Assembly (NCBI GenBank): GCA_050015475.1
Contig: JBEKBI010000003.1
Coordinates: 32,109 to 96,108, forward strand
Source: Acidimicrobiales bacterium
Lineage (GTDB): Bacteria; Actinomycetota; Acidimicrobiia; Acidimicrobiales; Bog-793
Reading direction: 5' to 3'
Length of the DNA stretch: 64,000 nucleotides
In this document: positions 1-64,000 of the stretch, piece by piece
Layout of the letters: each line of letters begins with the position of its first letter
How positions within the stretch are numbered: the first letter of the stretch is position 1
Position numbers and translations under genes: made by a program
The notes under the pieces: model-generated
What the model was told of the DNA's origin: nothing
The model's input: only the letters and a program-made list of their open reading frames with translations
Database searches by the model: none

Positions 1-981
1 CATTGGAGCCGAGTCGCTGGCGCCGACCGTGTCGGGGGCGAAAACCGGCTCGATCTGGCTCGAGCCGGCGAAGGTGCTCGAGGACAGGCTCGACCAGCGG
101 GGTGACACCGTAGGCACGGGAGCGGTAGAGATCGCCGGGTTGGCCGTCGTGGCAGGGTCGGTGGCGAAGATGCCGGTCATCATGTACACCGTGTCGCCGG
201 TCTGACCGGTCATCGACTCCCCGTTGTCGCCCACCGTGCGACTGGAGTCGAAGACGACCGCCTGTCCGTCGGGCGACCAGTCCGGATGCTCGTCCGACGC
301 GCTTCCCACACCGGTCAAGAGTGACAGGTCGGTGTCGCTCTTGGTGCTGATGTTCCACAGGTGGATATGACCGTCAGTGCCGACGTAGAGGACGAGGTTG
401 CTGTTCACCGGGTTGATCACCGGGCGGTTGGCGTCACCGGTGTTCTCGTTCGGTGCCATGAGGGAAACGGCGGTGTTCTGGAGAACCGGTGTGCTCGTCG
501 CAAAGGGGGCCGGGACGGTGTAAAGGCGGCAGACGCCCGAGTTCGCGCAGCGGATGAAGTCCATTAGGCCGCCGTCTCCCGAAACGGTCGGTGCGTAATC
601 GTCCGATGTGCCTGGATCGGTCAAGGCTGTCGCCCCGTCGCCGTTCGAAGTCACATTGGAGGCGTTCGGATACGGGACGGAGTAGATCGTCCACGGTCCG
701 TTGCGGTCGCTCGCGAAATACAGCGTCGCCCCGGACCCGGAGAAGTACGGCATGGCGTCCGTCGCCCCGGCCGTCTCGGCGGTGTAGGAGGTGCAAGTGT
801 TGTCTGTCGACGCGTCGGAGACGCTCCACACCTGCTGCCCGTTGCCGCAGTCAGCCACGAAAGCCAGAGCACCGTTGGCGCCGCCGAAGCTGGCGGTTGC
901 CGTGCCGGCGCCGACCACCGCCGACAGTGCGCCCACGAGGAGCGTTGCCGCGCCCACGCCGACCACTCGTGCCAGTCTCAC
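1..981 (-). CDS. Secreted TolB-like / PD40 (WD40-like) beta-propeller repeat protein; C-terminal part runs off the window
   Basis: Own reverse-strand translation. GTG at 981-979 gives MRLARVVGVGAATLLVGALSAVVGAGTATA (signal peptide). PD40-type blades follow ('MPYFSGSGATLYFASDRNGPWTIY', 'HPDWSPDGQAVVFDSS'). Frame stays open to base 1. Absent from the supplied ORF track because it is edge-truncated. Confidence 0.75.
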   Translation of the reverse strand, partial: MRLARVVGVGAATLLVGALSAVVGAGTATASFGGANGALAFVADCGNGQQVWSVSDASTDNTCTSYTAETAGATDAMPYFSGSGATLYFASDRNGPWTIYSVPYPNASNVTSNGDGATALTDPGTSDDYAPTVSGDGGLMDFIRCANSGVCRLYTVPAPFATSTPVLQNTAVSLMAPNENTGDANRPVINPVNSNLVLYVGTDGHIHLWNISTKSDTDLSLLTGVGSASDEHPDWSPDGQAVVFDSSRTVGDNGESMTGQTGDTVYMMTGIFATDPATTANPAISTAPVPTVSPRWSSLSSSTFAGSSQIEPVFAPDTVGASDSAPM

Positions 982-1499
982 AGTTCCCCCTGCGACCCTT
1001 CGGCGCACCCCTACAACCCTCTGATGCGGCAGAGAGTCTGACAAATAGAGGTGAACTGAGGCTTAACGGCCCAAGAAATGCTGGCAACCCCAGGATGAAC
1101 TTCCGTAAACGCACCCAAGCGCCCGGCAGCCGCCGGGACGATCGTCTTGGCAAGGAGACTCTCGAATGCCGAGGTGATGGACCCGATTTTCCGGTGCGGT
1201 CGATGACGACCCTGAGGCGCCGTCCTTGTCAACCGAGATACCGCTGGCCTCGTCAGTCGGTGAACATCCGCCCCGAGCAAGGTGGCCTAGGACTTCCGGG
1301 TCGAGGTGTCGACTTGAGAGAAGACCACGGGCGCCCGGCAGGGTATCCCCGTCAGGCGTCATGAACACAGGTGTTCGCATCGTGCGGTCTGTTTGGAATG
1401 ACGCGAGAACCGCAGGAAAATCCCGCCGGGGCCTTGCGGTTTGAAACGCCGGTGCCCGGCGACGCGAGACTTCGCCCCCCAGGGCGTGAGTCCGCTTGG

Positions 1500-2801
1500 C
1501 TACCGGTAGCTCTCGTGGAAGCGCTTCTCGAACTCCTCGATCAGCTCCGCCTGGAAGTCCGGATGAGCGATCCCGATGAGCTGCCTGGCGCGCTCACGAA
1601 GCGTCTTGCCCTTGAGCTGGGCGATGCCGCACTCGGTGACGACGTAGTTCACGTCGCAACGACCAGTCGTCACGGCTGCACCCTCGTCGATGAAGGCCAC
1701 GATCTTCGACGTCTGTCCCTTGGCGGCTGTGGAAGGCATGGCGATGATCGCCTTGCCGCCGCGGCTCATGTTCGCGCCGCGGACGAAGTCCACCTGGCCG
1801 CCCACACCGCTGATCTGCCGGAGGCCCACAGAGGTCGACACGACTTGCCCGAACAGGTCCACCTGCACGCAGGAGTTGATCGAGATCAGGTTGTCGTTCT
1901 GGGCGATGACGGCCGGGTTGTTCACGAAGTCGACCGGCGCCATCTCCACTGAGGGGTTGTTGTCGACGTAGTCGTAGAGCCGCTGCGTGCCCATGAGGAA
2001 CGCCACGACGCTCCTGCCGGGATGAAAATTCTTGCGACGGTTCGTGATCACGCCGGCCTCCATGAGGGAGACCGCGCCGTCAGAGAACATCTCCGAGTGG
2101 ATGCCGAGGTCCTTCTTCTTGTCGAGGAACAGCAGCACTGCGTCAGGAATGGCCCCGATTCCCAACTGGAGCGTGTCGCCGTCGTTGACCAACGAGGCGC
2201 AGTTCTCGCCGATGGCGCTCTCAACGTCACCGATCTTCGGGGGCTTGAGTTCGATCACGGGCTGGCTCACCTCGACGATCGCGTCGATCTCGCTCACGTG
2301 GATGAAGCTGTTGCCGAGCGTGCGGGGCATCTTGTCGTTCACCTGGGCGATGACCGTCTTCGCACACTCAACCGCGGGCTTGGTGTAGTCCACCGACACG
2401 CCGTAGCTGCAGTACCCGTGTTCGTCGGGCATCGAGAGATGTACGAGGGCCACGTCGACGGGGAGCGAGGTGCGGAACATGTCCGGGATCTCCGAGAAGT
2501 AACACGGTGTGAAGTCACCCCGGCCTTCCTCGACGGCGGCGCGCGTGCTCGGCCCGAGGAAGAGCCCATTGTGCCGGAAGTGCTTCTCCATACCCGGCTG
2601 GCAGTACTCCGACTTGCCCATTGACACCATGTGGACGATCTCGACGTTCTCGTACTGAGCGGCGTTGTCGCACATGGCCTGGAGCAGTATCGACGGCTCC
2701 CCTACCGCGTGGCCGCAGACCACCCGGTCCCCCGACTTGATCCGCCGCACAGCCTCCTCGGCCGTGGTCACCCTGCTCCGATAATCAGCCTTCCAGTCCA
2801 T
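1500..2801 (-). CDS. abfT: 4-hydroxybutyrate CoA-transferase (acetyl-CoA hydrolase/transferase family)
   Basis: 433 aa. N-terminus MDWKADYRSRVTTAEEAVRRIKSGDRVV, plus 'LQLGIGAIPDAV' and 'GVGGQVDFVRGANMSRGGKAIIAMPST' blocks typical of Cat2/AbfT-type CoA-transferases. Same operon as abfD. Confidence 0.85.
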   Translation of the reverse strand: MDWKADYRSRVTTAEEAVRRIKSGDRVVCGHAVGEPSILLQAMCDNAAQYENVEIVHMVSMGKSEYCQPGMEKHFRHNGLFLGPSTRAAVEEGRGDFTPCYFSEIPDMFRTSLPVDVALVHLSMPDEHGYCSYGVSVDYTKPAVECAKTVIAQVNDKMPRTLGNSFIHVSEIDAIVEVSQPVIELKPPKIGDVESAIGENCASLVNDGDTLQLGIGAIPDAVLLFLDKKKDLGIHSEMFSDGAVSLMEAGVITNRRKNFHPGRSVVAFLMGTQRLYDYVDNNPSVEMAPVDFVNNPAVIAQNDNLISINSCVQVDLFGQVVSTSVGLRQISGVGGQVDFVRGANMSRGGKAIIAMPSTAAKGQTSKIVAFIDEGAAVTTGRCDVNYVVTECGIAQLKGKTLRERARQLIGIAHPDFQAELIEEFEKRFHESYR

Positions 2802-3078
2802 CCGCCTCTTCCTCCATCGCCGAAAACGACAAGAGCAGGCGGCGAAGCTCCTCGTAGTCCGCTTCCTGCCTTATCACTATCTTCCCAAGTTTCCCCTGCA
2901 GATGCGCGTGTGAGGCACATCCCACCGGACACCCGCAGACCACGGCCACAACATCCACGTCCGGGTCGTCGCCGCGCACGACTTCCACGTCCGGGAACTG
3001 ATCGCGGAGCATCTTCGCGATCACCAAACGGTCGTAATGCGGGTTGCACCCTCCGCAGTACTTGACGCCGACTCGCAC
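2785..3078 (-). CDS. Small Cys-rich protein (CGGC ... CGCPVGC), putative metal/Fe-S binding, function unknown
   Basis: 97 aa, MRVGVKYCGGCNPHYDR...VVCGCPVGCASH. Five Cys in two clusters. Its 3' end overlaps the abfT start by 17 nt. Lies between the NifU-like gene and abfT. Confidence 0.6.
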   Translation of the reverse strand: MRVGVKYCGGCNPHYDRLVIAKMLRDQFPDVEVVRGDDPDVDVVAVVCGCPVGCASHAHLQGKLGKIVIRQEADYEELRRLLLSFSAMEEEADGLEG

Positions 3079-3081
3079 GCC

Positions 3082-3384
3082 CTACCGGAGCGCCATCAAC
3101 TTGCGTGCCTCCGCGAGCAGATCGTCGCTCACTCCGTCAATCAGCACGACCTTTTCGATCTCCGGAAGCGCTTCTTTGATCTCCTCTTCGACGAAGGACT
3201 CCACGGTCAGATCCGCAGTCGGACAGCCGGAACAGCTCCCCGTCATCCTTATGCGAAGGACACCACCCTCGACCGAAACGACCGACACGTCGCCGAGATG
3301 CAGGAAGAGAGACGGGCGGACCTTCTCGTCGAGCACCCGCTCGACCCTGTCGATCAGCTCGTCTCCCATCTCTGCGTCTCCCAT
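3082..3384 (-). CDS. NifU-like (Nfu-type) Fe-S cluster scaffold/carrier domain protein
   Basis: 100 aa. 'VRPSLFLHLGDVSVVSVEGGVLRIRMTGSCSGCPTADLT' matches the NifU C-terminal domain with its CxxC motif. Start could be either Met of MGDAEMGDE. Confidence 0.8.
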   Translation of the reverse strand: MGDAEMGDELIDRVERVLDEKVRPSLFLHLGDVSVVSVEGGVLRIRMTGSCSGCPTADLTVESFVEEEIKEALPEIEKVVLIDGVSDDLLAEARKLMALR

Positions 3385-3397
3385 TTGAAAAGGTCGC

Positions 3398-4849
3398 CTA
3401 CTTGCCCACGTGGGCGATCTTCTTCGCCAACTCCTTCTTCATCGCCAAGTTGCCTTGGCGGGCGATCATCACGCGCTGGGCCTGTGGCGAGCCTGCACCG
3501 TGCATCGACTCCGTCCTGTACCCGACAGCCGCCGTCCCGAGGCTCAGATTCTCGATCAGCCGGAGAATCCGAAAGCGGTCCTCGGTGGACACGCTGGCAT
3601 TGCCCTTGAAGTACTTGTCGACGTACGGCCCGAGCTTCGAGTCCCGGAAGTCCTTCTCCGACGGGGCCGTGACCATGAGGCCACCTGCGATGTCCTCAGC
3701 CAGGCGCACGATCTCGTACGGGAACCGAGTCACGTTCTGCTTGCAGACGTTGGCGAGCAACAGGTCGATCAGGTAGTTGCCCGACGCGGTCGGACTGCCC
3801 TCGGCCGAGCAAGCGATACCACAGCAGAACAGAGTCTCGTTGAGATGCGTCATCTCGATGAGCTTGTCCTTGATGTGGGAGGCCTTCGGAACGCCGTTGT
3901 AGTCGGCCGCGACCGCCGCCGCGCCTATGAGCACGTCGCCCACTCCGACCTTGCAGCCGCCGTAGCTTTGGCGGTGGTAGCCGGCGAAGCGCTCGACGAG
4001 CATGCCGGCGAACTCGGTCTCGCCGTTGAGGAAGATGCGCTCGTTGGGCACGAACACGTCCTCGAACACCACGAGTGCCTCCACACCACCGAACTCCGCG
4101 TTGCCGACGTCGAGCTCGCTGTGCTCGAGCTTGCGGGTGTCGCACGACTGGCGCCCGATGACCATGAAGATGCCCTCGGCGTCCATCGGCACGGCGAAGG
4201 CGACGGCGTAGTCCTTGTCCTCCGGGCTCATGGCGATGGTCGGCATCACGATTACTTCGTGCGAGTTGAGCGCACCGGTCTGGTGGGCCTTGGCTCCCCG
4301 CACGACGATTCCGTCGGGACGGCGCTCCACAACGTGCAGGAACAGGTCAGGGTCGGCCTGCTCGTGCGGCGCAAGTGAGCGATCGCCCTTGGGGTCGGTC
4401 ATGGCCCCATCGACCGTGAGGTCGTGCTCCTGCACATAGAACATGAACTTCTTGAAGTTTTCGAAGTATGTGGTACCGCACTTCTCGTCGATCTCATAAG
4501 TCGTCGAGTACACGGCGTTGAAGGCGTCCATGCCCACGCAGCGCTGGAAGCACGAGGCGGTCTGTTGCCCCAAAAGGCGCTGCATCTTGACCTTCTTGAC
4601 GAGGTCGCCGGTGTTGCGGTGAATGTGCGTGAACCTGTTGATGCGCTGGCCCGTCTCAGGAGCGATCGCGGTCATCAGGTCCTCGTGCTCCGGCTGTTGC
4701 GCCAGGTCGTAGGTCATCCGAACTGAGTTCAGAGAAGGCCTCAGGATCGGGTCGTCGACCGGATCGCTGATCTCCTCGCCGAACATGTACACCCGCATCT
4801 TCATCTTGCGAATGCTTTCGATGTACTCCTGCCCGGTCATGAGTGGCAT
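3398..4849 (-). CDS. abfD: 4-hydroxybutyryl-CoA dehydratase / vinylacetyl-CoA delta-isomerase
   Basis: 483 aa, colinear and highly similar as recalled to Clostridium aminobutyricum AbfD (MTGQEYIESIRK..., 'KMQRLLGQQTASCFQRCVGMDAFNAV', 'ERFAGYHRQSYGGCKVGVGDV', 'GYRTESMHGAGSPQAQRVMIARQGN'). The C-x3-C and H-x6-C cluster-ligand motifs are present. Confidence 0.93.
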   Translation of the reverse strand: MPLMTGQEYIESIRKMKMRVYMFGEEISDPVDDPILRPSLNSVRMTYDLAQQPEHEDLMTAIAPETGQRINRFTHIHRNTGDLVKKVKMQRLLGQQTASCFQRCVGMDAFNAVYSTTYEIDEKCGTTYFENFKKFMFYVQEHDLTVDGAMTDPKGDRSLAPHEQADPDLFLHVVERRPDGIVVRGAKAHQTGALNSHEVIVMPTIAMSPEDKDYAVAFAVPMDAEGIFMVIGRQSCDTRKLEHSELDVGNAEFGGVEALVVFEDVFVPNERIFLNGETEFAGMLVERFAGYHRQSYGGCKVGVGDVLIGAAAVAADYNGVPKASHIKDKLIEMTHLNETLFCCGIACSAEGSPTASGNYLIDLLLANVCKQNVTRFPYEIVRLAEDIAGGLMVTAPSEKDFRDSKLGPYVDKYFKGNASVSTEDRFRILRLIENLSLGTAAVGYRTESMHGAGSPQAQRVMIARQGNLAMKKELAKKIAHVGK

Positions 4850-4863
4850 CTGTCGTCCTCCTC

Positions 4864-5979
4864 CTACTCAGACTCGTCGAAAACGATGACCTGACGCATC
4901 GCCGTTCCCGACTCGAGGGCATCCATGGCCTCGTTTATGTCTTCAAGCTTGATCGTAGAGGAGATCAGGTCCTGAACCGGCAGCCTGCCTTCCCTCCACA
5001 TCTCGACGTAGGTGGGGATGTCGCGGGACGGAACTGCGGAGCCGAGATAGCTCCCCATCAAGGTGCGCGCCTCGGCGGTGAGAAGCGCGGGCGAGATCTC
5101 CGAGCGAGCGTCAGGGTGCGGCAGCCCGACTGTGATCGTCAGCCCACCGGGACAAGCCAGCGCCACGGCCGCCTCGAACGCCTTCACGTGCCCGGCCGCC
5201 TCGATGACGATCGGAGCCTTGACCTTGGCCTCCAGTGCCTGGTCAACCGTGTAGACCTCGTGGGCACCCATCTTCTTGGCGAGCGGCAGCTTCGACTCGA
5301 GGGCGTCGACACCGATGACCTTGCCCTTGCCCAGTGCCACGGCCGTCAACACGGCGGCCATGCCCACGCCGCCGAGTCCGATGACGATCACGTCCTGGCC
5401 GTCCTCCGGATGGCCGGCGTTTATGACCGCGCCGCCCCCGGTGAGCACTGCGCATCCCATCACTGCCGCGACTTCCACGGGCACGTCGAGGGCCACAGGC
5501 ACCACGGACAGACGGTTCACGACTGCGTAAGTGGCGAAACCCGAAACGCCGAGGTGGTGCTTGATCTCCTTGCCGTCACGGTGCAGGCGCATGCCGCCCC
5601 CGAGCAGCGTCCCGGCGCCATTGGAAGCTGAGCCGACAGAGCAGGGCAGCTTCCCGTCCGTGAGACACCCAGGGCACTTACCGCACCTGGGCAGGAAGGT
5701 CATGATGACCCGGTCGCCCACCTTCAAGTCGTCCACGCCGTCGCCGAGCTCGACGACCGTGCCGGCCGACTCGTGTCCGAGAAGCATCGGAACCGGTCGG
5801 GGACGGTTTCCGTTGACGACGGACAAGTCCGAGTGGCACAGGCCGGCGGCGTTTATCTTCACCAGGATTTCGCCGGGACCCGGCGGGTCGAGCTCGAGCT
5901 CGCTGATCGTGATGGGCCGGCTCTGGGCGTAGGGCGCCTTCCGCCCGATCTCCTCGAGCACTGCTCCCTTGATCTTCAT
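4864..5979 (-). CDS. Zn-dependent alcohol dehydrogenase (MDR family)
   Basis: 371 aa. Shows 'GLCHSDL', 'LLGHESAGTVVELGDGV', the structural-Zn motif 'CGKCPGCLTDGKLPC' and a Rossmann 'VIVIGLGGVG'. Confidence 0.88.
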   Translation of the reverse strand: MKIKGAVLEEIGRKAPYAQSRPITISELELDPPGPGEILVKINAAGLCHSDLSVVNGNRPRPVPMLLGHESAGTVVELGDGVDDLKVGDRVIMTFLPRCGKCPGCLTDGKLPCSVGSASNGAGTLLGGGMRLHRDGKEIKHHLGVSGFATYAVVNRLSVVPVALDVPVEVAAVMGCAVLTGGGAVINAGHPEDGQDVIVIGLGGVGMAAVLTAVALGKGKVIGVDALESKLPLAKKMGAHEVYTVDQALEAKVKAPIVIEAAGHVKAFEAAVALACPGGLTITVGLPHPDARSEISPALLTAEARTLMGSYLGSAVPSRDIPTYVEMWREGRLPVQDLISSTIKLEDINEAMDALESGTAMRQVIVFDESE

Positions 5980-6258
5980 GGGTGTCTACCCCTCTCATTC
6001 TTCGAGGTCGCCGTTGACCCCGACTAAACGCGTCGCGCCCTCGAACGGCCTGCAAGAGAGCAACTCACGTCCCTTTCCACCACTCCATGCTACTGACCAG
6101 CACCCTTGGCACGCATTTCCTGCTCAGAGGGTCAATTGACGCGACCCACCTCTGAAACGGGTGGACACGCGGGTGCTCGCCGCACAAATTGGGACGGAAA
6201 AGACCCTTGTTCCCACGTCGGCCACCGATTGGCTGTACCGGCAGGCAGACCGTTGGGT

Positions 6259-7113
6259 CTAGGCGTAGGTGAAAAAGCCCCGCCCTGACTTCCTGCCCAA
6301 CCAGCCCGCTCGCACGTACTTGCGCAACAGCGGGCATGGGCGGTACTTCGGGTCTCCGAAGCCCTCGTAGAGAACTCCCATGATGGCCAGGCACGTGTCC
6401 AGCCCGATCATGTCGGCGAGAGCGAGCGGGCCCATGGGATGGTTCGCGCCGAGCTTCATGACCTCGTCGACGCCTTCCGGGGTGGCCACGCCCTCGTAGA
6501 CGCAGTAGATCGCCTCGTTGATCATCGGGATCAGCACGCGGTTGACGACGAAACCCGGGTAGTCATTGACCTCCACGGGGGTCTTGCCGAGCCGGACCGC
6601 GAGTTCGCCCACGGCCTTGTATGTCTCGTCCTCGGTCTGCAGGCCACGGATGACCTCCACGAGCTTCATGACCGGTACCGGGTTCATGAAGTGCATCCCG
6701 ATCACCTTCTCGGGACGCTTGGTGACCGCCGCGATCTCCGTGATCGGCAACGAGGAGGTGTTCGACGCGAGGAGCGCGCCAACCGGCGCGACCCTGTCGA
6801 GCTCCTGGAAGATCTCGGTCTTGATGTCCATGCGCTCGACAGCCACCTCGATCGCGAGGTCGACGTCCGCGGCGTCGGCGAGCGACGTGGACAATGCGAT
6901 CCGCTTCAGCACGGCCGACTTCTCGTCCTCGGTCAGGCGACCCTTGGCGATGCCCCGGTCAAGGTCCTTGGTGATCAGGCCCAGCCCGCGCTCGGCCAAC
7001 TCCGAGGTGATGTCATTCAGCACGACACTTAGCCCGGCCTGGGCCGCGACTTCGGCGATGCCGCTGCCCATCTGCCCGGCGCCTACGACAATTACCTTCT
7101 CAATGCTCTTCAT
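6259..7113 (-). CDS. hbd: 3-hydroxybutyryl-CoA dehydrogenase
   Basis: 284 aa. '[15 protein letters not shown]' NAD-binding fold, '[11 protein letters not shown]', '[17 protein letters not shown]', '[15 protein letters not shown]'. Confidence 0.92.
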
Positions 7114-7143
7114 CGACGGCCAACTCTCCCAGGTGTTCTCGAC

Positions 7144-8325
7144 TCAACGCTCAACTATGACGGCTACGCCTTCACCGCCGCCAATGCACAGCGCGGCAAG
7201 GCCGTAGTGGCTGTCACGCTTCACCATCTCGTGAACCAGGGTCACGAGAATCCTCGCCCCCGAAGCGCCAATCGGATGCCCGAGGGCAATGGCGCCACCG
7301 TTGACATTTACCTTGGATTCGTCGAGACCGAGCTCCTGCCTGGCGTAGTAGGCCTGCGACGCGAACGCCTCGTTGAGCTCCACGAGGTCCAAGTCGGAGG
7401 CCTTGAGGCCGGCCCGCTCGAGCGCCTTGCGCGCCGCAGGGACGGGCCCGATCCCCATCACCTCCGGGTCGACGCCGGCGGCGGCGTAGCTGACGATCCT
7501 GGCCAACGGCTTCACGCCGAGCGCGGACGCCTTCTCGGCGCTCAACACGACGAAGGCGGCCGCCCCGTCGTTGATCCCCGACGCGTTGCCGGCGGTGACG
7601 GTCCCATCCTTCTTGAAAACCGAAGGAAGCTTGGCAAGCACCTCGGTGGTGGTGTCCGGGCGCGGTCCTTCGTCGGTGTCGAAGATGATGGGATCGCCCT
7701 TTCGCTGCGGGATCTTCACTGCCAGGATCTCGTCGACGAACCGACCCGCGGCGATGGCGGCACCGGCCCTGTGCTGGCTTTCCGCCGCAAAGGCGTCCTG
7801 GAGCTCCCGGGAGACGTGGTAGCGCTCGGCGACGTTCTCGGCCGTGATACCCATGTGCACGTCACACAAGGCGCACCAGAGGCCGTCGTGGATCATGCTG
7901 TCGACGACGGTCTTGTCGCCCATCCTGTAGCCACCGCGCGCCTCTTGGAGAAGGTACGGCGCATTCGTCATGCTCTCCATGCCGCCGGCAACCAGTGCCT
8001 CCGCGTCCCCCGCGCGCACCGCCTGAGCGGCGAGCATCACGGCCTTCAGGCCCGAGCCGCAGACCTTGTTGATGGTCATGGCCGGCACCGTCTCAGGAAT
8101 GCCCGCATTCATGGAGGCCTTCCTCGCCGGGTTCTGGCCGAGGCCTGCCTGGAGGGTGTTGCCCATGATGACTTCCTCGACCGCCCCTGGCTCGACGCCA
8201 GCCCTGGCAAGCGCCTCTCGGATCACCAGAGAGCCCATCTCGGGAGCCGACAGCGGCGAGAGCGAACCGTTGAACTTGCCGATCGGCAGCCGGACGGCAC
8301 CCGCGATAACTGCGTCTTTACTCAT
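7144..8325 (-). CDS. Acetyl-CoA acetyltransferase (thiolase II)
   Basis: 393 aa. '[12 protein letters not shown]' (active-site Cys), '[20 protein letters not shown]', '[15 protein letters not shown]'. Confidence 0.93.
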
Positions 8326-8547
8326 GCACTTTCCCTCTCAACTCAAGGTGAAATGGCTCCACGCTGAGCCACCTGCATTGGGCACCAACAATACTGAAAC
8401 TCGGCGCGAAACCCCCCATTGGGAGAGGGACGGCGGATCGGCCCCAGTCGCGGGTGCCCGCGGACCGTCCTAGAGCCAGGCACGCTGATTGTCGGGACGA
8501 ACTGGCCTCACCAGTGCGCTTGGCTGCGCCTCGCCGAAGGCCGCTGC

Positions 8548-9330
8548 CTAGCTGCCGGAGTATTCCGCCTTCCGCTTTTCGAGAAAGGCCCTCATCCCGG
8601 CCTTTTGGTCGCTGGTCGCGAAGCACAAGCCGAACAGGGCTGCCTCCAGGGCAAGCCCCTTGTCCTGATCGAGCTCGCCGCCGTCGTAGACGGCCTGCTT
8701 CACCATGCGCAGCGCCTGGGGAGCGAGCGCCGCCAGCTCCTCGGCCACTCCCCGACCGCGCCGGTCGAGCAGGTCGGCCGGAACGACCTCGGTGACGAGC
8801 CCTATCCGGTACGCCTCGGCGGCATCAATCAACTGCCCCGAGAGCAGGAGCCAGAGCGCCCTTCCCTGGCCGATGAGCCGAGGCAACCGTTGCGTCCCGC
8901 CGAAGCCCGGGATCACCCCGAGGGTCACCTCGGGCTGGCCGAACTTGGTCCCTTCGGCGCAGATCCGTAGGTCGCAGGCCATCGCCAGCTCCATGCCCCC
9001 GCCCAGGGCGAAGCCCTGCACGAGCGCGATCGTCGGCTGTGGCAGCCGCTCGAGCCGCCTGAACACGAATTGCCCGGTCTCAGAGAACCTCTGGGCCTCG
9101 AGCTCCGACATGTGCTCCATGGAGGCGATGTCCGCACCCGCAGCGAAGGCCCTGCCCTCTGCGCGCAACACGACCGCGCGAAGGTCGCTGCGTTCCGCGA
9201 TCTCGGCGACCGCCTCCCCGAGTTGGACGAGCACCGTCTCGTTCAAAGTGTTCAGCTGGCGCTCTCCCCTCATGGTGATGACGGCGACCGACCCCTCCGC
9301 CTCCCATTCCACGAACCGCTCCGCTTCCAT
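8548..9330 (-). CDS. Enoyl-CoA hydratase (crotonase family)
   Basis: 260 aa. 'RAFAAGADI', 'IALVQGFALGGGMELAMACDLRI', 'FGQPEVTLGVIPGFGGTQRL'. Confidence 0.9.
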   Translation of the reverse strand: MEAERFVEWEAEGSVAVITMRGERQLNTLNETVLVQLGEAVAEIAERSDLRAVVLRAEGRAFAAGADIASMEHMSELEAQRFSETGQFVFRRLERLPQPTIALVQGFALGGGMELAMACDLRICAEGTKFGQPEVTLGVIPGFGGTQRLPRLIGQGRALWLLLSGQLIDAAEAYRIGLVTEVVPADLLDRRGRGVAEELAALAPQALRMVKQAVYDGGELDQDKGLALEAALFGLCFATSDQKAGMRAFLEKRKAEYSGS

Positions 9331-9478
9331 CGCTCATGCCTCCTAATGTCGGCTGCTCGAAAGCCAACCCAGATCGACCAGTGCCTCGTGTCCAGCAACC
9401 TCGGGGCTCTCCCGACGCCTGCACGCCCGGGACAGGGCACATTCTCCATCATCCCGGTCCGTGTCCCCGAATCTCCGA

Positions 9479-10630
9479 CTAGTGGAGGAGGTGACGTGCC
9501 ACGACCATGCGCTGTGCTTCCGACGTCCCTTCATAGATCTCCGTGATCTTGGCGTCACGGTATGCCCGTTCCACCGGATACCTCTCCGTGAACCCGTGGC
9601 CCCCGTGGACCTGGACGGCCCTGCCGGCCACTCGGGTCGCGGTCTCGGCTGCGAACAGCTTCGCCATGGCCGCCTCGGTGGAGAAAGCCAAACCCTCGTC
9701 CTCCAACCAGGCCGCATGGTGGAGAAGCAGGCGGGCCGCATCAAGCTCCGTCGCGCTGTCGGCGACCATCCACTGGATGGCCTCCTGCTCGGCGATGGGC
9801 TTCCCGAACTGGACCCGGTCCTTCGCATAGCTCACCGACGCGTCGAGCGCCCCCTGGGCGATTCCGACCGCCTGGGCGGCGATGGCGACCCGTCCCCCGT
9901 CGAGGGTGGCCAGGGCAATCTTGAAGCCCTTGCCCTGTTCGCCCAAGAGGGCGTCTCTCGGGATCCGGCAGTCGTCGAAGCAAAGCGGCGTCGCACTGGA
10001 CGCCTTGATGCCCATCTTCCTCTCGTTCTCACCGAGCGTGAAACCGGGTGTCCCAGCTTCCACGATGAAAGCGGAGATACCTCTCGTGCCCTTCCCCGGC
10101 TCGGTGAGGGCGAAGACGACGAAGACCTGCGCTCTGTCACCGTTGGTGACGAAGATCTTCGCGCCGTTCAGCACCCACTCGTCTCCCTCGAGCCGAGCCG
10201 TGGTCCTCATGGACCCGGCGTCAGTGCCGGCGGATGGCTCGGTGAGCGAGAATGCGGCCAGCCACTCTCCGCTCGTCAACCTCGGCACGTACCTGCTCCG
10301 CTGCGCCTCGGTGCCGAAGGTGTAGATCGGCCAGGTTCCAAGCGAGGTGTGGGTGGAGACGATGACGGCCGTCGACGCGCAGGCCTTGGCGATCTCCTCA
10401 AGCACGAGCACGTAACTCAGGTACCCCGCCCCGGCGCCGCCGACAGCCGTCGGGAACGGCAACCCGAGGAAGTGGAGTGCCCCGAGGTCGGCGACGAGCT
10501 CGCTCGGGAAACGGCTCTCCCTGTCTATCTCCGCTGCTATGGGCGCGACCTTGGTGCGGGCGAAGTCCCGCGCCTTCGCCTTGATGAGTTCCTGCTCCTC
10601 CGAAAGTCGAAAGTCCACTTTGATCCCCAA
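9479..10630 (-). CDS. Acyl-CoA dehydrogenase (short-chain/butyryl-CoA type)
   Basis: 383 aa. 'AFSLTEPSAGTDA', 'WVLNGAKIFVTNG', 'AVQVHGGHGFTERYPVERAYRDAKITEIYEGTSEAQ'. Confidence 0.92.
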   Translation of the reverse strand: MGIKVDFRLSEEQELIKAKARDFARTKVAPIAAEIDRESRFPSELVADLGALHFLGLPFPTAVGGAGAGYLSYVLVLEEIAKACASTAVIVSTHTSLGTWPIYTFGTEAQRSRYVPRLTSGEWLAAFSLTEPSAGTDAGSMRTTARLEGDEWVLNGAKIFVTNGDRAQVFVVFALTEPGKGTRGISAFIVEAGTPGFTLGENERKMGIKASSATPLCFDDCRIPRDALLGEQGKGFKIALATLDGGRVAIAAQAVGIAQGALDASVSYAKDRVQFGKPIAEQEAIQWMVADSATELDAARLLLHHAAWLEDEGLAFSTEAAMAKLFAAETATRVAGRAVQVHGGHGFTERYPVERAYRDAKITEIYEGTSEAQRMVVARHLLH

Positions 10631-10978
10631 CCTCGCTCGTCGGGAGCCTTCTCGATAACGACGCGCACCGATGCGGTGCGATGCGAACCGATCAGATTCT
10701 CGCGACCCACTCGCTGGGGCCGGTCGTTCCCTCCCATAACGCGAGGAGTCCCGGCCTCACCGGGGCGAGGAGTCGTGCCCGATTGCACGCGAGCCTACTT
10801 GAGGGTCAAAGGCGCGCCCGGGCGTAAGTGGGTCAGTCTGACCCCGGAGAGGGTTCTGACCAGGAACTGTCTCCAAAACTGGGGGGCGACGGCGGCGCAG
10901 AATCCGGCGCGAAGGCCGAGTGCGTATCGGGCGGATGCAGCTCCATTGCAGGGACGTCGTCTCCCGGGGCTGCTCCTT

Positions 10979-11260
10979 TCAACGGGTCGAGCAGCGGGCG
11001 ATCAGCCGAGTGCGAAGCAGGCCACCAAGAACCAGCACAACTGCCAAACCGCCGATCAAGGCTCCCGCCCGCCAGCCGATGACCGACGCCGCGAGGACCG
11101 CGACCACGATGCCTAGGACAGCCACGACGGAGAACGCACATCCTGGGGACACGGTGTTGTCGTCACTGGGAGTGAACCGCTCGAACCACGGAATCGCCGG
11201 CGCCGCTTCCGAGAGCTCGGTGCCCAGGTCCTCACCGTCGCCGGCATCTGCGTGTGGCAC
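10979..11260 (-). CDS. Possible small membrane protein (about 93 aa, two C-terminal TM helices)
   Basis: Only the 3' third of the 206-aa ORF 10979..11599 looks protein-like (…WFERFTPSDDNTVSPGCAFSVVAVLGIVVAVLAASVIGWRAGALIGGLAVVLVLGGLL). GTG at 11260-11258 is preceded by GGGAG. No family recognised. Confidence 0.3.
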   Translation of the reverse strand: MPHADAGDGEDLGTELSEAAPAIPWFERFTPSDDNTVSPGCAFSVVAVLGIVVAVLAASVIGWRAGALIGGLAVVLVLGGLLRTRLIARCSTR

Positions 11261-11390
11261 CGGGCAATACTCCCTTGCCCGGGATGAGCGAACAAGCGGG
11301 CTCGCCGGGACTCGAGGGCGAATCACCCAGCCCGCTCGCGCCAATCGAGTCTTTCCGCTCGGACCCTTCCGGCTCAGGCAGTTTTCAACG

Positions 11391-11978
11391 TCAGCTGTCA
11401 GATGTCCTAAGGCCGATCGGGCACGAAACCCCGGTGCCGCCGAGACCGCAGTAACCGTTCGGGTTCGCCTCCAGATACTGCTGGTGGTAGCCCTCGGCGT
11501 AGTAGAAGGGTCCGGCGGGCTTGATCTCGGTCGTGATCCTTCCGTGTCCCGCCGAGCTGAGCGCCGCCTGGTACTCGGCAAGTGATTTCTCGGCGGCAAG
11601 CTGCTGGGCGGGTGAGGTCGTGAAGATCGCGGAGCGGTACTGAGTGCCTACGTCGTTCCCCTGGCGCATCCCCTGGGTCGGGTCGTGACCCTCCCAGAAG
11701 ACCCGAAGCAGCTTGTCGTAGGAAGTCCTGGCAGTGTCGAACACGACGAGGACGGTCTCCGCATGACCCGTCCGCCCCGTGCACACCTCGTCGTAGGTGG
11801 GGTTCGGCGTCTCGCCTCCGCTGTAGCCGACGGCTGTGGTGTAGACACCGTCCGCGCGCCAGAACGTCCTCTCGGCGCCCCAGAAGCACCCCATCGCGAA
11901 CATGGCTCGCTCGAATCCCGGCGCCGTAGGCGGTCGTAGCGACGTGCCGAGCACCAGATGTCGCTCGGGGACGATCAT
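11391..11978 (-). CDS. msrA: Peptide-methionine (S)-S-oxide reductase
   Basis: '[16 protein letters not shown]...[12 protein letters not shown]...[17 protein letters not shown]...YHQQYL'. I use the internal ATG (MIVPERH) at 11978 rather than the 255-aa ORF start. Confidence 0.9.
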
Positions 11979-12045
11979 TTCGCTCTCGCGTCCCGCCAAC
12001 ACCCGCTCAGTCCTCCATCTCACGCAAGGCCCGCAATCGCATTGT

Positions 12046-12675
12046 TCATACCCCTGGTTTACCGTCACCGAGAGCTCGCCCGTCCACTGAAGTGACGGGC
12101 AGCATGCCGGCGACCGAACTTGCCAGGAAGATCTCGTCCGCGCGGAACAGGTCGTCAACCGTGATACGGCCCTGGCGCACTAGGAGACCGAGCCGGGGAA
12201 CGCCGGTCGAGATGGTCCACCCGCGGGTCATCGAGACGATGATGCCGCAGTCGAGCGACGGCGTGACCAAACCGTCAGGCTCCACGAGGAAGACACTGGA
12301 CGAGGTCGGCTCGGCCACAAGGCCCCCGGTTGTGAGGAACAGGGCGTCGTCGGCTCCGCGGCTCGCCGTGACCCTCACAGCCGCCTTCGCTCCGGCACCG
12401 TCGAGGAGATTCGCCTTGCACAACTCGGCGACGGCATCGCCCACGCGGCGCTCGAGATCGTGCGGGGGCGGGATGGCGAGCACGACCGCCGGGGCCTCTA
12501 GCCGGCTCAGGTGGAGCGGGAGATCGAGCACTTGCCCGCCGACGACGCGGAGCGTCTCGAACACGCCGTCGCCCATCTGGAAACCCCTGTCGACGACGGT
12601 GATCAAGGCCTTCGCGGCCGGCTCCATTTTTCCGTTTACCCAAACGACGCGGGCCGGGCTTACGCGGGCACCCAA
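12046..12675 (-). CDS. Class-IV aminotransferase / aminodeoxychorismate-lyase-like protein with an internal in-frame deletion (possible pseudo-enzyme)
   Basis: 209 aa. N-terminal '[18 protein letters not shown]' and C-terminal '[42 protein letters not shown]' blocks are joined directly after 'VRVTASRG'. About 60 aa, normally carrying the PLP-Lys, appear to be missing. Confidence 0.6.
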
Positions 12676-12741
12676 GATATCTCCCGCCTTTCGCCGCCCG
12701 AGCCCCCGTTCTCGACGCGGCCGCCATGGTCCCGTCTCGAA

Positions 12742-14115
12742 TCAGACCTCGCCTGTGTACTCAGGGAGAGGGCGCTTGAACAAGCGCGTCTTGCTCACCA
12801 TGTACACGACCCCCACGACGAGCCAGGTGCCGCCGGCCATCCAGGCCGAGTGGAGCAAGTGGACCCACAGCAGCACGATCACGACCGCACCGAGCGCCGG
12901 CGCGATCAGGTAACGCACGACGTCGAACCCGGCGCGCCTGTGCTGGCGCACGAAGAAGTGGTTCGCCATCGACACGTTGACCAAGAAGAATGCCAAGAGG
13001 GCGCCGAAATTGATGAGGCTGATGATCCTGTCCAGGTTCTGCGTGGCGCCGATGAAAGTGAGCGCCGCCACAGCCATGACGTTGCACACCGGCGTCTTCG
13101 TCTTCGGCCACAGATAGCCGAAGAACCTGTGCGGGATCACGCCGTCGCGGCCCATCCCGTACAGCATCCGCGAGGCGCTGCCCATAGAGCCGATGGCATT
13201 CGCCAAACAGGCGGCGACAAGGGCGACGGTGAGCACAGTCGCGAGCACCGGGCCGCCGGCCAGGCGGAAGATCGTGTAGTAGGCCGTGCTCGGGTCGGGC
13301 AGGTTTCTCGCGCTTGGCACCAGCAGCGCCGAAAGGTATGTCTGACCCAGGCAAAGCCCGGCAATGAGAAGGAGCGACACGACGGTCCCGATCGACACCG
13401 CCCGCGCCGGTCGCTTGGTCTCCTCGGCGAGCGTGCTCACGGCGTCGAAGCCCAGGAAAGAGAAGCAGGCGACGGCCGTGCCGGCGAACATGGGCGTCCA
13501 GCGGAACGTGGCGGCGTTGAATATCGGCCTGGTGGAAAACATGGTGCCCGCTCCGACTCCTCCGTCCAGCGCGTGCACGGCGGCGACGGCGAACCAGACG
13601 ATCACCACGAGCGACACGAGGAGCAACATGGCGGAAATGCGGCTCAGCCACCTCACCTCGCTCAAGTTGGCGCACGTGACGACGAGCACGCCTGCGACCA
13701 CCCACCACCAGTAGTGGATCGACGGCCACTGCGCACTCGCGAACAACCCGAGCAGGATCATGTTGAGACTCGGGAAGAGCACGTAGTCGAGGGCGATCGC
13801 CCAGCCGCCGAGCAGGCCGACATGCGGGCTCAGTCCGCGCCGGGTGAAGGTGTAGGTCGATCCCGCCCGCGGGAAGGCACCGGCCATCGCACCGTAGCTC
13901 CAGGCGGTGAGAAGCATCGCCACCATAGCGATCAGATACGCGAGGAACAGGTGCCCGCCCGTCTCTAGCTGCACGGCACCGTAGACCGAGACCGGCGCCA
14001 ACGGGAACATCATCATCACCCCGTAGACGATCAGGTCGCGTGTGTTGAGAACGCGCTTGAGCCCCGTCGGGACGAGGCGTGGGTCGGCTGCTCCAGAGCC
14101 CTTCCCGGGCCCCAT
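12742..14115 (-). CDS. APC-family amino acid / polyamine permease
   Basis: About 12 TM segments. 'LIVYGVMMMFPLAPVSVYG', 'AFPRAGSTYTFTRRG'. I chose the start at MGPGKGSG (14115); the ORF extends to 14268. Confidence 0.85.
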   Translation of the reverse strand: MGPGKGSGAADPRLVPTGLKRVLNTRDLIVYGVMMMFPLAPVSVYGAVQLETGGHLFLAYLIAMVAMLLTAWSYGAMAGAFPRAGSTYTFTRRGLSPHVGLLGGWAIALDYVLFPSLNMILLGLFASAQWPSIHYWWWVVAGVLVVTCANLSEVRWLSRISAMLLLVSLVVIVWFAVAAVHALDGGVGAGTMFSTRPIFNAATFRWTPMFAGTAVACFSFLGFDAVSTLAEETKRPARAVSIGTVVSLLLIAGLCLGQTYLSALLVPSARNLPDPSTAYYTIFRLAGGPVLATVLTVALVAACLANAIGSMGSASRMLYGMGRDGVIPHRFFGYLWPKTKTPVCNVMAVAALTFIGATQNLDRIISLINFGALLAFFLVNVSMANHFFVRQHRRAGFDVVRYLIAPALGAVVIVLLWVHLLHSAWMAGGTWLVVGVVYMVSKTRLFKRPLPEYTGEV

Positions 14116-14200
14116 CTCAGCCACGACGCGTCGTGGTCGCGCGAGATCGCCCGCCCCGCCGGGCGGGCAATGGGCCGAATAGTCGCTGCATCTCAGATGG

Positions 14201-14584
14201 TCAGCCCGTCGGGTCCTCGGCCATCCGACACGGGATGTCGGCGTTCTCATCCACGTGGTAGCTCGCACAGATCCTGTGATATCCGTCCGCGATCTGCAGC
14301 GGTCCCGCCTTCTTCATCGATCCCCTGACCAACAGAACCGGCGAGAGCATCACGCCGGTCTTCACCTTCTTCAGATCCGAACTGACGTGCGGGTTGTCGA
14401 CAGGCAAGAGCTGAAGGCCGCTCGCGCGCAGCAGGTCCTTGGCTTTGAAATGCTCGATCGGCGCGACACGCAGCTCTGCCACGACGGCGTCGACCAATGG
14501 CCCGGGCAAAACGAGCGCGAGGTAGCTGGCTGCAGCGGGGTAGTCGTGGTCGTCCGGCTCCGCCTTCCAGTGCTCCTTGCTCAT
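14201..14584 (-). CDS. Small ParB/sulfiredoxin-fold (ParB N-terminal-like) domain protein, function unknown
   Basis: 127 aa from [12 protein letters not shown]. 'SPVLLVRG....LQIADGYHRICASY' resembles the ParB/Srx 'DGHHR' core. Its ATG overlaps the aquaporin stop (ATGA at 14581-14584). Confidence 0.5.
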   Translation of the reverse strand: MSKEHWKAEPDDHDYPAAASYLALVLPGPLVDAVVAELRVAPIEHFKAKDLLRASGLQLLPVDNPHVSSDLKKVKTGVMLSPVLLVRGSMKKAGPLQIADGYHRICASYHVDENADIPCRMAEDPTG

Positions 14585-15462
14585 GGCACCTCCCCCTCCT
14601 CTTCGGGACCTGGCGGGCCCGGTTGCGGGGCCCAATTCCCGAACCTCTCCAGAGTGCCTTGGGCCGCGGTGGCGGCCTTCGGGTCGCCGCCGCGCCCTCG
14701 CAGCACGAGGGCCAGCCCCACCGCGAGGATCGCCCCGACAAGTGGGCCCGCGGCGTACACCCAGTAGTGGCTGAACATCCCGAGCGCGGCGTCAGGACCG
14801 AATGACCTGGCCGGGTTCATCGAGGCACCGGTGATGGGGCTTCCCCAAATGCTCGCGACGGTTATATAGCCACCCACCGCGAGCGCGGATAGAGGACCGA
14901 CCTGCTGTGCGCCCGAGGCCGTGCCCAGTATCACTGTCACCAGACCCAGGGTGAGGATTATCTCGAGCACAAAGGCCTTCGGATCAGAGACGCGCGGCCC
15001 GGGCAGAGTCGATCCGAGGAGCGCCAAACGACCGAACAGTCCCCTCAAGATGAGGCAACCGAGGGTTGCGCCGGCGAGTTGCGCGATCACGTAACCGGGC
15101 ACGCGCCGCCAGGGGAACTCCCTCCTGAGCGCGAAGGCGATGCTGACGACCGGGTTGAGATGCGCGCCCGATATGGCCCCCAAAGAAAGGATGATCGCCA
15201 TCACCATGAGACCAGGGGAAGCCACCGCGAGGACGTGCGGTACCGAGCCGGGCGCGAAGGCGTTGACCACGGTCGGCCCCGCGCCCGCGAAGACGAGGAA
15301 CAAGGTCCCGAACAACTCGCAAAGCAAGCGGCGCCATTCGTGGGAGAGATTGTCGAACTCGGCCACCCAGGGTGGCTCGAAAGCGAGAAGGGATCTGTAG
15401 GGTACGGAGCGGCCTCGGGGAGCCGACCCTGTGTTCAGTTCGCGCCTCGGATCGTCTGCCAT
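14581..15462 (-). CDS. MIP-family channel (aquaporin/glycerol-facilitator-like) with NPV / NPA boxes
   Basis: '[15 protein letters not shown]' and '[13 protein letters not shown]'. Six TM segments. ATG at 15462 is preceded by AGGAAAG. Confidence 0.88.
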
Positions 15463-15647
15463 CTTTCCTAGGTTGCCAGAACAAGCAGGCAACGCGGCGG
15501 ATCAGCTCCGAGCGACGGCCGAAGGCGCGGGACCCGCGCCCGGGCGCTGGCCAAGGCTCCCCTCACGGCCGTCTTTTCACCAAGTGCGCGAAGTTTCGCT
15601 ACGCTGCCCCAAACCCACGTCGGCCTCCCGAGAAAGGAAACCCAACA

Positions 15648-16898
15648 ATGCGCTGGAACCTTCCACCCGGACAGATGCCCGAGGCGTGGTTCAACGTAGT
15701 GCCTCAGCTGCCCGAACCCTTGCAGCCTGACCTCCACCCGGGAACCCGCCAACCCATCGGGCCGGACGATCTGGCGCCTTTGTACCCAATGGCGCTCATC
15801 GGCCAGGAAGTGAGCTCCGAGCCGTGGGTGGACATCCCCGGCGAGGTCATCGACGTGTTGCGTCTGTGGCGGCCCACACCGCTCGTGCGGGCGGAACGCC
15901 TCGAAAAGGCGCTTGGCACGCCGGCGCGCATCTACTTCAAGGACGAGTCAGTGTCGCCGGCGGGATCTCACAAGCCGAACACCGCCGTCCCTCAGGCCTT
16001 CTACAACAAGCAGGCCGGGGTGGCAAGGCTCGCCACCGAGACCGGTGCCGGCCAATGGGGAAGCGCTCTCGCCTTCGCCTGTGCGCTCTTCGAGCTCGAG
16101 TGCAAGGTCTACATGGTCCGCGCCTCGTACAACCAGAAGCCCTATCGCCGCGTGATGATGGAGGTGTGGGGAGGCTCGGTCGTCCCGTCCCCCGTCGACG
16201 ATCCGGACAGTCCCGGCTCGCTCGGCTCCGCCATCTCGGACGCCATCAGCGACGCGGTCTCGAGGGAGGACACCCATTACGCGCTCGGCTCGGTCCTCAA
16301 CCATGTCCTTCTGCACCAGACCGTCATAGGGCTCGAGGCCAAAGACCAGTTGACACACGCCGGGGAGCGACTGCCCGACATCGTGATCGGCTCTTGCGGC
16401 GGCGGTTCGAACCTAGGTGGCATCTCGCTGCCCTTCGTGCCCGAGGCCGGTGTCGACCTCTTGGCTGTCGAGCCCTCGTCGTGCCCCACGCTCACGGCGG
16501 GGAAGTTCGAGTACGACTTCGCGGACGTCGCCGAGACCACGCCCCTTTTGCCTATGTACACCCTCGGCCACAAGTTCATGCCTCCGTCGATACATGCCGG
16601 TGGCCTGCGCTACCACGGGGATTCGCCCATCATCTCGAGTCTCGTGAAGAACGGCCGCATGAGAGCTGTCGCCTATCCCCAGGGCAAAGTCTTCGAAGCG
16701 GCCGTCCAGTTCGCACGGACCCAGGGGACGATCCCGGCTCCTGAGACCGCCCACGCGATCCGGGCAGTCATCGACGAGGCGTTGGCGGCCAAGGAAGCCG
16801 GGCAGGAAAAGGTGATCCTGTTCAGCTACTCCGGGCACGGCCTGTTGGACCTTGGCGCCTACGACGACTACCTGCACGGGCATCTCGACCGCGGCTAG
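15648..16898 (+). CDS. trpB: TrpB-like PLP enzyme, tryptophan synthase beta chain 2 (TrpB2 type), stand-alone
   Basis: 416 aa from [16 protein letters not shown]. '[20 protein letters not shown]', '[15 protein letters not shown]', '[11 protein letters not shown]', 'HAGGLRYHG' are typical of TrpB2. ATG at 15648 follows GAAAGGAAA. No trpA or other trp genes nearby. Confidence 0.88.
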
Positions 16899-17017
16899 GG
16901 GCCGGCTGCCGCGGGCCTGAAGCAGCCGCACACAACACAACCTGTAGCCACTCCCGGGTGCGACGCTCCACTCCGGGTGGTCTGTGACGCGGCGCTCGCG
17001 CGGCTAACTTCCGTTGC

Positions 17018-17911
17018 ATGGGCTCAGGTATGTGCGGCACTCCCGTCTTCCCGAAGCGGCACGCTTTGATCGCCGTGGTGGTCGCTGGCTGTTGCCTCCT
17101 CGTCGCGGGGTGCTCCTCGCTTTCCGGCACGAACTCGACGACCTCGCGGCTCGGGGGCTCGAGTTCAACTTCGACGTCGTCAGCGTCGACGTCGTCAGCG
17201 TCGACGTCGACCTCGACTTCGACTTCGACGACGACCACGCTGCCGGGCCTCGCCCAGCCAACTAGTTCTCATCCCATCACGATCCTCGACGTCGGCGACT
17301 CGCTCGGCGAGGATCTCGGCCTCGGCCTCGGATACACGATCGGTTCCAGCCCGATAGTGCGCGTCATCCAAGACGCCGTCGGCGACACGGGTCTGGCGCG
17401 CCCGGACTACTACAACTGGCCGCTTCACCTCTCGGAGGAGCTTGCCGAATATCACCCGCAAGTAGTGACGATCCTCATCGGCGGGAACGACTCGCAGAAT
17501 TTCCTCGTGAACGGCGAACCGGTCGTATTCGGCACTCCTGAGTGGCACGCGGTCTATTCACAGCGAGTCGCGCTCATGATGACCGAGACATTGAGCGCGG
17601 GCGCCAAGATGGTCTGGGTCGGCCTGCCGATAATGCAGAACCCCGCCTTCGCCGCCTCGATGCAGACGCTCAACTCGATCTACCAGGCCCAAGCCGCGCT
17701 GCACCCAGGTGTCGTGTTCCTCCCGACTTGGGCGTTGTTCTCGAACGCCGCCGGCGAGTACTCCGCCTACCTCACCAACAGCTACGGCCAAACGGTTCTC
17801 GCCCGCGACGACGACGGGGTCCACATCGCACCTCCTGGTGGCTGCGACATCGTCGCCGTGGCCGCTATCAAGGAGATCGAGTCCGTCTGGCGCGTTCACC
17901 TCGGGATCTGA
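17018..17911 (+). CDS. Lipoprotein, SGNH/GDSL-family hydrolase with Ser/Thr-rich linker
   Basis: Lipobox 'LLVAGCSS'. Linker 'SSSTSTSSASTSSASTSTSTSTSTTTT'. Catalytic blocks 'ILDVGDSLGEDLG', 'ILIGGNDSQN', 'DDGVHIAPPG'. Confidence 0.8.
   Translation: MGSGMCGTPVFPKRHALIAVVVAGCCLLVAGCSSLSGTNSTTSRLGGSSSTSTSSASTSSASTSTSTSTSTTTTLPGLAQPTSSHPITILDVGDSLGEDLGLGLGYTIGSSPIVRVIQDAVGDTGLARPDYYNWPLHLSEELAEYHPQVVTILIGGNDSQNFLVNGEPVVFGTPEWHAVYSQRVALMMTETLSAGAKMVWVGLPIMQNPAFAASMQTLNSIYQAQAALHPGVVFLPTWALFSNAAGEYSAYLTNSYGQTVLARDDDGVHIAPPGGCDIVAVAAIKEIESVWRVHLGI
17171..17240 (+). repeat. Coding tandem repeat (15-nt unit tcgacgtcgtcagcg x2, then tcgacN runs) encoding the STSSA/ST linker
   Basis: Read directly in the sequence; lies inside the SGNH lipoprotein gene. 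Confidence 0.8.
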
Positions 17912-18172
17912 TCTCGGCGGGCCGCCGCTCGAAGCCCCAGGAGCCCTTCCCGCCCAGACACGGACCTGGAGGTGACCGCAACTAGGTCCTCACGCCGCCT
18001 GAGTGTCCCTTGTCCTCGACCGGGCACGTCCCGCAAGCGCCGTGGGCACTTCCCCATATGCGAGTCGCGCCTTGGTGCCGGCGCCGGCAAGGAGCGCCCG
18101 GGAGCCGCAGGCGTGCTGGAGCCCGCTCGCCTGCCACGCCCTCCTGCAGCTGTCGAGCCGAGCTCGAGGCCA

Positions 18173-18883
18173 TCAGTCCGACGAGACGGCGAGCCCTCCC
18201 ACGTGCGCTATCGCCAGCCCGTCCGGCTCGCCGCCGCCGTCCCAGTCCTCCACCAGCTGACCGGAGGCGTCACGACGAAACACGGGAATCGCCCCGAGCG
18301 AATGCACGATGTCCACCGTGTCCCCGAGCTCGCGGCGCCAGGTGGCCGCCTCGGTTACGAGTGTGCCGATGGCCACCGGCTCCGCTCCGACGCGGTGCAG
18401 GAGATTGAGCGCTGCCCGCATGGAGGCGCCAGTCGAGATGACGTCGTCTACGAGCCCGACGCGCTTGCCCTTCACGACGTCGACTCTTGCCACGTCGAAG
18501 AGCAACCTCTGCTGCACTCCTGTCGTGATCGACCGGAGTGGCTCGCTGATCGCGTCGCGCAGGTGCAGCTTGGGAGTCTTCTGCAAGATCAGGTAGTCGT
18601 CGAGGCCGAGCGCTCGTGTCACTTCGATAGCGAGCGGGATGCCCATCGTCGCCACGGACACGACGAGATCGAGTTCGAACGGGGCGAGCTGCTCCGCGAG
18701 CTCGGTGGCTGCTCGCTCGACGAATCCGACGCCGTGGTCCACCGTGATGAGGAGCGCAATGGCTAGTTCATCGGTGATCGGGATCAGCGGCAGGTCGATT
18801 TGTTGAGAGCCGACCGTCGCGCGATAGATGCCTGCAGGCGTGACCATGGTTACGATGCTCGCCGGTCCAGAGCCCGGACGCAA
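18173..18883 (-). CDS. Type-I phosphoribosyltransferase family protein (purine PRT-like)
   Basis: 'KRVGLVDDVISTGASMRAAL' PRPP-binding motif. Start uncertain (18883, or MVTPAG at 18847). Confidence 0.7.
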   Translation of the reverse strand: MRPGSGPASIVTMVTPAGIYRATVGSQQIDLPLIPITDELAIALLITVDHGVGFVERAATELAEQLAPFELDLVVSVATMGIPLAIEVTRALGLDDYLILQKTPKLHLRDAISEPLRSITTGVQQRLLFDVARVDVVKGKRVGLVDDVISTGASMRAALNLLHRVGAEPVAIGTLVTEAATWRRELGDTVDIVHSLGAIPVFRRDASGQLVEDWDGGGEPDGLAIAHVGGLAVSSD

Positions 18884-18923
18884 CTAGGCACCCCGAAATC
18901 GGCCGAGGCGTCCAGCTCTGCGG

Positions 18924-21140
18924 TCAGGCGGAGGCGACCGAGTGGGGGGCCGACTCCTTGCGGAACTTCCTCCTCGCGGCCTCGGCGTCCCCCGTCGGGG
19001 CATGGTGCTCCAGCCAAATCGTGAATTCCTCGGCGGGCATCGGCCGGTCCAGGTAGTAGCCCTGGGCGACGTCGCAGCCGAGCTGGGAGAGACGCTCCAT
19101 AACGGCTCGGGTCTCGACCCCCTCGGCCACCACTGTCATCCCGAGCCCGTGCGCGAGCTCGATCGCCGAGCGAACGATGATCTCGTCCTCCTCGTGAACG
19201 GCCATGCCGGAGACGAACGGGCGGTCGATCTTGATCTCGTCGATCGGGAGTCGCCTCAAGCGCGGGATGGAGAACTGTCCGGCTCCGAAATCGTCGACGG
19301 AAAGGCGCAGTCCCATCGCTCCGAGTCGCTCCATCACGTCGTCGGTCCGCTTCGGGTCGTCCCCGGCGGTGCTCTCTGTCATCTCGAGCTTGAGCATCGT
19401 GGCCGGCATCCTCCACTTGCCGAGCACCGCCGCCACTTCACCCGGGAAACCAGGATCGGCGAGGTCGCGCATGCAAAGGTTGACCGCTATCGGGACGCGC
19501 CAGCCGCCGTCGGCCCATTCGCGCCACTGGCGGCCCGCCTCGTGGACGACGTGCAGGGTCAGCTCCCTGATGAGGCTCGTCTCTTGCGCGACAGGAATGA
19601 AATCGGCCGGCAGCAACAAACCCCGGCCGGGATGGTCCCACCGAACGAGCGCTTCGACGGCAACGATCCCGCTGGCTTTGACCGCGATCTCGGGCTGGTA
19701 ATGAAGGACGAGCTCCTGATCCCCGATCCCCCGTCTCAGCTCGCCAACCAGGTCAAGGCGTCCGGCAGCTCGCATGTCGACCGAGACGTCATAAAAGGCG
19801 TGTCCGAGACGGCTGTCCTTCGCGACGTGCATGGCGGTGTCTGCGCATCTGAGAAGTGAGTCGGCATCGGCACCGTCCCGGGGATACACGGATACGCCGA
19901 GGCTCGCCTCGAAGCTCATTGGCAGTCCCTCGAGATCGATCGGCTGGTCGATGGCCGCGCGGACCCTCCGGATCACTTCCACTACGTGCCGGCGATGTGC
20001 CTCAGGCACCATCACGGCGAACACGTCGCCGCCGAGGCGGGCTACCGAGTCGCTCTCGCGGACGACCCGCTGCAGACGTCGCCCGACCTCCTCCAACAGC
20101 CGATCGCCGGTGGCGTGGCCAAGCGTGTCATTGAACGGCTTGAACCGGTCCAGGTCGATCACGACCACAGCCAGTTCGCTGCCATCCTGTTGCGCGTCGA
20201 GGATCGCCTCGAAAACCCTCCTCGAGAACAGGACACGGTTCGGCAACCCAGTGAGCGAGTCGTGAAGATCCTGCGCGAGCAGTTGCTTCTGCACCAACGC
20301 TCGCGACTTCTCCGCCGCCTTGGGCCGTGTGATGTCGAGGACCACCCCCGCCGCGCCTCGTGTCGCTCCGTCAGGCCCGCACGTGGCCCGGCCGTGCTCG
20401 GCCACCCAGCGCGTCTCGCCGTTGGCATGGAGGACCCGGTACTCGAGCGAGTAGGTCGATCCCCGCTCGAGCGCCGCGCTCACCTCCTGTCGCACCTGCG
20501 CCAGGTCGTCGGGATGGACGATGGAGTCGTAACTGTGGGCCTTGTTGTCGATGAAATCGCTTGCCGGATACCCGACGAGTTCCTCGATCTGGTCGCTCAT
20601 GTACTGGACGGTCCAGGTTTCGTCGCAGGAGTAGCGATACACGACGCCAGGGATGTCGTCTATGAGCGAACGGATCCTGTCGTCGGCCTCGTTCGCGCCG
20701 CCCGCGGCCTTGCTCCGCGGTGTGATGTCCAGGCAATGGCCCGAAAGCGTGGTCTTGCCGAAGAGGTCGACGACGGGCACGCCCTTGTCGTAGATCCAAA
20801 GGACGGTCCCATCCTGGGCCACCATCCGGTACTCGCTCACGTATGGCTCGCCGCTCGCGGCCGCGTCCCAGTGCTCGGTTATCACTCGCTCCCTGTCGTC
20901 AGGGTGCAAGAGCCTCGCAAAAAGAGCCGAGTCGTTGGCGGCACTGCCGGGCGCGATCCCGAACACGGCTGCGCTGCGGACGCTGAGATCGTTCACAAGC
21001 ACCGGGCTCCCAGGAGTGGCCCGGTAGGAGAGCACGAAGAACTGCTCGAAGACTGACCAGGCTTCGATCGCATCGTTGACCGCCGCCAACCTCGCGGTCG
21101 GCGGCTTGGACGGGGGGCCGGACGCCATCGGACTACGCAA
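18924..21140 (-). CDS. PAS-PAS-GGDEF(degenerate GGDVF)-EAL signalling protein
   Basis: 738 aa. Two PAS modules ('HPDDRERV...EYRMVAQDGTVLW', 'HPDDLAQV...EYRVLHANGETRW'). 'RLGGDVFAVMV' replaces GGDEF. EAL motifs intact ('EALVRW', 'EMTES', 'DDFGAG', 'KIDR', 'EGVE', 'QGY'). Confidence 0.9.
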   Translation of the reverse strand: MRSPMASGPPSKPPTARLAAVNDAIEAWSVFEQFFVLSYRATPGSPVLVNDLSVRSAAVFGIAPGSAANDSALFARLLHPDDRERVITEHWDAAASGEPYVSEYRMVAQDGTVLWIYDKGVPVVDLFGKTTLSGHCLDITPRSKAAGGANEADDRIRSLIDDIPGVVYRYSCDETWTVQYMSDQIEELVGYPASDFIDNKAHSYDSIVHPDDLAQVRQEVSAALERGSTYSLEYRVLHANGETRWVAEHGRATCGPDGATRGAAGVVLDITRPKAAEKSRALVQKQLLAQDLHDSLTGLPNRVLFSRRVFEAILDAQQDGSELAVVVIDLDRFKPFNDTLGHATGDRLLEEVGRRLQRVVRESDSVARLGGDVFAVMVPEAHRRHVVEVIRRVRAAIDQPIDLEGLPMSFEASLGVSVYPRDGADADSLLRCADTAMHVAKDSRLGHAFYDVSVDMRAAGRLDLVGELRRGIGDQELVLHYQPEIAVKASGIVAVEALVRWDHPGRGLLLPADFIPVAQETSLIRELTLHVVHEAGRQWREWADGGWRVPIAVNLCMRDLADPGFPGEVAAVLGKWRMPATMLKLEMTESTAGDDPKRTDDVMERLGAMGLRLSVDDFGAGQFSIPRLRRLPIDEIKIDRPFVSGMAVHEEDEIIVRSAIELAHGLGMTVVAEGVETRAVMERLSQLGCDVAQGYYLDRPMPAEEFTIWLEHHAPTGDAEAARRKFRKESAPHSVASA

Positions 21141-21455
21141 TCTCCGCCATCACGAATGTAAACATCGACTCAACCGGGATGAGACTTGAGAACAATCCCA
21201 GGTCAGGAGCGTCGAGGGTTGCCCGCCGCGCTCCCAGAGCGACGGTCTTGGCCCGCGGCGTGGAGGCAGCCGGCGGCGCGGCCTCATGCCTGATCGCCTC
21301 CGCGCCGGCATCCCCAGTCTCAACTTGGCACCACATCCAACGGTCCCCTCGCAGCCGTTCGGTTAATCGGTCGCAGCCCGTCCCGCGCCTAGTCCCTCAC
21401 GCCGGTCTCCGCTGCAAGAACTGTCTCACCCACGCACCGGGTCTGCACTCCGAAA

Positions 21456-22040
21456 TCACAGATAAGGAGTGCGCTCCCCCTCGCCCACCACCGGACCGGC
21501 GTCCTGCCCCACGCGAGGGCCTCGTGTGGGCCCGACGCCCCGCATCTGTTCCAGCTGTCGCTGCGTCGCCACCTGTTGGACGAACAACGTCGCCTGAATG
21601 CCCTGGAAGAGCCCTGCGAGCCAGCCCACGAGCTGCCCCTGGGCCACGCGCAGCTCGGCGTCGCTTGGGGGACCGTCGTCGAATGGGATGGCGAGGCGAT
21701 CGAGCTCGGCCGCAAGTTCCGGCGAGAGAGCGCCCTCGAGCTGTCGAATCGACTCGTGGTAGATCTCCTTCATGCGGGAGCGGCTCGCCTCGTCCAGAGG
21801 TGCCAACCGGACTTCGTCGAGAAGCTGCTTGGCCATCGAGGCGATCCGCATGAGCTTCGCCGGCTGGGCGACGACCTCCTCGTCCTCCAGATCGCTCGGC
21901 TGGGCGATTTCGACTGGCACAAGGACTTGCGCCCCGGGTTCCCCGCCGGTGGGGGGAGTTGGAGAAGCGGGGGCTGGCGGGTCTGTGTTCATGAGAGGAT
22001 TCTGCCCCATGCCGGTGCCCGCGCGCGAGCGTGGCCCCAA
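21456..22040 (-). CDS. bpa: Bacterial proteasome activator (Bpa/PafE family, DUF2587)
   Basis: 'VAQPAKLMRIASMAKQLLDEVRLAPLDEASRSRMKEIYHESIRQLEGALSPELAAELDRLAIPF..PSDAELRVAQGQLVGWLAGLFQGIQATLFVQQ' is colinear with M. tuberculosis Bpa as recalled. C-terminus ...TPYL versus GQYL. Start uncertain (TTG 22040, ATG 22010 or ATG 21992). Confidence 0.85.
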   Translation of the reverse strand: MGPRSRAGTGMGQNPLMNTDPPAPASPTPPTGGEPGAQVLVPVEIAQPSDLEDEEVVAQPAKLMRIASMAKQLLDEVRLAPLDEASRSRMKEIYHESIRQLEGALSPELAAELDRLAIPFDDGPPSDAELRVAQGQLVGWLAGLFQGIQATLFVQQVATQRQLEQMRGVGPTRGPRVGQDAGPVVGEGERTPYL

Positions 22041-22067
22041 GCCGCCCGGTCCTCGAGCCCTGCCGCC

Positions 22068-24086
22068 TCAGCGCCAAAGGTGGTCGAGATCGACCGTGAT
22101 CGTCGAGTGCGCGCCTAGTACGCCCGCGGCGCACTGCCGCACGGGCGTCACCTCCTGGATGTCGAGCGCGGAGAGCACGTCTTGGGAAAGGAACCGACTC
22201 GCGGGAGCGAGGCAGTGGCGGTCGTTGTGGGCGCGGCGGTGCACCGGCATCCGAAGAGGCGTGTAGAGCGTCAGCCGATCCCTGGCTCTGGTGGTGGCGA
22301 CGTAGAAGAGCCGCCGCTCCTCGGCGAGCCCGGCGGCATTCGTCAGCGCCATGTCAGATGGGAAAGCACCGTCGACGAGATGGGGAAGATGTACCGCCGA
22401 CCACTCCAGCCCTTTGGCCGAGTGGACTGTCGAGATGACGACGTAGTCCTCATCGAGATGGGGCGGTCCGGCGAGGTCACCCGATGCCACCGGCGGGTCA
22501 AGTGTGATCTCGGCCAGCCACGCGGAAAGATCGTCCATAGCGGAAGCCGCGGAACACAACCGATCGAGGTCCTCGACCCTGGCCGGCCCTTCGCTGTAAC
22601 GGGCCAGGACCAACGGACTCAGCAGCTTGAGAACCCCGGTCACGCGGGCCGACGTGCCGATCATCTCCCTCGCGTTGTCGAGCGCTTCCAGGGTCTTCGC
22701 GAGCGCTACGCGCGAACGGGCCGGCGCGGCCGCCACAGCCTCCGCCCACTCGACCGGGCGCGAACCCACTCGGGGCGCCAGTAGACCCAGCAGGGAACGG
22801 CCCCGGGCGGGGCCGATGCCCTCATGCATTCGCAATAGTCGGAACCACGCCAATTCGTCGGCTGGGTTGTCGAGCAGCCGAACCGCGGCGGCGAAGTCCT
22901 TCACGTGCGCTGCTTCCACAAACCTCAGACCCCCGTACTTGCGATACGGGACGCGGCGCGCGGTGAGCTCGAGCTCGATCAGGTCGCTGTGGTAGGCGGC
23001 GCGGACCAGTACCGCCTGGTCCCTCAGGCGCATCCCTTGATCATGGGCGTCGAGGATCCGGTCGACGACGGCTCGGGCCTCGCTCGGCGCGTCGTGGCAC
23101 CGCACCAGCACCGGCCGGCACCCGCCCGGCCGCACGCCGTTCAGGGTCAGGGCGACCCCGGACTGTGCCGGTCTGGCGAGATTCGCCAGGTTCAAGATCG
23201 GCTGCAGCGACCTGAAATTCCGTTCGAGCGGAATCACGGTCGCTCCCGGCAACGAGGTCGCCAGCTCATGGAGGTACCGCGAGTCGGCGCCGCGGAACCC
23301 GTAGATCGCTTGCGCGTCATCACCCACGACCGTCAGGCCGTTCCCGTCCGGCCGAAGTGCTCGCACAATCTCGACCTGCAGCGCGTTCACATCCTGGTAC
23401 TCGTCCACGAGCACGTAGTCGAACATCTCGACGATGCGCGGCCCCAGGTTCTCGTCCAAAAGTGCCGCCCGCCACAGGAGAAGCAGGTCGTCGAAGTCGA
23501 CCTGACCACGCGACCTCTTTCGAGACACATAAGCCTTGAAGAGTCGGGCGATCGCCTCTCCATGTGGCTCACACCAGGGAAAGTCGGTCGCCAGCACCTC
23601 GCCGAGGCGCTGCCGGGTGTTTATGCACCTCGAGTACACCTCCACCAACGTGGCGGACCGCGGGATGCGCACCTCTCCTGCCGTAAGGCCGCTCTCGTCC
23701 CGCAGAAGATCCATCACGTCGGCGGCATCGGCCGGGTCCAGCAGCGAGAAACCGGGCTGCAGCCCCAAGGGTTCCGCGTAGGCGCTGATCAGCTGGTGCG
23801 CCACCGCATGGAAAGTGCCTCCCCTGAGTCGGCGCCCGCACTCACGATGGCCGCTCAGGGCAGCTGCCCGGCCGAGCATGTCGTCAGCCGCGCGCCGCGT
23901 GAATGTCAACAGCAGGATCCTCTCCGGGGGCACACCGCGCTCCAAAAGGCAGGCGACACGGGCCGTGAGCGTGCGGGTCTTGCCGGTGCCGGCTCCGGCG
24001 ACGATCACCAGCGGGCCGTCCCCATGCACGACGGCGGCAAGCTGACCCTCGTCGAGATCGGCGTCCCAGGCAGCCTCATCGTACAT
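22068..24086 (-). CDS. UvrD/PcrA/Rep-family ATP-dependent DNA helicase
   Basis: 672 aa. 'AGAGTGKT', 'LVDEYQDVN', 'VGDDAQAIYGFRGA', 'LERNFRS', 'TVHSAKGLEW', 'RRLFYVATTRARDRL'. Confidence 0.92.
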   Translation of the reverse strand: MYDEAAWDADLDEGQLAAVVHGDGPLVIVAGAGTGKTRTLTARVACLLERGVPPERILLLTFTRRAADDMLGRAAALSGHRECGRRLRGGTFHAVAHQLISAYAEPLGLQPGFSLLDPADAADVMDLLRDESGLTAGEVRIPRSATLVEVYSRCINTRQRLGEVLATDFPWCEPHGEAIARLFKAYVSRKRSRGQVDFDDLLLLWRAALLDENLGPRIVEMFDYVLVDEYQDVNALQVEIVRALRPDGNGLTVVGDDAQAIYGFRGADSRYLHELATSLPGATVIPLERNFRSLQPILNLANLARPAQSGVALTLNGVRPGGCRPVLVRCHDAPSEARAVVDRILDAHDQGMRLRDQAVLVRAAYHSDLIELELTARRVPYRKYGGLRFVEAAHVKDFAAAVRLLDNPADELAWFRLLRMHEGIGPARGRSLLGLLAPRVGSRPVEWAEAVAAAPARSRVALAKTLEALDNAREMIGTSARVTGVLKLLSPLVLARYSEGPARVEDLDRLCSAASAMDDLSAWLAEITLDPPVASGDLAGPPHLDEDYVVISTVHSAKGLEWSAVHLPHLVDGAFPSDMALTNAAGLAEERRLFYVATTRARDRLTLYTPLRMPVHRRAHNDRHCLAPASRFLSQDVLSALDIQEVTPVRQCAAGVLGAHSTITVDLDHLWR

Positions 24087-24132
24087 ATGTTCGAGCCTAT
24101 CGCTCAGCTGCTTCTGGGTCGAGAACCACCAT

Positions 24133-26994
24133 TTGACCTGTCCAGGCCACTACCGTCAGGTCAGTGAAATACAAGTACTCAAGAATTTCCTCAACAAGTC
24201 GATAATCGTTCCCGTGTCCTCGCAAGGCAGCACTGAGGAGCGCGCCTCAGAGCCTGTAATCAATGCCGCCCCTGGTGCGGCAGAGACAAACCGGCTCCCC
24301 GCTGCTCCGAGCGCTGATTGCACCCCCGTTGGGACTGACCAGCCGCCACCCCAAAGCAAGACCTCGAGCATCGCCGCCACGGTCGGCTGCCTCATCTTCA
24401 CCGCGGCTCTGGCGGCGGGCGCCACTGTCCTGCTCACCTGGGGACCCATCGCCGGATTCGGTCCGGTGAGGAGCCTGGTCCCCCAGCCTCTCGTCGCCGG
24501 ACTGCTGACGATCACGTTCGCGGCGGTCCTGCTCGGGCCTGTCACTGTCCATTACCGAGGCCAGACGTACCTCTTCGCTCTGAGCGAAGTGCCCCTTCTC
24601 CTGGGTCTCGTGATAGCGAGCCCCTTGGTGCTTGTCATATGCCGGGTGATCGGAGAGGCGACGGCACTCGGCGCCGTCAGGCGACAATCTCCCCTGAAGC
24701 TCGCCTTCAACCTGGCGGCGGGTGCGATGTCGTCGGTGGTGGCGATCATCGCCTACCGCGAGCTTCTCGACCGGTTCATCGTCACCGGCGGCGCCCGCGT
24801 GGCCGTCCTTCCCATCGGTTGGGCGGCCGGCGCCCTGGCACTGATAGCGGCTTTCGTGTTCAGCCACTTCGCGGTCTACATCGTCGTTAGCCTGCAACGG
24901 CACTCCCTGCGGACCAAATACGGGTTCGAGTTCACCACCGTCACACTGATGCTCGTCTCGAGCGTCGCCCTCGCCCTGGTGGTCCTCGACGCCGCCTGGT
25001 GGGACACCTGGGCGATGCTCCCGCTCGTGACAGTCGGCGCCCTCATCGTCTTCGCCTACCGGTCCTACGTGCGCCTGACGAACCGCTTCGGCGCCCTCCA
25101 ACAGCTGTACGACTTCTCGAGCTCCATGAGCGGCACCTATCTCGAGACCACCGGAACCGCCTGGGCGGTGCTGGAGCAGGTGCAGTCGGTAATGAGATCG
25201 AGTCGGGCAGAGCTCGTCATCGTCGACGAGTGGCCCGCGGTTAGACACTTCGCGTTGCACGACGAATCCCGTTCGACGACCGAGGAGACGATGGCCGACG
25301 ACTCCTCGATGATCTCCAACGCCATCGTCAAACAGCAGTCGTCCCTGCAGTCCGGCCCGACTCCAAGTCACAAGCGGGACTCGGAGACTGATCGGCTGTT
25401 GTGGGACGTCCGTGGCGCCGTCGCGGTGCCGCTCATCAGCGGAGAACGGACGCTCGGGGCGCTGGTCGCTATCGACCGCGACGAAGGATTCGACCCCTTC
25501 GATGACGACGACATGCGTCTGTTCGAGGCACTGGCCGCACACGCGAGCACCACCATCGAGCGGGCACAGCTGATCGAGGAACTCCGCCTCGAAGCCGAGA
25601 GCAAATGGCACCTCGCGACCCACGACTCGCTCACAGGGTTGCCCAACCGGACCCTCTTCCTCGACAACGCCGCGAGCGCGATCAACGAGACCAGCAAGGC
25701 GGCGGTGGCACTGCTCGATCTCGACCGGTTCAAGGAGATCAACGACACCCTGGGTCATGACACAGGCGACCGGCTGCTGTGCAAAGTTGCCGATTGCTTG
25801 GTGAAAGCAAGCAGCGGACGCGCCACGGTCGCCCGGCTCGGTGGAGATGAATTCGCCCTCGTCGTGCCAGACGTCACCGGACCCGAGGAGGCGACCGGCA
25901 TCGTGCGCGATCTGCTCGCGGCGATATCCAAGCCGATAGACGTCGACGGGATCACCCTCGTGGTCACGGCAACTGCAGGGCTCACCCTGGCGCCGGACCA
26001 CGGGGAGAACGTCGCCACGTTGCTGCAGCGGGCCGACATCGCCATGTACCACGCCAAACACAAGCATTCCGGCATCGAGCTCTACCTGCCCGAGCACGAC
26101 CAGAGCATGCAGCGCAAGCTCCTCCTCGGTGGCCACTTGGCGGAAGCTCTCGCCAGCGGCCAGCAATTGAGCGTCGTTTACCAGCCGATTTCCAGTCTCG
26201 CTTCCGGTGAAGTGTCATGTGTCGAGGCCTTGGTCCGCTGGTTCCACCCGGTCCACGGACAGGTCCCCGCCGACGAGTTCGTCACGATCGCCGAGCAGAT
26301 GGGCCTCGTCGGCCAGATCACCGACTTCGTCGTCGCCGAAGCCTGCAGACAAGCGGCCAGTTGGAGGCGCGACGGCTTCGACGTGGCGGTGGCGATCAAC
26401 ATCTCCGGCCGTGACCTGTCGAATCCGTCCTTGGTCAAAGACATCGCCCGGCATCTCGAGACGAGCGGGCTGCCAGCCAGTGCGCTGACACTCGAGATCA
26501 CCGAGACCGAGGTAATGGCCGACATCGACGAAGCTTGCGAGGTGCTTGGACAGCTCTCCAGGTTGGGGCTGCGAGTGGCTGTCGACGACTACGGCACCGG
26601 CTATTCGTCGCTCGCCTATCTCCATCGCCTGCCGGTGAACGAACTTAAGCTCGACCGCTCCTTCGTCTCGAACATCGCGACCGATCAGAGCAACTCGATA
26701 ATCGTCCGGTCCTCGATCGCCATGGCGCATTCGCTCGGGTTGACCATCGTCGCCGAAGGGGCCGAAGACGAGCTCACCTGTGCCATCCTCGCTGACGCCG
26801 GCTGCGACTCGGTCCAGGGTTACTACTTCTCGCCGCCGCTGGAGCTGGACGATCTGCTCCATTGGCTTGGCACGAACCCGCACCTGCGGTTCTCCCACGA
26901 GATCAACGCGTCAAGGGCCCTTCGCATCGTTCCCGGCCGCCCCGAGGACGTCCCGCCGGCTGACCGGGCAGACAACTCCCAGCTCAGGGGCTGA
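24133..26994 (+). CDS. Membrane sensor: polytopic N-terminal domain, GAF-like domain, GGDEF and EAL
   Basis: About 8 TM segments, then a GAF-like block ('AVAVPLISGERTLGALVAIDR...FDDDDMRLFEALAAHAS'). 'RLGGDEFALVV' is intact, as are the EAL motifs ('EALVRW','EITE','DDYGTG','KLDRS','EGAE','QGYY'). Start uncertain: the first about 80 nt are AT-richer and may be promoter; GTG at 24214 is an alternative. Confidence 0.88.
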   Translation: MTCPGHYRQVSEIQVLKNFLNKSIIVPVSSQGSTEERASEPVINAAPGAAETNRLPAAPSADCTPVGTDQPPPQSKTSSIAATVGCLIFTAALAAGATVLLTWGPIAGFGPVRSLVPQPLVAGLLTITFAAVLLGPVTVHYRGQTYLFALSEVPLLLGLVIASPLVLVICRVIGEATALGAVRRQSPLKLAFNLAAGAMSSVVAIIAYRELLDRFIVTGGARVAVLPIGWAAGALALIAAFVFSHFAVYIVVSLQRHSLRTKYGFEFTTVTLMLVSSVALALVVLDAAWWDTWAMLPLVTVGALIVFAYRSYVRLTNRFGALQQLYDFSSSMSGTYLETTGTAWAVLEQVQSVMRSSRAELVIVDEWPAVRHFALHDESRSTTEETMADDSSMISNAIVKQQSSLQSGPTPSHKRDSETDRLLWDVRGAVAVPLISGERTLGALVAIDRDEGFDPFDDDDMRLFEALAAHASTTIERAQLIEELRLEAESKWHLATHDSLTGLPNRTLFLDNAASAINETSKAAVALLDLDRFKEINDTLGHDTGDRLLCKVADCLVKASSGRATVARLGGDEFALVVPDVTGPEEATGIVRDLLAAISKPIDVDGITLVVTATAGLTLAPDHGENVATLLQRADIAMYHAKHKHSGIELYLPEHDQSMQRKLLLGGHLAEALASGQQLSVVYQPISSLASGEVSCVEALVRWFHPVHGQVPADEFVTIAEQMGLVGQITDFVVAEACRQAASWRRDGFDVAVAINISGRDLSNPSLVKDIARHLETSGLPASALTLEITETEVMADIDEACEVLGQLSRLGLRVAVDDYGTGYSSLAYLHRLPVNELKLDRSFVSNIATDQSNSIIVRSSIAMAHSLGLTIVAEGAEDELTCAILADAGCDSVQGYYFSPPLELDDLLHWLGTNPHLRFSHEINASRALRIVPGRPEDVPPADRADNSQLRG

Positions 26995-27097
26995 TTCCAC
27001 TTCCTCTTTGGGGCCGCACTACTGTCAGCGGGAAGCTGAGAACCTTGGCGCCGCGACCCCACTCCGGCCGCCGATTCCGGGACCGTCCGCCTAACCG

Positions 27098-27125
27098 TTG
27101 ACAACGTGGTTGGTGTGACTATTGT
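27098..27125 (+). promoter_or_regulatory. Sigma-70/SigA-like promoter candidate (TTGACA, 16 nt, TATTGT)
   Basis: ttgaca acgtggttggtgtgac tattgt, read directly. Lies in a locally AT-richer intergenic patch upstream of the MFS gene at 27523. Confidence 0.4.
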
Positions 27126-27131
27126 GCAGTC

Positions 27132-27410
27132 GCGCCTTGAACTGGGATGATGACAGAAACCGGGGGATTTGAGGGCACCGGTGGCTCGGTTTGTCGCCCT
27201 CGTATCCCCCGACCATGGTCCCCTGCTTGGAAGGGAGGTGGTCGAATTGGTCAGCTATGGACCCGTCTGGGGTTAAGTCATCCGACTTAGTCCTGATGAA
27301 TCCAAACTGGAGTCGTCGTTGCTTTGAGGTTGCGGCGACTCTTCCCATTTCTTATCGGAACGGCAGGCGGAATCCTTTAGCAGTCCGAGATCTCCGCCTG
27401 CCGTTTTCCG
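27132..27410 (+). ncRNA. Candidate structured 5' leader (riboswitch/attenuator-like) or small RNA, class not recognised
   Basis: Four consecutive hand-found helices. (1) GGGGGA..GAGGGC..GCCCUC..UCCCCC, 27162-27210. (2) UAAGUC-AUCC-GACUUA, about 27264-27279. (3) GAGUCGUCG..CGGCGACUC, about 27311-27342. (4) A 13-bp terminator stem. No convincing CDS on either strand. Confidence 0.35.
27359..27409 (+). terminator. Intrinsic-terminator-like hairpin (13-bp perfect stem aacggcaggcgga / tccgcctgccgtt, then a T-run)
   Basis: Perfect inverted repeat 27359-27371 / 27393-27405 followed by tt(cc). Located 115 nt upstream of the MFS start codon. Confidence 0.5.
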
Positions 27411-27522
27411 CGCCACTCGCGAGGAAGCGGCCGGCCTTCCATCGGCCCAGGCTGCGCGGCCTCAAAGTGGGCTCGGGTTGGCAAATGCCCGCGGAGCCGT
27501 GAAACGCGCGCCATGATTCACT

Positions 27523-28788
27523 GTGCTCTCCGGGCAGGGGTCCAATAAGAGCGAAGACGCTCCGGCAGCCGGCCCTCGGACTGCTCGATCTCTGGGTCGG
27601 CGCTTCAACTACCTCTGGTCGACTTTCACGGTCTCGAGCCTCGGCGACGGGCTTGGCTACGGAGCCGTGCCTCTCCTGGCCCTGTTCGTCGATCCCCACC
27701 CGTTCCCCGTCGCCTGTGTCGCTGCTGCTGACACTTTCCCCTGGCTCGTGCTGGCGTTGCCCGCGGGAGCTGTCGCCGACCGGTTCGAGCGTGGACGGGT
27801 CATGGCCATGACCAACGTGGGGCGCGCTCTCGTTCTCGTGGCCTTGGCACTGCTAGTCGGCTACCACCGGATCGACCTGTTGTGGCTCATCGTCCTCGTG
27901 TTCGTGAACGGCGGCGGGCGCGCCATCTACTACTCGGCGTCCCAGGCGACCGTGCCGGAGCTGGTCGGGCCGCACGCGTTCACACGCGCGAACGGGATCT
28001 TGAGCGGCACCGAGGCCGCGGCCGAGCACCTCGGCGGACCGATACTCGGCACTCTTGCGTTCGCGGCCGTGAGGGCCCTCCCCTTCTTCGCTGACGCCGC
28101 CGCAGTCGGGACTGCGGGACTGTCCCTGCTCGGGTTTCGCACCGAGCGACTAAAACCTGGACCGGCTCACAGCTCGATCCTCGACGGCCTGAGACAGCTG
28201 ATGCGAGACCGGTCACTCAGACTTCTCGTGACCCTGTTGGCGGCTCTGGCGGGCTTACAGGGCCTCGTCATGGGCGTGCTCGTCATCATCGCCACGGTCG
28301 ACTGGGGAGTGACCAAGAGCCTGTACGGGCTGTTCTTGGCGGCCGGGGCGATGGGCAACGTGCCCGGTGCCCTGCTCGCGGATCGGGTCGCCACCCGCTT
28401 CGGCAACGTCCGCGCCCTCATCGCCTGCGCGCTCGTCTCCGGACTCGCCTATCTCGTCATGGCCTCGGCGGGGGGCTGGCTGGTGGCAGGTGCGGCCTTC
28501 GCAGTGGTGAGCTTCGCCGTCTACGCAGGAAGCGTCGTGGCGAACTCACTTCGCCAGCGCCTGACGCCCCGGGACCTGATGGGGCGCGTGGGGTCAGCGT
28601 GGCGCGGCATCGTCTGGGGTGCCTTCCCGATCGGCTCGCTCATCGGCGGGAGCCTCGCCGCCCTCGGTGGCCTGCGTTTGCCGCTGCTCATCGCGGGTGC
28701 AGCGCAGTGCGTAGTCGCGATCGTGCTCGCGCGCCCTTTGTCCCGCAGCCTGGCCGCTTCTGAGATCGAGACCGCGGCCGGGGGCTGA
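27523..28788 (+). CDS. MFS transporter (EntS/MFS_3-like)
   Basis: 421 aa, about 12 TM. 'FNYLWSTFTVSSLGDGLGYGAVPLL' and 'AGAVADRFERGRVM' are typical of this MFS subfamily. GTG start. Confidence 0.85.
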   Translation: MLSGQGSNKSEDAPAAGPRTARSLGRRFNYLWSTFTVSSLGDGLGYGAVPLLALFVDPHPFPVACVAAADTFPWLVLALPAGAVADRFERGRVMAMTNVGRALVLVALALLVGYHRIDLLWLIVLVFVNGGGRAIYYSASQATVPELVGPHAFTRANGILSGTEAAAEHLGGPILGTLAFAAVRALPFFADAAAVGTAGLSLLGFRTERLKPGPAHSSILDGLRQLMRDRSLRLLVTLLAALAGLQGLVMGVLVIIATVDWGVTKSLYGLFLAAGAMGNVPGALLADRVATRFGNVRALIACALVSGLAYLVMASAGGWLVAGAAFAVVSFAVYAGSVVANSLRQRLTPRDLMGRVGSAWRGIVWGAFPIGSLIGGSLAALGGLRLPLLIAGAAQCVVAIVLARPLSRSLAASEIETAAGG

Positions 28789-28944
28789 GCGGTCGACTAG
28801 GGCAGAGCGGCACACCGGCAGCAGAACCACTCGACCCGGGACCTTGTGTCGCGGTCGTTTGGCCAAGGCTCTGTCTCACCGGGCGCGAAATCGCACGAGC
28901 GAGTCCGGCGAACACGACCTGACGATGCCGGCCGACTCCGCGAC

Positions 28945-30246
28945 TCAGGCGTTTCCTACCTGCAAATCGCGCCCAGGCGTCCAAAGCCTGAAGGCGGCCC
29001 AGCCAATCAACAGCGCGCCCCCGAGGGCGAGCTGGCTAACGGCGAAGGTGCCGCGCAGACCGAGCGGACCGATGAGAGCACCCACAACCAGCGGGCAGAC
29101 GATCGCGGAAACGGCCCACACGACGTTCAAAAGGCCCATGACGACACCGACGCCCAGGCCCGCGTCCTTTGCCCCGGACCCGCCGAGCGGATAGGCGACA
29201 ACCCAAAGGACCGAACGGACTAAGGCCGTGGCGCACAGCATCACGATCACAAGCACGGGAGTGGTGCTCAGGCTCGTCGGCGACATCACGAGAGCCAATA
29301 CGAGGCCTGCGCCAAGCACCGTACGAAGACGGTTGGCCCGTTCGCCGAACCGGCTGGTGACCGAGCTGCCGATGATGAACAAGACGGCCGAGACCGAGAA
29401 CACAAGCCCGATCGAGCCCTCCGAGACACCGGACTCGTGCAGTGCGAGTGACCCGAGCAGCGTCGCGACTGCGGCGGAGGCGCCGGCGGCGACGACGGCG
29501 ACGGTCGCCCCGATGATCTTCAAGTCGGCCGCAGCGGCACGAAGGCTCGCGAAGATTCCCACCCGGGCGGCGGCGCTCTTCACCTCGAGATCGATTGTCG
29601 TCAAAAGCACCGTCACGACTGCGGTCAGCGCAGCCGCGATCACAAACGGAGCCGCGATCCCGAAGTACTGGGCGATGAAACCCGCGAACGCCGGGCCTGC
29701 GATGCAACCGACGCCGGAGGCAGTGATGGTCCCCGCCAAAGTCGACTCGTCGTGCGAGGTGTTCGCGAGCCATGCGAGCGCGGTCGTCCACACGATGCCG
29801 TACCCGACGCCGAACAACAGCCGGGAAGCGAGCAGCAACGTGAATGTCGGCGAGAAGGCTTGGCCGAGCGTTGCCACGACCATGAGCCAGCCTGCCCACA
29901 GCGTCAACGCCCGAGCCCCGAAGTGATCGGAAAGCTTGCCCGCGGGCAGCGACACGATGAGGGTTGTGACAGCCGTCGCCGCCAACAGAGCCGCCGTGCC
30001 AACTCCCGTGAGCTGGAACCGGTGGGCGTAAGAGGGCAACAGCGGGGCGATGGCCGACTGCAGGAGTGAAGACAGCACGATGATCGCGTAGACGTAGGCG
30101 CGCAGCCTGCCGATACGTTTGTCGGGCGCGCCGGTCTCGGCGGGGGCCACGCCCGCCCTGACGATTTCGACTGGACCGGTCAGCATGTGATCGTCCTCGT
30201 CGTTCCGCTGTCGTCTCGCGATGTCTTCGTTGCCATCTGGGACCAC
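28945..30246 (-). CDS. MFS transporter (drug/metabolite:H+ antiporter-like)
   Basis: 433 aa, 12 TM. 'LPAGKLSDHFGAR' loop motif. Divergent from the LysR gene. Alternative start at 30186 (MLTGPVE). Confidence 0.85.
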   Translation of the reverse strand: MVPDGNEDIARRQRNDEDDHMLTGPVEIVRAGVAPAETGAPDKRIGRLRAYVYAIIVLSSLLQSAIAPLLPSYAHRFQLTGVGTAALLAATAVTTLIVSLPAGKLSDHFGARALTLWAGWLMVVATLGQAFSPTFTLLLASRLLFGVGYGIVWTTALAWLANTSHDESTLAGTITASGVGCIAGPAFAGFIAQYFGIAAPFVIAAALTAVVTVLLTTIDLEVKSAAARVGIFASLRAAAADLKIIGATVAVVAAGASAAVATLLGSLALHESGVSEGSIGLVFSVSAVLFIIGSSVTSRFGERANRLRTVLGAGLVLALVMSPTSLSTTPVLVIVMLCATALVRSVLWVVAYPLGGSGAKDAGLGVGVVMGLLNVVWAVSAIVCPLVVGALIGPLGLRGTFAVSQLALGGALLIGWAAFRLWTPGRDLQVGNA

Positions 30247-30311
30247 CGTACGCTGGACTCTTCCGTCATCCCCTATTTTACGACATCATTTATCGCTAGT
30301 AACCTGAATGT

Positions 30312-31244
30312 TTGATGCCTGAACGATCAATCTGGTCGATCGATAAGGGAGTCGGGTTACGCGAACTGCGGGCGCTGCTCGCAGTCGCGGACCTCGGGTC
30401 GTTCCGCCGTGCTGCCGCTGAGCTCGGCTACACCCAATCCTCGGTCTCGCACCAGATCGCGTCGCTCGAACGGGCGCTCGGCACGGAGTTGTTCACTCGC
30501 CCGGGAGGGCGCGGAGCCGTGAAGCTCACAACCAGCGGCACAGCCGCCTGTAGACGGGCCCGGCGGGTCCTCGGCGAGGTGGAGGCGATGGGCGCCGACG
30601 TCGACTGGGCGCAAAGGGGAGAGCGGACTCGGATCAGGGTGGGTGTGTTCCAGACGGCGGCGGCGGAGTTGATGCCGGCAGCCTTGCGCTCGTTCCGGGA
30701 GACTCACCCCGAAGTCGAGGTCGTCCTGACCGAGGTCGAGGAGATCCAGTCGATCATGAGCGGGCTCGGTCGCGGAAGGCTCGACCTGGCATTTGCCCTC
30801 AACCCTGAACCCGACGAACGCGCCGAGGTCATCCCACTGCTCGAGGACCCCTGGGTGATCCTCACCCGGCGAGACAGCGCCCTCGGTGGGGCCGAACACC
30901 TGAGCTTCGACCTGATCAACGGAATGGACTTCGTCGCTTGGACGCGGCGCTGGACGAGCCAAGTCGAGCTCGAGGAGGCGTGGAGCCGGAGAGGCATCGC
31001 CCCGCGGATCGTCTACCGGACTGACGACAACCTGGCGCTGCAGCGCCTCGTCGCCGCAGGTCTGGGACATGCCTGCATAGGCCGCCTGGCGGCACAACGG
31101 GCCATCGACCCGTCGCTCACATGGCTCGCCCCTACCGAAGCCCTCGCTCCCCGCCAGATATCGCTGTGCTACCCGCGCCACCGCGATCTCACCCGTGCTG
31201 TATCAGTGCTCATCACGGCCATCCGGGCCCACGCCGCGGGTTGA
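30312..31244 (+). CDS. LysR-family transcriptional regulator
   Basis: 'LRALLAVADLGSFRRAAAELGYTQSSVSHQIASLERALGTELFTR' HTH, followed by a LysR substrate-binding domain. Confidence 0.92.
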   Translation: MMPERSIWSIDKGVGLRELRALLAVADLGSFRRAAAELGYTQSSVSHQIASLERALGTELFTRPGGRGAVKLTTSGTAACRRARRVLGEVEAMGADVDWAQRGERTRIRVGVFQTAAAELMPAALRSFRETHPEVEVVLTEVEEIQSIMSGLGRGRLDLAFALNPEPDERAEVIPLLEDPWVILTRRDSALGGAEHLSFDLINGMDFVAWTRRWTSQVELEEAWSRRGIAPRIVYRTDDNLALQRLVAAGLGHACIGRLAAQRAIDPSLTWLAPTEALAPRQISLCYPRHRDLTRAVSVLITAIRAHAAG

Positions 31245-32677
31245 GCCGCTACCAACTCGAGACTCGCCCGATCACACGAGATAGCCTGGCCAGCACGCCC
31301 AAGACCTTCCACACGATCATCGAGCCGTTCCGTATCCACGCCGTCGAGCCGCTGCGCATGACGACGGGGTACGAGCGTGAGGCGGCCATACGCGCCGCCG
31401 GCTACAACGTGTTCAACCTCTCCGCGCGTGACGTGCTCATCGATCTACTCACCGACTCAGGCACGGGAGCGATGAGCCGCGACCAGTGGGCGGCCGTGCA
31501 GCACGGAGACGAGTCGTACGCGGGCTCACCATCGTGGTTCATCTTCCGGGACGCAGTCACCGAGTTCTTCCCATTTCGTCATGTGATACCGACACATCAG
31601 GGCCGGGCCGCGGAGAAGATCCTCTTCTCGGTGCTCGGAGGCCCGGGCCAGGTTGTGCCGAGCAACACGCACTTCGACACGACCAGGGCCAACATCGAGT
31701 TCACGGGCGCCGAGGCAGTCGACCTGGTCATCGCCGAAGGGCGCGACCCGGCGTGCATACATCCATTCAAGGGAAATCTCGACACTCTCGCGCTGGATGC
31801 CCTCATCAGAGCCCGGGGACGCGAGCACGTGCCCGTCGTAATGGTCACGATCACCAACAACTCGGCCGGGGGCCAACCAGTCAGCCTGGCGAACCTCCGC
31901 GAGGTGCGGGCGGTATGCGACGAACACCAGATCCCGTTGTTCCTCGACGCCTGCCGGTTCGCCGAGAACGCCTGGTTCATCCACGAACGCGAGGAAGGTC
32001 AACAGAATCGGGAAGTGGCCGACATTGTGCGTGAAATGGCCTCCCTCGCCGACGGGATGACCATGAGCGCCAAGAAGGACCCGCTTGCCAATATCGGCGG
32101 CTGGCTGGCTTGCAACAACGACGCCCTGGCAGAGTCGTGCCGGAACATGTTGATCTTGACTGAGGGCTTCCCCACCTACGGTGGCCTGGCCGGCCGGGAC
32201 CTGGAAGCCATCGCGCAGGGGCTGCGAGAGTCGGTCTCGCACGACTACTTGCGTTACCGGATCCAATCGACGGCCTACCTCGGCGAGGCCTTGCATAAAG
32301 CCGGCATCCCGGTTGTCATGCCGATCGGCGGCCACGCGGTGTTCCTCGACGCACGTGGGCTCCTCCCCCACATCCCGCCGCTCCAGTACCCGGGTCAGGC
32401 GCTGTCCGTGGCTCTTTACACCGAAGGCGGCGTCAGAGGGAGTGAGATCGGCACCGTGATGTTCGGCCGGCAGCCGGACGGCTCCGAGCAGGCTGCCACC
32501 ATGGACCTCGTCCGGCTTGCCATCCCCAGGCGGACCTACACCCAGAGCCACATCGACTACGTCATCGAAGTGTGCCTGGCCGTGGCCGAGCAATCAGCGG
32601 AGCTTTCGGGCTACCGGATCGTCCAGGAAGCGCCCCAGCTACGACATTTCACGGCCCGCTTCGAACCGCTGTCCTGA
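31241..32677 (+). CDS. tnaA: Tryptophanase / tyrosine phenol-lyase family beta-eliminating lyase (PLP)
   Basis: Colinear with E. coli TnaA as recalled: 'EPFRIHAVEPLRMTT', 'IDLLTDSGTGAMS', 'IPTHQGRAAE', 'TNNSAGGQPVSLANL', 'MSAKKDPLANIGGWL' (PLP-Lys), 'EGFPTYGGLAGRD', 'RLAIPRRTYTQSHIDY'. Start uncertain: TTG at 31241 overlaps the LysR stop (TTGA). I cannot separate Trp from Tyr specificity by eye. Confidence 0.88.
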   Translation: MSRYQLETRPITRDSLASTPKTFHTIIEPFRIHAVEPLRMTTGYEREAAIRAAGYNVFNLSARDVLIDLLTDSGTGAMSRDQWAAVQHGDESYAGSPSWFIFRDAVTEFFPFRHVIPTHQGRAAEKILFSVLGGPGQVVPSNTHFDTTRANIEFTGAEAVDLVIAEGRDPACIHPFKGNLDTLALDALIRARGREHVPVVMVTITNNSAGGQPVSLANLREVRAVCDEHQIPLFLDACRFAENAWFIHEREEGQQNREVADIVREMASLADGMTMSAKKDPLANIGGWLACNNDALAESCRNMLILTEGFPTYGGLAGRDLEAIAQGLRESVSHDYLRYRIQSTAYLGEALHKAGIPVVMPIGGHAVFLDARGLLPHIPPLQYPGQALSVALYTEGGVRGSEIGTVMFGRQPDGSEQAATMDLVRLAIPRRTYTQSHIDYVIEVCLAVAEQSAELSGYRIVQEAPQLRHFTARFEPLS

Positions 32678-32860
32678 TCCGAGGCGAGCCTGCCTGCTCT
32701 TGCAGAGCGCGTGACAACTACTTCGCGAGCGAGGCCGGCCGGGAGCCATCGACCCGGGGCGTGACCCGGGGTTTGCCAAAGCCAACCAGCCTCGAATGCT
32801 TAGAAGCCCCACCCGCCCTGGTAGTGCTGCTCACTCAAAGAGCGCGAGGTTGGGCCCCGC

Positions 32861-33244
32861 CTACTCAGGGTCGTGGCAGACGGCTTCGACGTTGTTCCCA
32901 TCCGGGTCGCGCACGAAGGCTGCGTAGTAGTTCTCGTGGTACTCCGGCCACACACGAGGTTCGTGGAGCACCGGGGCCCCGAGGGCAACAGCCGCGTCGA
33001 AGAAGGCCCGCACGCTCGCCCGGTCTTCGGCCGCAAAGGCCAAGTGGATCTCACGGTTCGGCTCGCCGGATACGAGCGGCCCCAACCAGAACTCGGGCTG
33101 CCCGGAGGTGCCGTACCCGATGTTCTCACCGAAGTCCATCACCCGGGATCCGCCGATGCACGCGAGAGCACCGTCGTAGAAGGCCGAGCTCGCGCGAACA
33201 TCCGCGCACTGAATTGACACATGATTTAGCACGCAACGGATCAT
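32861..33244 (-). CDS. VOC (glyoxalase/bleomycin-resistance/dioxygenase) family protein
   Basis: 127 aa. 'LNHVSIQCADVRASSAFY...HLAFAAEDRASV...AFVRDPDGNNVEAV'. Confidence 0.85.
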   Translation of the reverse strand: MIRCVLNHVSIQCADVRASSAFYDGALACIGGSRVMDFGENIGYGTSGQPEFWLGPLVSGEPNREIHLAFAAEDRASVRAFFDAAVALGAPVLHEPRVWPEYHENYYAAFVRDPDGNNVEAVCHDPE

Positions 33245-33277
33245 ACGAGCGGAGCTGCCGATTGTCAGCGCCCAGGA

Positions 33278-34714
33278 GTGCTGCCCGGCCTAGTCGCGTT
33301 GCGCGAGACTTCGTTTCAGATGGCTCCACGACTCAAACACTCGTTCTCTCGCGCGAAGGCCAACGAGCCCGACGCCACCCTTGCCGACCTCGGTGTCGCC
33401 CTTGAAACCGCCCGACAGGAGGGCGCAACCAACGCGCTTTTCCTTGTCGACTTGAGCGGCTTCCACGTTCTCAACAACGGATTCGGCCGACCGGTCGGTG
33501 ATGTCGTGATCCAAACGGTCCTGAAGCGACTGAGCCAGTGTGTGGACAACGAGCGTGGGTGTGCACACGGCGGTGGCGACCGGTTCCTAGTGCTGGTCAG
33601 CTCGCCTCAGTCGGAGGTCCCACTCGACGACATCGCCCACCGATTGATCGATGTCGTCCGTGAGCCGGTCCGCGTCGAGGGAGGCGGTTCCGCCCAGTTG
33701 GTCGTCTCTGCGACCGTCGGCAGTGTCACTGATGACGGGGCGAGCCTCGACGAACTCGTCCGGTGCGCTGACATTGCCCTCCGTGAGGCCAAGACGCGCG
33801 GGCTCACAGGTCATGTCACGTTTCGGCCAGAGATGCTCGAGGCCGCTCAGGCGGCCGCTTGCGTAGAACGCGATTTGCGGGAGGCACTCGACACCGAGCG
33901 CCTCTTCCTCACCTACCTGCCCGGTGTTGAGATCGCATCAGGCCGAATGACGAGCGCCGAGGCCTTGCTCCGCTGGCAGCATCCGCAACGGGGCGTGGTC
34001 GTCGCGGGTGATTTCGTCCCTTTGCTGGAGCAGAGCGGGACGATCGTCGACGTTGGCAGCTGGGTGTTGCGCGAGGCCTGCATGCAGGCCGCAGCCTGGC
34101 AACGGCGAGGCATCACCGTTTCAGTCCACGTGAACCTGTCTCCCCGGCAGCTCGGGGCCGAAATCCTCGTCGCCGACCTGCGCGAGACGCTCGAAACCAG
34201 CCACCTCGATCCCTCCCACTTGGTGCTGGACGTGGCGGAGAACGTCCTCGCGATGGACGTCGAGGCCATCGCCGCCCGCCTCGTGGAATTCAGGACGCTC
34301 GGCGTCCGCGTGGCCTTGGACAATTTCGGCACCGCCTACGCCTCGTTGAGCCAGCTGAAGCTCCTGCCGCTCGACATAGTCGAGTTCGACCGGTCCTTGA
34401 TTGCAGACGTCGGCACGGAGGAGGCTGCGAGCGCCCTGATGCGCACGTTCGTGCAGATCGCGGATGGCCTCGGACTCGAAACTTTCGCGGCTGGAGTCGA
34501 GAATGCAGTCCAACGTGAGGCGCTCGTCGATGCCGGCTGCAAGCAGGCGTTCGGGCATCTGTACTCCCAGCCGGTCGACGCCAAGGACCTGGACAAGCTC
34601 TTCCGTGACTTCGAGGCTGTCGCCGTGATCGCCGAGGCATCCCGTCCCTCGACGCGAGATGAAAAGCTCTCGAGGCCAGACGGTGCTGCTGGCGCGGATC
34701 GGGTCGCCGACTAG
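33278..34714 (+). CDS. GGDEF-EAL protein with both catalytic motif sets degenerate, no sensor domain
   Basis: 478 aa. 'HGGGDRFLVLV' replaces GGDEF. EAL fold present ('EALLRWQHP') but 'DVAE' replaces ExTE, 'LDNFGTAY' replaces DDFGTG, 'EFDRS' replaces K(I/L)DR, 'AGVEN' replaces EGVE and 'FGHLYS' replaces QGY. Confidence 0.85.
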   Translation: MLPGLVALRETSFQMAPRLKHSFSRAKANEPDATLADLGVALETARQEGATNALFLVDLSGFHVLNNGFGRPVGDVVIQTVLKRLSQCVDNERGCAHGGGDRFLVLVSSPQSEVPLDDIAHRLIDVVREPVRVEGGGSAQLVVSATVGSVTDDGASLDELVRCADIALREAKTRGLTGHVTFRPEMLEAAQAAACVERDLREALDTERLFLTYLPGVEIASGRMTSAEALLRWQHPQRGVVVAGDFVPLLEQSGTIVDVGSWVLREACMQAAAWQRRGITVSVHVNLSPRQLGAEILVADLRETLETSHLDPSHLVLDVAENVLAMDVEAIAARLVEFRTLGVRVALDNFGTAYASLSQLKLLPLDIVEFDRSLIADVGTEEAASALMRTFVQIADGLGLETFAAGVENAVQREALVDAGCKQAFGHLYSQPVDAKDLDKLFRDFEAVAVIAEASRPSTRDEKLSRPDGAAGADRVAD

Positions 34715-35727
34715 GACGGAGGCGAGGACCCGCACGAAGCGGCTGCGCCCTCACGACCCAGAGAATCGGAAGCTTCATGCATGGGCGCGTCGCCCTGCCG
34801 CATTCGTTCGTAGCGGTAGCCGAGCCCGCGAATCGTCACGATGCGAAGGGGATCGTCGGGGTCGTCCTCGATGCGGGCGCGCAGCCTATTGACCAGTGTC
34901 GACAATATCTTCCCGTTGCCGACGAAGTTTGGGCCCCAGATGCGCTCGAGCAGAGTTTGCCGGAGCAGTAGCTTGCCCGGTCTGCGCAGCAATTCCTCGA
35001 GAAGCCGGAATTCCTGGCGCGTCAACTCGACGCGCTCTCCCCGCACGTAGACCTCATGACACTCCGGGTCCAACCGGAGGTCGTCGACGACGAGCGCGCC
35101 GGACTCCACCTGTTCGGGAACGAGTGCTACAGCCGTCGGCTGAGCCGGTGTGGCCGTGCTCGAGGGATGAGAGGATCTGCGCCTCAGCACGGCACGGATC
35201 CTGGCTACGAGAACGCGCATGCGGTAGGGCTTGGCGACGAAGTCGTCCGCGCCGACCTCCATGGCGACCACGACGTCGATCTCCTCGGAGCGGTCACTCA
35301 CGATGATCACGGGCACGTTCGAACGGCCTTCTCGGAGTCGCCGGCAGACATCGATCCCAGTCAGTCCGGGCAGCGTGGCGTCCACAATCAGAACGTCGGG
35401 ATTCGTGACCCGGAACAATTCGAGACCGGCTGCGCCGTCCCGGGCCCACGTCACTGCGAAACCCTCGCGCTCGAGGCCAGCACGAATTTCGGAGGCCTGC
35501 TCCTCTTCGTCCTCGATGACGAGGACTCGGGTGGCGCCCACCACCAAGTCGCCTCGCGAATCGCCGGTCCGTGGGTTGCTCTCGTCAGCTGCGCCGAAAT
35601 GATCCCCCGATCCCGGAGAGGACCGGTTGGACCCCGGGCTCCGGCCGAAGCTGGCTGTGACCACGTCGTCGACGTGAGACGGCGGGACGCTGGTCAAGTC
35701 AGCAAACGAACCATCCCGTAGCGGCAT
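34711..35727 (-). CDS. OmpR/PhoB-type response regulator (orphan; low-complexity N-terminal extension if the annotated start is real)
   Basis: Receiver 'RVLVIEDEEE...VLIVDATLPGLTGIDV...PVIIVSD...GADDFVAKP' plus winged-helix 'ELTRQEFRLLEELL...TIRGLGYRYE'. Start may instead be GTG near 35544. No histidine kinase in the window. Confidence 0.88.
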   Translation of the reverse strand: MPLRDGSFADLTSVPPSHVDDVVTASFGRSPGSNRSSPGSGDHFGAADESNPRTGDSRGDLVVGATRVLVIEDEEEQASEIRAGLEREGFAVTWARDGAAGLELFRVTNPDVLIVDATLPGLTGIDVCRRLREGRSNVPVIIVSDRSEEIDVVVAMEVGADDFVAKPYRMRVLVARIRAVLRRRSSHPSSTATPAQPTAVALVPEQVESGALVVDDLRLDPECHEVYVRGERVELTRQEFRLLEELLRRPGKLLLRQTLLERIWGPNFVGNGKILSTLVNRLRARIEDDPDDPLRIVTIRGLGYRYERMRQGDAPMHEASDSLGREGAAASCGSSPPS

Positions 35728-36220
35728 CGCGCGGGCAAACTATCCAAGCCGAATGAACGCAGCGTGAGCCGTGATCGGCATCTCAGTGAAGTTCGTATGA
35801 ACGTTGAGTGACAAACAGCGCGCCGATGCGGCCTCACTCGCCAAGGCGTGCCAGCCGTCGTCGGCAGCCTCACGGACACAGGACGAGGTCCCTCGGGAAC
35901 CGGACGACGAGGCGCCTCGACCCAGCAGGCTCGTCGGCGCGGTCTGCGACTGCCGGCCCGCCACAGGCCGTGGATCGTGCGAAAACACCCATGGTTACTG
36001 AGAAACGCCGCCTCCACTCACGTTCCAACGATCTGCTCAGCTGAGATTCGTCGCCACATTTGTCACGACGGCGAGTCGTGCGCGGACCCGCCACCTTCTT
36101 CGGTCCGCTGCGCCGCGACCGTGTCGAGCTCGGAGCCGACCGTACCCATCCAAGCACGCTGCCCTCGAGTGAAGCTGGTGGGTCGTGTTAGCTCGAATTC
36201 ATCTACATGCAATCTTCCCG

Positions 36221-36248
36221 TTGCCTTCTCTACATCAGCCGGTAGGGT
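36221..36248 (+). promoter_or_regulatory. Candidate pst operon promoter (TTGCCT, 16 nt, TAGGGT)
   Basis: Read directly in an AT-richer patch about 65 nt upstream of pstB. Flanked by a direct repeat TCTACAT (36202-36208 and 36229-36235). Confidence 0.25.
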
Positions 36249-36311
36249 CCACTACCTAGACTTCTTGCTCGGATCCCCAAGTACTTACCGGGAAAAGAGG
36301 AGGACGCCGGC

Positions 36312-37154
36312 TTGTTGGCAATCGAAGAGATCGGGCCAGAGTCCCTCGTTTCAAGTCCACACTTGGCCACCGAAGTCATGGGTGCCCAACTCGACGCGAT
36401 CAACGTGTCGGCCTGGTTCGGCACCAACCGGGTTCTAAGCCGGGTGTCGCTTTCCATGCCGCCCGGAACTGTCACCGCTCTGATCGGCCCGTCCGGATGC
36501 GGCAAGTCGACCTTTCTGCGGATCCTCAACCGCATGCACGAGATGGTGCCCTCGGCCAAGCTGGCTGGCCAGGTCAAGCTCGGCGGTCAAGATATCTACG
36601 CCGTAGGCCAGCGCGTCACCGAGACCCGCAAGAAGATCGGGATGGTGTTCCAGAAGCCGAACCCGTTCCCCGCCATGTCAATCGCCGAGAATGTGATCGC
36701 CGGGTTGAAACTGGTCGGAGTCAAGCTCAGCCGATCCGAACGAGATGAGCTGATTGAGCGGTCGTTGACCCGCGCCGGGCTCTGGACCGAGGTCCGTGAT
36801 CGCTTGCGCGATCCAGGGGGCGCTCTTTCAGGCGGGCAGCAGCAGCGGCTTTGCATCGCCCGCGCGTTAGCAGTCGATCCCATGGTCCTGCTCATGGACG
36901 AGCCCTGCTCCGCGCTCGACCCGACGTCCACGAGACGTATCGAGGACACGATCCACGAAATCAAGGACGAGGTGACGGTGGTGATCGTCACCCACAACAT
37001 GCAGCAGGCCGCCCGCGTGTCAGAGCAGTGCGCCTTCTTCCTTGCCCAGCAGGGCACGCCTGGAGTCATCGTTGAGGCGGGACGGACGGAGAAGATCTTC
37101 ACCGCACCTGACGACCCTCGGACCGAGGACTACGTCAATGGCCGCTTCGGCTGA
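36312..37154 (+). CDS. pstB: Phosphate ABC transporter ATP-binding protein
   Basis: '[12 protein letters not shown]', '[14 protein letters not shown]', '[16 protein letters not shown]', '[12 protein letters not shown]', '[12 protein letters not shown]'. TTG start follows AAGAGGAGGA. Confidence 0.93.
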
Positions 37155-38151
37155 GCCCCCCAGCCGCCTCGATACCCTGGATCAGCCCATCAGTCCACAG
37201 GCGACCAACCCATGGGTCGATCGCCTGTTTCACCTGGTGGCGCGTGGGATAGCCACTGTTGTACTCGTCATCTTCGGGTCGATCGGGATCTTCCTCGCTT
37301 ACCAGTCGATACCGACATTCCGTCGCTACGGCCTGTCGTTCCTGACGCAGTCCCAGTGGAACCCGGAGCTGGACAAGGTGGGGATTTCGTCCACGCTCCT
37401 CGGCACCGTGGAGGTGGCGCTCGTCGCTCTCGTCGTGGCCTTCCCGATCGCGCTGGCCACGGCGCTGTTCATAAGCGAGTACGCCCCGCTGCGGATCAAG
37501 GGCTTTCTCGTGGCCCTGGTCGATCTAATGGCGGCCGTCCCGAGCGTGATCTACGGCGCGTGGGGCTTCTTCCTCCTCATGCCCCACGCCTCGCTCTCTT
37601 CCCGCTTCATCAGCCAGTACTTCAGCTGGATCCCGATCTTCAGGGTCGACACCAACCCGGCGGCCGCAGTCTGGGCCCAGTCGCGCTTTGTCAACTCGGC
37701 GTTCATAGCTGGGCTGTGCGTGTCGCTGATGGTGATACCCATCACCTGCTCGGTCATGCGAGGCGTCTTCGCGGAGGCTCCCCCGGGCGAGCGTGAGGCC
37801 GCATACGCCCTGGGCTCGACCAAGTGGGGGATGATCAGAGCCGTGGTGCTGCCCTTCGGGCGAGGCGGCATCATCGGCGGCACGATGTTGGGACTGGGCC
37901 GCGCGCTCGGAGAGACCATCGCCGTGCTTTTCATCATCTCCCTGACCTTCAACGTCAACTTCCACATCCTTCAGAACGGCACAGCCACCATCTCCGCTCT
38001 GATCGCCAACGACTTCGGAGAATCGACCAGCGCTCAGCTCGCGGCGCTCCTCACCGCCGGGCTTGTCCTTTTCGTCATGACACTCGGCGTCAACACGATC
38101 GCCGCCGTCTTCATCACCCGCAGCCGAAGCGGCGCGGCGACCGAGATCTAG
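37138..38151 (+). CDS. pstC: Phosphate ABC transporter permease
   Basis: 'EYAP.R.K..L....[15 protein letters not shown]' and '[40 protein letters not shown]'. ATG at 37138 overlaps the pstB end by 17 nt. Confidence 0.9.
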
Positions 38152-38160
38152 TCGTGTCTG

Positions 38161-39318
38161 ATGGCTACTGACGTCGTGCCTGCAACCCTCGACCCCACTG
38201 CGCTCGCGCAGTTCGAGCCTCCGGCCGTTGCCGGAGCGCCCGTACCCGTCCCCGACGAGGATGTGCCGACCCCGCTCCACCGCGTGGCCTTGGAGGACGT
38301 TTACGCGGTAGTCGGATCGTTGGTGGGATCCTTTGGACTCGTCTGGTTGGTGTTCTCCTATGTCCTTCCGCTGAGTGGCACGGTCGGCTTCGTGCTGTGT
38401 TGGGATGCCGCCTTCCTCGCCATGTACGCCGGTGTCACCGCCCTCAGCCATCCACGCCCAGTTGTGGTGAGCAGGGTAATGGCCGCGGTCATCGTCGGGC
38501 TCGCGGTGCTCGTGGGTTTCGTCCTCATGACTGTTGTGGTCTACGTAGTGGCCCACGGCTACCACGCCGTAGCGCATCTCAACTTCTTCACCCAGTCGGC
38601 CTCGGCCGGTTCGCTGACGGGGACATTCAAGCAAGGCGGGATCTTTAACGCCCTGGTCGGCTCGCTGATCCAGGTGGGCGCCGCGATAGCCATCGCCCTT
38701 CCCCTGGGGATCGGCACAGCGGTGTTCATGACGGAGACGCGCGGCTGGTTCGTCAAGCTGGTACGGACCGTCGTTGAGGCCATGACAGCCGTCCCCGACC
38801 TCCTCGCCGGCTTGTTCATCTACGTCGTGTTTGTCCTGCCGTTTCACGGCAACTACCCGTGGGGGCACAAGAACGGATTCGCGGTCTCCTTGGCCCTGGC
38901 CGTCGCTGGCACGCCGATCATCGCCCGCTCGGCGGAGGTGGCGCTTCGCGTGGTGCCTGGAGGCTTGCGGGAAGCCGGTCTCGCTTTAGGTGCGTCGCAC
39001 TGGCACACTGTCCGTCGGATCGTGCTGCCCACTGCCCGGCCAGGACTGGCGACCGCATTGATCCTGGCCGTCGCCCGCATGATCGGCGAGAGCGCGCCTC
39101 TTTTGATCGTGTCCGGCTTTACGACCTTCTTCAACGGAAATCCGTTCGACGCCCAGCCGATGATCTCGTTGCCTCTCTACGTCTACGAGACCCTTCGCAG
39201 TGGGCAGCCGGTCGAGATCGTCCGAGGGTTCGGCGCAGCGTTCGTACTGCTGTTCATCGTCTTCATACTGTTCGCCGCCACGAGAGTGCTGGCGCGTCAG
39301 AGGGTGAGCGCCCGATGA
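38161..39318 (+). CDS. pstA: Phosphate ABC transporter permease
   Basis: 'REAGLALGASHWHTVRRIVLPTARPGLATALILAVARMIGESAPLL'. Has a long N-terminal extension with an extra TM region. Confidence 0.88.
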   Translation: MATDVVPATLDPTALAQFEPPAVAGAPVPVPDEDVPTPLHRVALEDVYAVVGSLVGSFGLVWLVFSYVLPLSGTVGFVLCWDAAFLAMYAGVTALSHPRPVVVSRVMAAVIVGLAVLVGFVLMTVVVYVVAHGYHAVAHLNFFTQSASAGSLTGTFKQGGIFNALVGSLIQVGAAIAIALPLGIGTAVFMTETRGWFVKLVRTVVEAMTAVPDLLAGLFIYVVFVLPFHGNYPWGHKNGFAVSLALAVAGTPIIARSAEVALRVVPGGLREAGLALGASHWHTVRRIVLPTARPGLATALILAVARMIGESAPLLIVSGFTTFFNGNPFDAQPMISLPLYVYETLRSGQPVEIVRGFGAAFVLLFIVFILFAATRVLARQRVSAR

Positions 39319-39448
39319 GCTTCGCCACGCTTTGCGCCCGCTGGTGGAGACCGCGGGTATGTCCGCGTGCATCACGTGTCGACGGGCCCGTCACCGGAGG
39401 TGCGCCGACCGTCGGAGCGAACCACTCGAGCCGCAGAGGAGAATTGTC

Positions 39449-41200
39449 GTGAGAACGAGATCTCGGACGCGACGAGGCGGCGCCTGGGCGCGGATAAGCC
39501 GCGCCGGCGCGGCGGTCGCTGTTGCAAGCATCGTCGCTTTGATCGTGTCCCCGCCCGTGGGCGCTGAAAGCGGGTACGAGCAAATCGACGGGTCCGGCTC
39601 GAGCTGGGCCGCGCTGGCGGTGCAGCAGTGGGTCAGCGATGAGTCGAGCTCCATGCAGGTCGTCTATACACCCTCTGGTTCCGCACAGGGCAGGACCGAC
39701 TTCGCCAACGGCCAGAACGACTTTGCGGTCAGTGACATCGGCTACCAGGGGGAGAACAAGCAGACGGGCGTCAACGACTCCTCCAGCCGGCCGTACGCCT
39801 ACCTCCCGATAGTCGGCGGAGCCACGTCGTTTCCCTACAACATCGTCGTCGGAGGGCACCAGGTCGAGAACCTTCGCCTCTCGGGCCTGACGCTCGCCAA
39901 GATCTTCACCGACCAGATAACCAACTGGGACAATCCCGAGATCACCGCCGACAACAACGGCCACGCCCTTCCTTCCATCCCGATCATCCCGGTCATCCAC
40001 TCCGAGGGGGCCGGCACGACTTTCCAGTTCACCGACTATCTCAACACCGAGTACCCGCAACTGTGGCATCAGTTTTCGGGTTACACGTTTCCGGTCGAGT
40101 TCTGGCCCACAGGCCAGGGTTCCCAGGTCGCCGAGAACGGATCCGACGGGGTAATGGGGTTCATCGCCTCCGCCGCAGGTCAGGGATCGATCGGGTACGA
40201 CGAGTATGCCTACGCCATTGGCGCCAGTTTCCCCGTCGTGGCACTCGAGAACGCGGCTGGTTACTTCACCATGCCTGACGCCTATGACGCGGCTGTGTCA
40301 CTGACGCAGGCCCATATCAATTACGACAAGAATCCCGCTGACTGCTCCAGGCTGGGGTTCAGCACGTCACCCTGCTACCTGCTTGAGAAGCTGAACGACG
40401 TCTACACCTACACCGATCCCCGCACGTACCCGCTCTCGTCGTACTCGTACGAGATCATGCCCACGGCGCCGACGTGCTCCGGTCCGACCGCCAAGTGCGA
40501 CCCGACGATGAACACCGCCAAGCGCCAAACGCTCGCAGCTTTTGACGACTTCGCACTCTGCGCCGGGCAGGCGCAGATGGCGCCTATCGGCTACTCGCCC
40601 CTCCCGATCAACCTGGTGGAAGCGTCCTTCGCGCAGGTGACTCTGCTCCACACGGCCGACTCGGCCGTCGTCGTCTCCCAGCTCAACCCCGCTCACTGCG
40701 ACAACCCCACGTTCATAGCCGGCGAGCCCAGCGAGAACTACCTGGCGAAGATCGCCCCATACCCGCCGGCATGTGCCAAGGCGGGGCAAGGGCCGTGCCC
40801 CGGTCAGTACGCGCACAACGGAAACCCGATCGACGGCAAAGCAGCCGGAAACAGCGGCGGAACCGACTCAGGCGGCGGACACAACTCGGGTGGCGGGAAC
40901 AACTCGGGCAGCGGTAACAACTCGGGTGGCGGGAACAACTCGGGTGGCGGACACAACTCAAGCGGGGGAACCAAGGGCGGCGGCACAAAGGGCGGCGGCA
41001 CCAAGGGCGGCGGCACCACACCCCCGTCGACGGTGATTCCGCTGGCGGTGGCCACGGTCCTCACGGGGGACCACCCAGGTGGCCTTGGGTATATCGCGCT
41101 CGGCCTTGTCGTGACCGCCCTCCTCATCGTCGGGCTATTCGCCCCCTCCCTGAGGCGCTCCGCTCGCAAGCGACTGAAGCGACCGGGGCCGTCGACATGA
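39449..41200 (+). CDS. pstS: PstS-family phosphate-binding protein, atypical: signal peptide, enlarged PBP domain, Gly-rich repeat stalk, C-terminal TM anchor with basic tail
   Basis: GTG at 39449 follows GAGGAGAA. 'IDGSGSSWAALAV', 'YTPSGSAQGRTDFANGQNDFAVSD', 'LTLAKIFTDQITNWDNPEI', 'IHSEGAGTTFQFTDYL', 'GSIGYDEYAYA' are PstS hallmarks. No lipobox. C-terminus (GGGxNS)x5-(GGTKG)x3-...HPGGLGYIALGLVVTALLIVGLFAPSLRRSARKRLKR. Confidence 0.82.
   Translation: MRTRSRTRRGGAWARISRAGAAVAVASIVALIVSPPVGAESGYEQIDGSGSSWAALAVQQWVSDESSSMQVVYTPSGSAQGRTDFANGQNDFAVSDIGYQGENKQTGVNDSSSRPYAYLPIVGGATSFPYNIVVGGHQVENLRLSGLTLAKIFTDQITNWDNPEITADNNGHALPSIPIIPVIHSEGAGTTFQFTDYLNTEYPQLWHQFSGYTFPVEFWPTGQGSQVAENGSDGVMGFIASAAGQGSIGYDEYAYAIGASFPVVALENAAGYFTMPDAYDAAVSLTQAHINYDKNPADCSRLGFSTSPCYLLEKLNDVYTYTDPRTYPLSSYSYEIMPTAPTCSGPTAKCDPTMNTAKRQTLAAFDDFALCAGQAQMAPIGYSPLPINLVEASFAQVTLLHTADSAVVVSQLNPAHCDNPTFIAGEPSENYLAKIAPYPPACAKAGQGPCPGQYAHNGNPIDGKAAGNSGGTDSGGGHNSGGGNNSGSGNNSGGGNNSGGGHNSSGGTKGGGTKGGGTKGGGTTPPSTVIPLAVATVLTGDHPGGLGYIALGLVVTALLIVGLFAPSLRRSARKRLKRPGPST
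40871..41017 (+). repeat. Coding tandem repeats: 18-nt unit x5 (GGGHNS/GGGNNS) followed by 15-nt unit x3 (GGTKG)
   Basis: Read directly; lies inside the 3' part of the PstS-like gene. Confidence 0.85.
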
Positions 41201-43977
41201 GAGTTTCCATGCCGCGCCACCGCGTCGCACTATCCCGGATCGGGATGGCCTTGGCGGTGCTGCCCGTCCTCATGCTGACCGCCCTGCCGGCTCACGCTTC
41301 GGCCCCGAGCACAGCGTCATGCGGCGCCCGATCGGTCACGACCAACGGGACATCGTTCTCTGCTACGGAGACGCTTTGCAGGACGTTCTTCGACCAGGGG
41401 GTGGTCGACCGTCGGACGTTCACTGTGACGGTCTCCCAGACGACTAATCTGCGTAACGACCAGGTCATCACGGTTTCGTGGTCCGGCGCGCACCCGACAG
41501 GCGGCATCGTCTCGGCCGAGCAGTTCGCGGCCGCCGCCGAGCAGGAATACCCGGTCGTACTGATGGAGTGCCGAGGCGTCGACTCGCCGGACGTGCCGGC
41601 AGCAAGGCGCCTCTCTCAGGAGACATGCTGGACCGCCACGCCCGCAGAGCGGGTCGTCGCCACGCCGTCCCCTTACTCGATGTGGAGCTTGGACGGGGAC
41701 AATGCCGCCGACGGCGTATGCACACAGCGGTACTGCAACATGCCGATACCGATACCGTCCAACTGCGCCGGCGAGGTAGCACCTGGTCCCAACTACTGGC
41801 TCCCGTTCGACGCCGCTAACGGGACTGACTACGCCATCGGACCGGATGGCTGCGACGGCTCCCCGCCGGAGATGCTCGTTGGGGGCGAGGACCCGGACAT
41901 CATCCCCAGCGATACGACCTATGCCGAGACCGAGCTGAACGGGACCGGGTCGGCGAAGTTCACGATCATGACGTCCGAGACCAACGCCTCTTTGGGGTGC
42001 TCCCAGACCGTTCCCTGCTCGCTCGTAATCATCCCGATCGACGGGATCAACTGCAACGCGAACCCCCAAGTGAGCTCCCCCAACTACCAGTGCGAGTCTC
42101 TCGGAACCTTCCCGGCCGGATCCGTCAACACGGGGAGTAATCCGTACCCGCCTGCGCAGGCGGTCACCGGCGTCTACTGGTGGAGTGGCAGCAACTGGAA
42201 TCGCCGGATCTCCGTGCCACTCAGTTTCGCCACTCCCGCGAATGCATGCGCCAACAATGTGCAGGCTCCGCTTTTGTTCTACGGGTCTGAGGTGATGACC
42301 CTGCTCGCCGAGCAGTGGGACCCGGCTTTCTGCCTCAACTCCAAGCTGTTCAACGTCAACGTGGTCCAACTTCCCGAACCCGTCGCCAAGAACTCCCTGC
42401 AGCAGGGGTTCATCGAGGCTGCCATCCAAGGGGAGCCACCCCCGGTGCCGGCGGGGCAGAAATCGTTCTTCACCAAGCCCACCGTGCAGGCGCCTGTGGC
42501 GGTGAGCGGGTTCGCGATCGCCTATGTCATCGACAACGGGAATGGCTCCGCGTACACGCAACTCCGGCTCGACCCTCGCCTGTTGGCCAAGTTGATGACG
42601 GAGTCCTATTCCGGGACAACCGACGTGCAGGCCGACTGGCAGGTCACCGGCGAGGAGCTCGGATCAGCACCCGACGAGTGCCCGGCGAACTGCAACTCCG
42701 AGTACGCGGCGATGGCGAATAACCCGCAGAGCATCTTCGAGGATCCCGAGTTCCTCGCTCTCAATCCCGGGTTTCATGCCCCCAACGGCATACTGCGGGC
42801 GCCGGCCTCGACGTTGTTCAGCATTCTCTCCCAGTCGGACGTGATCTGGGCTCTCACCTCGTACATCAACGCCGATCCTGAGGCTCGAGCCTGGCTCAAC
42901 GGGAAGCCCGACCCATGGGGCATGGTGGTCAACCCGGCCTACAAGGGCATCAAATTGCCGGTCGACTCCTGGCCACTGCTCGACACGACGACCAATGGTC
43001 CGGAGTACACCGAGACCGGCAACCCGTTCTGCGTCGGAGCGCTCGGAAACGGCACTGCAAAGGTTCCCATTCGGCCGCTGATCGACAACCCCCAGGAGAA
43101 CCTGGGATACGTCGCCTACAACATGCAGTACTCGATCGCCGCGTCCCTTACCGCATGCAACGGCAACACCCTCACGCCCGAATACACGGAGCTTGGACCA
43201 GAGACGCTCGGCAACCGGTTCCTCCTCGGGCTGGTCTCACTGCCCGACGCGGACGAGTTCGACCTCGACACAGCAGCACTCCAGACCTACGCCAACCCGG
43301 AGCGTGAGACCAACGACGGGCCCCTATTCCCTGTGGGCCGTTCCTTCGTGTCCCCGACTCCGGCTTCGCTCGAGACGGCTGCGGCGTTGATGACGCCGGA
43401 CACCGCCGCGGGCACCTGGGTGCTTGCCTACAACGCTCTTCACAGCGACGCCAAGGCCAAAGGGGCTTACCCAGGCACGATGCTGCTTTCCGCCGACGTG
43501 CCTACGAAGGGTCTGCCTGCCAGCGACGCTGACGACTACGGCAAGTACCTGTCGTTTGCCGCCACAACCGGGCAAACACAGGGCTTCGCCGTCGGTCAGC
43601 TCCCGCACGGCTACGTGCCCATGACCTCGAGCGAGGCGGACTACACCAAGGCGGCCGCGGCCGACGTGGCAGCTCAGAACGGGAAGGTCCCGTCCTTGGC
43701 CGCTCAGCCTCCTTCCACGACCACCACCACTACCACCACCACGACCACCGTGGTCACGACCACCACATTGGCGCACGGGAGCTCCACCACCACCACCGTC
43801 GCTTCGGGGGGAACGACAACCACTACGACAACCCAGCCGGGGGATCTCGTCGGCGCGACTCTCGGTCTGGAGGCAGGGGTCGGTGGCCTCGCTCTGCCCC
43901 TGGCCCTGTTGGTGGCCCTTCTCGGAGGAGTGTGGACTGCCGGAATCATGCTGCGGCGGAGGCGGAGCCGGTCGTGA
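41197..43977 (+). CDS. 926-aa secreted, Cys-rich surface protein of unknown function (distal part possibly PBP/PstS-like), poly-Thr stalk, C-terminal TM anchor plus RRRRSRS
   Basis: ATG overlaps the pstS-like stop (ATGA). Signal peptide 'MALAVLPVLMLTALPAHASA'. Later segments ('LLFYGSEVMTLLAEQW', 'APVAVSGFAIAYVID...LRLDPRLLAKLMTESYSG', 'GAYPGTMLLSADVP') loosely resemble type-II PBP blocks. Tail ...TTTTTTTQPGDLVGATLGLEAGVGGLALPLALLVALLGGVWTAGIMLRRRRSRS. Confidence 0.75.
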   Translation: MRVSMPRHRVALSRIGMALAVLPVLMLTALPAHASAPSTASCGARSVTTNGTSFSATETLCRTFFDQGVVDRRTFTVTVSQTTNLRNDQVITVSWSGAHPTGGIVSAEQFAAAAEQEYPVVLMECRGVDSPDVPAARRLSQETCWTATPAERVVATPSPYSMWSLDGDNAADGVCTQRYCNMPIPIPSNCAGEVAPGPNYWLPFDAANGTDYAIGPDGCDGSPPEMLVGGEDPDIIPSDTTYAETELNGTGSAKFTIMTSETNASLGCSQTVPCSLVIIPIDGINCNANPQVSSPNYQCESLGTFPAGSVNTGSNPYPPAQAVTGVYWWSGSNWNRRISVPLSFATPANACANNVQAPLLFYGSEVMTLLAEQWDPAFCLNSKLFNVNVVQLPEPVAKNSLQQGFIEAAIQGEPPPVPAGQKSFFTKPTVQAPVAVSGFAIAYVIDNGNGSAYTQLRLDPRLLAKLMTESYSGTTDVQADWQVTGEELGSAPDECPANCNSEYAAMANNPQSIFEDPEFLALNPGFHAPNGILRAPASTLFSILSQSDVIWALTSYINADPEARAWLNGKPDPWGMVVNPAYKGIKLPVDSWPLLDTTTNGPEYTETGNPFCVGALGNGTAKVPIRPLIDNPQENLGYVAYNMQYSIAASLTACNGNTLTPEYTELGPETLGNRFLLGLVSLPDADEFDLDTAALQTYANPERETNDGPLFPVGRSFVSPTPASLETAAALMTPDTAAGTWVLAYNALHSDAKAKGAYPGTMLLSADVPTKGLPASDADDYGKYLSFAATTGQTQGFAVGQLPHGYVPMTSSEADYTKAAAADVAAQNGKVPSLAAQPPSTTTTTTTTTTTVVTTTTLAHGSSTTTTVASGGTTTTTTTQPGDLVGATLGLEAGVGGLALPLALLVALLGGVWTAGIMLRRRRSRS
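43717..43833 (+). repeat. Coding low-complexity poly-Thr tract (acc/acg runs)
   Basis: PPSTTTTTTTTTTTVVTTTTLAHGSSTTTTVASGGTTTTTTT, read from the sequence. Confidence 0.85.
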
Positions 43978-44936
43978 CAGTGATCGACGCCGACGCTTTC
44001 GACCTCGTCATCGACCGGTCCGATGGTGCTCGGTCCCCCACCCCCGAGACATCGGCCCCGGCTGCTCCGGCGAGCGTATCGAGCAGGCGGAACGCGCGGG
44101 CGATCGCTCGCGGTGTGGCAGTCGCGATACCGACCGTCCTCGCCGTGCTCGCGTTGTGGTTCCTGGCGTACGGGTTTGTCCTGAGCGGCGTCGAGCAACA
44201 TGTGTCCCAATCCCGCCTCTACGACGAGTTCCGTTTGGAGTTGGCGGCAGAAACGGCACCCCTGGCGGAGCCGGTGCAGGTCGGATCGCCGGTGGCCATC
44301 CTCAACGCCCCGTCGGCGGGGATCGACAACCTCATCGTGGTCGAAGGCACGACATCCCGACTTCTCATGTCCGGCCCCGGCCACCTGAGCGACACCCCGC
44401 TACCGGGGCAGGCTGGCACGTCGGAAATCCTCGGGCGCAGCGTCACATTCGGGGCCCCCTTCGGCCGCATCACTCAGATGTCCGTGGGCGATGTTGTCAC
44501 GGTGACCACAGGCCAGGGAGTCTTCCGTTACCGCGTCGAGGACATCCGCGAGCCGGGAAACCGGCTCCCTCCGCCGCTCCACGCCGACGGCTCCCGGCTC
44601 ACGCTGGTGACCTCGACGAGTGGAGGGTGGAGAAGCGGATGGGCTCCGACTCACACCGTGTATGTCGATGCCGTTCTCTCGGGAAAGGCCCAGCCGTTGC
44701 CCGCGGGGGTGCCGGCAACGGTTAGCCAAGCTTCGCTCCCGATGCACAGCGACCCGACTGCTGGTATCGCGCTCATCTTCTGGCTCGAGGGCCTTGTCCT
44801 TGCCTCTCTCGCCATCGGCTGGACGTGGGTTAGGTGGGGCCGGTTCGAGACATGGATTGTCGGAACGCCCGTGTTCATCGCGGTGCTGTGGGGGACGACC
44901 GAAGCCCTCATGCGGTTCCTGCCGAACCTGTTGTAG
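43974..44936 (+). CDS. Sortase-fold membrane protein (class E-like architecture) lacking the catalytic Cys and His: candidate pseudo-sortase or non-canonical enzyme
   Basis: GTG overlaps the upstream stop (GTGA) and follows GGAG. N-terminal TM helix, then 'NLIVVEGTTSRLLMSGPGHLSDTPLPGQAGTSEILGRSVTFGAPFGRITQMSVGDVVTVTTGQGVFRYRV...RLTLVTSTSGGW'. This matches sortase blocks, but AGHR is LGRS and TLxTC is TLVTS. The 320-aa protein has zero Cys. Two C-terminal TM helices. Confidence 0.6.
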   Translation: MTVIDADAFDLVIDRSDGARSPTPETSAPAAPASVSSRRNARAIARGVAVAIPTVLAVLALWFLAYGFVLSGVEQHVSQSRLYDEFRLELAAETAPLAEPVQVGSPVAILNAPSAGIDNLIVVEGTTSRLLMSGPGHLSDTPLPGQAGTSEILGRSVTFGAPFGRITQMSVGDVVTVTTGQGVFRYRVEDIREPGNRLPPPLHADGSRLTLVTSTSGGWRSGWAPTHTVYVDAVLSGKAQPLPAGVPATVSQASLPMHSDPTAGIALIFWLEGLVLASLAIGWTWVRWGRFETWIVGTPVFIAVLWGTTEALMRFLPNLL

Positions 44937-44943
44937 GCGACCG

Positions 44944-44972
44944 GCCTGGGCGTCACCGTCTCGAGCCCAGGC
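44944..44972. terminator. Hairpin between convergent operons (8-bp perfect stem gcctgggc/gcccaggc, 13-nt loop)
   Basis: Read directly. Begins 8 nt after the sortase-like stop. No clear U-tract. Confidence 0.35.
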
Positions 44973-45140
44973 ACGGAGTTGGTCGCCTCATCACACTCCT
45001 GGACTCAGCCCGGTCAACCGGGAATCACCGCCTCCTGTGCGCCTCGCCGAGGGAGCGGATCCGGCGTCACCCGCCGGCTGCCCGTTCGACATCGGGCAAC
45101 AGATCTCGAAGATAAGCGAGTGCTGGGGCGCCGCGTCTCG

Positions 45141-45440
45141 TCAGACCTGGCGGACGTGGCAAGGATGAATCGTGAAGTCGAAGACGCCTTTCACGGCAAA
45201 GCAGACGGGAACCAGCCGCCTGGCAAGCAGCGACAGGATCCATGCTCGAAAGAACCGTTGGGCGATCTCCAGACGTGCGAACTCCACGACCATGAGAGAT
45301 GCCACGAAAATTGCCACACCAGCTGCACGGTCGGCCTCGATGCCGAACGGGAGCGCCGTGAGGGCCTGGGTGCTGCAGATGGCGTACGCGCTGGGCAACC
45401 GGCGGACCGGTCCGCGCCTCAGCGGCGTATGAAGCGCCAT
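45141..45440 (-). CDS. Possible small membrane protein (about 99 aa), function unknown
   Basis: MALHTPLRRG...ALTALPFGIEADRAAGVAIFVASLMVVEFARLEIAQRFFRAWILSLLARRLVPVCFAV. Locally lower GC. No obvious SD. Last gene position of the minus-strand surface operon. Confidence 0.35.
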   Translation of the reverse strand: MALHTPLRRGPVRRLPSAYAICSTQALTALPFGIEADRAAGVAIFVASLMVVEFARLEIAQRFFRAWILSLLARRLVPVCFAVKGVFDFTIHPCHVRQV

Positions 45441-45501
45441 CCGGAACTGGCGTCGACTCGAGCCGGGGCCAATCGAATCTCGCCGGCTGAACGCCCGGGC
45501 G

Positions 45502-46335
45502 TCAGGCCACTCGCCGCCGGCGTCGGAAGAAGAACAGCGCGGCCCCCCCGGCAAGGAGCAGGGCCGCGATCACTCCTCCGGCGATCGCACCCGCGGAAGC
45601 GCCACCTCCCGAACCCGACGTGGCTCCTTGGGCAGTCTTCGAGGCGCCCCCACCAGAAGGCTGCGTGGAACCCGTGGAGGCAGATCCGCCCTTGCGCCCG
45701 GGAGCCCGGCCAACCTTTACTGGCGGCTTGGGTACGGCGGTCTCCGACTTGGGCAGGACGAGCGATTCCTCGGACACGGCAGTCCCATCGGTGCAGGAGG
45801 ATCCACCCCCCTGAACCAGGGTCCAAGTGGTGCCAGTGACCCTGATGACGGCCGTCGGGTAGCTGGTTGTCCAGGCCTGCTCGTCGGGGCTGGAGAAAAC
45901 CATTCGCAACTGGTACAGGCCATCCCAGTACGGCGGCGTCGAGTGATCCGGCCAGATCAAGGGGGCGTCAGCGTAGGTGGCTTGCGCCATCGGGTGGTCC
46001 CGGTTCGAGAACGTTGCGTCGTCGGTCAGCTGATAGCCCGTCCAGTCTCCTGGATCCAAGTACTGAAGCGGCTGGAACAGGTCGAGCGTGGCCCTGGTGT
46101 AACCCGCAGGAGCAGGAGCCGAGGACACCGCTCTCCACACGAATGGAATGGTCAGCAGGCTGCCTGAAGTGATCGGCTGTTCGTGTGCGTTGCACAATGT
46201 CAGCGAACCAACTCGATTGGGATCCGTGAAGGGGACCTTGGAGCCGCTGGCGAAAGCGGCCGACGGTACGACAAGCGCGCCGACGGTAACCACCAAAACA
46301 AGTGCCCCCCTTGTCAGCCAACTCCGGGTGCTCAT
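45502..46335 (-). CDS. Secreted protein of unknown function with Gly/Ser stalk and C-terminal TM anchor plus RRRRR
   Basis: Start at MSTRSWLTRGALVLVVTVGALVVPSAAFA (signal peptide), 7 nt after the DUF916 stop. Tail ...GSGGGASAGAIAGGVIAALLLAGGAALFFFRRRRRVA. Confidence 0.7.
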   Translation of the reverse strand: MSTRSWLTRGALVLVVTVGALVVPSAAFASGSKVPFTDPNRVGSLTLCNAHEQPITSGSLLTIPFVWRAVSSAPAPAGYTRATLDLFQPLQYLDPGDWTGYQLTDDATFSNRDHPMAQATYADAPLIWPDHSTPPYWDGLYQLRMVFSSPDEQAWTTSYPTAVIRVTGTTWTLVQGGGSSCTDGTAVSEESLVLPKSETAVPKPPVKVGRAPGRKGGSASTGSTQPSGGGASKTAQGATSGSGGGASAGAIAGGVIAALLLAGGAALFFFRRRRRVA

Positions 46336-46342
46336 TTGAGAT

Positions 46343-47563
46343 TTATTCTCTTTCTCGCTCAGCCGGCGCCACTGGCGTCGGGTCCTTGGCAGCAGACTCG
46401 CGTCCGACGACCTGACGCTTCGCAACACGGCCCGAGGCCGGCGCATCGCCGGATTGGGATTCCTGCTTGCCGGTGTCGTCTCCCTCCCCTGGCTTGTCCG
46501 AATCCGCTGCCGATCCACGACCCCGCCGGCGGCGGCGGCGATAGAACCAACCGAGCGCGATCAGGATCGCTGCAACGATGATTGCTATCAGTGTCCACGG
46601 GATGGCCCAGAACGACCGCGAGGCCTGGAAAGGACCCGACGACGACGCGACCGAACCGGCTATGTAAAGAGGCTGAATGGACACGTGGGCCGTCTCGCGA
46701 ATCTCGGGGAATATGCCCGTCACCTCGACGGCCTCTTTGACCGAGTAGCCCGGCAGCAAGAGCTGAAGCCTCGGGACGCCAGTGGCGGTGGACCGGCTCC
46801 CGAACAACCCTGAGACGTAGACCGTCTGAAGCCCGCCTAGGGCGACGTTGCCGGTGTTGGAAACGGTGTAGGTGACCCTTGCCTGGCCGGTGCCGATCGG
46901 GTCGAGCGTCCCTTGATAGTGGACCGCGAGCCCGGTGATGGTGAGAGACGGGCGCAACCGCCCGCTTACACGTAGGAAGATTCGGGTGCCGACGGTCTGC
47001 AACAGTCGCACCCGCTCGCCGCTTTTCGATATCACGGACGACACGAGGGTGGCGGTGATCACGCCGATATGGTCGCCGGGCGTCGCGTTTGCGGGCACCT
47101 CGATCAGGAAGGGGATGATGAGGACGGAGCGGGGCCGGAGCGTCAGCTGCAAGTCCGACTTGGGTAACAAGATCCAGGTGCCGAGGTCGTGAGAGCGCTC
47201 GTCGATGGGCCGCGCCGCGAAGCCGCCTTGCGGGGTGTTGATGCCGTCAGTTCCCCGTATCAGAAAGGTCGCTGTCTGGTCGGAGTAATTGAGGATCGCG
47301 ACGTGATCCTCGATCCGCCCACCGGGCGTCGACCCGAACAGGTAAATGCCCCGGTTGTCGGGCTTGGTGGCGGAAGCCGTCTGCGTGCCGAAGGTGACGA
47401 CGTTCCTCCGCTCCGACGGCGCCTTTTGCCCGTACGCCGGAGCAAGAGAAAGCAACAAAGCGAGGGCGCAGCTCACGACGGCTGCAATAGACAAATAGAG
47501 CCGGGTGGATCGTCGGATTGTCGTGTCGCGAGGCTGCATTTGGCGTGTCCGAATATCATCCAC
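46343..47563 (-). CDS. DUF916-type cell-surface protein (CscA-like, WxL-locus associated), C-terminal TM plus poly-Arg and an acidic/basic tail
   Basis: Signal peptide, then 'YLFGSTPGGRIEDHVAILNYSDQTATFLIRGTDGINTPQGGF', 'WILLPKSDLQLTLRPRSVLIIPFLIEVPANATPGDHIGVI', 'RIFLRVSG' and a second Ig-like half. TM 'WTLIAIIVAAILIALGWFYRRRRRRGRG'. This pattern matches DUF916/DUF3324 proteins as I recall them. Confidence 0.7.
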   Translation of the reverse strand: MDDIRTRQMQPRDTTIRRSTRLYLSIAAVVSCALALLLSLAPAYGQKAPSERRNVVTFGTQTASATKPDNRGIYLFGSTPGGRIEDHVAILNYSDQTATFLIRGTDGINTPQGGFAARPIDERSHDLGTWILLPKSDLQLTLRPRSVLIIPFLIEVPANATPGDHIGVITATLVSSVISKSGERVRLLQTVGTRIFLRVSGRLRPSLTITGLAVHYQGTLDPIGTGQARVTYTVSNTGNVALGGLQTVYVSGLFGSRSTATGVPRLQLLLPGYSVKEAVEVTGIFPEIRETAHVSIQPLYIAGSVASSSGPFQASRSFWAIPWTLIAIIVAAILIALGWFYRRRRRRGRGSAADSDKPGEGDDTGKQESQSGDAPASGRVAKRQVVGRESAAKDPTPVAPAERERE

Positions 47564-47676
47564 GAGGTTGAGGAGCCGTTCGTTTCATCAGCTATGGAGA
47601 ACGGTTACGACGCTTCAGTCTACCTGGTCAAGATGGATGGACATTGGCGGCCGCAACCCTCGTAGAAACGGCAGGA

Positions 47677-47700
47677 GCGGGACGGCCGAGGCCGCCCCGC
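47677..47700 (-). terminator. GC-rich hairpin downstream of the WxL-like gene (10-bp stem, one mismatch)
   Basis: gcgggacggc c gag gccgccccgc, read directly, about 60 nt after the stop at 47759. Confidence 0.3.
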
Positions 47701-47758
47701 CCCTCTGATTTCGATAACCGCGCGAGCTTGAGTGGCCCGACGGCCCTCCTTCTGCCGT

Positions 47759-49630
47759 CTAGGAGACGGAGAAGGTGATGGTGCCGCTGTAGGTGCCGGC
47801 CGGGGTGCTGGTCGCTGCGTACAGCGTCAGCGTCCCGTACATCAGAGCCGTGCCATCAGAGGCGCTGCTTACGGCCCACGTCTGTGCTGTGGAGCCGAGT
47901 CCAGGACCGGTGCCAGGACCGTCCACCGGGCTCGGGTTCTTCGCAACGATGTTGTTGAAGGCCACGTCACCGGCGTAGGCGCTGGTTCCGGTGGAGTTGT
48001 ACTCGCCGCCGGTCAAACCAAGGCCCGAAGCCGGGATCGAGTTAGCGCCGCTGGTAAGCGCCGTCGCCGAAACCGAGAGCGTCCAAGCGTAGGCGGGAGC
48101 CAGAGTGCTGGTCACTGTGATGTCCTGATCTCCGGCCTTCGGGAACTGCGCCGAGGACTGGAAATAGGTGCCATCACTGCTCAGTGTCATCGCCGGAAGC
48201 ACGAACGGGTTGGTGCTCGTGTACGGCGTGCTGATCGTGATTGTGCCTGGGTTTATGGTCACCTGGAGGTTCTGGGTGTCCGAGCAGACCGAACCGGCGT
48301 TGGCAGGCGGGCAAACAGCCGGAGCCGCAACCGTGACCGAGACCGCGGACGACGTCGAGGACGCGTACGAGTTGCTGGTCGGGCTGAACACGGCCGTAAT
48401 GCTGTTGCCGCCCTGGGGCAGGGAGCTCGTGTCGCAAGTCGCCGTGCCGCTGTATGGCGAGGTCGTGCTCACCGTGGTCACCTGAGCTGTGCAGCCGGCG
48501 ATCGCGGTGGTGCCGTTCAGAAACTCCACGTTCCCAGCCAAGCCCGTGCTGACGCTGTCGCTCTCGGTAACCGTCGCCGTCAAGTCCACCGGCGCGCCGT
48601 AAGCGGCGCTGGCGGTGTTGGTCGACAGCGCGGTCGAGGTTGCAACCTGCGGCGGGGTGACCGAAACCGGCACCGAGGACGAGCTCGAGCCGCCCACGAA
48701 GCTTGCATTCCCCGACCCCAACACAGTCGTGGTCGAGGCAGTCTCGTCACCGGGTGCCGGGACGAAGGTCGCCGTGTAGCTGTACGAGCCGGCGGTCGGC
48801 GCGTACGTGTAGGTGGCGACTCCGGCGCTCGGGGTCACGTCGGCCAGGAAGGTGGTGCCGTTGTAGAACTGCACCGTTCCAGCTGCACTGCTCGACACCG
48901 TAGCCGTCAGGGTGACGGAGTTCGGTGTGACCACGTGGGCTGCCGACGCCGTGAGGCTCGTGGTCGTGGCGCTGACGAACGGGTACAGGACCGCCCATCC
49001 ATCCGCTGGCACTGTGGTGCCATCCAGCGTGATTGCCGACGACGTCGTGTTGTAGCCGATGTCGCTCTCCCAGTAGGTGCCGGTGCTGTTGCCAGCGCCG
49101 CCCGCACCCGAGTCGGTCAGGCGAACCTGGATGGTGTTGACGTAGCCGGTGGTGGTGTCGCTGGGATTAACCGAAATGAAGCTGGTGATGTTGGCTGCTG
49201 ACGTGGCCGCGACCGGGTACGAAGCCGCGTCGGCCACGATGTCAGCGGGCGTGCCAGTAGGCAGGCTGGAGGCGGGATTGAAGGTCGTCGTGCCGCTCTC
49301 GGCCGTCCCTGTCCAGCCCGCCGGCAGGACGCCGTGCACTGGGAGGTAGAAGTTGACGATGGCCTTGTTGGCTCCCGAGTCGGGGGCGGTGCTGGCCACG
49401 ACGTAGGCGAACGGACTGCTCAGGTTGGTCCCGCTGGTAACCTGCACTCCGTTGGAGTTGTAGAAGGTGAGGTTGCCGTAGGGGGCTGCAGCGTTTGTGT
49501 CGGGTTCCCAGGGGGGAGCCGTAGTCGCCGCAAAGGCCGTACTCGCAATAGCGAGCAGCCCTCCTCCGGCGATGGCTGCGGTGAGCAACCCTGCCACCGC
49601 CACCTTGAGACTTCGCTTCGTTGGCTTCAC
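47759..49630 (-). CDS. Secreted surface protein: novel N-terminal domain, Ig-like repeats, C-terminal WxL-type domain
   Basis: GTG start follows GAAAGGAAAG. Signal peptide ...IASTAFA. Ig-like modules ('VTLTATVSSSAAGTVQFYNGTTFLADV...YSYTATFVP', 'VDLTATVTE...GNVEFLNGTTAIAGC'). C-terminal about 190 aa ('LQVTINPGTITISTP...ITVTSTLAPAYAWTLSVSATAL...GTLTLYAATSTPAGTYSGTITFSVS') looks like a WxL domain. Confidence 0.72.
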   Translation of the reverse strand: MKPTKRSLKVAVAGLLTAAIAGGGLLAIASTAFAATTAPPWEPDTNAAAPYGNLTFYNSNGVQVTSGTNLSSPFAYVVASTAPDSGANKAIVNFYLPVHGVLPAGWTGTAESGTTTFNPASSLPTGTPADIVADAASYPVAATSAANITSFISVNPSDTTTGYVNTIQVRLTDSGAGGAGNSTGTYWESDIGYNTTSSAITLDGTTVPADGWAVLYPFVSATTTSLTASAAHVVTPNSVTLTATVSSSAAGTVQFYNGTTFLADVTPSAGVATYTYAPTAGSYSYTATFVPAPGDETASTTTVLGSGNASFVGGSSSSSVPVSVTPPQVATSTALSTNTASAAYGAPVDLTATVTESDSVSTGLAGNVEFLNGTTAIAGCTAQVTTVSTTSPYSGTATCDTSSLPQGGNSITAVFSPTSNSYASSTSSAVSVTVAAPAVCPPANAGSVCSDTQNLQVTINPGTITISTPYTSTNPFVLPAMTLSSDGTYFQSSAQFPKAGDQDITVTSTLAPAYAWTLSVSATALTSGANSIPASGLGLTGGEYNSTGTSAYAGDVAFNNIVAKNPSPVDGPGTGPGLGSTAQTWAVSSASDGTALMYGTLTLYAATSTPAGTYSGTITFSVS

Positions 49631-49710
49631 TTAGAACTTTCCTTTCGGTTGGCTAGCTGATCGGTGTCTGGGGAGTTGCCGTATAGCGCAGGAGTACTGC
49701 GCCTGGCCGC

Positions 49711-49741
49711 CCCCTCTCTCCCCAGAACGGGGAGGAGAGGG
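49711..49741 (-). terminator. Hairpin after the PBP-like gene (6 bp, 1-nt bulge, 6 bp; cccctctctcccc agaac ggggaggagaggg)
   Basis: Read directly, 26 nt downstream of the stop at 49767. No U-tract. Could be a partial terminator or processing site inside the operon. Confidence 0.35.
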
Positions 49742-49766
49742 ACAGACAGGTGATCGGCCCTTACAG

Positions 49767-51500
49767 CTAGCAGGAGCCAGCGGTGTCGGTACCGGTGAGT
49801 TCGGTGCAGATCTCCGGGATGGTCGGGGTGATTCCGGCGTCCTCGAGGAGCGTCTGACCTTCGGCGGAGTCGATGTACGGGGCTCCGTCAGGCCCGTAGG
49901 TCGCAGCGTTTGCTCCGGAACCCACGGTGATGCAGTTGTTCGCCCCGGCTGGGCACGGGTCGTAGAACAGGGTGTTGAGCCAGTTCTCCGTCGTACCGGG
50001 CTGCCAGGCAGTGGTCGAGGCGATGTCGCTGTTGCGGAACAGGAGGAACAGGGGTCGGGTCGGGTCGAACAGACCACTCGTGTAGCCACTGGCGGAGTAG
50101 ACGCCGAGGCCAACCGGTCCCGTTGTCCCGGTAACCGATGTACCCGTGCTGGCGGTGATCGTCACGACGTTCGGCGACACGGCCTTGGGGGTCCCGAGGC
50201 CACCGTTCGCGCTGCCACTGGTCTCACATGCCGCGCTCCCAACCAGGTAGGCACAGCTGGGGTCGAGGAAGTAACCGCCACTAGGAAGGCCACCGGATGC
50301 GCCGGTGTTGCTGACGCCCCGGTAGAGGTCGAGGCGGCCCTGCGACATGGGCTCGATGGCGTCCGCAGGAGTACCTGCGACGTCAAAGATGGCCGTCGGG
50401 TCATTCTCTTCCGAGACCAGGGCACAAGCCGGCACGTAGCTGGTGTTGCTCGACAGGCCGATCTGCTGGAGGAAGTACTTACGAGTGCCCGAGCCAACCT
50501 GCGGGATGAGCGGGATGATCTTGTCGCCGCTCGCCGAGGGGTTGACAAGGCCGACGTTGTCCGACGTGCTGGTGGAGAAGCTCGAGGGAAGAGCGTCGCT
50601 CAGGGTGATGGTTCCTGTCCCAGCGCTTGAGACGGTCTCAGGTGAGCCGTTCTCTCCGTCGACCACAGCGCCGTTGACCTCAACTGCCCAGCCATCGTTG
50701 GCCGAGGTGGGTTGCTGCGGGTCGCTGCTGGGGAACGTGACGGCTTTCGAGCTGGCGGTGAGGCTGGCACCCTCCAGGTAGACCCCAGTGATCTCCGGGT
50801 CGTTCCAGGTGATGCAACCCGATGCCGGGGCTGTGTAGATGTAGTTCAGCTGCAACGCCGTGAGCGGCACGGCGTTCGTGCTGACACCGGAAGTGATCAT
50901 CGGCAGCGTGTCAGTGGCGATCTGGAGCTGGTCGATCGTCGGTATTGATGACGACGGGTTGCTCCCGGTCTCCGAGGAGGAGGACCGCGCGAAGTTGATG
51001 ACCTCGCTGCTCGCGGAGTTGTGGCCGGCGGTCACGTCCTGGACCAGGGCGTTGAATCCGGCGCCAGAGCCGTTGGGCCGTAGCACGGGCTGAAGACCGG
51101 CCCGCAGCACCACCGTCGGGTTGAGCACGCAGGGAGCACCGCTGTTGGGCGACGTCTGGTTGCCTGTTCCAGAGCCGCTCCCGGTGCCGGGCGTGCAGCT
51201 CGACTGGCCGGTTTGGCCACCGTCGACGCCGTAAGCGAGGCGAGCGTTGGCGTCGGCCGTCGCGTCGATGTCGACCACCTTGTACTTGTTGCCGAGCTGG
51301 TTGTAGCCGGTGTCGCCGTAGGCATTGCCGTCCGCCAGGAAGTCAATCCCGTACTGGATGGTGTCAGATCCGACGCCAACCACGTCACCTTTGTTGGGGG
51401 CGTAATCCGCGTATGCCGAAGGCACCACGAGCGCAAGTGGCAGCACTGCGGCCACCACCGTCGCCGCAGCTAAGCCAAGCTTCAGTGTGCGGTGTCTCAA
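49767..51500 (-). CDS. Secreted PstS/PBP_like_2-fold substrate-binding-like protein with large insertions (third PstS-fold protein of the island)
   Basis: TTG at 51500 follows GAAGGAG (ORF extends to 51545). Signal peptide LKLGLAAATVVAAVLPLALVVPSAYA. 'VVGVGSDTIQ', 'LRPNGSGAGFNAL', 'INFARSS', 'LTALQLNYIYT...ITWNDPEI', 'IPQVGSGTRKYF' follow the PstS-family block order. No lipobox or TM anchor. Confidence 0.6.
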   Translation of the reverse strand: MRHRTLKLGLAAATVVAAVLPLALVVPSAYADYAPNKGDVVGVGSDTIQYGIDFLADGNAYGDTGYNQLGNKYKVVDIDATADANARLAYGVDGGQTGQSSCTPGTGSGSGTGNQTSPNSGAPCVLNPTVVLRAGLQPVLRPNGSGAGFNALVQDVTAGHNSASSEVINFARSSSSETGSNPSSSIPTIDQLQIATDTLPMITSGVSTNAVPLTALQLNYIYTAPASGCITWNDPEITGVYLEGASLTASSKAVTFPSSDPQQPTSANDGWAVEVNGAVVDGENGSPETVSSAGTGTITLSDALPSSFSTSTSDNVGLVNPSASGDKIIPLIPQVGSGTRKYFLQQIGLSSNTSYVPACALVSEENDPTAIFDVAGTPADAIEPMSQGRLDLYRGVSNTGASGGLPSGGYFLDPSCAYLVGSAACETSGSANGGLGTPKAVSPNVVTITASTGTSVTGTTGPVGLGVYSASGYTSGLFDPTRPLFLLFRNSDIASTTAWQPGTTENWLNTLFYDPCPAGANNCITVGSGANAATYGPDGAPYIDSAEGQTLLEDAGITPTIPEICTELTGTDTAGSC

Positions 51501-52372
51501 TTTGAACTCCTTCAATTGATCGTCAAGGATCGCACGCCTTCGCAAAATGGGTGCCTTTTAGGAATAACATGCGAAGATGTTTTTCCAACCTCCACGAGGT
51601 GAACAGGCCATGAATTTTGCGTGATTCCTTTACATATTGAGGAGAATGTCCTGGTCATCTCCTGAGGACCGCGGCTTGTCCGGATGCCTGCCCGGATGGC
51701 CGGATCCTGACCATTCACGGCTCCACGACCACGCGGCGTGGGCAAGCCGAGACAAGCCTCCGTCTCCAGCCTGACGAAGGCTGCCATCAAGCCGAAAACG
51801 GGGATCTCCACCCGTCCCCGACCCCTCCGTCAGCCCACAGAGGCTTGACCTGAACGACAAGCACGCCGTCGCTGGGCCGCCAAAGCCGCTAATCGCGACG
51901 ACGACACCCCAACAAGAGGACCGGCTGACCCAACCGGGCGCAAAGGGTCGCCGGCGACACGACGCGGGAGTTTGGGGACCTGTTGAGAGACGAACCCGTC
52001 TTCGCCCACCACAAGTCCGTGCGCCACTTCTACCGTTTTGGCGGGCGAGGTCTCGCCTCGGCACTAGGGCGCGGGAGCCCATCCACACAACCCACAGCCG
52101 GCGTCGACTGTAGCCAAGCTGGCCTGCAGGTCTGGCACGAGACGGACGGCTCGTTCAGCCTCTGCGCGGGTGAGTCTGGACTCGAAGCCAGCAAGTCGTC
52201 CGGAATCTCGAGGATTCCGCCAACCATGGAAGCCCCAACTTCTCGACCAAAGCAGGCCGCGCCGGTCCGCGTTGCACCGTTCACCGCCTCGACCCGAGCA
52301 GCAGCTCGTTTAGCACCCTCGGGCGAGGCGGTGGGTTATGCGGCCTCGCGGTCGCCGAGGCGACACGGACCG

Positions 52373-54169
52373 TCAGCTGATGGTCAGGACCTTGCCGGTT
52401 CCCCTGCCGCCGCCACCGGCGGCACTATTGACGACGGTGACCGACAGGTCCTTACCCGCCTTGGCGTTGGAGGCCACCTTCATGACGGCGGTGAACCTGT
52501 CCGAGCTGAGGATCTTGCCCTTGGTGAAGGTCACACCAGCGGGACCTATGAGGGTCAGCCCGGCCACGAAGCCGGTGCCGCCGATCGTCACCGAATACGT
52601 CTTGCCGGGTGACACTTTCGACGGGGACATCGCCTTCACGGTCGGGTTGGCGACGATGGTCAGAACCTTGCCAGTTCCCTCGCCGTAGCCGCCGGCGGCG
52701 TTGTTGATGACTGTCACCGCCAAGTCCTTGCCGACCTTCGCGCTCGAGGCCACCGTCATCGTGGCGGTGAATTTGGTGGAACTGACCACTTTGCCCTTGG
52801 TGAACTTCACCCCAGCAGGACCTGCGATGCTTGCTCCGCCCATGAAGCCAGTGCCTGTGATCGTTACGGCCTTGGACGCTCCGGGTACCACTGGCGACGG
52901 CGTGAGCGACTTCACGGTGGGACCGGCGACGATGGTCAGGCAACTCGTGCAGTTACCTGAGTTCGACGAATCGGTGACGCCGACGGTGGCCGCTCCGACA
53001 GTTGCCGACGACTCGACTGTCGCCTTGGCGGTGATGGTGGTGGAGTTGACCACGGTCGCCGAGGAGAAGCTGACGCCATCGACGGTAATGGTGGGCGAGG
53101 TGTCGGTGACAAACCCGGTGCCAGTGACTGTGATGGCGATGTTCGATGCTCCCTGGCCCAGGGGCGTCGGTGCGAACTTCGTCACCGTCACCGTGGAGGT
53201 ACCGATCGTGAAGGGGACCGTTGTCGACGCAGACCCGCCGATGATCGTCGCTGTAGTGCTGTCGGCTCCGGTCTCATCGCCCAGGTTGGGCACGAAGTCA
53301 GCGGTGTAGCTGTGGTCGCCGGCAGCCGGTGTGTAGGCGTAGGTGTAGCTCCCGGAGCCGGGGGTCGTTGAGTCGGCCAGGAAGGTGCCGTTGTCGTAGA
53401 ACTGGACGACACCCGCGGCGGTGGAGGGCGTCACTGTGGCCTTGAGCGTGATCTGGGTACCGGGGGCCTGAGGACTCGCTGGCAGTGCTTCCAGCGAGGT
53501 GGAGGAACCGCTGATGAGGGGAAACAGCTGGGCCCAGCCGTCGGCTGGCACACTCGTTCCGTCGACCACAGTCGCCAACGAGGTCGTGTTGTAGCCGATG
53601 TCGGCCTCCCAGTAGGTGCCGGTGTTATTCCCGGCCCCGTACGGGCCCGAGTCGGTCAGGCGGACCTGGATGATGTTGGCATAGCCGCTCGTGGTGCTCG
53701 GGGAATTCGACGACAGCCACGTGCTGATGTCCGCCGTCGAAGCAGCCGAGACCGGATACGTGGGTGCGTACGCCACGAGGTCGGCAGGCGTACCAGAAGG
53801 AAGGCTGGAAGCCGGGTCGAAGGTCGTCGTCCCGCTCTCGGCTGTGCCGGTCCAGTTGCCCGGCACGACTCCCGGCTGGGGGTTGTAGAAGTTGACAGTG
53901 GCCTTTGTGGCTCCCGTGTCGGCGGCAGTGCTGGCCACGACATAGGCGAACGGGCTGGTCAGGTCATTGGTCCCACTAGTGACCTCCGCACCGCTGGCGT
54001 TGTAGAAGGTGAGGTTCCCGTAGGGGGAAGCGGCGTTGGCGTCGGGCTCCCAGGCTGGGGCCGCCGGTACCGAAGCGGCACTGACTCCGACGGCCATCAG
54101 AGGTGCCCCCAAAACCAAGAGCGATATCCCCATCAGTACAGCTGACCTTGCCCAGCGCGATGCTCGCAT
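52373..54169 (-). CDS. Secreted protein: same novel N-terminal domain as 47759-49630, an Ig-like module, then three IPT/TIG-like repeats; no anchor
   Basis: ATG at 54169 follows GGGAAGGAAG (ORF extends to 54334). Signal peptide MRASRWARSAVLMGISLLVLGAPLMAVGVSAAS. N-terminal about 300 aa roughly 65-70% identical by eye to the WxL-like protein. C-terminus has 92-aa repeats 'PTVK.L.PS.V.PG....VTI.GTGF..G....GPAGV.FTKGK..SS..FTA...VAS.AK.GKDL.VTV.N.AAGG.G.GTGKVLTI'. Confidence 0.75.
   Translation of the reverse strand: MRASRWARSAVLMGISLLVLGAPLMAVGVSAASVPAAPAWEPDANAASPYGNLTFYNASGAEVTSGTNDLTSPFAYVVASTAADTGATKATVNFYNPQPGVVPGNWTGTAESGTTTFDPASSLPSGTPADLVAYAPTYPVSAASTADISTWLSSNSPSTTSGYANIIQVRLTDSGPYGAGNNTGTYWEADIGYNTTSLATVVDGTSVPADGWAQLFPLISGSSTSLEALPASPQAPGTQITLKATVTPSTAAGVVQFYDNGTFLADSTTPGSGSYTYAYTPAAGDHSYTADFVPNLGDETGADSTTATIIGGSASTTVPFTIGTSTVTVTKFAPTPLGQGASNIAITVTGTGFVTDTSPTITVDGVSFSSATVVNSTTITAKATVESSATVGAATVGVTDSSNSGNCTSCLTIVAGPTVKSLTPSPVVPGASKAVTITGTGFMGGASIAGPAGVKFTKGKVVSSTKFTATMTVASSAKVGKDLAVTVINNAAGGYGEGTGKVLTIVANPTVKAMSPSKVSPGKTYSVTIGGTGFVAGLTLIGPAGVTFTKGKILSSDRFTAVMKVASNAKAGKDLSVTVVNSAAGGGGRGTGKVLTIS
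52379..52930 (-). repeat. Two tandem 276-nt coding repeats (92-aa IPT/TIG-like modules), followed by a diverged third copy
   Basis: 'gatggtcagRaccttgcc' recurs at 52379, 52655 and 52931, an exact 276-nt period. Confidence 0.85.
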
Positions 54170-54294
54170 GCGGCTTCCTTCCCGTTGAATTCTTTGCGAT
54201 CCGAGCGAGGATTCTAGGAAGCCGACTTGACCGTCCGATGTAGAGCAGGCAACGGGAAGATTCCAAGCAGGTGAATTCGATCTATCACGATCGA

Positions 54295-54969
54295 TCAGCT
54301 GTGCTTGAGGACCGTATACTCCGCGTCGGCCCACGACCCAAGCTCGACTGGCGCCACGGCTGGTTCCGGGGTTGCGTACGCGATCTGGAAGTAGAAGTTG
54401 TGGGCCGTGTCGACGATGGCGTGGTAGTAGCCGCCGTTGTAAGCCTTCGTGCCGTTCGCCTCGACAGCTCCCGGAACGCGAGGGAAAGGCGCGAGCGTGG
54501 CGCCTGCGTAGCTGAGTGTGCTCGGTTTCGTCTCGGCGAAGTAGGCGCTGGCGCCTTTAGAGGACTTGAACTCGATCACAGTGACGATCAGCCCTTCGCC
54601 CGTATTCGCGTTCACGTAGCTCTGTTTGAAGCCGGCGACGAACCCGAACTTCGACGGCGACCGCACTCCGCCGAACTCATCGAACAGGGTCGGGGTTATA
54701 GCGCCCGAGGAATGCGCGGTGGGGTCGATCTCGTAGCCGTAAGGGGCTGGCAAGATCCTGGTCGTCAGCTGGCGCGCGGTCAACAGCCCTGGCGCGGTGA
54801 CCGCCTTGGGACCGGAATTGCACCCCGTGGCCGCCAGGACCACGATGAAAACAAGGACTGCAAAGCCCAGCCGGGTCGGCCGGATTCTTGATGCGCGACT
54901 ACTTGAGATGGCATCCAGATCGGTGGGCATAATCGGCGCGTCCTCTAACGGGGTGTTCGTCGCGGACAT
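54295..54969 (-). CDS. Lipoprotein of unknown function
   Basis: Lipobox 'VVLAATGCNSG'. Start may be MPTDLDAISS at 54930. No family recognised. Confidence 0.6.
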   Translation of the reverse strand: MSATNTPLEDAPIMPTDLDAISSSRASRIRPTRLGFAVLVFIVVLAATGCNSGPKAVTAPGLLTARQLTTRILPAPYGYEIDPTAHSSGAITPTLFDEFGGVRSPSKFGFVAGFKQSYVNANTGEGLIVTVIEFKSSKGASAYFAETKPSTLSYAGATLAPFPRVPGAVEANGTKAYNGGYYHAIVDTAHNFYFQIAYATPEPAVAPVELGSWADAEYTVLKHS

Positions 54970-55268
54970 TTCGGCGGCAGGATAACACGGGCCGACATGA
55001 TCGACGCATTGCCCCGCTTTGGCTCCTCTCCCTCTTCAGGACCCTCCGTGTGGAAGTGGCGTTCCCGGAGTACCTCCCGCCACCCGGCCGACTGACTGTC
55101 GCGATCCGCCTCGCGGCTCACCCCCCCGCTCGGCACAAGGGTCGACCCAACCCGTGCGGTCGCTCATGGCAGAGCTCTGCATCTTCCCCATTACGGTGGC
55201 CGCACTCGCAGTAGGGCGTCGGCTACGAGCGGCTAAAGTCACGGTGCGTGGTTGTCGATGCACTCTAA

Positions 55269-55712
55269 GTGATCATTGCTTGCCCCGTGCCCGCCAGGAC
55301 TCCCCCCGTCAAGCACCACAGCCCCTCAAGAGGTGGGACGCTGATTCGTCGGGTGACCGTCGGAGCCCTCCTGATTGGAGCGGCCGTGCAACTCGGCAGC
55401 CCGGCCGCGCAGGGAACCCCGAGCGCGTCGCACCTGAACACCGGCCAGAAGGCCGTGATGTGTGCGGTCACTAGCCGGAATGTGCCAGACACAAGCGCCA
55501 ACGTCACTCCCGTGGCGGCAGAGCCAGGCGCGCAATTGCAGGTGACTGTTCCGCCAGTGGTGTTCGTCACCGTCAAGTCCGGCGTGCTGCAGGTCACGAC
55601 CAACACGGGCCTGCCTCCCGCGGCAACGGACGAGTTCTACCTGATCCGCGGCGACCAGGCTGACCGCGCGCCCGCGCGCGTGATCGAAACGGTCCTGCGC
55701 AGTTGCCGCTGA
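55269..55712 (+). CDS. Possible small secreted protein, unknown function
   Basis: 147-aa ORF with an internal signal-like segment 'RRVTVGALLIGAAVQLGSPAAQG' and a beta-rich remainder. True start unclear. Confidence 0.4.
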   Translation: MIIACPVPARTPPVKHHSPSRGGTLIRRVTVGALLIGAAVQLGSPAAQGTPSASHLNTGQKAVMCAVTSRNVPDTSANVTPVAAEPGAQLQVTVPPVVFVTVKSGVLQVTTNTGLPPAATDEFYLIRGDQADRAPARVIETVLRSCR

Positions 55713-55876
55713 AGGCCGCAAGGATGGGCAGTCCGCCCTCCTCGAAACACGCATAGCCGTCCGACAGCGGGGTGCCGAGCCCGACCTTCTGGCCGAGGCC
55801 TGCGTATCTTGAGCGCCGAACGACCTCCGGGTCAGGCCTTCGCGTCAGGCCGAACTCGCGTGCCCCCGAGCCGAAG

Positions 55877-58774
55877 CTAACTCTGCTCGGCGGGACAGGT
55901 GATCGTGAATCTGAAAACGTCCTCGGACGCCGCGTTGGCGAACCCCTGGGTGTACAGATCGAAGTCCATGGCATTCGAGGTCGGCCCGCCACCGCTCATC
56001 TCAGGCGGATCAGTCGTGAACGACACCGTGGCTCCCGGAGGATTACCGGCCACCCTCTCGACCCAGCCTTCCACGTTGCCCGTCCAGTCGGTCGATTGCG
56101 AGGATTCGCCATACGAGACCACAACCACGGTCCCGACCGGGCCTGTGACAACAACCGTTCCCGATATGCCTGGAATCGGCAGGCCGTCTGGAGCCGTAAA
56201 TACTCCACACGTCACTTTCTCAAGCACCAGTGTTCCTCTCGGTGGCACGATCGTCGTCGAAGGTGGCGGCGAGGTAACCGTCGTTGAGGTATGGGCGGCT
56301 GTACTCGAGGGAACTGTTGTGGTGGTTGTTGCCGGGGGCGCAGTGATGAAGACGGTCGCCCACTTGCACGCCTCAAACCCGACGGCGTCGTCGACACAGA
56401 TTAGATAGGGATAAGTCCCCGGCTCCGGCTCGTTGGGGAACATTCTGCTTGGAGCGCTCCTCAACCAGGCCTGGTCTCCGGACATGTTGCCGAACGAACT
56501 TGTGCTTGGCGCGCCCGAATCGATTGTCACCAGGTGCATCCCTAGCGGCAGTCCCGTGCCAATTGACTCGCGCCCCCAACCCTCGGTGTACTCGTACGGC
56601 GGGATCCCGCCGGTCGGGTCTTCGGCCACCAATTTGTTGCACGTCCCGGGGCCCGCCGGGCATTCCACGTCGGCCACGGTCCCCACGTCTGGCGGGGCGT
56701 GCAATACCGTGATCAAAAGACCGGCAATCGTGACGGCCTTCTTCGGGCTCGATGAGTCGGACAGGACAATGTCGAATGGGCCGCTATAGACGCGGGGCGC
56801 GTCGCCGACCATCGCCCTGCCGTCGTAGATGAGGTTGCACTTATTCGACAACGAGAACATGGGGCCGATCCCGCCGCTCGTGATACGGCAGTGGAAGGGC
56901 GCCGTTCCATCGCTCGCCGCGAAGTCGACCCGGCCCGGCTGACCGTCGACGAACACGATCGCCGATGGCGCCTGCACGTACAACTCGCCCGCCATGACCG
57001 TGATCGTGCACGGGATCGGTGAGATGAGCGGCGCAGGCAGGCCGGTCAGGTTGTCTGGAGACGCGGCAAACGCGTCGATGCCGTCTTGAAGGCGTTTGGT
57101 CGTCGCGTCGTCGGGGAGCTTGAACGATGCCGCCACCAACACCGGACCGGCACCGTCCATGCCGTTCAGATTCCCATCGCTCAAGTCAGAAGCTATGTCC
57201 TCCATTAGCGCGCACTCGGTGACGCCGATGTTGCTCGCCTCTTCGTCGAGTCCGGCCAGGACCAGTCCCGTCTCACGGTCCTCAAAGGTCGCTTCGTCGG
57301 CTGGCAGCTCAGTGGGCGAGACGTCGGCCGGCTCGGGGTAGACGTCGGTGAGCGAGGGGACGTTGATTTGGCGTGCCACCGCACCGAAGGAGACCTCCAC
57401 TGCCGTCCCCAGGGAAGCGCCGCCTGCCAGGAGCGTGAGCACCCGGGTGGCAGCGAAGGTCGTGAGCGGCGTGAGCGCTGAGTAGTCGACACCGGAAGTG
57501 AGGATGGTTTCGAGCGACTCGCCCAGCCGGGCGCGAATCAAGGTGTGAGTGATCTCATCGACGTAACTGCCGCCCTTGGTCGCAACCAGAAGTGCCTCGT
57601 CAAAGTGACGTGAGACGGTCGCCACGAACGTCCCGTTCGCTCCTGTCTTGGTGACAGCGAGGATCGGACCCAGCCTGCCGTCGGGGCCCAACTCGAACAC
57701 CTTGACGGTCGCGCCCGTCAACGGGTTCGACAGCGCGGCTGCACCGGTGATCTGCACCGACGAGGGAAGACCCGCGACGATCCCGCCGACAACCGCTCCC
57801 GCCCCGACAGCACACATCGGCGCAGCCAACAACGAAGCACCCAAAGCTGCGACCGCTCTTCTTCCCGTTGCTCCCGCATGTACACCTGGCAAGCGCAGCC
57901 TGGCCCCTAGGGAGACCATGTGAACCTCGACGCCGTACGGGTTCGCCCAGGCCAGGGCGACTGCGACCGCACCTGCGAAAGCTATGGCAACGGATAAAGG
58001 CCAAATCCCGAAGAACCCGACGCAGAACACCCCGACCGCAAGAGCAATCGAGCGCAGGAGACGACTCTTGGCCAGCCACGACACCACCACCGCGGCCGCG
58101 TACGCGAGAACAAGGGAGGTGGCCGCCAGGGCCGGCCAGCAAACGAACTTGTACCCCGCGAAAGCCCACACCGGAAACACGTCCCCAGCCGTCGTGAGCA
58201 CAACCGGGACGGTCGTCAACGCCAGCAGCGTGGCGGTCCAAGCGAGGAAGAGGAGCAACGCATGGACACAACGGGTACACCAACTGCGCAGGAGGCGGCT
58301 CCCGGAGATCAGGGAGAAGGAGCCCAAGAACAGGACGACGGTCGCGAGCAACAGGCCGGAGCTCACTCCCATACGACCCCCGTCCACCGTTTCGGTCGGA
58401 AGGCCCTGGACCGAGGGAAGCACGAGAACTCCTGCCATGGTCGCCCCGATCATGGCCAGGACCGTCAGGTGTTCGACTACGGCTGCCGCGCACAATGGCT
58501 GGTTGACTTGTCTTGCTCCCGAACTCTCCGAAGTGGAGCTCTCCGGCAGGGAGCCGGTCACCATGTTCGGCGCGGCCGTGACCGGTGGAGGTGCATCCTC
58601 AGTTAGTTGGCGACCACACGAGGCACAAAAGCGCGATCCAGGATCAGCGGCCGCACCGCAGTCCGCACAACTACCGGGACTGGCCACTGACCGCTCCCGA
58701 CTCTCGGCCTGGCCGGATGTCACCCGTGGCTCTGAGGCCGAGGCCGACGAGACAAGGTGGGACAGCCGGCCCAT
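55877..58774 (-). CDS. 965-aa membrane protein: N-terminal cytoplasmic zinc-ribbon, about 8 TM helices, large extracytoplasmic domain with Thr/Pro linker; unknown function
   Basis: 'CADCGAAADPGSRFCASCGRQL' zinc ribbon. Hydrophobic block from about aa 100 to 340. Ectodomain of about 600 aa containing 'APPATTTTTVPSSTAAHTSTTVTSPPPSTT'. No family recognised. Confidence 0.7.
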   Translation of the reverse strand: MGRLSHLVSSASASEPRVTSGQAESRERSVASPGSCADCGAAADPGSRFCASCGRQLTEDAPPPVTAAPNMVTGSLPESSTSESSGARQVNQPLCAAAVVEHLTVLAMIGATMAGVLVLPSVQGLPTETVDGGRMGVSSGLLLATVVLFLGSFSLISGSRLLRSWCTRCVHALLLFLAWTATLLALTTVPVVLTTAGDVFPVWAFAGYKFVCWPALAATSLVLAYAAAVVVSWLAKSRLLRSIALAVGVFCVGFFGIWPLSVAIAFAGAVAVALAWANPYGVEVHMVSLGARLRLPGVHAGATGRRAVAALGASLLAAPMCAVGAGAVVGGIVAGLPSSVQITGAAALSNPLTGATVKVFELGPDGRLGPILAVTKTGANGTFVATVSRHFDEALLVATKGGSYVDEITHTLIRARLGESLETILTSGVDYSALTPLTTFAATRVLTLLAGGASLGTAVEVSFGAVARQINVPSLTDVYPEPADVSPTELPADEATFEDRETGLVLAGLDEEASNIGVTECALMEDIASDLSDGNLNGMDGAGPVLVAASFKLPDDATTKRLQDGIDAFAASPDNLTGLPAPLISPIPCTITVMAGELYVQAPSAIVFVDGQPGRVDFAASDGTAPFHCRITSGGIGPMFSLSNKCNLIYDGRAMVGDAPRVYSGPFDIVLSDSSSPKKAVTIAGLLITVLHAPPDVGTVADVECPAGPGTCNKLVAEDPTGGIPPYEYTEGWGRESIGTGLPLGMHLVTIDSGAPSTSSFGNMSGDQAWLRSAPSRMFPNEPEPGTYPYLICVDDAVGFEACKWATVFITAPPATTTTTVPSSTAAHTSTTVTSPPPSTTIVPPRGTLVLEKVTCGVFTAPDGLPIPGISGTVVVTGPVGTVVVVSYGESSQSTDWTGNVEGWVERVAGNPPGATVSFTTDPPEMSGGGPTSNAMDFDLYTQGFANAASEDVFRFTITCPAEQS

Positions 58775-59088
58775 GTCGACCTTGTCCAGTCGCGTGATCT
58801 CCCCAACCGTCGAGCCACGTGCTGTTCGGGAACAAGCTGCCCCACGTGGCCCACCGCCGTAGGCTCCGGATCCTCATCCGTCGGCCAGCTTACGACTCCC
58901 GATGACGCCAAAGGTGCCAAAATCTCCGGCACCCGACCACGCGCTCGAGATAATGGCGCTTCCGGGCCAGATCTTCCGGTAGCTCGTGTCGCGACTGAAA
59001 AGGGACAGGGACTCACCGTGGTTAGGCAAACTTCCCGGGTTGCTTAACACTCCGGTCCGCCTCGGGACAGGCGCCCGTGGTAGCGCCC

Positions 59089-59622
59089 TTATTCCCCCGA
59101 GACTGCCGCGTCCAGGTCGGCGGCCGTGAGAACGGCGGTCACAGTGAGCCCCGCGGCGCGAAGCGCCTCATGGGTGCCGTCGCTCCGATCGATGACGCAC
59201 AGCACGTGGTCCACTCTCGCGCCTAGGCAGCGGAGATCCTCCGTCGACTTGATGACCTGACCGCCTGTAGTGATCACGTCTTCGACGACAAGCAGCTTCC
59301 GGCCGGCTATATCGCGTCCTTCGGCAAGCTTCGCTGTCCCATAGGTCTTCGCGGCCTTGCGGACGAAGACCACTTCAAGTCCGGTGGCCATCGAGAGCGC
59401 GGTTGCAATCGGGACGCCGCCGAGCTCGAGGCCGGCGAGCACCTCGGTGCCGGGAGGTATGAGCCCTAGCGCATGCGCGACGACCTCCCGCAGCAGTGCT
59501 GGATCCCCCTCGAACAGGTACTTGTCGAAGTAATGGTCGGAGACCTGCCCCGACCTGAGGGTGAAGGTCCCTTGGAGTCGGCAGCGGTCGTTGACGGCGG
59601 AGGCGAGTGACGGCTTGTCCAT
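59089..59622 (-). CDS. pyrE: Orotate phosphoribosyltransferase
   Basis: 177 aa. 'GTFTLRSGQVSDHYFDKY', 'GLELGGVPIA', 'KLLVVEDVITTGGQV'. Confidence 0.9.
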   Translation of the reverse strand: MDKPSLASAVNDRCRLQGTFTLRSGQVSDHYFDKYLFEGDPALLREVVAHALGLIPPGTEVLAGLELGGVPIATALSMATGLEVVFVRKAAKTYGTAKLAEGRDIAGRKLLVVEDVITTGGQVIKSTEDLRCLGARVDHVLCVIDRSDGTHEALRAAGLTVTAVLTAADLDAAVSGE

Positions 59623-59722
59623 TGCCGCCAGTCTGCCGCGACTGGGCGCGACCGCGAAGGATCGGCCCCGTCACCCGAGGAACTCCAGCTTGACAGCGAA
59701 GAGGACCGGACCCCGGCTCAGC

Positions 59723-61630
59723 TCAGCCCTTGGTGAAGTACCACTCTTCCGGGTTGATGAATCCGTAGGCGTTGGGCACGAAGCCGTGAAGGTTGGACTG
59801 AAGCGCCACCAACGTCCCCGGGCTCGGCTGCCAGAAGTTTGGCAACTCGAGGCGTACCTGGTCCTGGTACGCGTCGAGGGCGCGTTGGGCATCTGCTGCC
59901 GAGGCGATGGTCGTCGCGGCAATCAACTTGTCGGTGACCGGATTCGAGTAGTTGGCCACGTTGCCGAGCGCGCCGGTCTCGAATATCTCCTCCCCGCTCG
60001 GGTAATGGTCCGGCTCGAAGACCCATCCGGCCCCGTACTGGCCGAGCTCCCAGCTGCAGGCGGCCTGGCTCGGCGTGCAGCTCTCGATCGTCTCGGTGAT
60101 CGTGGTCGGCGGCACCAGTTTGAGGGTGATCTCGATGCCCACCTCCTTGGCCACCGACTGCAAGTCGACCATGGAACCGTCCGTGTACGGCAGCCCGCTC
60201 GGGTACATGAGCGTGAAGTTGAGCCCCTCACCCGCAACTATCCCGGACCCGCATTCGTGTGGACCCCTGCCCGGACGGACACAGGTCGTCACCCCGTTGG
60301 GGACCACCTTCCAACCGTGGCCGGTGAGTATCTCCTCCGCGGCCGGGACGCTGAACGGATACGGGTTTTCTCGGGCATTCGCGTCCGCATAGGGGTTCTT
60401 CGGGCTCGCGGGCACAGGTCCATAGGTCGGGACGCCCAACCCGCCGTAATAAGCGCGAATCCAGCCTTGCTGGTCGACCAGATGTTGGAAGGCCTCGCGG
60501 AAGTACAACTGGCGCAAGATCGGACCGACCGTCGGGTTGTTGAAGTTCGGCTCGAAGTAGTCGAACTGGAACGGGTACCAATCCAAGAGCTGATAGCCCT
60601 GCGCTTTGAGCGACGCCGATTGGACCAGGTCGTAGTCAGGCACATAGCCGACGGACATTTCGTCGCCGGAGGCATCGGAGCCCGGTCCACCGACCGCCGA
60701 GCCGGCTCTGAGGACCAAGAACTCGGAGGCCGCGCTCGTGAAGGGAAGCTCCACGAATTTGGCCAAGTGCGGCTTGTTCGGTCCCGAAAAGCGCCGGTTC
60801 GGAACGAAGGTCGCGTAGCCGTCGTCCGTCAGCGTCACGAGTCTCCACGGCCCGTCGACGACCGACCAGATCGGGCTCGACGCGTAGGTTTGGATGTCTT
60901 TGGCTTGCGAGTTGAGGAAGTTGTAGACGGCCCGAGCGCCTGACGATGTCGTGTCGGGCAAGCGGGCTTGTCCTTTTGAGGCAGTGGTCGCGGAAAACGA
61001 CGTGCGATCCCAGGCGAGCGGCAGCGGCGTTATCTGTGACAATTCGTTGTACGTGTACCAGGTGGGGTTGTAGCTGGCGTTGAGGCGCAGCCGCACGGTT
61101 CTCGCGCCGATCGCTGTCGCCGAGGTCACGTTGTCAGGGAATCCCCCAGGGACGTAGGAGGCCCAGTCGTCAGTGTTCGCCCTCAACAAGTTGATCCAGA
61201 ACACGACGTCCCTCGCGCTCACCGGCTCACCGTTGGACCAGAGGTAGCGCTTGAGTGTGATCGTCACGACCCGGTTGCCGTCGCTGAACCTGGGCGGGTT
61301 CCCGATCGAGAGCGGATAGTCGATCGACGTACTCCCCTTGTCGCCGAACCAGTACAGGGGCTCGTAGAGAAGGGTCTGGAAATCGGACGTGTTCGCGTCG
61401 GTGAAGTACTCCCCTGGCACGAGCGGGAAGATGTAGTCAGGTGGCGTCTCCGGCTGCTCCGCGAAGTAGGCCGTCCCTCCTTCTGCCTGCGTCCCGTTTG
61501 TCGTCGTGGTGCTGCTCAGGGTGGATCCGGGCCCAGCGGCTGGGGAGCTACATGCGGCGACTGAGAGGGAGGCGAGTGCCAACGGGACAAGGATCATGAC
61601 GACCCTGAGCCGCCTCGGTTCTCGGCCCAT
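59723..61630 (-). CDS. ABC transporter substrate-binding lipoprotein, family 5 (peptide/nickel, DppA/OppA-like)
   Basis: ATG at 61630 follows GGAGGGGG. Lipobox 'LSVAACSS'. Family-5 style blocks ('LYEPLYWF', 'TITLKRYLWSNGEPVSARDVVF', 'GPWRLV...', 'VPNRRFSGPNKPHL'). ORF extends to 61765. Confidence 0.82.
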   Translation of the reverse strand: MGREPRRLRVVMILVPLALASLSVAACSSPAAGPGSTLSSTTTTNGTQAEGGTAYFAEQPETPPDYIFPLVPGEYFTDANTSDFQTLLYEPLYWFGDKGSTSIDYPLSIGNPPRFSDGNRVVTITLKRYLWSNGEPVSARDVVFWINLLRANTDDWASYVPGGFPDNVTSATAIGARTVRLRLNASYNPTWYTYNELSQITPLPLAWDRTSFSATTASKGQARLPDTTSSGARAVYNFLNSQAKDIQTYASSPIWSVVDGPWRLVTLTDDGYATFVPNRRFSGPNKPHLAKFVELPFTSAASEFLVLRAGSAVGGPGSDASGDEMSVGYVPDYDLVQSASLKAQGYQLLDWYPFQFDYFEPNFNNPTVGPILRQLYFREAFQHLVDQQGWIRAYYGGLGVPTYGPVPASPKNPYADANARENPYPFSVPAAEEILTGHGWKVVPNGVTTCVRPGRGPHECGSGIVAGEGLNFTLMYPSGLPYTDGSMVDLQSVAKEVGIEITLKLVPPTTITETIESCTPSQAACSWELGQYGAGWVFEPDHYPSGEEIFETGALGNVANYSNPVTDKLIAATTIASAADAQRALDAYQDQVRLELPNFWQPSPGTLVALQSNLHGFVPNAYGFINPEEWYFTKG

Positions 61631-61875
61631 CACACCCCCTCCCCGCTCCATGCGACCACTACCGAGTCTAAGAAACCCATTTCTTGCCGATTCTTCCCGC
61701 AGTCGGAAGTCCGCGGGCAACTCTTGAGATTGCGAAGACAGCGAGGAACAAAACCGAACCTCCAAGAGCCGGTCCGCGACCCTAGCCCAGCATGCCGTGA
61801 AGGCCGGCCACGCCGAACTGAGGACCGCTCAGGGCGCGCAAGCGCGCAAGCAGGTGGCCACTCGACTCGAGCGGC

Positions 61876-62715
61876 TCAGAGCCAGACCCGCTCGTTGCCG
61901 CTCACGACAAGATCGAAGGACTCGACCGGGCGCACGCGGGCAAAGTAGTCCCTCTCCGCAGCCAACCAGTCGTCATCCCAGTCCGCTGGAGCGATCAGGT
62001 TGTGGAGGCGGCGGAGGCGCTCCGGCTCGTCAGTGTCCACGTATATCGACCTGCCGACGATGTCCCCTAGTTCCGGCGCGCTCGAGTACACGCCCTCGAG
62101 AAGAATCAGGTCGCCTGGCTCCGCCCGCGTCTCCGAGCCGGTCAGATCTCCGATGTCCCAGTCGAAGGCTTGGAACACGGCCAACCGGCGGGCCCGAAGA
62201 GGCTCGAGAGCATCGCACCGCATGCGTGCGACGTCGTAGTACCGCCCGAGCAAGAGACCGCGCTCGTCTCGGTTGGCCTGCACCCCGGATGTCGGCCCCA
62301 CCCCGGGGCGTGCCGGCGCGCTTAGTGCTCGCCCTATGAAGAAATCATCGGTATGGACGACGCTCACCCCGGTTGCCGCGCGCAACTTCTCCGCCACGGT
62401 CGTCTTCCCCGAGGCGCCGGGACCGTCTATCGCCACGAACGTGACCGAGTCGTCCGCCTTCGCCCAACGGCTGAGCGCGGAAACGGCAGTAGTCAAGGCT
62501 TCACTGACCGCGGCGTCGCAAGGGTCCACGTGCCGACCTGTCGGGTTGGGTCCCAAGCTCGCTCCAGTCACAGCACTAGCTTGCTCCGCTTGTGAGCAAG
62601 AGAGCGAGGCAGGCAGGTCACGACGGTACCGATCAGCGCATTTTCGAGGCGTCGCGCCATGTACCTGCTGCCACGCGATCCGCCTCCTCCGCCGCTTGTC
62701 CAAGCAGGCAACCAA
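61876..62715 (-). CDS. P-loop NTPase, uridine-kinase-like
   Basis: 'FVAIDGPGASGKTTVAEKL' Walker A, 'DLILLEGVY'. The N-terminal about 60 aa of the ORF look non-protein-like, so the start may be GTG near 62529. Confidence 0.6.
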   Translation of the reverse strand: MVACLDKRRRRRIAWQQVHGATPRKCADRYRRDLPASLSCSQAEQASAVTGASLGPNPTGRHVDPCDAAVSEALTTAVSALSRWAKADDSVTFVAIDGPGASGKTTVAEKLRAATGVSVVHTDDFFIGRALSAPARPGVGPTSGVQANRDERGLLLGRYYDVARMRCDALEPLRARRLAVFQAFDWDIGDLTGSETRAEPGDLILLEGVYSSAPELGDIVGRSIYVDTDEPERLRRLHNLIAPADWDDDWLAAERDYFARVRPVESFDLVVSGNERVWL

Positions 62716-62817
62716 GGACCATCGCTCGCAACGGGAGCTTCCTGGCCCGGCCTATCCTGGGGACGTGCCGGCAACCCGCATGCCCACGGGCAGCTCGCTG
62801 ACCATGACAGAACTGCT

Positions 62818-64000
62818 GTGTGCGGGATAGCCGGCTTCACGGGCCACGACCCCGAGCTGCTCGACCGGATGCTGGCCGCGATCGAGCATCGCGGGCCGGA
62901 CTCCTTCGGCGCCGAGGTGGGCGAGGAGTTCACCGTCGGCATGCGTCGGCTTTCAATCGTCGACATCGCCGGCGGAGAGCAGCCGATCCGCTCGGAGCGC
63001 ACCGGCTGCCTCATCGTGTTCAACGGCGAGCTCTACAACAGCGTTGAGCTACGTGCTGAGCTCGCGAGCGCCGGTCACCGTTTCGTCTCGGACCACTCAG
63101 ACACCGAGTCGGTGCTGCGTGCCTACGAGGAGTGGGGCACCTCGTGCGTCACCCACTTGACGGGGATGTTCGCCTTCGCGATCGTCGACCCGCGTTCTCA
63201 CGAGCTGTACCTCGCCCGCGACCGGTTGGGGATCAAGCCCCTCTATTTCCACTCGGAGCCGGGGCGGCTCATCTTCGCCTCCGAGCTGAAGGCCCTCTTC
63301 CAGGACCCGGGCATCACCCGCGCCCCCGATATGGGCGTGCTCTACCAGTTCCTCCTTCATCGCGTGCACGACGCCGGCGAGGAGACGTTCTTCGCAGGAG
63401 TGAAGCGGCTCCTCCCAGGACATTTCATGACGGTCAGGCCCGACGGCCGAATCCGTGCCACCAAGTACTGGTCCCCCGAAGTCAATCCGGAGTTCTCCTC
63501 GTCCAGAAGCGACGCGGAGTACGCGGCTGGCTTCCAACACCTGTTCGAGCGCGTCATCCGCAGGCACATGATCGCCGACGTCCCGGTCGGCGTGTCGCTT
63601 TCGGGAGGCCTCGACTCGAGCGGGGTCTCGTCGGTGATGGCCTCGCTCATGGACTCGGGAGCCGATACCCACACTGAAGGCTCGCTGCACACCTTCTCCG
63701 CTTTGTACCCGGGCCAGACGATCGACGAGAGCGAGTACGTCCACTCGGTGGAGAGGTACGTGAGGAGCATCCCCCACTACGCCTACCCGACGGTCGACGC
63801 CTTCTGGGATGAGATCTCCGAATGGGTGTGGTTCCAGGAGGAGCCGACGATCTCGTCAGCTCCGTACGCGTACTACTCCGTCTACCGGATCGCCAAGGGC
63901 CAAGTGAAAGTGATTCTGTCGGGAAACGGCGGGGACGAGCTGCTGGCCGGATACCTGCCCTACTTCCGCACCTATCTGAGCTCGGCGACCGACCAGCGCC
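62818..64000 (+). CDS. asnB: Asparagine synthase (glutamine-hydrolysing), runs off the window end
   Basis: Own translation from GTG 62818: MCGIAGFTGHD...RGPDS...RRLSIVDIAGGEQP...FNGELYN (Ntn glutaminase domain), then 'VGVSLSGGLDSS' PP-loop. Not in the ORF track because it is edge-truncated. Confidence 0.9.
   Translation, partial: MCGIAGFTGHDPELLDRMLAAIEHRGPDSFGAEVGEEFTVGMRRLSIVDIAGGEQPIRSERTGCLIVFNGELYNSVELRAELASAGHRFVSDHSDTESVLRAYEEWGTSCVTHLTGMFAFAIVDPRSHELYLARDRLGIKPLYFHSEPGRLIFASELKALFQDPGITRAPDMGVLYQFLLHRVHDAGEETFFAGVKRLLPGHFMTVRPDGRIRATKYWSPEVNPEFSSSRSDAEYAAGFQHLFERVIRRHMIADVPVGVSLSGGLDSSGVSSVMASLMDSGADTHTEGSLHTFSALYPGQTIDESEYVHSVERYVRSIPHYAYPTVDAFWDEISEWVWFQEEPTISSAPYAYYSVYRIAKGQVKVILSGNGGDELLAGYLPYFRTYLSSATDQR

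Follow-up and report, generated by a model that had tools for sequence, protein, structure and literature searches.

A conserved actinobacterial gene cluster joins a Pst-type importer to anchored PstS-like proteins, a putative pseudo-sortase and a WxL-type surface module

We describe a conserved gene cluster, found across Actinomycetota, in which a paralogous Pst-type ABC importer would work with cell-surface partners of its own, a pseudo-sortase acting as scaffold and a WxL-type surface module. We give this reading a probability of about 0.5. Judged from genome comparisons, the block appears to recur in hundreds of soil actinobacteria. High-affinity phosphate ABC importers of the PstSCAB type are known from E. 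coli, M. tuberculosis (PstS1-3) and Streptomyces, and phosphate uptake in Gram-positive bacteria is usually pictured as the work of PstCAB supplied by a PstS lipoprotein. A literature search returned no paper linking a sortase with pstS or pstC in Actinobacteria or describing sortases that lack cysteine.

Results

Gene order and junctions of the importer block

Six open reading frames lie head to tail on the plus strand of the window, the 64-kb stretch of DNA analysed here. They encode PstB, PstC, PstA, a PstS-like protein of 583 aa (PBPL), a protein of 926 aa (P926) and a sortase-fold protein (SrtL). A sequence-only reading of this DNA had reported these positions, the two protein lengths and overlaps of 17 nt (pstB/pstC), ATGA and GTGA, all of which proved exact when the sequence was read directly. 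The pstB gene (36312..37154, plus strand), which encodes an ABC ATPase of 280 aa matching TIGR00972 and PF00005, starts with the TTG at 36312, directly preceded by AAGAGGAGG. The ATG of pstC at 37138 (37138..38151, plus strand; TIGR02138; permease of 337 aa with six hydrophobic segments) produces the 17-nt overlap with pstB, and a gap of 9 nt separates the pstC stop from the ATG of pstA at 38161 (38161..39318, plus strand; TIGR00974; permease of 385 aa). The most plausible start of PBPL is the GTG at 39449, which is preceded by GAGGAG and yields 583 aa. The distance from the pstA stop at 39318 is then 130 nt, which leaves pstA and PBPL uncoupled in this window. The stop of PBPL overlaps the start of P926 in the ATGA at 41197-41200, and the stop of P926 overlaps the start of SrtL in the GTGA at 43974-43977; the SrtL start is backed by a 100%-identical protein of 320 aa called from a JGI contig.

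The proposal that all six genes are translationally linked thus fits the overlaps at pstB/pstC, PBPL/P926 and P926/SrtL and fails at the uncoupled pstA/PBPL gap. The idea of a single conserved unit stood, although the unit extends beyond these six genes to a further PstS-like protein, the third, and a surface module of the WxL type. Neither a canonical pstSCAB nor phoU was found in the 64-kb window, and no Pho box was identified there. The gaps at 35728-36311, 44937-45501 and 51546-52372 hold no further small conserved genes apart from the upstream element described below. A scan for consensus promoters and terminators inside the cluster gave nothing above shuffled sequences, a scan that is uninformative in an actinobacterium of 65% GC. 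Genes of the c-di-GMP type (GGDEF-EAL) lie upstream in this window; such neighbours are not conserved at other loci.

A paralogous importer with a remodelled binding protein

PstC and PstA reached the NCBIfam equivalog level (241.4 bits against a cut-off of 196.45 for TIGR02138 and 197.4 against 193.45 for TIGR00974, respectively), and PstB, at 334.5 bits, fell just below the cut-off of 343.2 for TIGR00972, by far its top-scoring model. The pstB orthologs within the cluster are 69-93% identical, compared to 55% for the PstB of a canonical operon that adjoins the cluster at locus L071, in one carrier genome. This operon has the order pstS-C-A-B and a lipoprotein PstS with the motif HRSDGSGTT. 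The cluster importer is best read as a paralogous Pst-type ABC system with its own cell-surface partners, which shares with PstSCAB its permeases, a near match of the ATPase and, in PBPL, the PstS fold with most ligand positions. It differs in gene order (B-C-A-S or C-A-S...B instead of S-C-A-B), in the absence of a linked phoU, in a binding protein that stands on a stalk with a C-terminal transmembrane helix and has no lipobox, in the replacement of Arg135 of PstS by His or Gln, in having two more PstS-fold proteins and surface proteins as obligatory neighbours, and in occurring together with a canonical pstSCAB at L071.

PBPL (39449..41200, plus strand) comprises a signal peptide, a PBP_like_2 domain, a Cys-rich extension, a Gly/Asn/Ser stalk, a predicted C-terminal transmembrane helix (residues 546-564) and a basic tail. 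It matched PF12849 with 105 bits (E 8e-30) and aligned to solved PstS in the PDB at E 5e-23; with the PstS equivalog model TIGR00975 it scored 160 bits, below the cut-off of 205. From these features PBPL appears to be a diverged PstS, held at the membrane by its C-terminal helix on a flexible stalk with no lipid anchor.

The phosphate-ligating set of PstS, which we take to be Thr10, Phe11, Ser38, Asp56, Arg135, Ser139, Gly140 and Thr141, is not complete in PBPL by sequence alignment. The window protein keeps Ser38, Asp56, Gly140 and Thr141, and shows the changes Phe11 to Trp, Arg135 to His, Asp137 to Glu and Ser139 to Ala. Among 75 ortholog representatives, residue 135 is His in 54, Gln in 16 and Arg in none, Asp137 is replaced by Glu in 73 and Phe11 by Trp in 71. 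The sequence-only reading had staked its phosphate-capture idea on the long PstS having phosphate-ligating residues, and the outcome is divided: Arg135 is missing in 75/75, whereas the other positions (Thr10, Ser38, Asp56, Gly140 and Thr141) are mostly kept. In PstS, Asp56 selects protonated phosphate over sulfate.

With Arg135 absent and Glu in place of Asp137, the ligand may not be orthophosphate. The importer could then have the same architecture and a different substrate, either a tetrahedral oxyanion other than orthophosphate or a compound that is phosphorylated or a phosphonate. Arsenate, phosphite, pyrophosphate, polyphosphate, phosphomonoesters and fragments of wall teichoic acid could be candidates, and the altered specificity would come from the remodelled pocket (His/Gln135, Glu137, Trp11). 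The family-wide replacements and the score below the PstS cut-off point this way, as does L071, where the cluster coexists with a canonical PstSCAB whose pocket is intact, so that the cluster paralog would be free to specialise. However, the permeases pass phosphate equivalog cut-offs, position 56 is Asp in 50 of the 75 representatives, one isolate (Marmoricola OAE513) keeps Arg-Ala-Asp, and no organophosphate catabolic enzyme is linked to the cluster; nor was a phosphatase or nuclease consistently linked at the loci examined. We consider a substrate other than orthophosphate possible, if somewhat doubtful.

A giant surface protein and a WxL-type module

P926 (41197..43977, plus strand) matched no Pfam or NCBIfam model. 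Its AF2 model (pLDDT 85.9, pTM 0.83) follows a signal peptide with a disulfide-rich β-domain (residues ~46-350), a PstS-fold domain (~355-840), a Thr-rich stalk (846-897), a transmembrane helix (894-912) and an RRRRSRS tail. In Foldseek comparisons, residues ~355-840 superposed on solved PstS with TM-scores of 0.69-0.75 at 12-14% identity, a fold recognised by predicted structure only. The N-terminal domain, modelled alone at pLDDT 91.7, had no significant match in the PDB, the best being a neocarzinostatin-like β-sandwich at E 0.2. On these models P926 would combine a new β-domain rich in disulfides with a PstS fold, the second of the cluster and a highly diverged one. The family counts 848 cluster representatives at E<=1e-30.

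The suggestion that both large proteins are binding-protein-like was therefore borne out, for the 583-aa protein by sequence and for the 926-aa protein in the model, and their membrane anchoring likewise, each having a signal peptide, a low-complexity stalk, a C-terminal transmembrane helix and a basic tail. As to the anion-binding site, structure prediction gave P926 a PstS fold, but neither GSG nor SGT anion loops were recognisable in its sequence, and P926 may therefore bind nothing. Transfer of the phosphate ligands to P926 at the sequence level was rejected, hhalign against a PstS fragment giving a weak local match only.

Downstream of SrtL the minus strand carries a second module. Judged by homology, it comprises a secreted protein that is the third PstS-like one of the cluster, Ig-like/WxL-like proteins and, often, a WxLIP homolog. 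By synteny, paralogy and transmembrane prediction, g338 (45502..46335, minus strand; start probably the ATG at 46335) encodes a small surface protein with a C-terminal transmembrane anchor. It is syntenic in 51 loci and has an N-terminal domain in common with g623 and g653. The product of g406 (46343..47563, minus strand) resembles WxL-interacting proteins and has a C-terminal transmembrane anchor; 25 of 33 orthologs matched PF06030 (WxLIP_PGBD; best E 6.9e-11), and the window protein, which gave no match at E<=0.1, has the transmembrane helix and is 32-79% identical to the matching orthologs. A secreted protein with Big_3_5 Ig-like domains (PF16640, E 8e-17) and a divergent WxL-like C-terminal domain is encoded by g623 (47759..49630, minus strand). 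Five of 31 orthologs, the window protein not among them, matched the WxL model PF13731 (best E 2.3e-5), and the family ends in a conserved GTYxGTITF[ST]V. PBP592 (49767..51545, minus strand), secreted and with no transmembrane anchor, gave no Pfam match and no PDB match by sequence in its window form; we place it in the PstS family because its orthologs carry PF12849 and the motifs VGVGSDT, RPNGSGAG and PQxGSG are conserved. Finally, g653 (52373..54169, minus strand), identified by Pfam, NCBIfam and paralogy, is a paralog of g623 with Big_3_5 and repeated Ig-like domains, 59-60% identical to it across the N-terminal ~320 aa, and lies directly upstream of pstB at loci L004, L007 and L009.

A conserved non-coding element, which could be a promoter/operator or a 5′ leader, occurs twice in the window, upstream of pstB (36170..36300, plus strand) and upstream of g653 (54166..54312, minus strand). 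The two copies are about 80% identical over ~125 nt, and the element also precedes pstB at the same three loci. A known RNA element was rejected here: there was no Rfam match in the window, and RNAalifold on 5 copies returned a positive (penalising) covariation term, that is, no covariation support.

WxL proteins have been found almost entirely in Lactobacillales and Bacillales, where a WxLIP consists of a PGBD, a second domain and a transmembrane helix, and the WxL-type module of Firmicutes is a platform for surface attachment and host binding (PMC10599100). The cluster resembles the WxL/Csc loci of these orders in that g406 orthologs combine a WxLIP peptidoglycan-binding domain with a C-terminal transmembrane helix and g623 orthologs combine Ig-like domains with a C-terminal WxL-like domain (PMC10599100, PMC1534035). 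Unlike those loci, it belongs to Actinomycetota, its domains are very divergent, the window copies lying under Pfam significance, it has no LPxTG partner, and its module is joined to a Pst-type importer.

This likeness to an attachment platform, the many Ig-like domains, the PstS fold of P926 devoid of recognisable anion motifs and the GGDEF-EAL genes upstream in the window would suit a cluster that is mainly a surface adhesion or wall-organising complex, with PstS folds in structural or adhesive roles and the ABC part as sensor or energiser. We regard this as unlikely: every part of a type-I importer (both permeases, the ATPase and a binding protein competent for docking) is conserved at 50-90% identity, which is hard to explain without transport, and the GGDEF-EAL neighbours are not conserved elsewhere.

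Conservation of the cluster across Actinomycetota

The synteny analysis drew on species-representative genomes of Actinomycetota and covered up to 81 loci, each denominator being the number of loci with enough flank. SrtL follows P926 in 75/75 loci, PBPL precedes P926 in 72/73, and pstC and pstA lie upstream in 65/65. The pstB gene is upstream in 56/64 and downstream of the second module in 5/64, and at least two of the four gene types of that module occur in 45 of the 47 loci of 18 kb or more. An in-frame start codon permitting a 4-nt overlap is available at the PBPL/P926 junction in 63/76 loci and at the P926/SrtL junction in 65/77. Isolates show the called genes pstC-pstA-PBPL-P926-SrtL-PBP2-213aa-Big_3_5-pstB on one strand. 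Carriers in culture include Nocardioides sp. Root1257 and Marmoricola sp. OAE513; in cultured Nocardioides and Marmoricola, pstB stands at the far end of the WxL-type module, and the compact version of the cluster in Nocardioidaceae has no WxLIP. Because the order is conserved in up to 81 loci and starts for 4-nt overlaps are available, the arrangement is more than chance.

These data rule out a strain-specific rearrangement. The sequence-only reading, which had proposed a search for the same arrangement in related genomes, had allowed that it might be peculiar to this strain while a canonical pstSCAB elsewhere did the work; the arrangement is not unique, and a canonical pstS-C-A-B is indeed present in one carrier genome.

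An ordinary second phosphate transporter might still happen to lie beside unrelated surface-protein genes, with overlaps that are incidental operon packing. Four-nucleotide overlaps are common in high-GC actinobacterial operons, and the functional link between the genes is one that we infer. Nevertheless, the genes keep their order and stay adjacent in 65-75 of 65-75 informative loci from Acidimicrobiia to Nocardioidaceae, at 40-50% protein identity, the pstB of Nocardioidaceae stays in the same strand block although it lies beyond the surface-protein genes, and among the loci examined P926 and SrtL occurred in no other context. Incidental packing is accordingly a quite improbable explanation.

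SrtL as a putative pseudo-sortase

SrtL (43974..44936, plus strand; 320 aa) has a transmembrane helix at the N-terminus, then a sortase-fold domain outside the cell and, towards the C-terminus, hydrophobic segments; its end, LPNLL, is conserved. It matched PF04203 with 45.2 bits (cut-off 26.6) and PDB sortases at E 1e-11; the class E model NF033747 was its best-scoring sortase class, at 63.6 bits against a cut-off of 160. Aligned to solved sortases, the TLVTC motif reads TLVTS (LTLVTS) in the window protein and the catalytic Arg is Thr. Among 79 orthologs the nucleophile position holds Ser (44), Ala (29), Thr (5) or Gly (1) and never Cys, with Thr or Ser always at position -1, and the catalytic Arg position is variable (V/A/T/L/P...). 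The nearest database homologs (n=120) have Ser (109), Ala (8) or another residue (3) in place of the Cys, and 83 of them contain no Cys anywhere. The catalytic His of the GPGH motif is kept in 75/79 orthologs and 116/120 homologs. Motifs of the LPxTG/LAxTG type (L[PA]xT[GAS]) occur in none of the 12 cluster proteins and in at most two ortholog C-termini per family, and no conserved motif precedes the transmembrane helices of PBPL and P926.

SrtL shares its fold, the N-terminal membrane anchor and the conserved His with class E sortases of Actinobacteria such as Streptomyces SrtE1/SrtE2 (PDB 5cuw, 5go5/5go6). It differs from them in a score far under the cut-off, in the family-wide absence of catalytic Cys and Arg, in additional membrane segments at the C-terminus, which ends in LPNL[LIV], and in the lack of LAxTG substrates in its cluster. 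Public annotations as 'sortase A' or 'class E sortase' are contradicted by the lost catalytic residues. With no Cys at the nucleophile position and the catalytic Arg lost, SrtL is best read, on its sequence, as a pseudo-sortase that would act as a scaffold and not as an anchoring transpeptidase; of the "sortase-fold" gene and "anchoring-type factor" proposed earlier, the fold stood and the anchoring role did not. Despite the retained fold and His, the Ser in 44 of 79 orthologs next to an invariant Thr/Ser, and the helix and basic tail of PBPL and P926 that resemble sorting signals, we reject active anchoring by a Ser/Thr nucleophile through a non-LPxTG signal as extremely improbable, given the active-site counts (no catalytic Arg, and Ala or Gly in 30/79 orthologs, among them that of Nocardioides sp. 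Root1257, a cultured carrier, Ala being unable to serve as nucleophile) and the missing sorting motifs.

Discussion

A surface apparatus for the capture of phosphate or organophosphate is our best hypothesis for the cluster. In the mechanism we propose, PstS-fold proteins at different depths of the cell envelope would capture an oxyanion resembling phosphate, or else a phosphorylated compound, and pass it inward to PBPL and PstCA. SrtL would neither cut nor link; it may serve as a membrane scaffold or chaperone beside the transporter, holding PBPL and P926 by their C-terminal anchors or binding peptidoglycan. The WxL-type module would fix the outer components to the wall non-covalently, and the system would work alongside canonical PstSCAB and not in its place. 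Relay and scaffold roles are suggested by architecture and synteny only. In its most specific form, a phosphate (oxyanion) relay of soil actinobacteria would cross the Gram-positive wall by way of three PstS-fold proteins at different heights, from a secreted protein associated with WxL through the giant on its Thr-rich stalk to the tethered one on its Gly-rich stalk, and end at PstCA. The pseudo-sortase, as a non-catalytic membrane scaffold, would put the assembly together and recognise C-terminal anchors but leave them uncut, a scheme that we put forward tentatively.

Among known systems, the closest match in logic is the Isd locus of Staphylococcus and Bacillus (isdA/B/C, isdDEF and srtB), a likeness of locus composition, ligand transfer in the cluster being our own proposal. 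For haem, the Isd locus brings together receptors that share one ligand-binding fold at different depths of the wall, a binding protein with its permease, and a sortase of its own (PMC7815599, PMC10147376). In composition, the cluster likewise has an ABC importer, a binding protein, several surface proteins of the same fold and a sortase-family gene. The two have no sequence relationship: the repeated fold is PstS in the cluster and NEAT in Isd, anchoring would rely on transmembrane helices and WxL-type non-covalent binding instead of LPxTG/NPQTN signals, and the sortase-family member of the cluster appears catalytically dead.

If the phosphate relay is true, it would provide the first functional pseudo-sortase and extend to another nutrient a relay principle that has been known for haem alone. 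SrtL would represent the first clear case of a sortase-fold family that is catalytically dead, the N-terminal domain of P926 a new extracellular domain of ~300 residues with no structural relative in the PDB, and the cluster an extension of WxL-type wall complexes beyond Firmicutes. Since carriers are in culture, these questions are directly testable. A second conserved system with surface-displayed PstS folds would change models of phosphorus acquisition in actinobacteria of phosphorus-poor peat and soil, for which the cluster may be a route for a nutrient across the thick cell wall.

Organization of the gene cluster

Inspection of open reading frames and their translations revealed six consecutive genes on the + strand at 36312-44936. 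The pstB gene starts at TTG 36312, with AAGAGGAGG just before the start codon, and stops at 37152-37154; pstC starts at ATG 37138, within the 3′ end of pstB (17-nt overlap), and pstA starts 9 nt past the pstC stop. For the gene encoding a 583-aa PstS-like protein with a typical signal peptide (PBPL), the most plausible start is GTG 39449, which follows GAGGAG and lies 130 nt past the pstA stop. The PBPL stop codon overlaps the ATG of the gene for a 926-aa protein, P926 (ATGA, 41197-41200), whose stop overlaps the GTG of the gene for SrtL, a 320-aa sortase-fold protein (GTGA, 43974-43977); this last start is backed by a JGI contig, on which a protein of 320 aa with 100% identity was called. The head-to-tail array and the three overlaps agree with a sequence-only reading, which had also proposed that all six genes are translationally linked: the other junctions were as it stated, and pstA and PBPL are uncoupled in the window by the 130-nt gap. 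No further pst genes were found elsewhere within the window.

The importer set is complete and of type I. PstC and PstA scored 241 and 197 against NCBIfam cut-offs of 196 and 193, and PstB reached 334.5 bits against TIGR00972 (cut-off 343.2). PBPL contains a PBP_like_2 domain (Pfam) and scored 160 against TIGR00975 (NCBIfam cut-off 205). SrtL matched the Pfam Sortase domain (45; cut-off 26.6) and scored 63.6 of the 160 required by the class E sortase model, and no Pfam or NCBIfam family matched P926.

An OmpR-family response regulator with an N-terminal extension of ~65 residues is encoded divergently from pstB (34711-35727, - strand), with no adjoining histidine kinase, and two GGDEF-EAL proteins are encoded just upstream (33278-34714 and 24133-26994, + strand). 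These regulator and GGDEF-EAL neighbours are not kept at other loci.

A second gene set, facing the first in the window (45502-54334, - strand), encodes PBP592, a third PstS-like protein, together with g623, g653, g406 and g338. A non-coding element of ~125 nt upstream of pstB (36170-36300, + strand) recurs with ~80% identity upstream of g653 (54166-54312, - strand), and three close relatives have it ahead of pstB as well. Pairing between its CCUUCCC stretch and the Shine-Dalgarno region GGGAAGGGAGG is possible; the element had no Rfam match and no covariation support. The repetition suggests that the two convergent gene sets may be co-regulated. On the - strand, 55877-58774 encodes a 965-aa predicted membrane protein without a Pfam match, with an N-terminal CxxC...CxxC zinc-ribbon-like motif, several transmembrane segments and a large C-terminal region.

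Conservation of the unit across Actinomycetota

At least 839 P926 homologs of ~900 aa were retrieved by a word-indexed search, and a profile search of 1.84 billion representatives yielded 848 cluster representatives at E<=1e-30. Nearly all are unnamed, and the NCBI label, isolates included, is 'hypothetical protein'. Scanning one genome per species gave 348 matching stretches; the best 80 all came from Actinomycetota MAGs from soil and peat and covered Acidimicrobiia, Frankiales/Jatrophihabitans, Mycobacteriales, Streptosporangiaceae, Nocardioidaceae and Nanopelagicales. We then placed the window proteins on these loci by tblastn, with ratios covering loci with enough flank. SrtL directly followed P926 in 75/75 loci, PBPL preceded P926 in 72/73, pstC and pstA lay upstream in 65/65, and pstB lay upstream in 56 and downstream in 5 of 64. 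A start codon allowing the 4-nt overlap was present at PBPL/P926 in 63 of 76 loci and at P926/SrtL in 65 of 77. Gene calls in independent assemblies reproduced the 17-nt pstB/pstC overlap and, for example at locus L001 (8295-10004, 10001-12730 and 12727-13671), the overlaps seen in the window. The cluster is present twice in some genomes, in tandem in Nocardioides sp. Root1257 (L084, 18814-22748) and on one contig, PLDN01000091.1, of a palsa Acidimicrobiaceae MAG (L006/L034).

The unit is larger than six genes. In other genomes the second gene set lies on the same strand, directly after SrtL or before pstB, and at least two of its four gene types were present in 45 of the 47 loci that extended over 18 kb or more. 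Gene calls in two cultured strains, Nocardioides sp. Root1257 and Marmoricola sp. OAE513, give a single-strand order of pstC-pstA-PBPL-P926-SrtL-PBP2-213aa-Big_3_5-pstB, PBP2 being the PBP592 counterpart. In Root1257, P926 is ASC77_09015 and the tandem clusters lie at 612-635 kb of LMDV01000008.1; the OAE513 locus tag is ABIE44_002663. Because the ATPase gene sits at the far end of the surface-protein genes in these isolates, the latter very likely belong to the same unit as the importer.

The cluster is a paralogous Pst system and not the sole Pst of the cell, since at locus L071 it adjoins a canonical set in pstS-C-A-B order. The lipoprotein PstS encoded there carries an LTGCSS lipobox and the motifs GASFP, SAGSGTG, FAGSD and HRSDGSGTT, and the canonical PstB is 55% identical to that of the cluster.

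PstS-fold proteins of the cluster

PBPL aligned with solved PstS proteins (E 5e-23), and its ligand positions, numbered as in canonical PstS, were mapped through this alignment and that of 75 orthologs. Thr10 is Ser/Thr, Phe11 is Trp in 71/75, Ser38 is mostly Ser, Asp56 is Asp in 50/75, Gly140 is Gly in 74/75 and Thr141 is Ser/Ala/Thr. Asp137 is Glu in 73/75, and Arg135 is His in 54, Gln in 16 and Arg in none. An exception to His/Gln and Glu is the Marmoricola OAE513 protein (L085, 8375-10001), which keeps R-A-D at the Arg135/Asp137 positions; its gene seems split or frameshifted (two overlapping tblastn pieces; called gene 379 aa). The PstS domain is followed by a Cys-rich extension of ~100 aa, a Gly/Asn/Ser stalk, a transmembrane helix (546-564) and a basic tail; there is no lipobox. 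PBPL is a docking-competent but remodelled binding protein on a flexible C-terminal tether.

Two further PstS-fold proteins are the giant tethered P926 and the secreted PBP592. The P926 model (74-sequence alignment; pLDDT 85.9, pTM 0.83) had only PstS and DING proteins as top Foldseek/PDB matches (probability 1.0; target-normalised TM-score 0.69-0.75; 12-14% identity over ~470-490 aligned columns), and residues ~355-840 are therefore modelled as a PstS fold with insertions. With PBPL, this bears out the earlier view that both large proteins are binding-protein-like. By sequence, P926 gave a weak local match to PstS, its glycine-rich anion loops being unrecognisable except for an invariant Gly363-Ser364, which we infer sits where the first anion loop would be. 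The N-terminal ~300 residues, rich in invariant cysteines, modelled alone at pLDDT 91.7 and had no significant PDB match. The protein ends in a Thr-rich stalk, a transmembrane helix (894-912) and an RRRRSRS tail. PBP592 orthologs contain a PBP_like_2 domain and conserved VGVGSDT, RPNGSGAG and PQxGSG loops, with no membrane anchor predicted in PBP592.

A WxL-type module

Pfam searches matched WxLIP_PGBD (PF06030) in 25 of 33 g406 orthologs (best E 6.9e-11) and the WxL domain in 5 of 31 g623 orthologs (best E 2.3e-5). The window's own g406 and g623 fell below Pfam significance for WxLIP/WxL, so the WxL-type assignment is held at family level. These ortholog domains and the C-terminal transmembrane helix of g406 match the architecture of WxL loci of Firmicutes (PMC10599100, PMC1534035). 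Both g623 and g653 are Big_3_5 Ig-like proteins whose first ~320 residues show ~60% identity, and they share with g338 an N-terminal domain of ~150 residues (PWEPDxN...FY...G..ITGG) that has no Pfam match.

SrtL lacks the catalytic Cys and Arg of sortases

Alignment with solved sortases placed LTLVTS in place of (L/M)T(L/I)VTC in SrtL, and Thr at the catalytic Arg position of class E sortases. Across 79 orthologs the Cys position held Ser in 44, Ala in 29, Thr in 5, Gly in one and Cys in none, the Arg position was variable, and the His of GPGH was retained in 75. Among the nearest 120 homologs in a 5.8-billion-protein collection, that position was Ser in 109, Ala in 8 and another residue in 3, and 83 proteins were cysteine-free throughout. 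No LPxTG/LAxTG motif occurs in the cluster proteins. The missing Cys and variable Arg indicate that SrtL is not a sortase enzyme, and the proposal of an anchoring-type factor was wrong in that sense; its sequence predicts a membrane protein whose sortase fold is catalytically dead. Public labels for the Cys-less family (homologs P0121-P0240) nevertheless denote an active enzyme ('sortase A' at JGI; 'class E sortase' or 'sortase' at NCBI).

The family has an N-terminal transmembrane helix, C-terminal hydrophobic segments and a very conserved C-terminus, RWGxWQTW...LWG...LLPNL[LIV]-COOH. The LLPNL[LIV] end, present in about 110 of the 120 homologs (44922-44936 in the window), is predicted to lie outside the membrane beside the sortase-fold domain, and could be a built-in pseudo-substrate.

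Discussion

A type-I importer set, a tethered binding protein, PstS-fold proteins, a dead sortase fold and WxL-type parts are inherited together. With a probability of about 0.5, we read this package as a paralogous tethered Pst-type relay with a pseudo-sortase scaffold, acting on a phosphate-like ligand. We regard the anatomy as almost certain and offer the relay and scaffold roles as hypotheses. The PstS-fold proteins would capture the ligand and relay it through the wall to PstCA; in logic, the Isd haem system is the nearest precedent (PMC7815599, PMC10147376). SrtL may assist the C-terminal anchors of PBPL and P926 as their scaffold or chaperone, or act as a tether that binds peptidoglycan.

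The surface phosphate or organophosphate capture apparatus of the sequence-only reading is partly supported: that reading was right as to the unit and its binding-protein-like nature, and, with Arg135 replaced, the ligand may not be orthophosphate. Specificity or pH dependence is possibly altered because of His/Gln135, and His135 may have to be protonated. A different oxyanion or an organophosphate as substrate, though unlikely, is the most serious competitor. An adhesion or wall-organising role is more doubtful still; the WxL-type components, wall-binding by family-level assignment, stand in the same unit as the complete importer. Coincidental adjacency of importer and surface-protein genes is highly improbable, the gene order being kept across loci as expected of one unit. 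That SrtL is an unconventional active sortase is barely credible, and a serine transpeptidase very unlikely, because over a third of the GTDB orthologs, and the Nocardioides sp. Root1257 protein as well, have at the Cys position Ala, which is unable to serve as a nucleophile.

In the library of papers that we searched, none describes this cluster or Cys-less sortases. WxL proteins are described as coming almost entirely from Lactobacillales and Bacillales (PMC10599100, PMC1534035). The importer itself is of a known kind. New are the partners to which it is obligatorily tied: a pseudo-sortase, a giant PstS-fold protein whose N-domain is unmatched and, for Actinomycetota, a WxL-type module.

Follow-up and report, generated by a model that had tools for sequence, protein, structure and literature searches.

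A sortase-fold protein without the catalytic triad is a conserved component of a Pst-type importer gene cluster in Actinobacteria

The Gene Cluster and Its Conservation

The window analysed here is a 64-kb stretch of DNA from an Acidimicrobiales bacterium, and all of the coordinates given below refer to its forward (+) strand. In this window, a PstB-like ATPase (36312–37154; TIGR00972, 334.5 bits, just under the cut-off of 343.2) is followed by the permeases PstC (37042–38151, start uncertain; TIGR02138, 241.4 bits, cut-off 196.45) and PstA (38161–39318; TIGR00974, 197.4 bits, cut-off 193.45), by a PstS-like substrate-binding protein of the PBP_like_2 type (39332–41200), whose true start is probably located downstream of 39332, and by a secreted protein of 926 aa, termed P926, defined from the ORF list, an AF2 model and the family alignment (41197–43977). 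The equivalog models for PstC and PstA and, marginally below its cut-off, PstB place in this Pst-type context the gene that is the subject of this study, the pseudo-sortase (43974–44936; 320 aa), which is documented by the ORF list, an identical public protein, profiles and an AF2 model. Its GTG start (43974–43976) overlaps the TGA stop of the P926 ORF (43975–43977) as GTGA, the coupling that an earlier sequence-only reading of the window had described, and the same start is used by the public protein P0001, identical to it at 100% over 320 aa.

Synteny was counted in 67 loci whose upstream flank spans 7.5 kb or more. Near the pseudo-sortase gene, a P926 homologue is found in 67/67 of them, PstB in 65/67, PstC in 64/67, the PstS-like protein in 63/67 and PstA in 62/67. 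The gene set survives rearrangement: PstB is located either before or after the pseudo-sortase gene, P926 comes after that gene in two loci, and loci L066, L072, L073 and L081 have an altered order. In the reverse test, starting from P926 homologues, the next gene encodes a Sortase domain and overlaps by 4 nt in all three cases (3/3). The pseudo-sortase is, in fact, a conserved and selected part of an actinobacterial cluster that encodes a Pst-type ABC importer and two PstS-fold receptors. This context is a new finding that had been missed by the sequence-only reading, in which the PstS-fold proteins were simply 'anchored proteins'. A single in-frame, topologically coherent fusion of P926 and pseudo-sortase (P0144) was initially considered strong Rosetta-stone evidence and then downgraded, being one case in which a 1-nt error at the 4-nt overlap could create the fusion; it could thus be an assembly or frameshift artefact. 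A second, canonical sortase was found in the 64-kb window neither by tblastn nor by motif scan.

Sortase Fold and Membrane Topology

Sortases are known from textbooks as Cys transpeptidases. The pseudo-sortase contains no Cys and five His residues in its 320 aa, and the absence of Cys, already noticed from the letters, agrees with our composition count. Pfam PF04203 recognizes it above threshold (45.3 bits, cut-off 26.6, E 8.7e-12), and its sequence matches in the PDB are class E, D and C sortases. The top NCBIfam model is class_E_sortase (NF033747), which at 63.8 bits remains far under its cut-off of 160, so that class E is the best-scoring class without membership being reached. The AF2 model is of moderate quality on average (mean pLDDT 66.6), and the β-barrel core lies for the most part at 75–89; its top 50 PDB matches are all sortases (50/50), the best being 4d70_A (E 8e-10, TM-score 0.76 on the target), which is consistent with the eight-stranded sortase β-barrel. 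By predicted fold and by homology, the protein is a member of the sortase superfamily (PF04203/MEROPS C60), as the sequence-only reading had proposed. The motif blocks listed there were all recovered, namely Q..Q..L..EF, VVEGT..LL..GPGH...T.LPGQ.G, GD.V.V.T....F.Y.V, RLTLVTS and LGRS.

From the N- to the C-terminus, the chain comprises a cytoplasmic N-terminus, a first transmembrane segment (residues ~45–69), a juxtamembrane helix, the extracellular sortase-fold domain (residues ~100–240) and a C-terminal transmembrane hairpin. The two extra C-terminal helices, which had also been predicted earlier, occupy residues 262–319 (44757–44930) according to the AF2 model and the family alignment, and are modelled at 262–288 and 290–319. 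W270, W283, R287-W288, W294, P299 and the terminal LLPNL are conserved in the hairpin throughout the family.

Loss of the Catalytic Residues

The catalytic positions were assigned by HMMER alignments to solved sortases, together with family alignments, and all three of them are replaced in the query. R155 (44436–44438) takes the place of the catalytic His, where β4 ends, AGH|R having become LGR|S; S214 (44613–44615) takes that of the Cys, TLVTC having become TLVTS; and T228 (44655–44657) aligns with the catalytic Arg, on β8, of S. avermitilis SrtE. The loss of His and Cys claimed earlier is therefore borne out and extends to the Arg. Moreover, class E sortases have a conserved Tyr in the β3/β4 loop, after GxGH, which reads the Ala of LAXTG (PMC5148588); the corresponding residue is L138 in the pseudo-sortase, and this column holds mostly Arg or Leu in its family (R73/L41 among cluster representatives, L57/R15 among loci), with Tyr in 2/86 sequences of the latter set.

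Three sets of homologues were compared: 120 close homologues (121 with the query), 150 representatives of 50%-identity clusters (151 with the query) and 85 genomic loci (86 sequences). In the close set, GRS is present in 120/121 and position 214 is mostly Ser (S110/A8). Among the cluster representatives, position 155 is R138/K12 and position 214 is A88/S38/T7/G6/V5, Ala being the commonest residue, and in the loci the two positions are R63/K19/H4 and S50/A31, respectively. Cys at position 214 was found in none of more than 350 relatives, and His at position 155 is confined to four Dactylosporangium loci, all with Ala at 214. The Arg column is variable (V/A/T/L).

These distributions bear on another option of the earlier reading, that of a sortase-derived enzyme with a Ser nucleophile. 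In its broader form, this option posits an active protease or transpeptidase with a new nucleophile (Ser214, Thr/Ser213 or a site based on His137/Asp232), which would act on its two neighbours by processing their non-LPXTG tails. A sortase fold beside proteins with tripartite tails does resemble known sortase/substrate pairs, Ser214 is kept in the close Acidimicrobiaceae clade (110/121), and R/K155, D232, T/S213 and H137 are nearly invariant family-wide. However, since Ala occupies position 214 in 88/151 sequences (representatives plus query) and in 31/86 locus sequences, Ser214 cannot be an essential nucleophile, and it was ruled out as the replacement residue; furthermore, no His is conserved at the catalytic position and the Arg column varies. 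T213 and H137 are shared with the canonical sortases of the alignment, in whose published His/Cys/Arg triad they have no place (PMC5148588). An active enzyme is thus very unlikely. The near-invariance of R/K155, D232, T/S213 and H137 is not explained by a scaffold role by itself, and these residues could belong to an active site or a ligand site that has so far escaped notice. R208 is conserved as well. A salt bridge between R155 and D232 filling the old active site was considered and is not claimed, the strand geometry making it uncertain.

The substitution of three of three catalytic residues might also be the mark of a recently inactivated gene, decaying in this strain or on its way to becoming a pseudogene, which the sequence-only reading had listed as a possibility. 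However, the ORF is intact, dN/dS against eight orthologues is 0.19–0.29, and the same substitutions are shared by the more than 350 relatives, with conservation down to ~36% identity across several actinobacterial orders; in addition, the family-specific C-terminal hairpin is conserved and synteny is kept. Recent pseudogenization is rejected because of the dN/dS values and this wide conservation, and we give it practically no weight. The family counts 278 clusters at E<1e-30 and is present in at least 201 species-level genomes, from Acidimicrobiia, Nocardioides/Pimelobacter, Dactylosporangium, Frankiaceae, Pseudonocardiales, Streptosporangiaceae and Nanopelagicales. Judging from these alignments, the loss of the triad is a family-wide trait under purifying selection.

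Two Tail-Anchored Receptors

P926 consists of an N-terminal β-rich domain, a PstS-like substrate-binding fold, a Thr/Pro stalk, a transmembrane anchor and an RRRRSRS tail, and has 12 invariant Cys. By sequence, it gave no match in Pfam, NCBIfam or a PDB phmmer search, and BLASTP against its two PBP-like neighbours was insignificant. The PstS fold is revealed only by the AF2 model (pLDDT 81.6) combined with Foldseek, in which each of the 30 best PDB matches is a phosphate-binding protein, the closest at TM-scores of 0.71–0.79. The PstS-like protein has a Gly/Asn-rich stalk, a C-terminal transmembrane anchor and a basic tail. It scores under the PstS equivalog cut-off (TIGR00975, 159.9 vs 205 bits), and its HSEGAGTTF aligns with RSDGSGTTF of X. 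citri PstS, with His, Glu and Ala replacing Arg, Asp and Ser. P926 matches PstS by fold only, and phosphate is a putative substrate of the importer.

Both receptors end in a sorting-signal-like tail made of stalk, transmembrane segment and basic cluster. The tripartite shape of the upstream tail, without LPXTG or LAXTG, had been recognized in the sequence-only reading, and a motif scan of the tripartite tails in the window for LPXTG, LAXTG and NPXTG indeed returned nothing. The orthologous receptor tails of 53–67 non-redundant loci gave the same result, and no LPXTG-type pentapeptide substrate was found for the pseudo-sortase. What the tails do have are degenerate motifs, xPTxL[AP] about 14 residues before the transmembrane segment in the PstS-like protein and [LM][GP]xT plus GGxALP at the start of the segment in P926. 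Both score above shuffled sequences (8.8 bits against a maximum of 6.7, and 7.6 against a maximum of 6.3), the P926 motif modestly so.

Comparison With Known Systems

The housekeeping, LAXTG-specific class E sortases used for comparison are S. coelicolor SrtE1 (5CUW), S. avermitilis SrtE (5GO5/5GO6), C. diphtheriae SrtF (5UUS) and A. oris SrtA (5UTT). They are the closest sequence and profile matches of the pseudo-sortase and share with it the β-barrel, the motifs VxEGT, GPGH, LPGxxG and GAPF, the N-terminal transmembrane anchor, the extracellular domain and neighbours with stalk, transmembrane segment and basic tail. Unlike them, the pseudo-sortase has R/K, A/S and a variable residue in place of His-Cys-Arg, has lost the Tyr after GPGH, stays far from the class E cut-off, carries the extra conserved hairpin ending in LLPNL, and lies within a Pst-type operon whose receptor genes lack LAXTG/LPXTG.

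A sortase-fold gene adjoining one or two tripartite-tail proteins is also seen in the SrtB/Isd pairs and in those of the class GN 'marine' sortases (TIGR03784). The partners of SrtB in the Isd haem-uptake system serve as receptors for an ABC system of nutrient uptake, a parallel to the receptors described here. However, SrtB/Isd and TIGR03784 sortases are active Cys transpeptidases that create covalent wall linkages, whereas the pseudo-sortase is dead and its putative targets are predicted to remain membrane-anchored. Finally, the cluster resembles PstSCAB (E. coli; M. tuberculosis PstS-1/PstS-3) in its permeases, its ATPase and in having receptors with PstS fold or homology. Canonical PstS is either a periplasmic protein or a lipoprotein attached at its N-terminus; in contrast, there are two receptors here, with C-terminal transmembrane anchors, one of them of ~900 aa with an added Cys-rich β domain, and a sortase-fold membrane protein is an extra conserved component. 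In the PstS-like protein, as described above, the residues matching RSDGSGTTF of X. citri PstS are partly changed.

A Probable Non-catalytic Partner of the Importer

A conserved dead sortase beside an importer and its receptors is probably a non-enzymatic partner of the transporter. We put at about 60% the probability that it is a sortase-derived pseudoenzyme kept to serve the tail-anchored phosphate receptors as a scaffold or as an accessory subunit in the membrane. Among the options of the sequence-only reading, the one favoured is a dead sortase that persists as a chaperone or scaffold, because the loss of the triad is family-wide and selected and the gene is linked to two tail-anchored proteins; the mechanism is inferred. 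The protein has three transmembrane segments, and its extracellular domain keeps a class-E-like barrel with the groove-forming loops VVEGT, GPGH, LPGQxG and GAPF. The pseudo-sortase would not cleave the receptor tails, it would bind or organize them: the conserved juxtamembrane motifs of the PstS-like protein and P926 would sit in what was once the peptide groove, and the conserved Trp-rich hairpin would pack against the receptor anchors or PstCA, keeping the tethered receptors beside the permease. In its likely history, a dedicated sortase/substrate pair would have been converted into a non-covalent membrane complex. The stronger proposal, to be taken as tentative, is that a sortase has been exapted as a non-catalytic 'sorting-signal receptor', whose dead groove and Trp-rich hairpin may hold the tails of two PstS-fold receptors, forming a new accessory subunit of a widespread actinobacterial phosphate-type importer with tail-anchored rather than lipoprotein receptors.

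Two other non-catalytic roles were considered. In sortases, a second-substrate site accommodates lipid II or the cross-bridge, and the pseudo-sortase might be a module binding the cell wall or lipid II that positions the Pst-like transporter and its receptors at the peptidoglycan, or senses wall precursors. The basic R/K155 replacing His, with the conserved R208, could suit an anionic ligand, and the gene is firmly tied to the transporter by their shared operon. However, the tight and often translationally coupled pairing is with P926 specifically, and the single P926 fusion points to a protein partner, making this role unlikely. Alternatively, the protein might act as a decoy or protector that occupies the receptor tails and shields them from a housekeeping sortase, signal peptidase or other proteases, thereby regulating the retention of the receptors and not scaffolding transport. 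The sorting-signal-like tails adjoining a sortase-fold protein fit such a role, and a precedent is SafA, a small membrane protein reported to modulate the stability of an actinobacterial sortase (PMC9282373). Nevertheless, receptor tails devoid of LPXTG/LAXTG offer nothing for a housekeeping sortase to cut, and protection appears improbable. The preferred reading remains that of a scaffold or accessory subunit of the importer.

Implications

The earlier remark that no Cys-less sortase family was known agrees with the absence of a dedicated Pfam or NCBIfam model and with the full-text literature searched, in which neither such a family nor a sortase–Pst link was found; coverage of subscription journals was thin, so that this absence is not proof. 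A study of the five sortases of A. missouriensis, which deals with class E and F candidates, mentions neither phosphate nor catalytic residues (PMC13251363). Members of the pseudo-sortase family are annotated in databases as "sortase" or "class E sortase". As a consequence, an anchoring enzyme is attributed to hundreds of actinobacterial genomes that probably lack it at this locus, and sortase gene counts may mispredict cell-wall-anchored surface proteomes. A dead sortase in a Pst-like operon suggests an undescribed architecture of nutrient uptake in soil and freshwater Actinomycetota, in which two PstS-fold receptors tethered at their C-termini, including a giant of 900 aa, would be joined by a protein with a sortase fold. 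The system also lends itself well to asking how an enzyme/substrate pair becomes a non-covalent complex, and cultured carriers of the gene are found in Nocardioides, Pimelobacter simplex and Dactylosporangium.

A Sortase Fold Without the Catalytic Triad

The pseudo-sortase gene (43974–44936, forward strand) encodes a protein of 320 amino acids and begins with a GTG that overlaps, as GTGA, the TGA stop of the preceding ORF, which encodes the tail-anchored protein P926; a public protein (P0001) is identical to it and shares its start site. This coupling, the sortase fold, the lack of cysteine, the substituted catalytic dyad and the two extra C-terminal transmembrane (TM) helices had all been put forward in the sequence-only reading, whose factual elements are all confirmed here. 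The sequence contains no cysteine and scores above threshold with the Pfam Sortase model PF04203 (45.3 bits, cut-off 26.6), and its best NCBIfam model is class_E_sortase (63.8 bits versus a cut-off of 160). Sequence searches of the PDB returned only sortases, i.e., SrtF of C. diphtheriae (5UUS), SrtD of C. perfringens (4D70) and SrtE of S. avermitilis (5GO5/6). In these alignments R155 stands at the catalytic His (A-G-H-R to L-G-R-S), S214 at the catalytic Cys (TLVTC to TLVTS) and T228 at the catalytic Arg (HSHRLIV versus PTHTVYV), extending the substitution from the dyad to the whole triad. An AF2 model computed from an alignment of 52 family members (mean pLDDT 66.6, mostly 75–89 in the β-barrel core) shows an N-terminal TM helix running into a long helix, then the β-barrel and a C-terminal helical hairpin (residues 262–288 and 290–319), and the top 50 Foldseek matches in the PDB are all sortases (best E 8e-10, TM 0.76 on target).

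By homology and fold, the protein belongs to the sortase superfamily, in which class E is nearest, but it differs from sortase enzymes in every enzymatic feature tested, and a new catalytic mechanism appears very unlikely. From class E it is further set apart by its score below the NCBIfam cut-off and by the loss of the class E Tyr: according to a proposal in PMC5148588, this residue, following GPGH, recognizes the Ala of LAXTG, and its position is occupied by Leu in the pseudo-sortase and mostly by Arg or Leu in the family.

Conservation and Distribution of the Family

The triad-less state is shared by the relatives of the pseudo-sortase. In the 120 nearest database proteins (46–100% identity, nearly all about 320 aa long) taken together with the query, G-R-S is kept in 120/121 and position 214 is Ser in 110 and Ala in 8. 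When 1.84 billion cluster representatives were scanned exhaustively with HMMER, 278 family clusters emerged at E<1e-30; nearly all of the best 150 align as far as the C-terminal LLPNL, and in these position 155 is Arg (138) or Lys (12), position 214 is Ala (88), Ser (38), Thr (7), Gly (6) or Val (5), and the catalytic-Arg column is variable. Residues conserved in the same 150 include E124, G125, T126, G134-P-G-H137, T141, L143-P-G-Q146, G148, G154, G160, P162-F163, R208, L209, L211, T/S213, P225 and V231-D232-A233 and, in the membrane part, W270, W283, R287-W288, W294, P299 and LLPN. Among 85 genomic loci, residue 155 is Arg in 63, Lys in 19 and His in 4, and residue 214 is Ser in 50, Ala in 31 and Cys in none. 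The four loci with His (L014, L018, L019 and L025; motif YGHAAAF, orthologue near 10001–10795) are all from Dactylosporangium and carry Ala at 214, a state that may represent an intermediate in triad loss or a reversion.

The Nei-Gojobori dN/dS of the pseudo-sortase against eight orthologues is 0.19–0.29 and, together with the residue counts in the three sets, it identifies a conserved family under selection that lacks the canonical triad. Orthologues sharing the substitutions, for which a search had been suggested, thus exist and indicate function rather than decay; the idea of a recently inactivated sortase gene is excluded by the conservation of the triad-less state and by the dN/dS, and its probability is practically nil. 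The Ser nucleophile also envisaged at position 214 does not hold up because Ala is the commonest residue there in the wider family.

With one genome per GTDB species, at least 201 loci carry a pseudo-sortase. The nearest among the matches listed are from Acidimicrobiaceae and Acidimicrobiales, and the best 80 also include Dactylosporangium (one complete genome), Nocardioides spp., Pimelobacter simplex, one Streptomyces sp., Frankiaceae, Jatrophihabitans, Acidothermaceae, Pseudonocardiales, Streptosporangiaceae, Nanopelagicales and Propionibacteriales. Clusters of actinobacterial type are also filed under an Oscillatoria nigro-viridis and a Melainabacteria metagenome-assembled genome (L045 and L081), where they probably reflect binning contamination rather than real presence. 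RefSeq and UniProt name the family members ‘sortase,’ ‘class E sortase’ or ‘sortase domain-containing protein,’ and neither Pfam nor NCBIfam holds a dedicated model. Pseudoenzymes as such are common; we rate this family as a widespread dead branch of the sortases with a C-terminal membrane module of its own. In agreement with the sequence-only reading, the full-text literature covered, to which few subscription journals belong, yielded no account of a sortase family lacking Cys or of an association between sortases and Pst systems.

Linkage to a Pst-Type Importer

The pseudo-sortase is the last of six forward-strand genes, preceded by those for a PstB-like ATPase (36312–37154), scoring just under its NCBIfam equivalog cut-off, PstC (37042–38151) and PstA (38161–39318), both passing theirs, a PstS-like protein of 622 aa (39332–41200) and P926, of 926 aa (41197–43977). 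A PBP_like_2 domain is present in the PstS-like protein, which scores 159.9 with the PstS equivalog model TIGR00975 (cut-off 205); its HSEGAGTTF corresponds to RSDGSGTTF in X. citri PstS (Arg to His, Asp to Glu, Ser to Ala), and, given these changes and the low equivalog score, it may bind a ligand other than plain orthophosphate or have an altered affinity.

P926 has no sequence match in Pfam, NCBIfam or the PDB, and its homologues, with 12 invariant cysteines, are labeled ‘hypothetical.’ From its AF2 model (pLDDT 81.6, pTM 0.80), the protein is predicted to adopt the phosphate-binding fold of PstS, preceded by an extra Cys-rich, β-rich N-terminal domain: the top 30 PDB matches of the model are exclusively phosphate-binding proteins, including M. 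tuberculosis PstS-1 and PstS-3, E. coli PstS and X. citri PhoX, the closest with TM 0.71–0.79 on target over about 470–490 aligned columns. The P926 family is large and unannotated (839 matches at E≤1e-3); a member in JGI carries the name ‘ABC-type phosphate transport system substrate-binding protein.’

In tblastn searches with the window proteins, homologues of P926 were found on the same strand in all of the 67 loci whose upstream sequence spans 7.5 kb or more, PstB in 65/67, PstC in 64/67, the PstS-like protein in 63/67 and PstA in 62/67. PstB lies upstream of the pseudo-sortase in 42 loci and downstream in 23 (e.g., Nocardioides), in which the pseudo-sortase sits within the transporter operon; P926 follows it in two loci (L047 and L065) and still other orders occur in four (L066, L072, L073 and L081), so that the gene set survives rearrangement. 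Five metagenomic contigs with independent gene calls agree with this synteny. In the reverse direction, three chosen P926 homologues were all followed, with a 4-nt overlap, by a Sortase-domain gene, and genes for PBP_like_2, two permeases and an ATPase came before each of them. Genetically, the pseudo-sortase cannot be separated from a Pst-type importer and two PstS-fold receptors that are anchored by C-terminal TM helices. P0144 (1211 aa), in which a P926 homologue and a pseudo-sortase are fused in frame with coherent topology (outside, TM, cytoplasmic linker, TM, outside), is a single case and lends the partnership weak support. Four other proteins (P0207, P0237, P0254 and P0262) bear low-complexity N-terminal cytoplasmic extensions of 130–200 residues, which may be miscalled starts.

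Receptor Tails and Proposed Role

Both receptors have an N-terminal signal peptide without lipobox and, at the C-terminus, a low-complexity stalk followed by a single hydrophobic helix and a basic tail. This sortase-substrate-like tail had been noted in P926 as devoid of LPXTG/LAXTG, and neither motif occurs in the tails of either receptor across non-redundant loci. A Gibbs search found in the PstS-like tails the motif xPTxL[AP] (e.g., NPTELAA and VPTDLAA; ATVLT in the window), a median of 14 residues ahead of the TM helix (8.8 bits versus ≤6.7 in shuffles), and in the P926 tails a GGxALP-type motif where the TM helix begins (7.6 bits versus ≤6.3); in many of the latter, [LM][GP]xT was spotted by eye 12–16 residues upstream. 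The TM helices of the PstS-like proteins close with a conserved Pro followed by RR.

The genomic evidence argues strongly that the pseudo-sortase serves a phosphate-type ABC importer whose receptors are tail-anchored, and we infer that it is a pseudoenzyme: its remnant sorting-signal groove and TM hairpin would bind or organize the receptor tails, and the protein would scaffold, tether or assemble them beside PstCA. This role fits, but is not proven by, the retention of the groove-forming loops and the conservation of the juxtamembrane motifs. Two other roles that would likewise dispense with catalysis are a module positioning the system by binding to the wall or lipid II, which we consider unlikely, and a protector or decoy shielding against other proteases, which is quite unlikely. 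A plausible history for a tail-binding pseudoenzyme is that a sortase and its dedicated substrate, paired as in SrtB/Isd, gave up covalent wall anchoring, presumably because an ABC receptor must reach its permease, the enzyme then being retained as a binding partner. The strict Pst-like linkage, the giant and cryptic partner with its PstS fold and the resemblance of the tails to sorting signals would be unexpected to specialists in sortases or ABC transporters, and the question of role is open to direct testing in cultured carriers.

Flanking Genes

In many loci the pseudo-sortase is followed by a second conserved gene set, here on the reverse strand (45502–46518, 46343–47563, 47759–49630, 49767–51545 and 52373–54334) and missing from the Nocardioides loci. 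Reminiscent of the WxL/DUF916 cell-surface clusters of Firmicutes, it encodes a 592-aa protein with PBP_like_2 orthologues, two Ig-like proteins of the Big_3_5 type, a protein of 406 aa with a TM helix and an Arg-rich tail, an orthologue of which weakly matches WxLIP_PGBD, and one of 338 aa whose tail is tripartite. The Pst-like cluster is immediately preceded by candidates for a regulatory link, such as a PhoP-like role, namely genes for a GGDEF-EAL protein (33278–34714, forward strand) and an OmpR-type response regulator (34711–35727, reverse strand).

Follow-up and report, generated by a model that had tools for sequence, protein, structure and literature searches.

An actinobacterial gene cluster resembling Firmicute WxL/WxLIP loci and its association with a Pst-type importer operon

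The closest described systems are the WxL/WxLIP loci of Firmicutes, such as cscA-D of Lactiplantibacillus plantarum and WxL loci A-C of Enterococcus faecium, the latter with EfmWxLIP1 (PDB entries 9i1y and 9i25). The published definition of a WxL cluster requires two WxL-type genes. In both WxL and chaperone-usher systems, a donated strand completes an incomplete beta-sandwich (PMC10599100). Here, we analysed a 64-kb stretch of DNA from an Acidimicrobiales bacterium (hereafter called the window). We propose, with a probability of about 0.6, that four of its genes, A-B-C-D, represent an actinobacterial counterpart of the Firmicute (Csc-type) loci, within a wall-associated capture module.

Gene content and protein assignments

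Analysis of the ORFs of the window showed that A, B, C and D are all coded on the minus strand, with gene models matching their earlier description, and that the plus-strand pst/sortase operon is real and convergent with them, as a sequence-only reading of this DNA had proposed (Table 1). We found a single WxL-type gene in the window, with no second one, and no LPXTG-type protein. An hmmscan of the window proteins for the three families named in that reading gave a match of gene C to PF06030 (DUF916; E = 0.18), and none to PF13731 (WxL) or PF11797 (DUF3324) at E <= 10. As direct Pfam scans fail, support for the WxL and DUF916 assignments comes only from homologue sets, profile-profile comparisons and structure.

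Table 1. Positions of the features discussed, numbered from the first nucleotide of the window
Feature	Positions	Strand	Description
PstB-like ABC ATPase	36312..37154	+	ABC_tran 3e-34
PstC-like and PstA-like permeases	37042..38151 and 38161..39318	+	BPD_transp_1 1e-8 and 8e-17
PstS-like binding protein	39332..41200	+	PBP_like_2 8e-30
926-aa protein	41197..43977	+	predicted expanded PstS-type fold
Sortase-like protein	43932..44936	+	Pfam Sortase 9e-12; putative pseudoenzyme
ORF E	45141..45554	-	'mini membrane protein' of the sequence-only reading; gene status unsupported
Gene D	45502..46335	-	stand-alone N-dom protein, TM-anchored
Gene C	46343..47563	-	406 aa, WxLIP homologue
Gene B	47759..49630	-	623 aa, large WxL-type surface protein, signal peptide
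B WxL-like domain	47759..48331	-	divergent, C-terminal
B Ig-like Big_3_5 repeats	about 48326..48925	-	Big_3_5 8e-17
B N-terminal head domain (N-dom)	48926..49540	-	common to D and 653-aa paralogue
Gene A	49767..51545	-	592 aa, signal peptide; predicted secreted PstS-family (PBP_like_2) fold, large insertions
Direct repeat	51598..51615	-	ATTCATGGCCTGTTCACC, upstream of A
653-aa B paralogue	52373..54334	-	secreted, N-dom, Big_3_5 and three TIG/CoaZ-type repeats

Gene C probably starts at the ATG at position 47539. In its product, a PGBD/DUF916 domain at about residues 58-200 precedes a second Ig-like domain at about 207-320 and a TM helix (323-347), after which come a poly-Arg stretch (RRRRRR) and a disordered cytoplasmic tail. 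The weak PF06030 match of gene C itself covers positions 24-118 of the 121-position model, and 39 of 44 homologues match the same family, with a best E value of 5e-11; those of Streptomyces and Amycolatopsis are already annotated as DUF916 or WxL-peptidoglycan-domain proteins. The family profile also matches EfmWxLIP1 in the PDB (E = 1.2e-4). The AlphaFold model of gene C consists of two beta-sandwiches and the TM helix, and its top PDB matches are the E. faecium WxLIP entries 9i1y (6.4e-11) and 9i25 (2.5e-10), over ~278 columns encompassing both domains. PF11797 (DUF3324/HBD) was undetected by sequence; the second Ig-like domain is evident in the predicted structure. Judging from profiles and model, we identify gene C as a WxLIP, in line with its initial description as a DUF916-type protein with TM and poly-Arg segments.

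Gene B contains 'APAYAWTLSVSATAL' and ends with 'GTYSGTITFSVS'. In its WxL-like domain, the W-x-L of motif 1 is kept ('AWTL') and the Trp of motif 2 is replaced by Phe ('TFSV'). The domain is found at the extreme C-terminus in all 455 cluster representatives, with a length of 160-190 aa. The only family matched repeatedly by its relatives is PF13731, in 16 of 56 family members (about 1e-4 to 5e-5, best E = 4.5e-5), with matches spanning model positions 39-209 out of 214. PF13731 is also matched by the consensus of the family and by the syntenic Streptomyces orthologue. All these scores fall slightly short of the 25-bit cut-off; the highest in the family is 24 bits, below the gathering score. 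Profile-profile alignment of the actinobacterial family, window sequence included, with four annotated Firmicute WxL proteins using hhalign gave a 92.9% probability (E = 3.8e-7, 145 columns), and only 20% with a narrow Acidimicrobiia profile. The former alignment is full-length and collinear; the conserved Trp aligns with WxL motif 1, and TWTL is matched by the C-terminal TFT. The WxL-like domain profiles matched no sequence in the PDB, not even the long WxL of 9i25. The AlphaFold model of the domain is all-beta (pLDDT 85.8), and Foldseek returned only weak matches to chaperone-usher pilins (E >= 2.6e-3, TM 0.3-0.46), the best of which are CfaB and CsuA/B. Weak matches to SCPU and DUF4402 were also found. 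On the strength of the profile-profile match and of the sub-threshold PF13731 matches in relatives, we assign the C-terminus of B to a divergent WxL domain, as suggested by the sequence-only reading.

The ATG of gene D, at position 46335, is located exactly 7 nt past the stop codon of gene C, and its product has a Ser/Thr/Gly-rich linker and a tail composed of GGGASAGAIAGG, a TM segment and RRRRR. The small anchored protein initially described after the DUF916 gene is thus genuine; its parallel with the LPXTG protein of Firmicute loci holds for position and anchoring and fails for sequence. The D domain can be aligned with the N-terminus of B (E = 2e-8), in agreement with the family alignment, and D directly follows C in other Acidimicrobiia, Frankiaceae, Jatrophihabitans and Mycobacteriales loci as well. 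The N-dom of the 653-aa paralogue is 60% identical to that of B over 307 aa; this protein has neither a WxL domain nor a TM anchor. Additional N-dom paralogues often adjoin the cluster in relatives. ORF E, previously taken for a possible mini membrane protein, was rejected as a spurious ORF, since it has no homologue in 86 related loci and the intergenic DNA between D and the sortase-like gene is not conserved among them.

The true start of gene A is probably near position 51500, after a GAAGGAG motif, and its product has neither a membrane nor a wall anchor. A direct search yielded no Pfam or NCBIfam match for gene A. Its homologues (~50% identity) harbour PF12849 and are annotated as phosphate-binding proteins, and its family profile (A4) matches the PstS-family structures 1twy, 4q8r and 4gd5 (E = 2e-4 to 3e-3), consistent with the secreted PstS/PBP_like_2 fold proposed at the outset. 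The PstS motifs of gene A can be aligned with those of the neighbouring PstS-like protein. Its pocket is non-canonical, with D, S and P at the T10-, D56- and R135-equivalent positions, and the canonical phosphate-binding Asp and Arg are missing. The PstS-like protein matches TIGR00975 (PstS; 7e-47) with 160 bits, below the cut-off of 205, and at its C-terminus a Gly/Ser/Asn-rich linker leads into a TM segment and a basic tail. Phosphate-binding positions are mostly retained in its orthologues; the window protein has a His at the Arg135-equivalent. The 926-aa protein, secreted and ending with a TM segment and an RRRRSRS tail, has no Pfam match. A profile of 11 orthologues retrieved Mycobacterium tuberculosis PstS-1 (7dm1, 1pc3; E = 3.3e-6) and other PstS structures, indicating that it contains a much-expanded PstS-type fold.

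A direct repeat, RTTCA-N6-GTTCAYC with 11-nt phasing, is present about 55-100 nt upstream of A, as the sole exact match in the 64-kb window, and three orthologous loci (L008, L010 and L011) keep it in their promoters. It may serve as a binding site for a response regulator of the OmpR/PhoB family, and Pho-type regulation of the gene A operon is possible. No copy of the repeat precedes the pst-like operon, and no Streptomyces-type PHO box pair was found.

The sortase-like protein has one N-terminal and two C-terminal TM segments and scores 63.6 bits with the class E sortase model (cut-off 160). Alignment with solved sortases shows His-to-Arg, Cys-to-Ser and Arg-to-Thr replacements. Across 29 orthologues, the His-equivalent is Arg in 28 and Lys in 1, and the Cys-equivalent is Ala (15), Ser (10), Thr (1) or gapped (3), never Cys. 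Because no scorable orthologue has the catalytic Cys or His, we interpret this protein as a pseudoenzyme. With a dead sortase, the TM-plus-arginine tails are probably plain membrane anchors, not sorting signals; no common LPXTG-like motif precedes the TM segments in the three tail-bearing families.

Conservation across actinobacteria

The WxL-like gene is found at most 3 kb from gene C and on the same strand in 44 of 80 actinobacterial loci. In 26 of the 80, the WxL-like, WxLIP and 926-aa protein genes occur together with the PstS and/or sortase-like gene, and a PstC-type permease gene is within reach in 20 of these. The 26 loci are drawn from at least five lineages and belong to Acidimicrobiales, Streptomycetaceae, Actinokineospora, Jatrophihabitans, a Mycobacteriales MAG and unclassified actinobacterial MAGs. 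The genes are codirectional in 21 cases and convergent, as in the window, in 5. In Streptomyces sp. NBC_01214, all of them are on the same strand, flanked by the permease genes on one side and the ATPase gene on the other. At a Rugosimonospora locus, the pst, 926-aa and sortase-like genes adjoin the WxLIP gene, and no WxL-like gene was detected.

The recurrence of the gene set in 26 of 80 independent loci indicates an association beyond chance. Gene fusions were also identified. A cluster-type PstS domain is fused to a WxL-like C-terminus in P0280, in L006 gene C forms an in-frame fusion with a D-like segment, and six more C ORFs of Streptomycetaceae continue for 225-287 aa beyond the WxLIP domain, ending with a TM segment and a basic tail. 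The synteny comparison in Actinomycetota, with both layouts represented over several orders, and these fusions support the earlier suggestion of a single envelope system. The two halves are nevertheless separable, as the close orthologous cluster L001 has A-B-C-D among transposases, with neither pst nor sortase genes within 10 kb. Many other actinobacterial WxLIP loci are devoid of pst genes.

Proposed function and alternatives

A-B-C-D and the partner operon are the two halves of a conserved module of some ten genes, and this neighbourhood suggests a wall-associated machine for nutrient capture. On the model of the E. faecium WxLIP-WxL complex, the membrane-anchored C, with its two Ig-like domains, would grip the WxL domain of B by strand complementation, and the Ig-like stalk and N-terminal head domain of B would thereby be displayed at the wall. 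D would expose the head domain it shares with B from a plain membrane anchor at its C-terminus, and A would be an unanchored PstS-fold component. The partner operon would contribute a Pst-type ABC importer, a TM-tethered PstS, the 926-aa PstS-fold protein and the dead sortase homologue, which might be a non-catalytic assembly or scaffold factor. We infer that the whole may capture phosphate, a related oxyanion or a phosphorylated ligand at the wall and relay it to the ABC importer.

Alternatively, as has been proposed for WxL loci of Firmicutes, the cluster might encode a surface complex for adhesion or biofilms, with the PstS folds being adhesins or structural wall-binding modules and the importer being only loosely coupled. 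We regard this as unlikely, in spite of several features in its favour: WxL/WxLIP homology brings the Firmicute model of wall-bound complexes binding external surfaces, variable head domains on Ig-like stalks, as in B, D and the 653-aa paralogue, are typical of adhesins, the pocket of A is non-canonical, and A-B-C-D occurs without the importer in L001, as do many WxLIP loci without pst genes. Nevertheless, the importer, PstS-like, 926-aa and sortase-like genes stay with the WxL-like and WxLIP genes in distant lineages, transporter genes lie on either side of the codirectional Streptomyces gene string, most phosphate-binding positions are retained in the PstS-like protein, and a PstS-WxL fusion exists. 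As for a mere chance adjacency of the two operons, with unrelated secreted proteins coded on the minus strand, it would fit the convergent, not co-transcribed arrangement of the window and the missing pst half in L001, but recurrent synteny and fusions contradict it, and the synteny statistics effectively refute it.

Two further alternatives concern individual proteins. The C-terminus of B might be an unrelated beta-sandwich, chaperone-usher-pilin-like or SCPU/DUF4402-like, which would make the locus a DUF916-only cluster resembling Csc. The collinear hhalign match with its aligned motif 1 Trp, the repeated matches to PF13731 alone over most of the model, and the invariable C-terminal location, 160-190-aa length and frequent WxLIP neighbour of the domain make this improbable. 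They outweigh the lack of a Pfam match in B itself, the sub-gathering scores of its relatives, the unmatched solved WxL chain, the pilin, SCPU and DUF4402 matches and the missing second Trp-x-Leu motif. Still less credible is the view of the sortase-like protein as an active, non-canonical transpeptidase or protease that would process the TM/poly-Arg tails found on the PstS-like protein, the 926-aa protein and D and link them covalently to the wall. The replaced His and the lack of a conserved nucleophile in the 29 orthologues, together with the lack of a shared LPXTG-like motif, count against such an activity, even if the sortase fold is conserved, the gene is always in the cluster, the three proteins end like sorting signals (Gly-rich stretch, TM segment, basic tail), LADTG occurs in one Streptomyces D-like segment, and the Acidimicrobiia clade has Ser at the Cys position.

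Comparison with known systems

We favour a WxL/WxLIP locus coupled to an importer. As in Firmicute loci, the gene for a membrane-anchored WxLIP, with its DUF916/PGBD domain, second Ig-like domain and TM helix, adjoins those for a large protein with a C-terminal WxL domain and a small anchored protein, and all products are secreted. However, the host belongs to soil and peat Actinomycetota rather than gut-associated Bacilli, and there is one WxL-type gene instead of two or more. The second Trp-x-Leu motif reads T-F-S/T-V, the HBD is unrecognisable by sequence, and D, at ~280 aa, is held by a TM/Arg anchor rather than LPXTG and shares its head domain with B. Unlike in Firmicutes, the locus is tied to three PstS-fold proteins, a putative pseudo-sortase and an ABC importer of the Pst type.

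The partner operon resembles PstSCAB (comparators, Escherichia coli PstS and M. tuberculosis PstS-1) in its ATPase, two permeases and PstS-type binding protein that keeps most phosphate-ligand positions, and the PstS fold is common to A and the 926-aa protein. It differs by a binding protein that scores under the PstS equivalog cut-off and is tethered by a C-terminal TM segment rather than a lipid anchor, by two additional, much-expanded PstS-fold proteins, with a changed pocket in A, and by a sortase-fold pseudoenzyme always in the operon. The latter matches the sortase family (E = 1e-11) and, like the actinobacterial class E sortases (such as 5uus and 5go6), has an N-terminal membrane anchor, but no scorable orthologue keeps the catalytic His or Cys, it has two extra C-terminal TM segments, and it scores far under the class E cut-off.

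After WxLIP and RbmA, the gene C model matches two-domain pilus chaperones, and the weak best matches of the WxL-like model are pilins, reminiscent of the CfaA-CfaB, CsuC-CsuA/B and FimC-FimA pairs. Unlike in chaperone-usher systems, there is neither an usher nor an outer membrane here, and the likeness is structural only (TM 0.3-0.57, 10-16% identity) and may be an analogy. With the Firmicute WxL/WxLIP systems, the predicted WxLIP fold match and the WxL profile-profile match support common ancestry, pointing to a relative of the lactic-acid-bacterial and enterococcal WxL complex in a soil actinobacterium, recognisable only by deep searches.

Two converging operons

Four minus-strand genes, hereafter called A to D, code for a PstS-fold protein, a WxL-type protein, a WxLIP (DUF916) and a small anchored protein, respectively, all with signal-peptide-like N-terminal segments. 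Plus-strand genes for a Pst-type importer and a sortase-like protein converge on gene D. The sequence-only reading had taken the minus-strand operon for an actinobacterial version of the Firmicute WxL/DUF916 surface-complex loci, forming a single envelope system with the convergent genes; its observation was largely confirmed, and its interpretation was supported with corrections. The strings that it had quoted from protein B, APAYAWTLSVSATAL and the terminal GTYSGTITFSVS, were both found, C harbours a TM segment followed by RRRRRR, and gene D starts 7 nt past the stop codon of gene C, its product ending in GGGASAGAIAGG, a TM segment and RRRRR. The ORF proposed as a possible mini membrane protein has no homologue in 86 related loci and the intergenic DNA at that place is not conserved, and it is therefore not counted as a gene.

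Coordinates of the genes, domains and other features of the window
Feature	Coordinates	Strand	Length
Gene A, PstS-fold protein	49767..51545	-	592 aa
Gene B, WxL-type protein	47759..49630	-	623 aa
Gene C, WxLIP	46343..47563	-	406 aa
Gene D, small anchored protein	45502..46335	-	~278 aa
Head domain in B	48926..49540	-	
Head domain in 653-aa paralogue	53465..54085	-	
Head domain in D	45802..46251	-	
653-aa paralogue	52373..54334		653 aa
PstB-like ATPase	36312..37154	+	
Two Pst-type permeases	37042..39318	+	
PstS-like protein, C-terminal TM tail	39332..41200	+	
926-aa protein, TM segment and RRRRSRS tail	41197..43977	+	926 aa
Sortase-like gene	43932..44936	+	
ORF not counted as a gene	45141..45554		
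Direct repeat upstream of A	51598..51615	-	
GGDEF-EAL protein	33278..34714	+	
OmpR-family response regulator	34711..35727	-	
224-aa protein	54295..54969	-	224 aa
965-aa membrane protein	55877..58774	-	965 aa

The nearest relatives of the A-D proteins and of those of the partner operon are found in Acidimicrobiales or Acidimicrobiaceae metagenome-assembled genomes (MAGs) from peat and soil. Direct Pfam and NCBIfam scans of A, D and the C terminus of B yielded nothing usable, and a promoter and terminator scan gave no signal above chance. Upstream of A, a direct repeat with 11-nt phasing, ATTCATGGCCTGTTCACC, occurs as an exact match only once in the 64-kb window and is conserved in the promoters of three orthologous loci (L008, L010 and L011). 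Its GTTCACC core resembles the units of Streptomyces PHO boxes; the strict Streptomyces-type double PHO-box pattern gave no match, and the repeat was not seen upstream of the pst-like operon. It may represent a candidate site for a regulator of the OmpR/PhoB or PhoP family.

Genes for a GGDEF-EAL protein and, divergent from the operon, an OmpR-family response regulator are found directly upstream of the pst-like operon, and an OmpR-type regulator is also encoded ~5 kb from the cluster of a related locus (L001). Past the other end of the minus-strand operon, a 224-aa protein with a lipobox-like 'LAATGC' sequence is encoded just beyond the 653-aa paralogue, and a 965-aa multi-pass membrane protein combines a Cys-rich N-terminus with Thr-rich linkers and has no Pfam match.

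The WxLIP, WxL-type and head-domain proteins

WxLIPs are composed of a PGBD/DUF916 domain, an HBD/DUF3324 domain and a TM helix (Hassan et al. 2023, PMC10599100). The proposed profile searches did not bear out the assignments on the window proteins themselves: hmmscan matched PF06030 (DUF916) to C weakly (E = 0.18, positions 24-118 of the 121-position model), and at E <= 10 it matched neither PF11797 (DUF3324) to C nor PF13731 (WxL) to the C terminus of B. At the level of the family, the identification of C as a DUF916 protein was borne out. We found 307 homologues of C, of which those at 50-60% identity carry PF06030, and those of Streptomyces and Amycolatopsis already bear the names DUF916 or 'WxL protein peptidoglycan domain-containing'. 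In a diverse set, 39 of 44 homologues match PF06030, with a best E value of 5e-11. A profile of the C family aligns with residues 5-129 of the solved E. faecium protein EfmWxLIP1 (E = 1.2e-4), and hhalign pairs its 'gR.yF.F' motif with the Firmicute 'YFDL' motif (E = 1.2e-3). The AlphaFold model of C (pLDDT 83, and >95 over residues 58-320) consists of two beta-sandwich domains, the second at residues 207-320, followed by a TM helix (residues 323-347), RRRRRR and a disordered tail; with a hydrophobic N-terminal helix at residues 15-38, the protein has both the signal peptide and the C-terminal TM segment of WxLIPs. The best PDB match of this model is 9i1y, 'WxLIP from Enterococcus faecium' (E = 6.4e-11, TM 0.58), with a Foldseek alignment that spans 278 columns of the 267-residue 9i1y_A, and 9i25, 'WxLIP ... 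bound to long WxL', is also among the best matches. Thus, C is a WxLIP. PF11797 is absent among the 25 families matched by most of the 44 homologues, and hhalign did not align it.

For the C-terminal domain of B, the WxL assignment was upheld by profile-profile comparison and fell short of the Pfam gathering score, and one of the two Trp-x-Leu motifs of WxL domains is replaced. We used as references Firmicute WxL proteins from annotated plasmid clusters (E. faecium pDMEA1, L. lactis pSK11P and a B. tropicus plasmid). A profile of 19 actinobacterial sequences including that of the window aligned by hhalign with four annotated Firmicute WxL proteins over 145 collinear columns, with 92.9% probability and E = 3.8e-7, so that the invariant Trp residue falls on WxL motif 1 and the T-F-T at the end on T-W-T-L; a narrow Acidimicrobiia profile gave a probability of only 20% (E = 1.1e-3). 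The first motif reads 'AWTL', and the second Trp-x-Leu motif is absent, replaced by 'TFSV' or 'TFTV'. PF13731 is matched by 16 of 56 distant family members (best E = 4.5e-5, positions 39-209 of the 214-position model), and 36 of the 56 carry Big_3_5. It also matches the family consensus (E = 6e-5, 23.5 bits) and the syntenic Streptomyces orthologue (E = 1e-4, 22.7 bits), and the best score among relatives, 24.0 bits, lies below the gathering cut-off of 25. Among the 21 relatives closest to the B C-terminus, Pfam detected no WxL domain, only weak SCPU and DUF4402 matches. Neither the narrow nor the 19-sequence profile matched the solved WxL chain among PDB sequences, and Foldseek found nothing significant in the PDB for the WxL-like domain model, only weak pilin matches. 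Most of the close homologues are stand-alone proteins that, at 200-250 aa, match small WxL proteins in size, and a profile search of 1.84 billion representatives retrieved 455 clusters in which the WxL-like domain is always at the extreme C-terminus. Both the size of WxL domains, 160-190 aa, and their strict C-terminal position fit B. We conclude that the C terminus of B belongs to the WxL superfamily as a divergent member, one that escapes Pfam.

Below WxLIP, the matches to the model of C include two-domain chaperones from chaperone-usher pili (CfaA, SafB, FimC and CsuC), and the WxL-like model has its best matches, all weak, among the corresponding pilins, CfaB and CsuA/B. These model matches suggest a chaperone-subunit-like pairing in monoderm bacteria.

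The domain of D is homologous to the N-terminal heads of B and of the 653-aa paralogue. This common head domain of ~150-200 aa has no Pfam relative, and its profile matched nothing in the PDB. The same relation holds in a Streptomyces locus, where the D-like segment is 68% identical to the head of the WxL protein encoded there, a head that is a different domain from that of the window proteins. Because the window proteins share their head and the Streptomyces segment copies that of its WxL protein, the head of the anchored protein tracks that of the WxL protein in each locus. Neither D nor its orthologues harbour LPXTG or LAXTG.

The PstS-fold and sortase-like proteins

The PstS/PBP_like_2 fold proposed for A was corroborated by its relatives. 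Homologues at ~50% identity contain PF12849 and have been annotated as phosphate-binding proteins, and the family profile matches the PstS-family structures 1twy, 4q8r and 4gd5; a phmmer search of the PDB with A itself gave no match. The PstS motifs of A align with the neighbouring PstS-like protein, which matches PBP_like_2 directly (8e-30), and with a 331-aa PBP-like protein found at the same position in Streptomyces. The 926-aa protein and its orthologues have no Pfam match. A profile of 11 of these orthologues matches M. tuberculosis PstS-1 (E = 3.3e-6) and other PstS structures, so that the module has three PstS-fold proteins, and the 926-aa protein appears from its profile to have a PstS fold expanded by very large insertions.

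The sortase-like protein lacks the His-Cys-Arg triad that defines sortases (TLxTC motif; PF04203 cysteine transpeptidase). Aligned with the solved sortases 5uus, 4d70 and 5go6, the window protein has Arg, Ser and Thr, respectively, where these enzymes have their catalytic His, Cys and Arg residues. Among 29 orthologues, the His column holds Arg in 28 and Lys in one, and the Cys column holds Ala in 15, Ser in 10 and Thr in one, with gaps in three and never a Cys. Two extra TM segments are present in its C-terminal part, and the sequence closes with a conserved ...LPNLL. Judging from these residues, it is a pseudoenzyme. We searched for a common LPXTG-like sorting motif before the TM segments of D, the PstS-like protein and the 926-aa protein and found none; LADTG occurs in a single Streptomyces locus. 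Given the loss of the sortase catalytic residues and the lack of a common motif, the 'GG-TM-RRRRR' tails are most simply seen as plain C-terminal membrane anchors.

Conservation, possible function and relation to known WxL systems

A scan of one genome per GTDB species yielded 265 relatives of C, and we analysed the best 80 of these 265 loci by searching their six-frame ORFs with HMMs built from the window proteins. All 80 belong to Actinomycetota, bar one MAG labelled Acidobacteriota. A WxL-like gene is present on the same strand at most 3 kb upstream of the C homologue in 44 of them. The proposed synteny comparison found the 926-aa and WxL-like genes together with the sortase-like and/or PstS-like genes in 26 of the 80 loci. 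The five markers (PstC, PstS-like, 926-aa, sortase-like and WxL-like) are complete in 20, and several of the remaining six loci end at a contig boundary within the flank. The 26 loci come from Acidimicrobiales, Streptomyces/Actinacidiphila, Actinokineospora, Jatrophihabitans, one Mycobacteriales MAG and two MAGs labelled only Actinomycetota or Actinomycetes. The convergent layout of the window is shared by the five closest relatives, and the other 21 loci are codirectional. In Rugosimonospora (L039), pst, 926-aa and sortase-like genes surround the WxLIP gene, and a WxL-like gene was not detected. Streptomyces sp. NBC_01214 harbours on one strand genes for PstC-like, PstA-like, PstS-like, 908-aa, small PBP-like and WxL-type proteins, then a WxLIP with a fused D-like segment, a sortase-like protein and an ATPase.

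Fusions of two kinds reinforce the link between the WxL and pst/sortase halves. A 688-aa protein from the representative search (P0280) joins a PstS domain of the type found in these clusters (residues 1-473) to a C-terminal WxL-like domain, which links phosphate-binding proteins to WxL-type wall display. In the NBC_01214 locus (L006, 10001..12007), the reading frame of the WxLIP continues into a second TM segment and a D-like ectodomain, which shares 68% identity with the head of the locus's own WxL protein and is the only such copy to end in an LADTG sorting motif. Six more Streptomycetaceae C ORFs (L019, L021-L023, L025 and L026) extend 225-287 aa beyond the WxLIP domain, with a C-terminal TM segment and a basic tail.

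The coupling of the two halves is not obligatory. In L001 (contig_949, 488 kb), an A-B-C-D cluster that is 74% identical to that of the window (6393..12095) is flanked by transposase, integrase, resolvase and reverse-transcriptase genes; pst and sortase genes are absent for 10 kb around it, and the A-B-C-D unit may move as a cassette. Glycomyces, Micromonospora and Plantactinospora loci harbour the WxLIP gene with or without a WxL-like gene and with a different ABC ATPase, or the WxLIP gene alone.

Building on the established homology and fold assignments, co-conservation, fusions and loss of sortase catalytic residues, we infer a mechanism that serves as a working hypothesis for the function of the module. 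By analogy with the WxLIP-WxL pair of E. faecium (PMC10599100; PDB 9i25), C would hold the WxL-type domain of B by strand insertion, and this pairing would anchor the Ig-like stalk and head of B at the wall, with D showing the same head on a membrane tether; the adjacency of WxL-like and WxLIP genes in 44 of the 80 loci supports such a pairing. The unanchored A, the 926-aa protein and the TM-tethered PstS-like protein might bind phosphate or a related ligand and pass it to the Pst-type importer, and the pseudo-sortase might act as a scaffold or assembly factor.

A more general and tentative reading, to which we give a probability of roughly one in five, is that Actinomycetota use a WxLIP-WxL strand-complementation pair as a wall scaffold for nutrient capture, with a relay of three PstS-fold proteins and a non-catalytic sortase as assembly factor. 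From the wall surface to the membrane, the relay would run through the free or wall-held PstS-fold protein, the 900-aa giant and the TM-tethered protein, carrying to a Pst-type importer phosphate that is either free or derived from polymers to which the shared head domain binds, and the WxLIP-WxL pair would be the monoderm counterpart of chaperone-subunit pairing in pili. If so, the general role of WxL systems would be that of capture scaffolds embedded in the wall and not of host adhesins. The main rival to the working hypothesis is a role in adhesion or biofilm formation, in which the PstS-fold proteins would be structural or adhesive components. At the phosphate-ligand positions of E. coli PstS (T10, S38, D56, R135, S139, G140 and T141), mapped by motif alignment, A has Asp, Ser and Pro in place of T10, D56 and R135, respectively. 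The PstS-like family mostly keeps these positions, with R in 17, H in 8 and Q in 3 orthologues at the equivalent of R135, and H in the window protein. Around the WxLIP, about a third of the loci (best 80 of 265) have a conserved module with a phosphate-type importer, and this arrangement gives the WxL protein family a testable functional hypothesis, phosphate or oxyanion capture.

In the prevailing view, WxL proteins and WxLIPs are features of the Lactobacillales and Bacillales and are associated with a commensal life in the gut and with virulence. Published surveys place >91% of WxL domains in Firmicutes, and one confines actinobacterial DUF916 proteins to a supplementary table of 'isolated' domains. 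Our analyses indicate that the actinobacterial proteins are full WxLIPs, adjoining WxL domains that Pfam does not recognise. They extend the system to a second monoderm phylum that includes the genetically tractable Streptomyces, flag ~455 sequence clusters that current annotation misses and bring to light a conserved sortase-fold pseudoenzyme. We found no paper on actinobacterial WxL clusters, on the module of the window or on a pseudo-sortase like this one. In a Firmicute WxL/WxLIP cluster, on the E. faecium plasmid pDMEA1 (L087), we observed a lytic polysaccharide monooxygenase gene (2277..3644), a hint that such clusters deal with polymers and not with host adhesion alone.

The window shares its WxLIP and WxL core with the Firmicute Csc/WxL clusters, from which it differs in host phylum and habitat. 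It has one WxLIP and one WxL-type gene rather than two or more WxL genes, and with this single WxL gene it falls outside the published cluster definition (PMC10599100). In addition, B is missing the second WxL motif, and the HBD of C is not recognisable by sequence. A TM-anchored head-domain protein replaces the small LPXTG protein: in the cscA-D cluster of L. plantarum, CscD is a small, sortase-processed LPXTG protein, whereas D is devoid of the motif and the adjacent sortase homologue is devoid of catalytic residues. Lastly, the window adds to the Firmicute-type core a Pst-type importer, three PstS-fold proteins and a pseudo-sortase.
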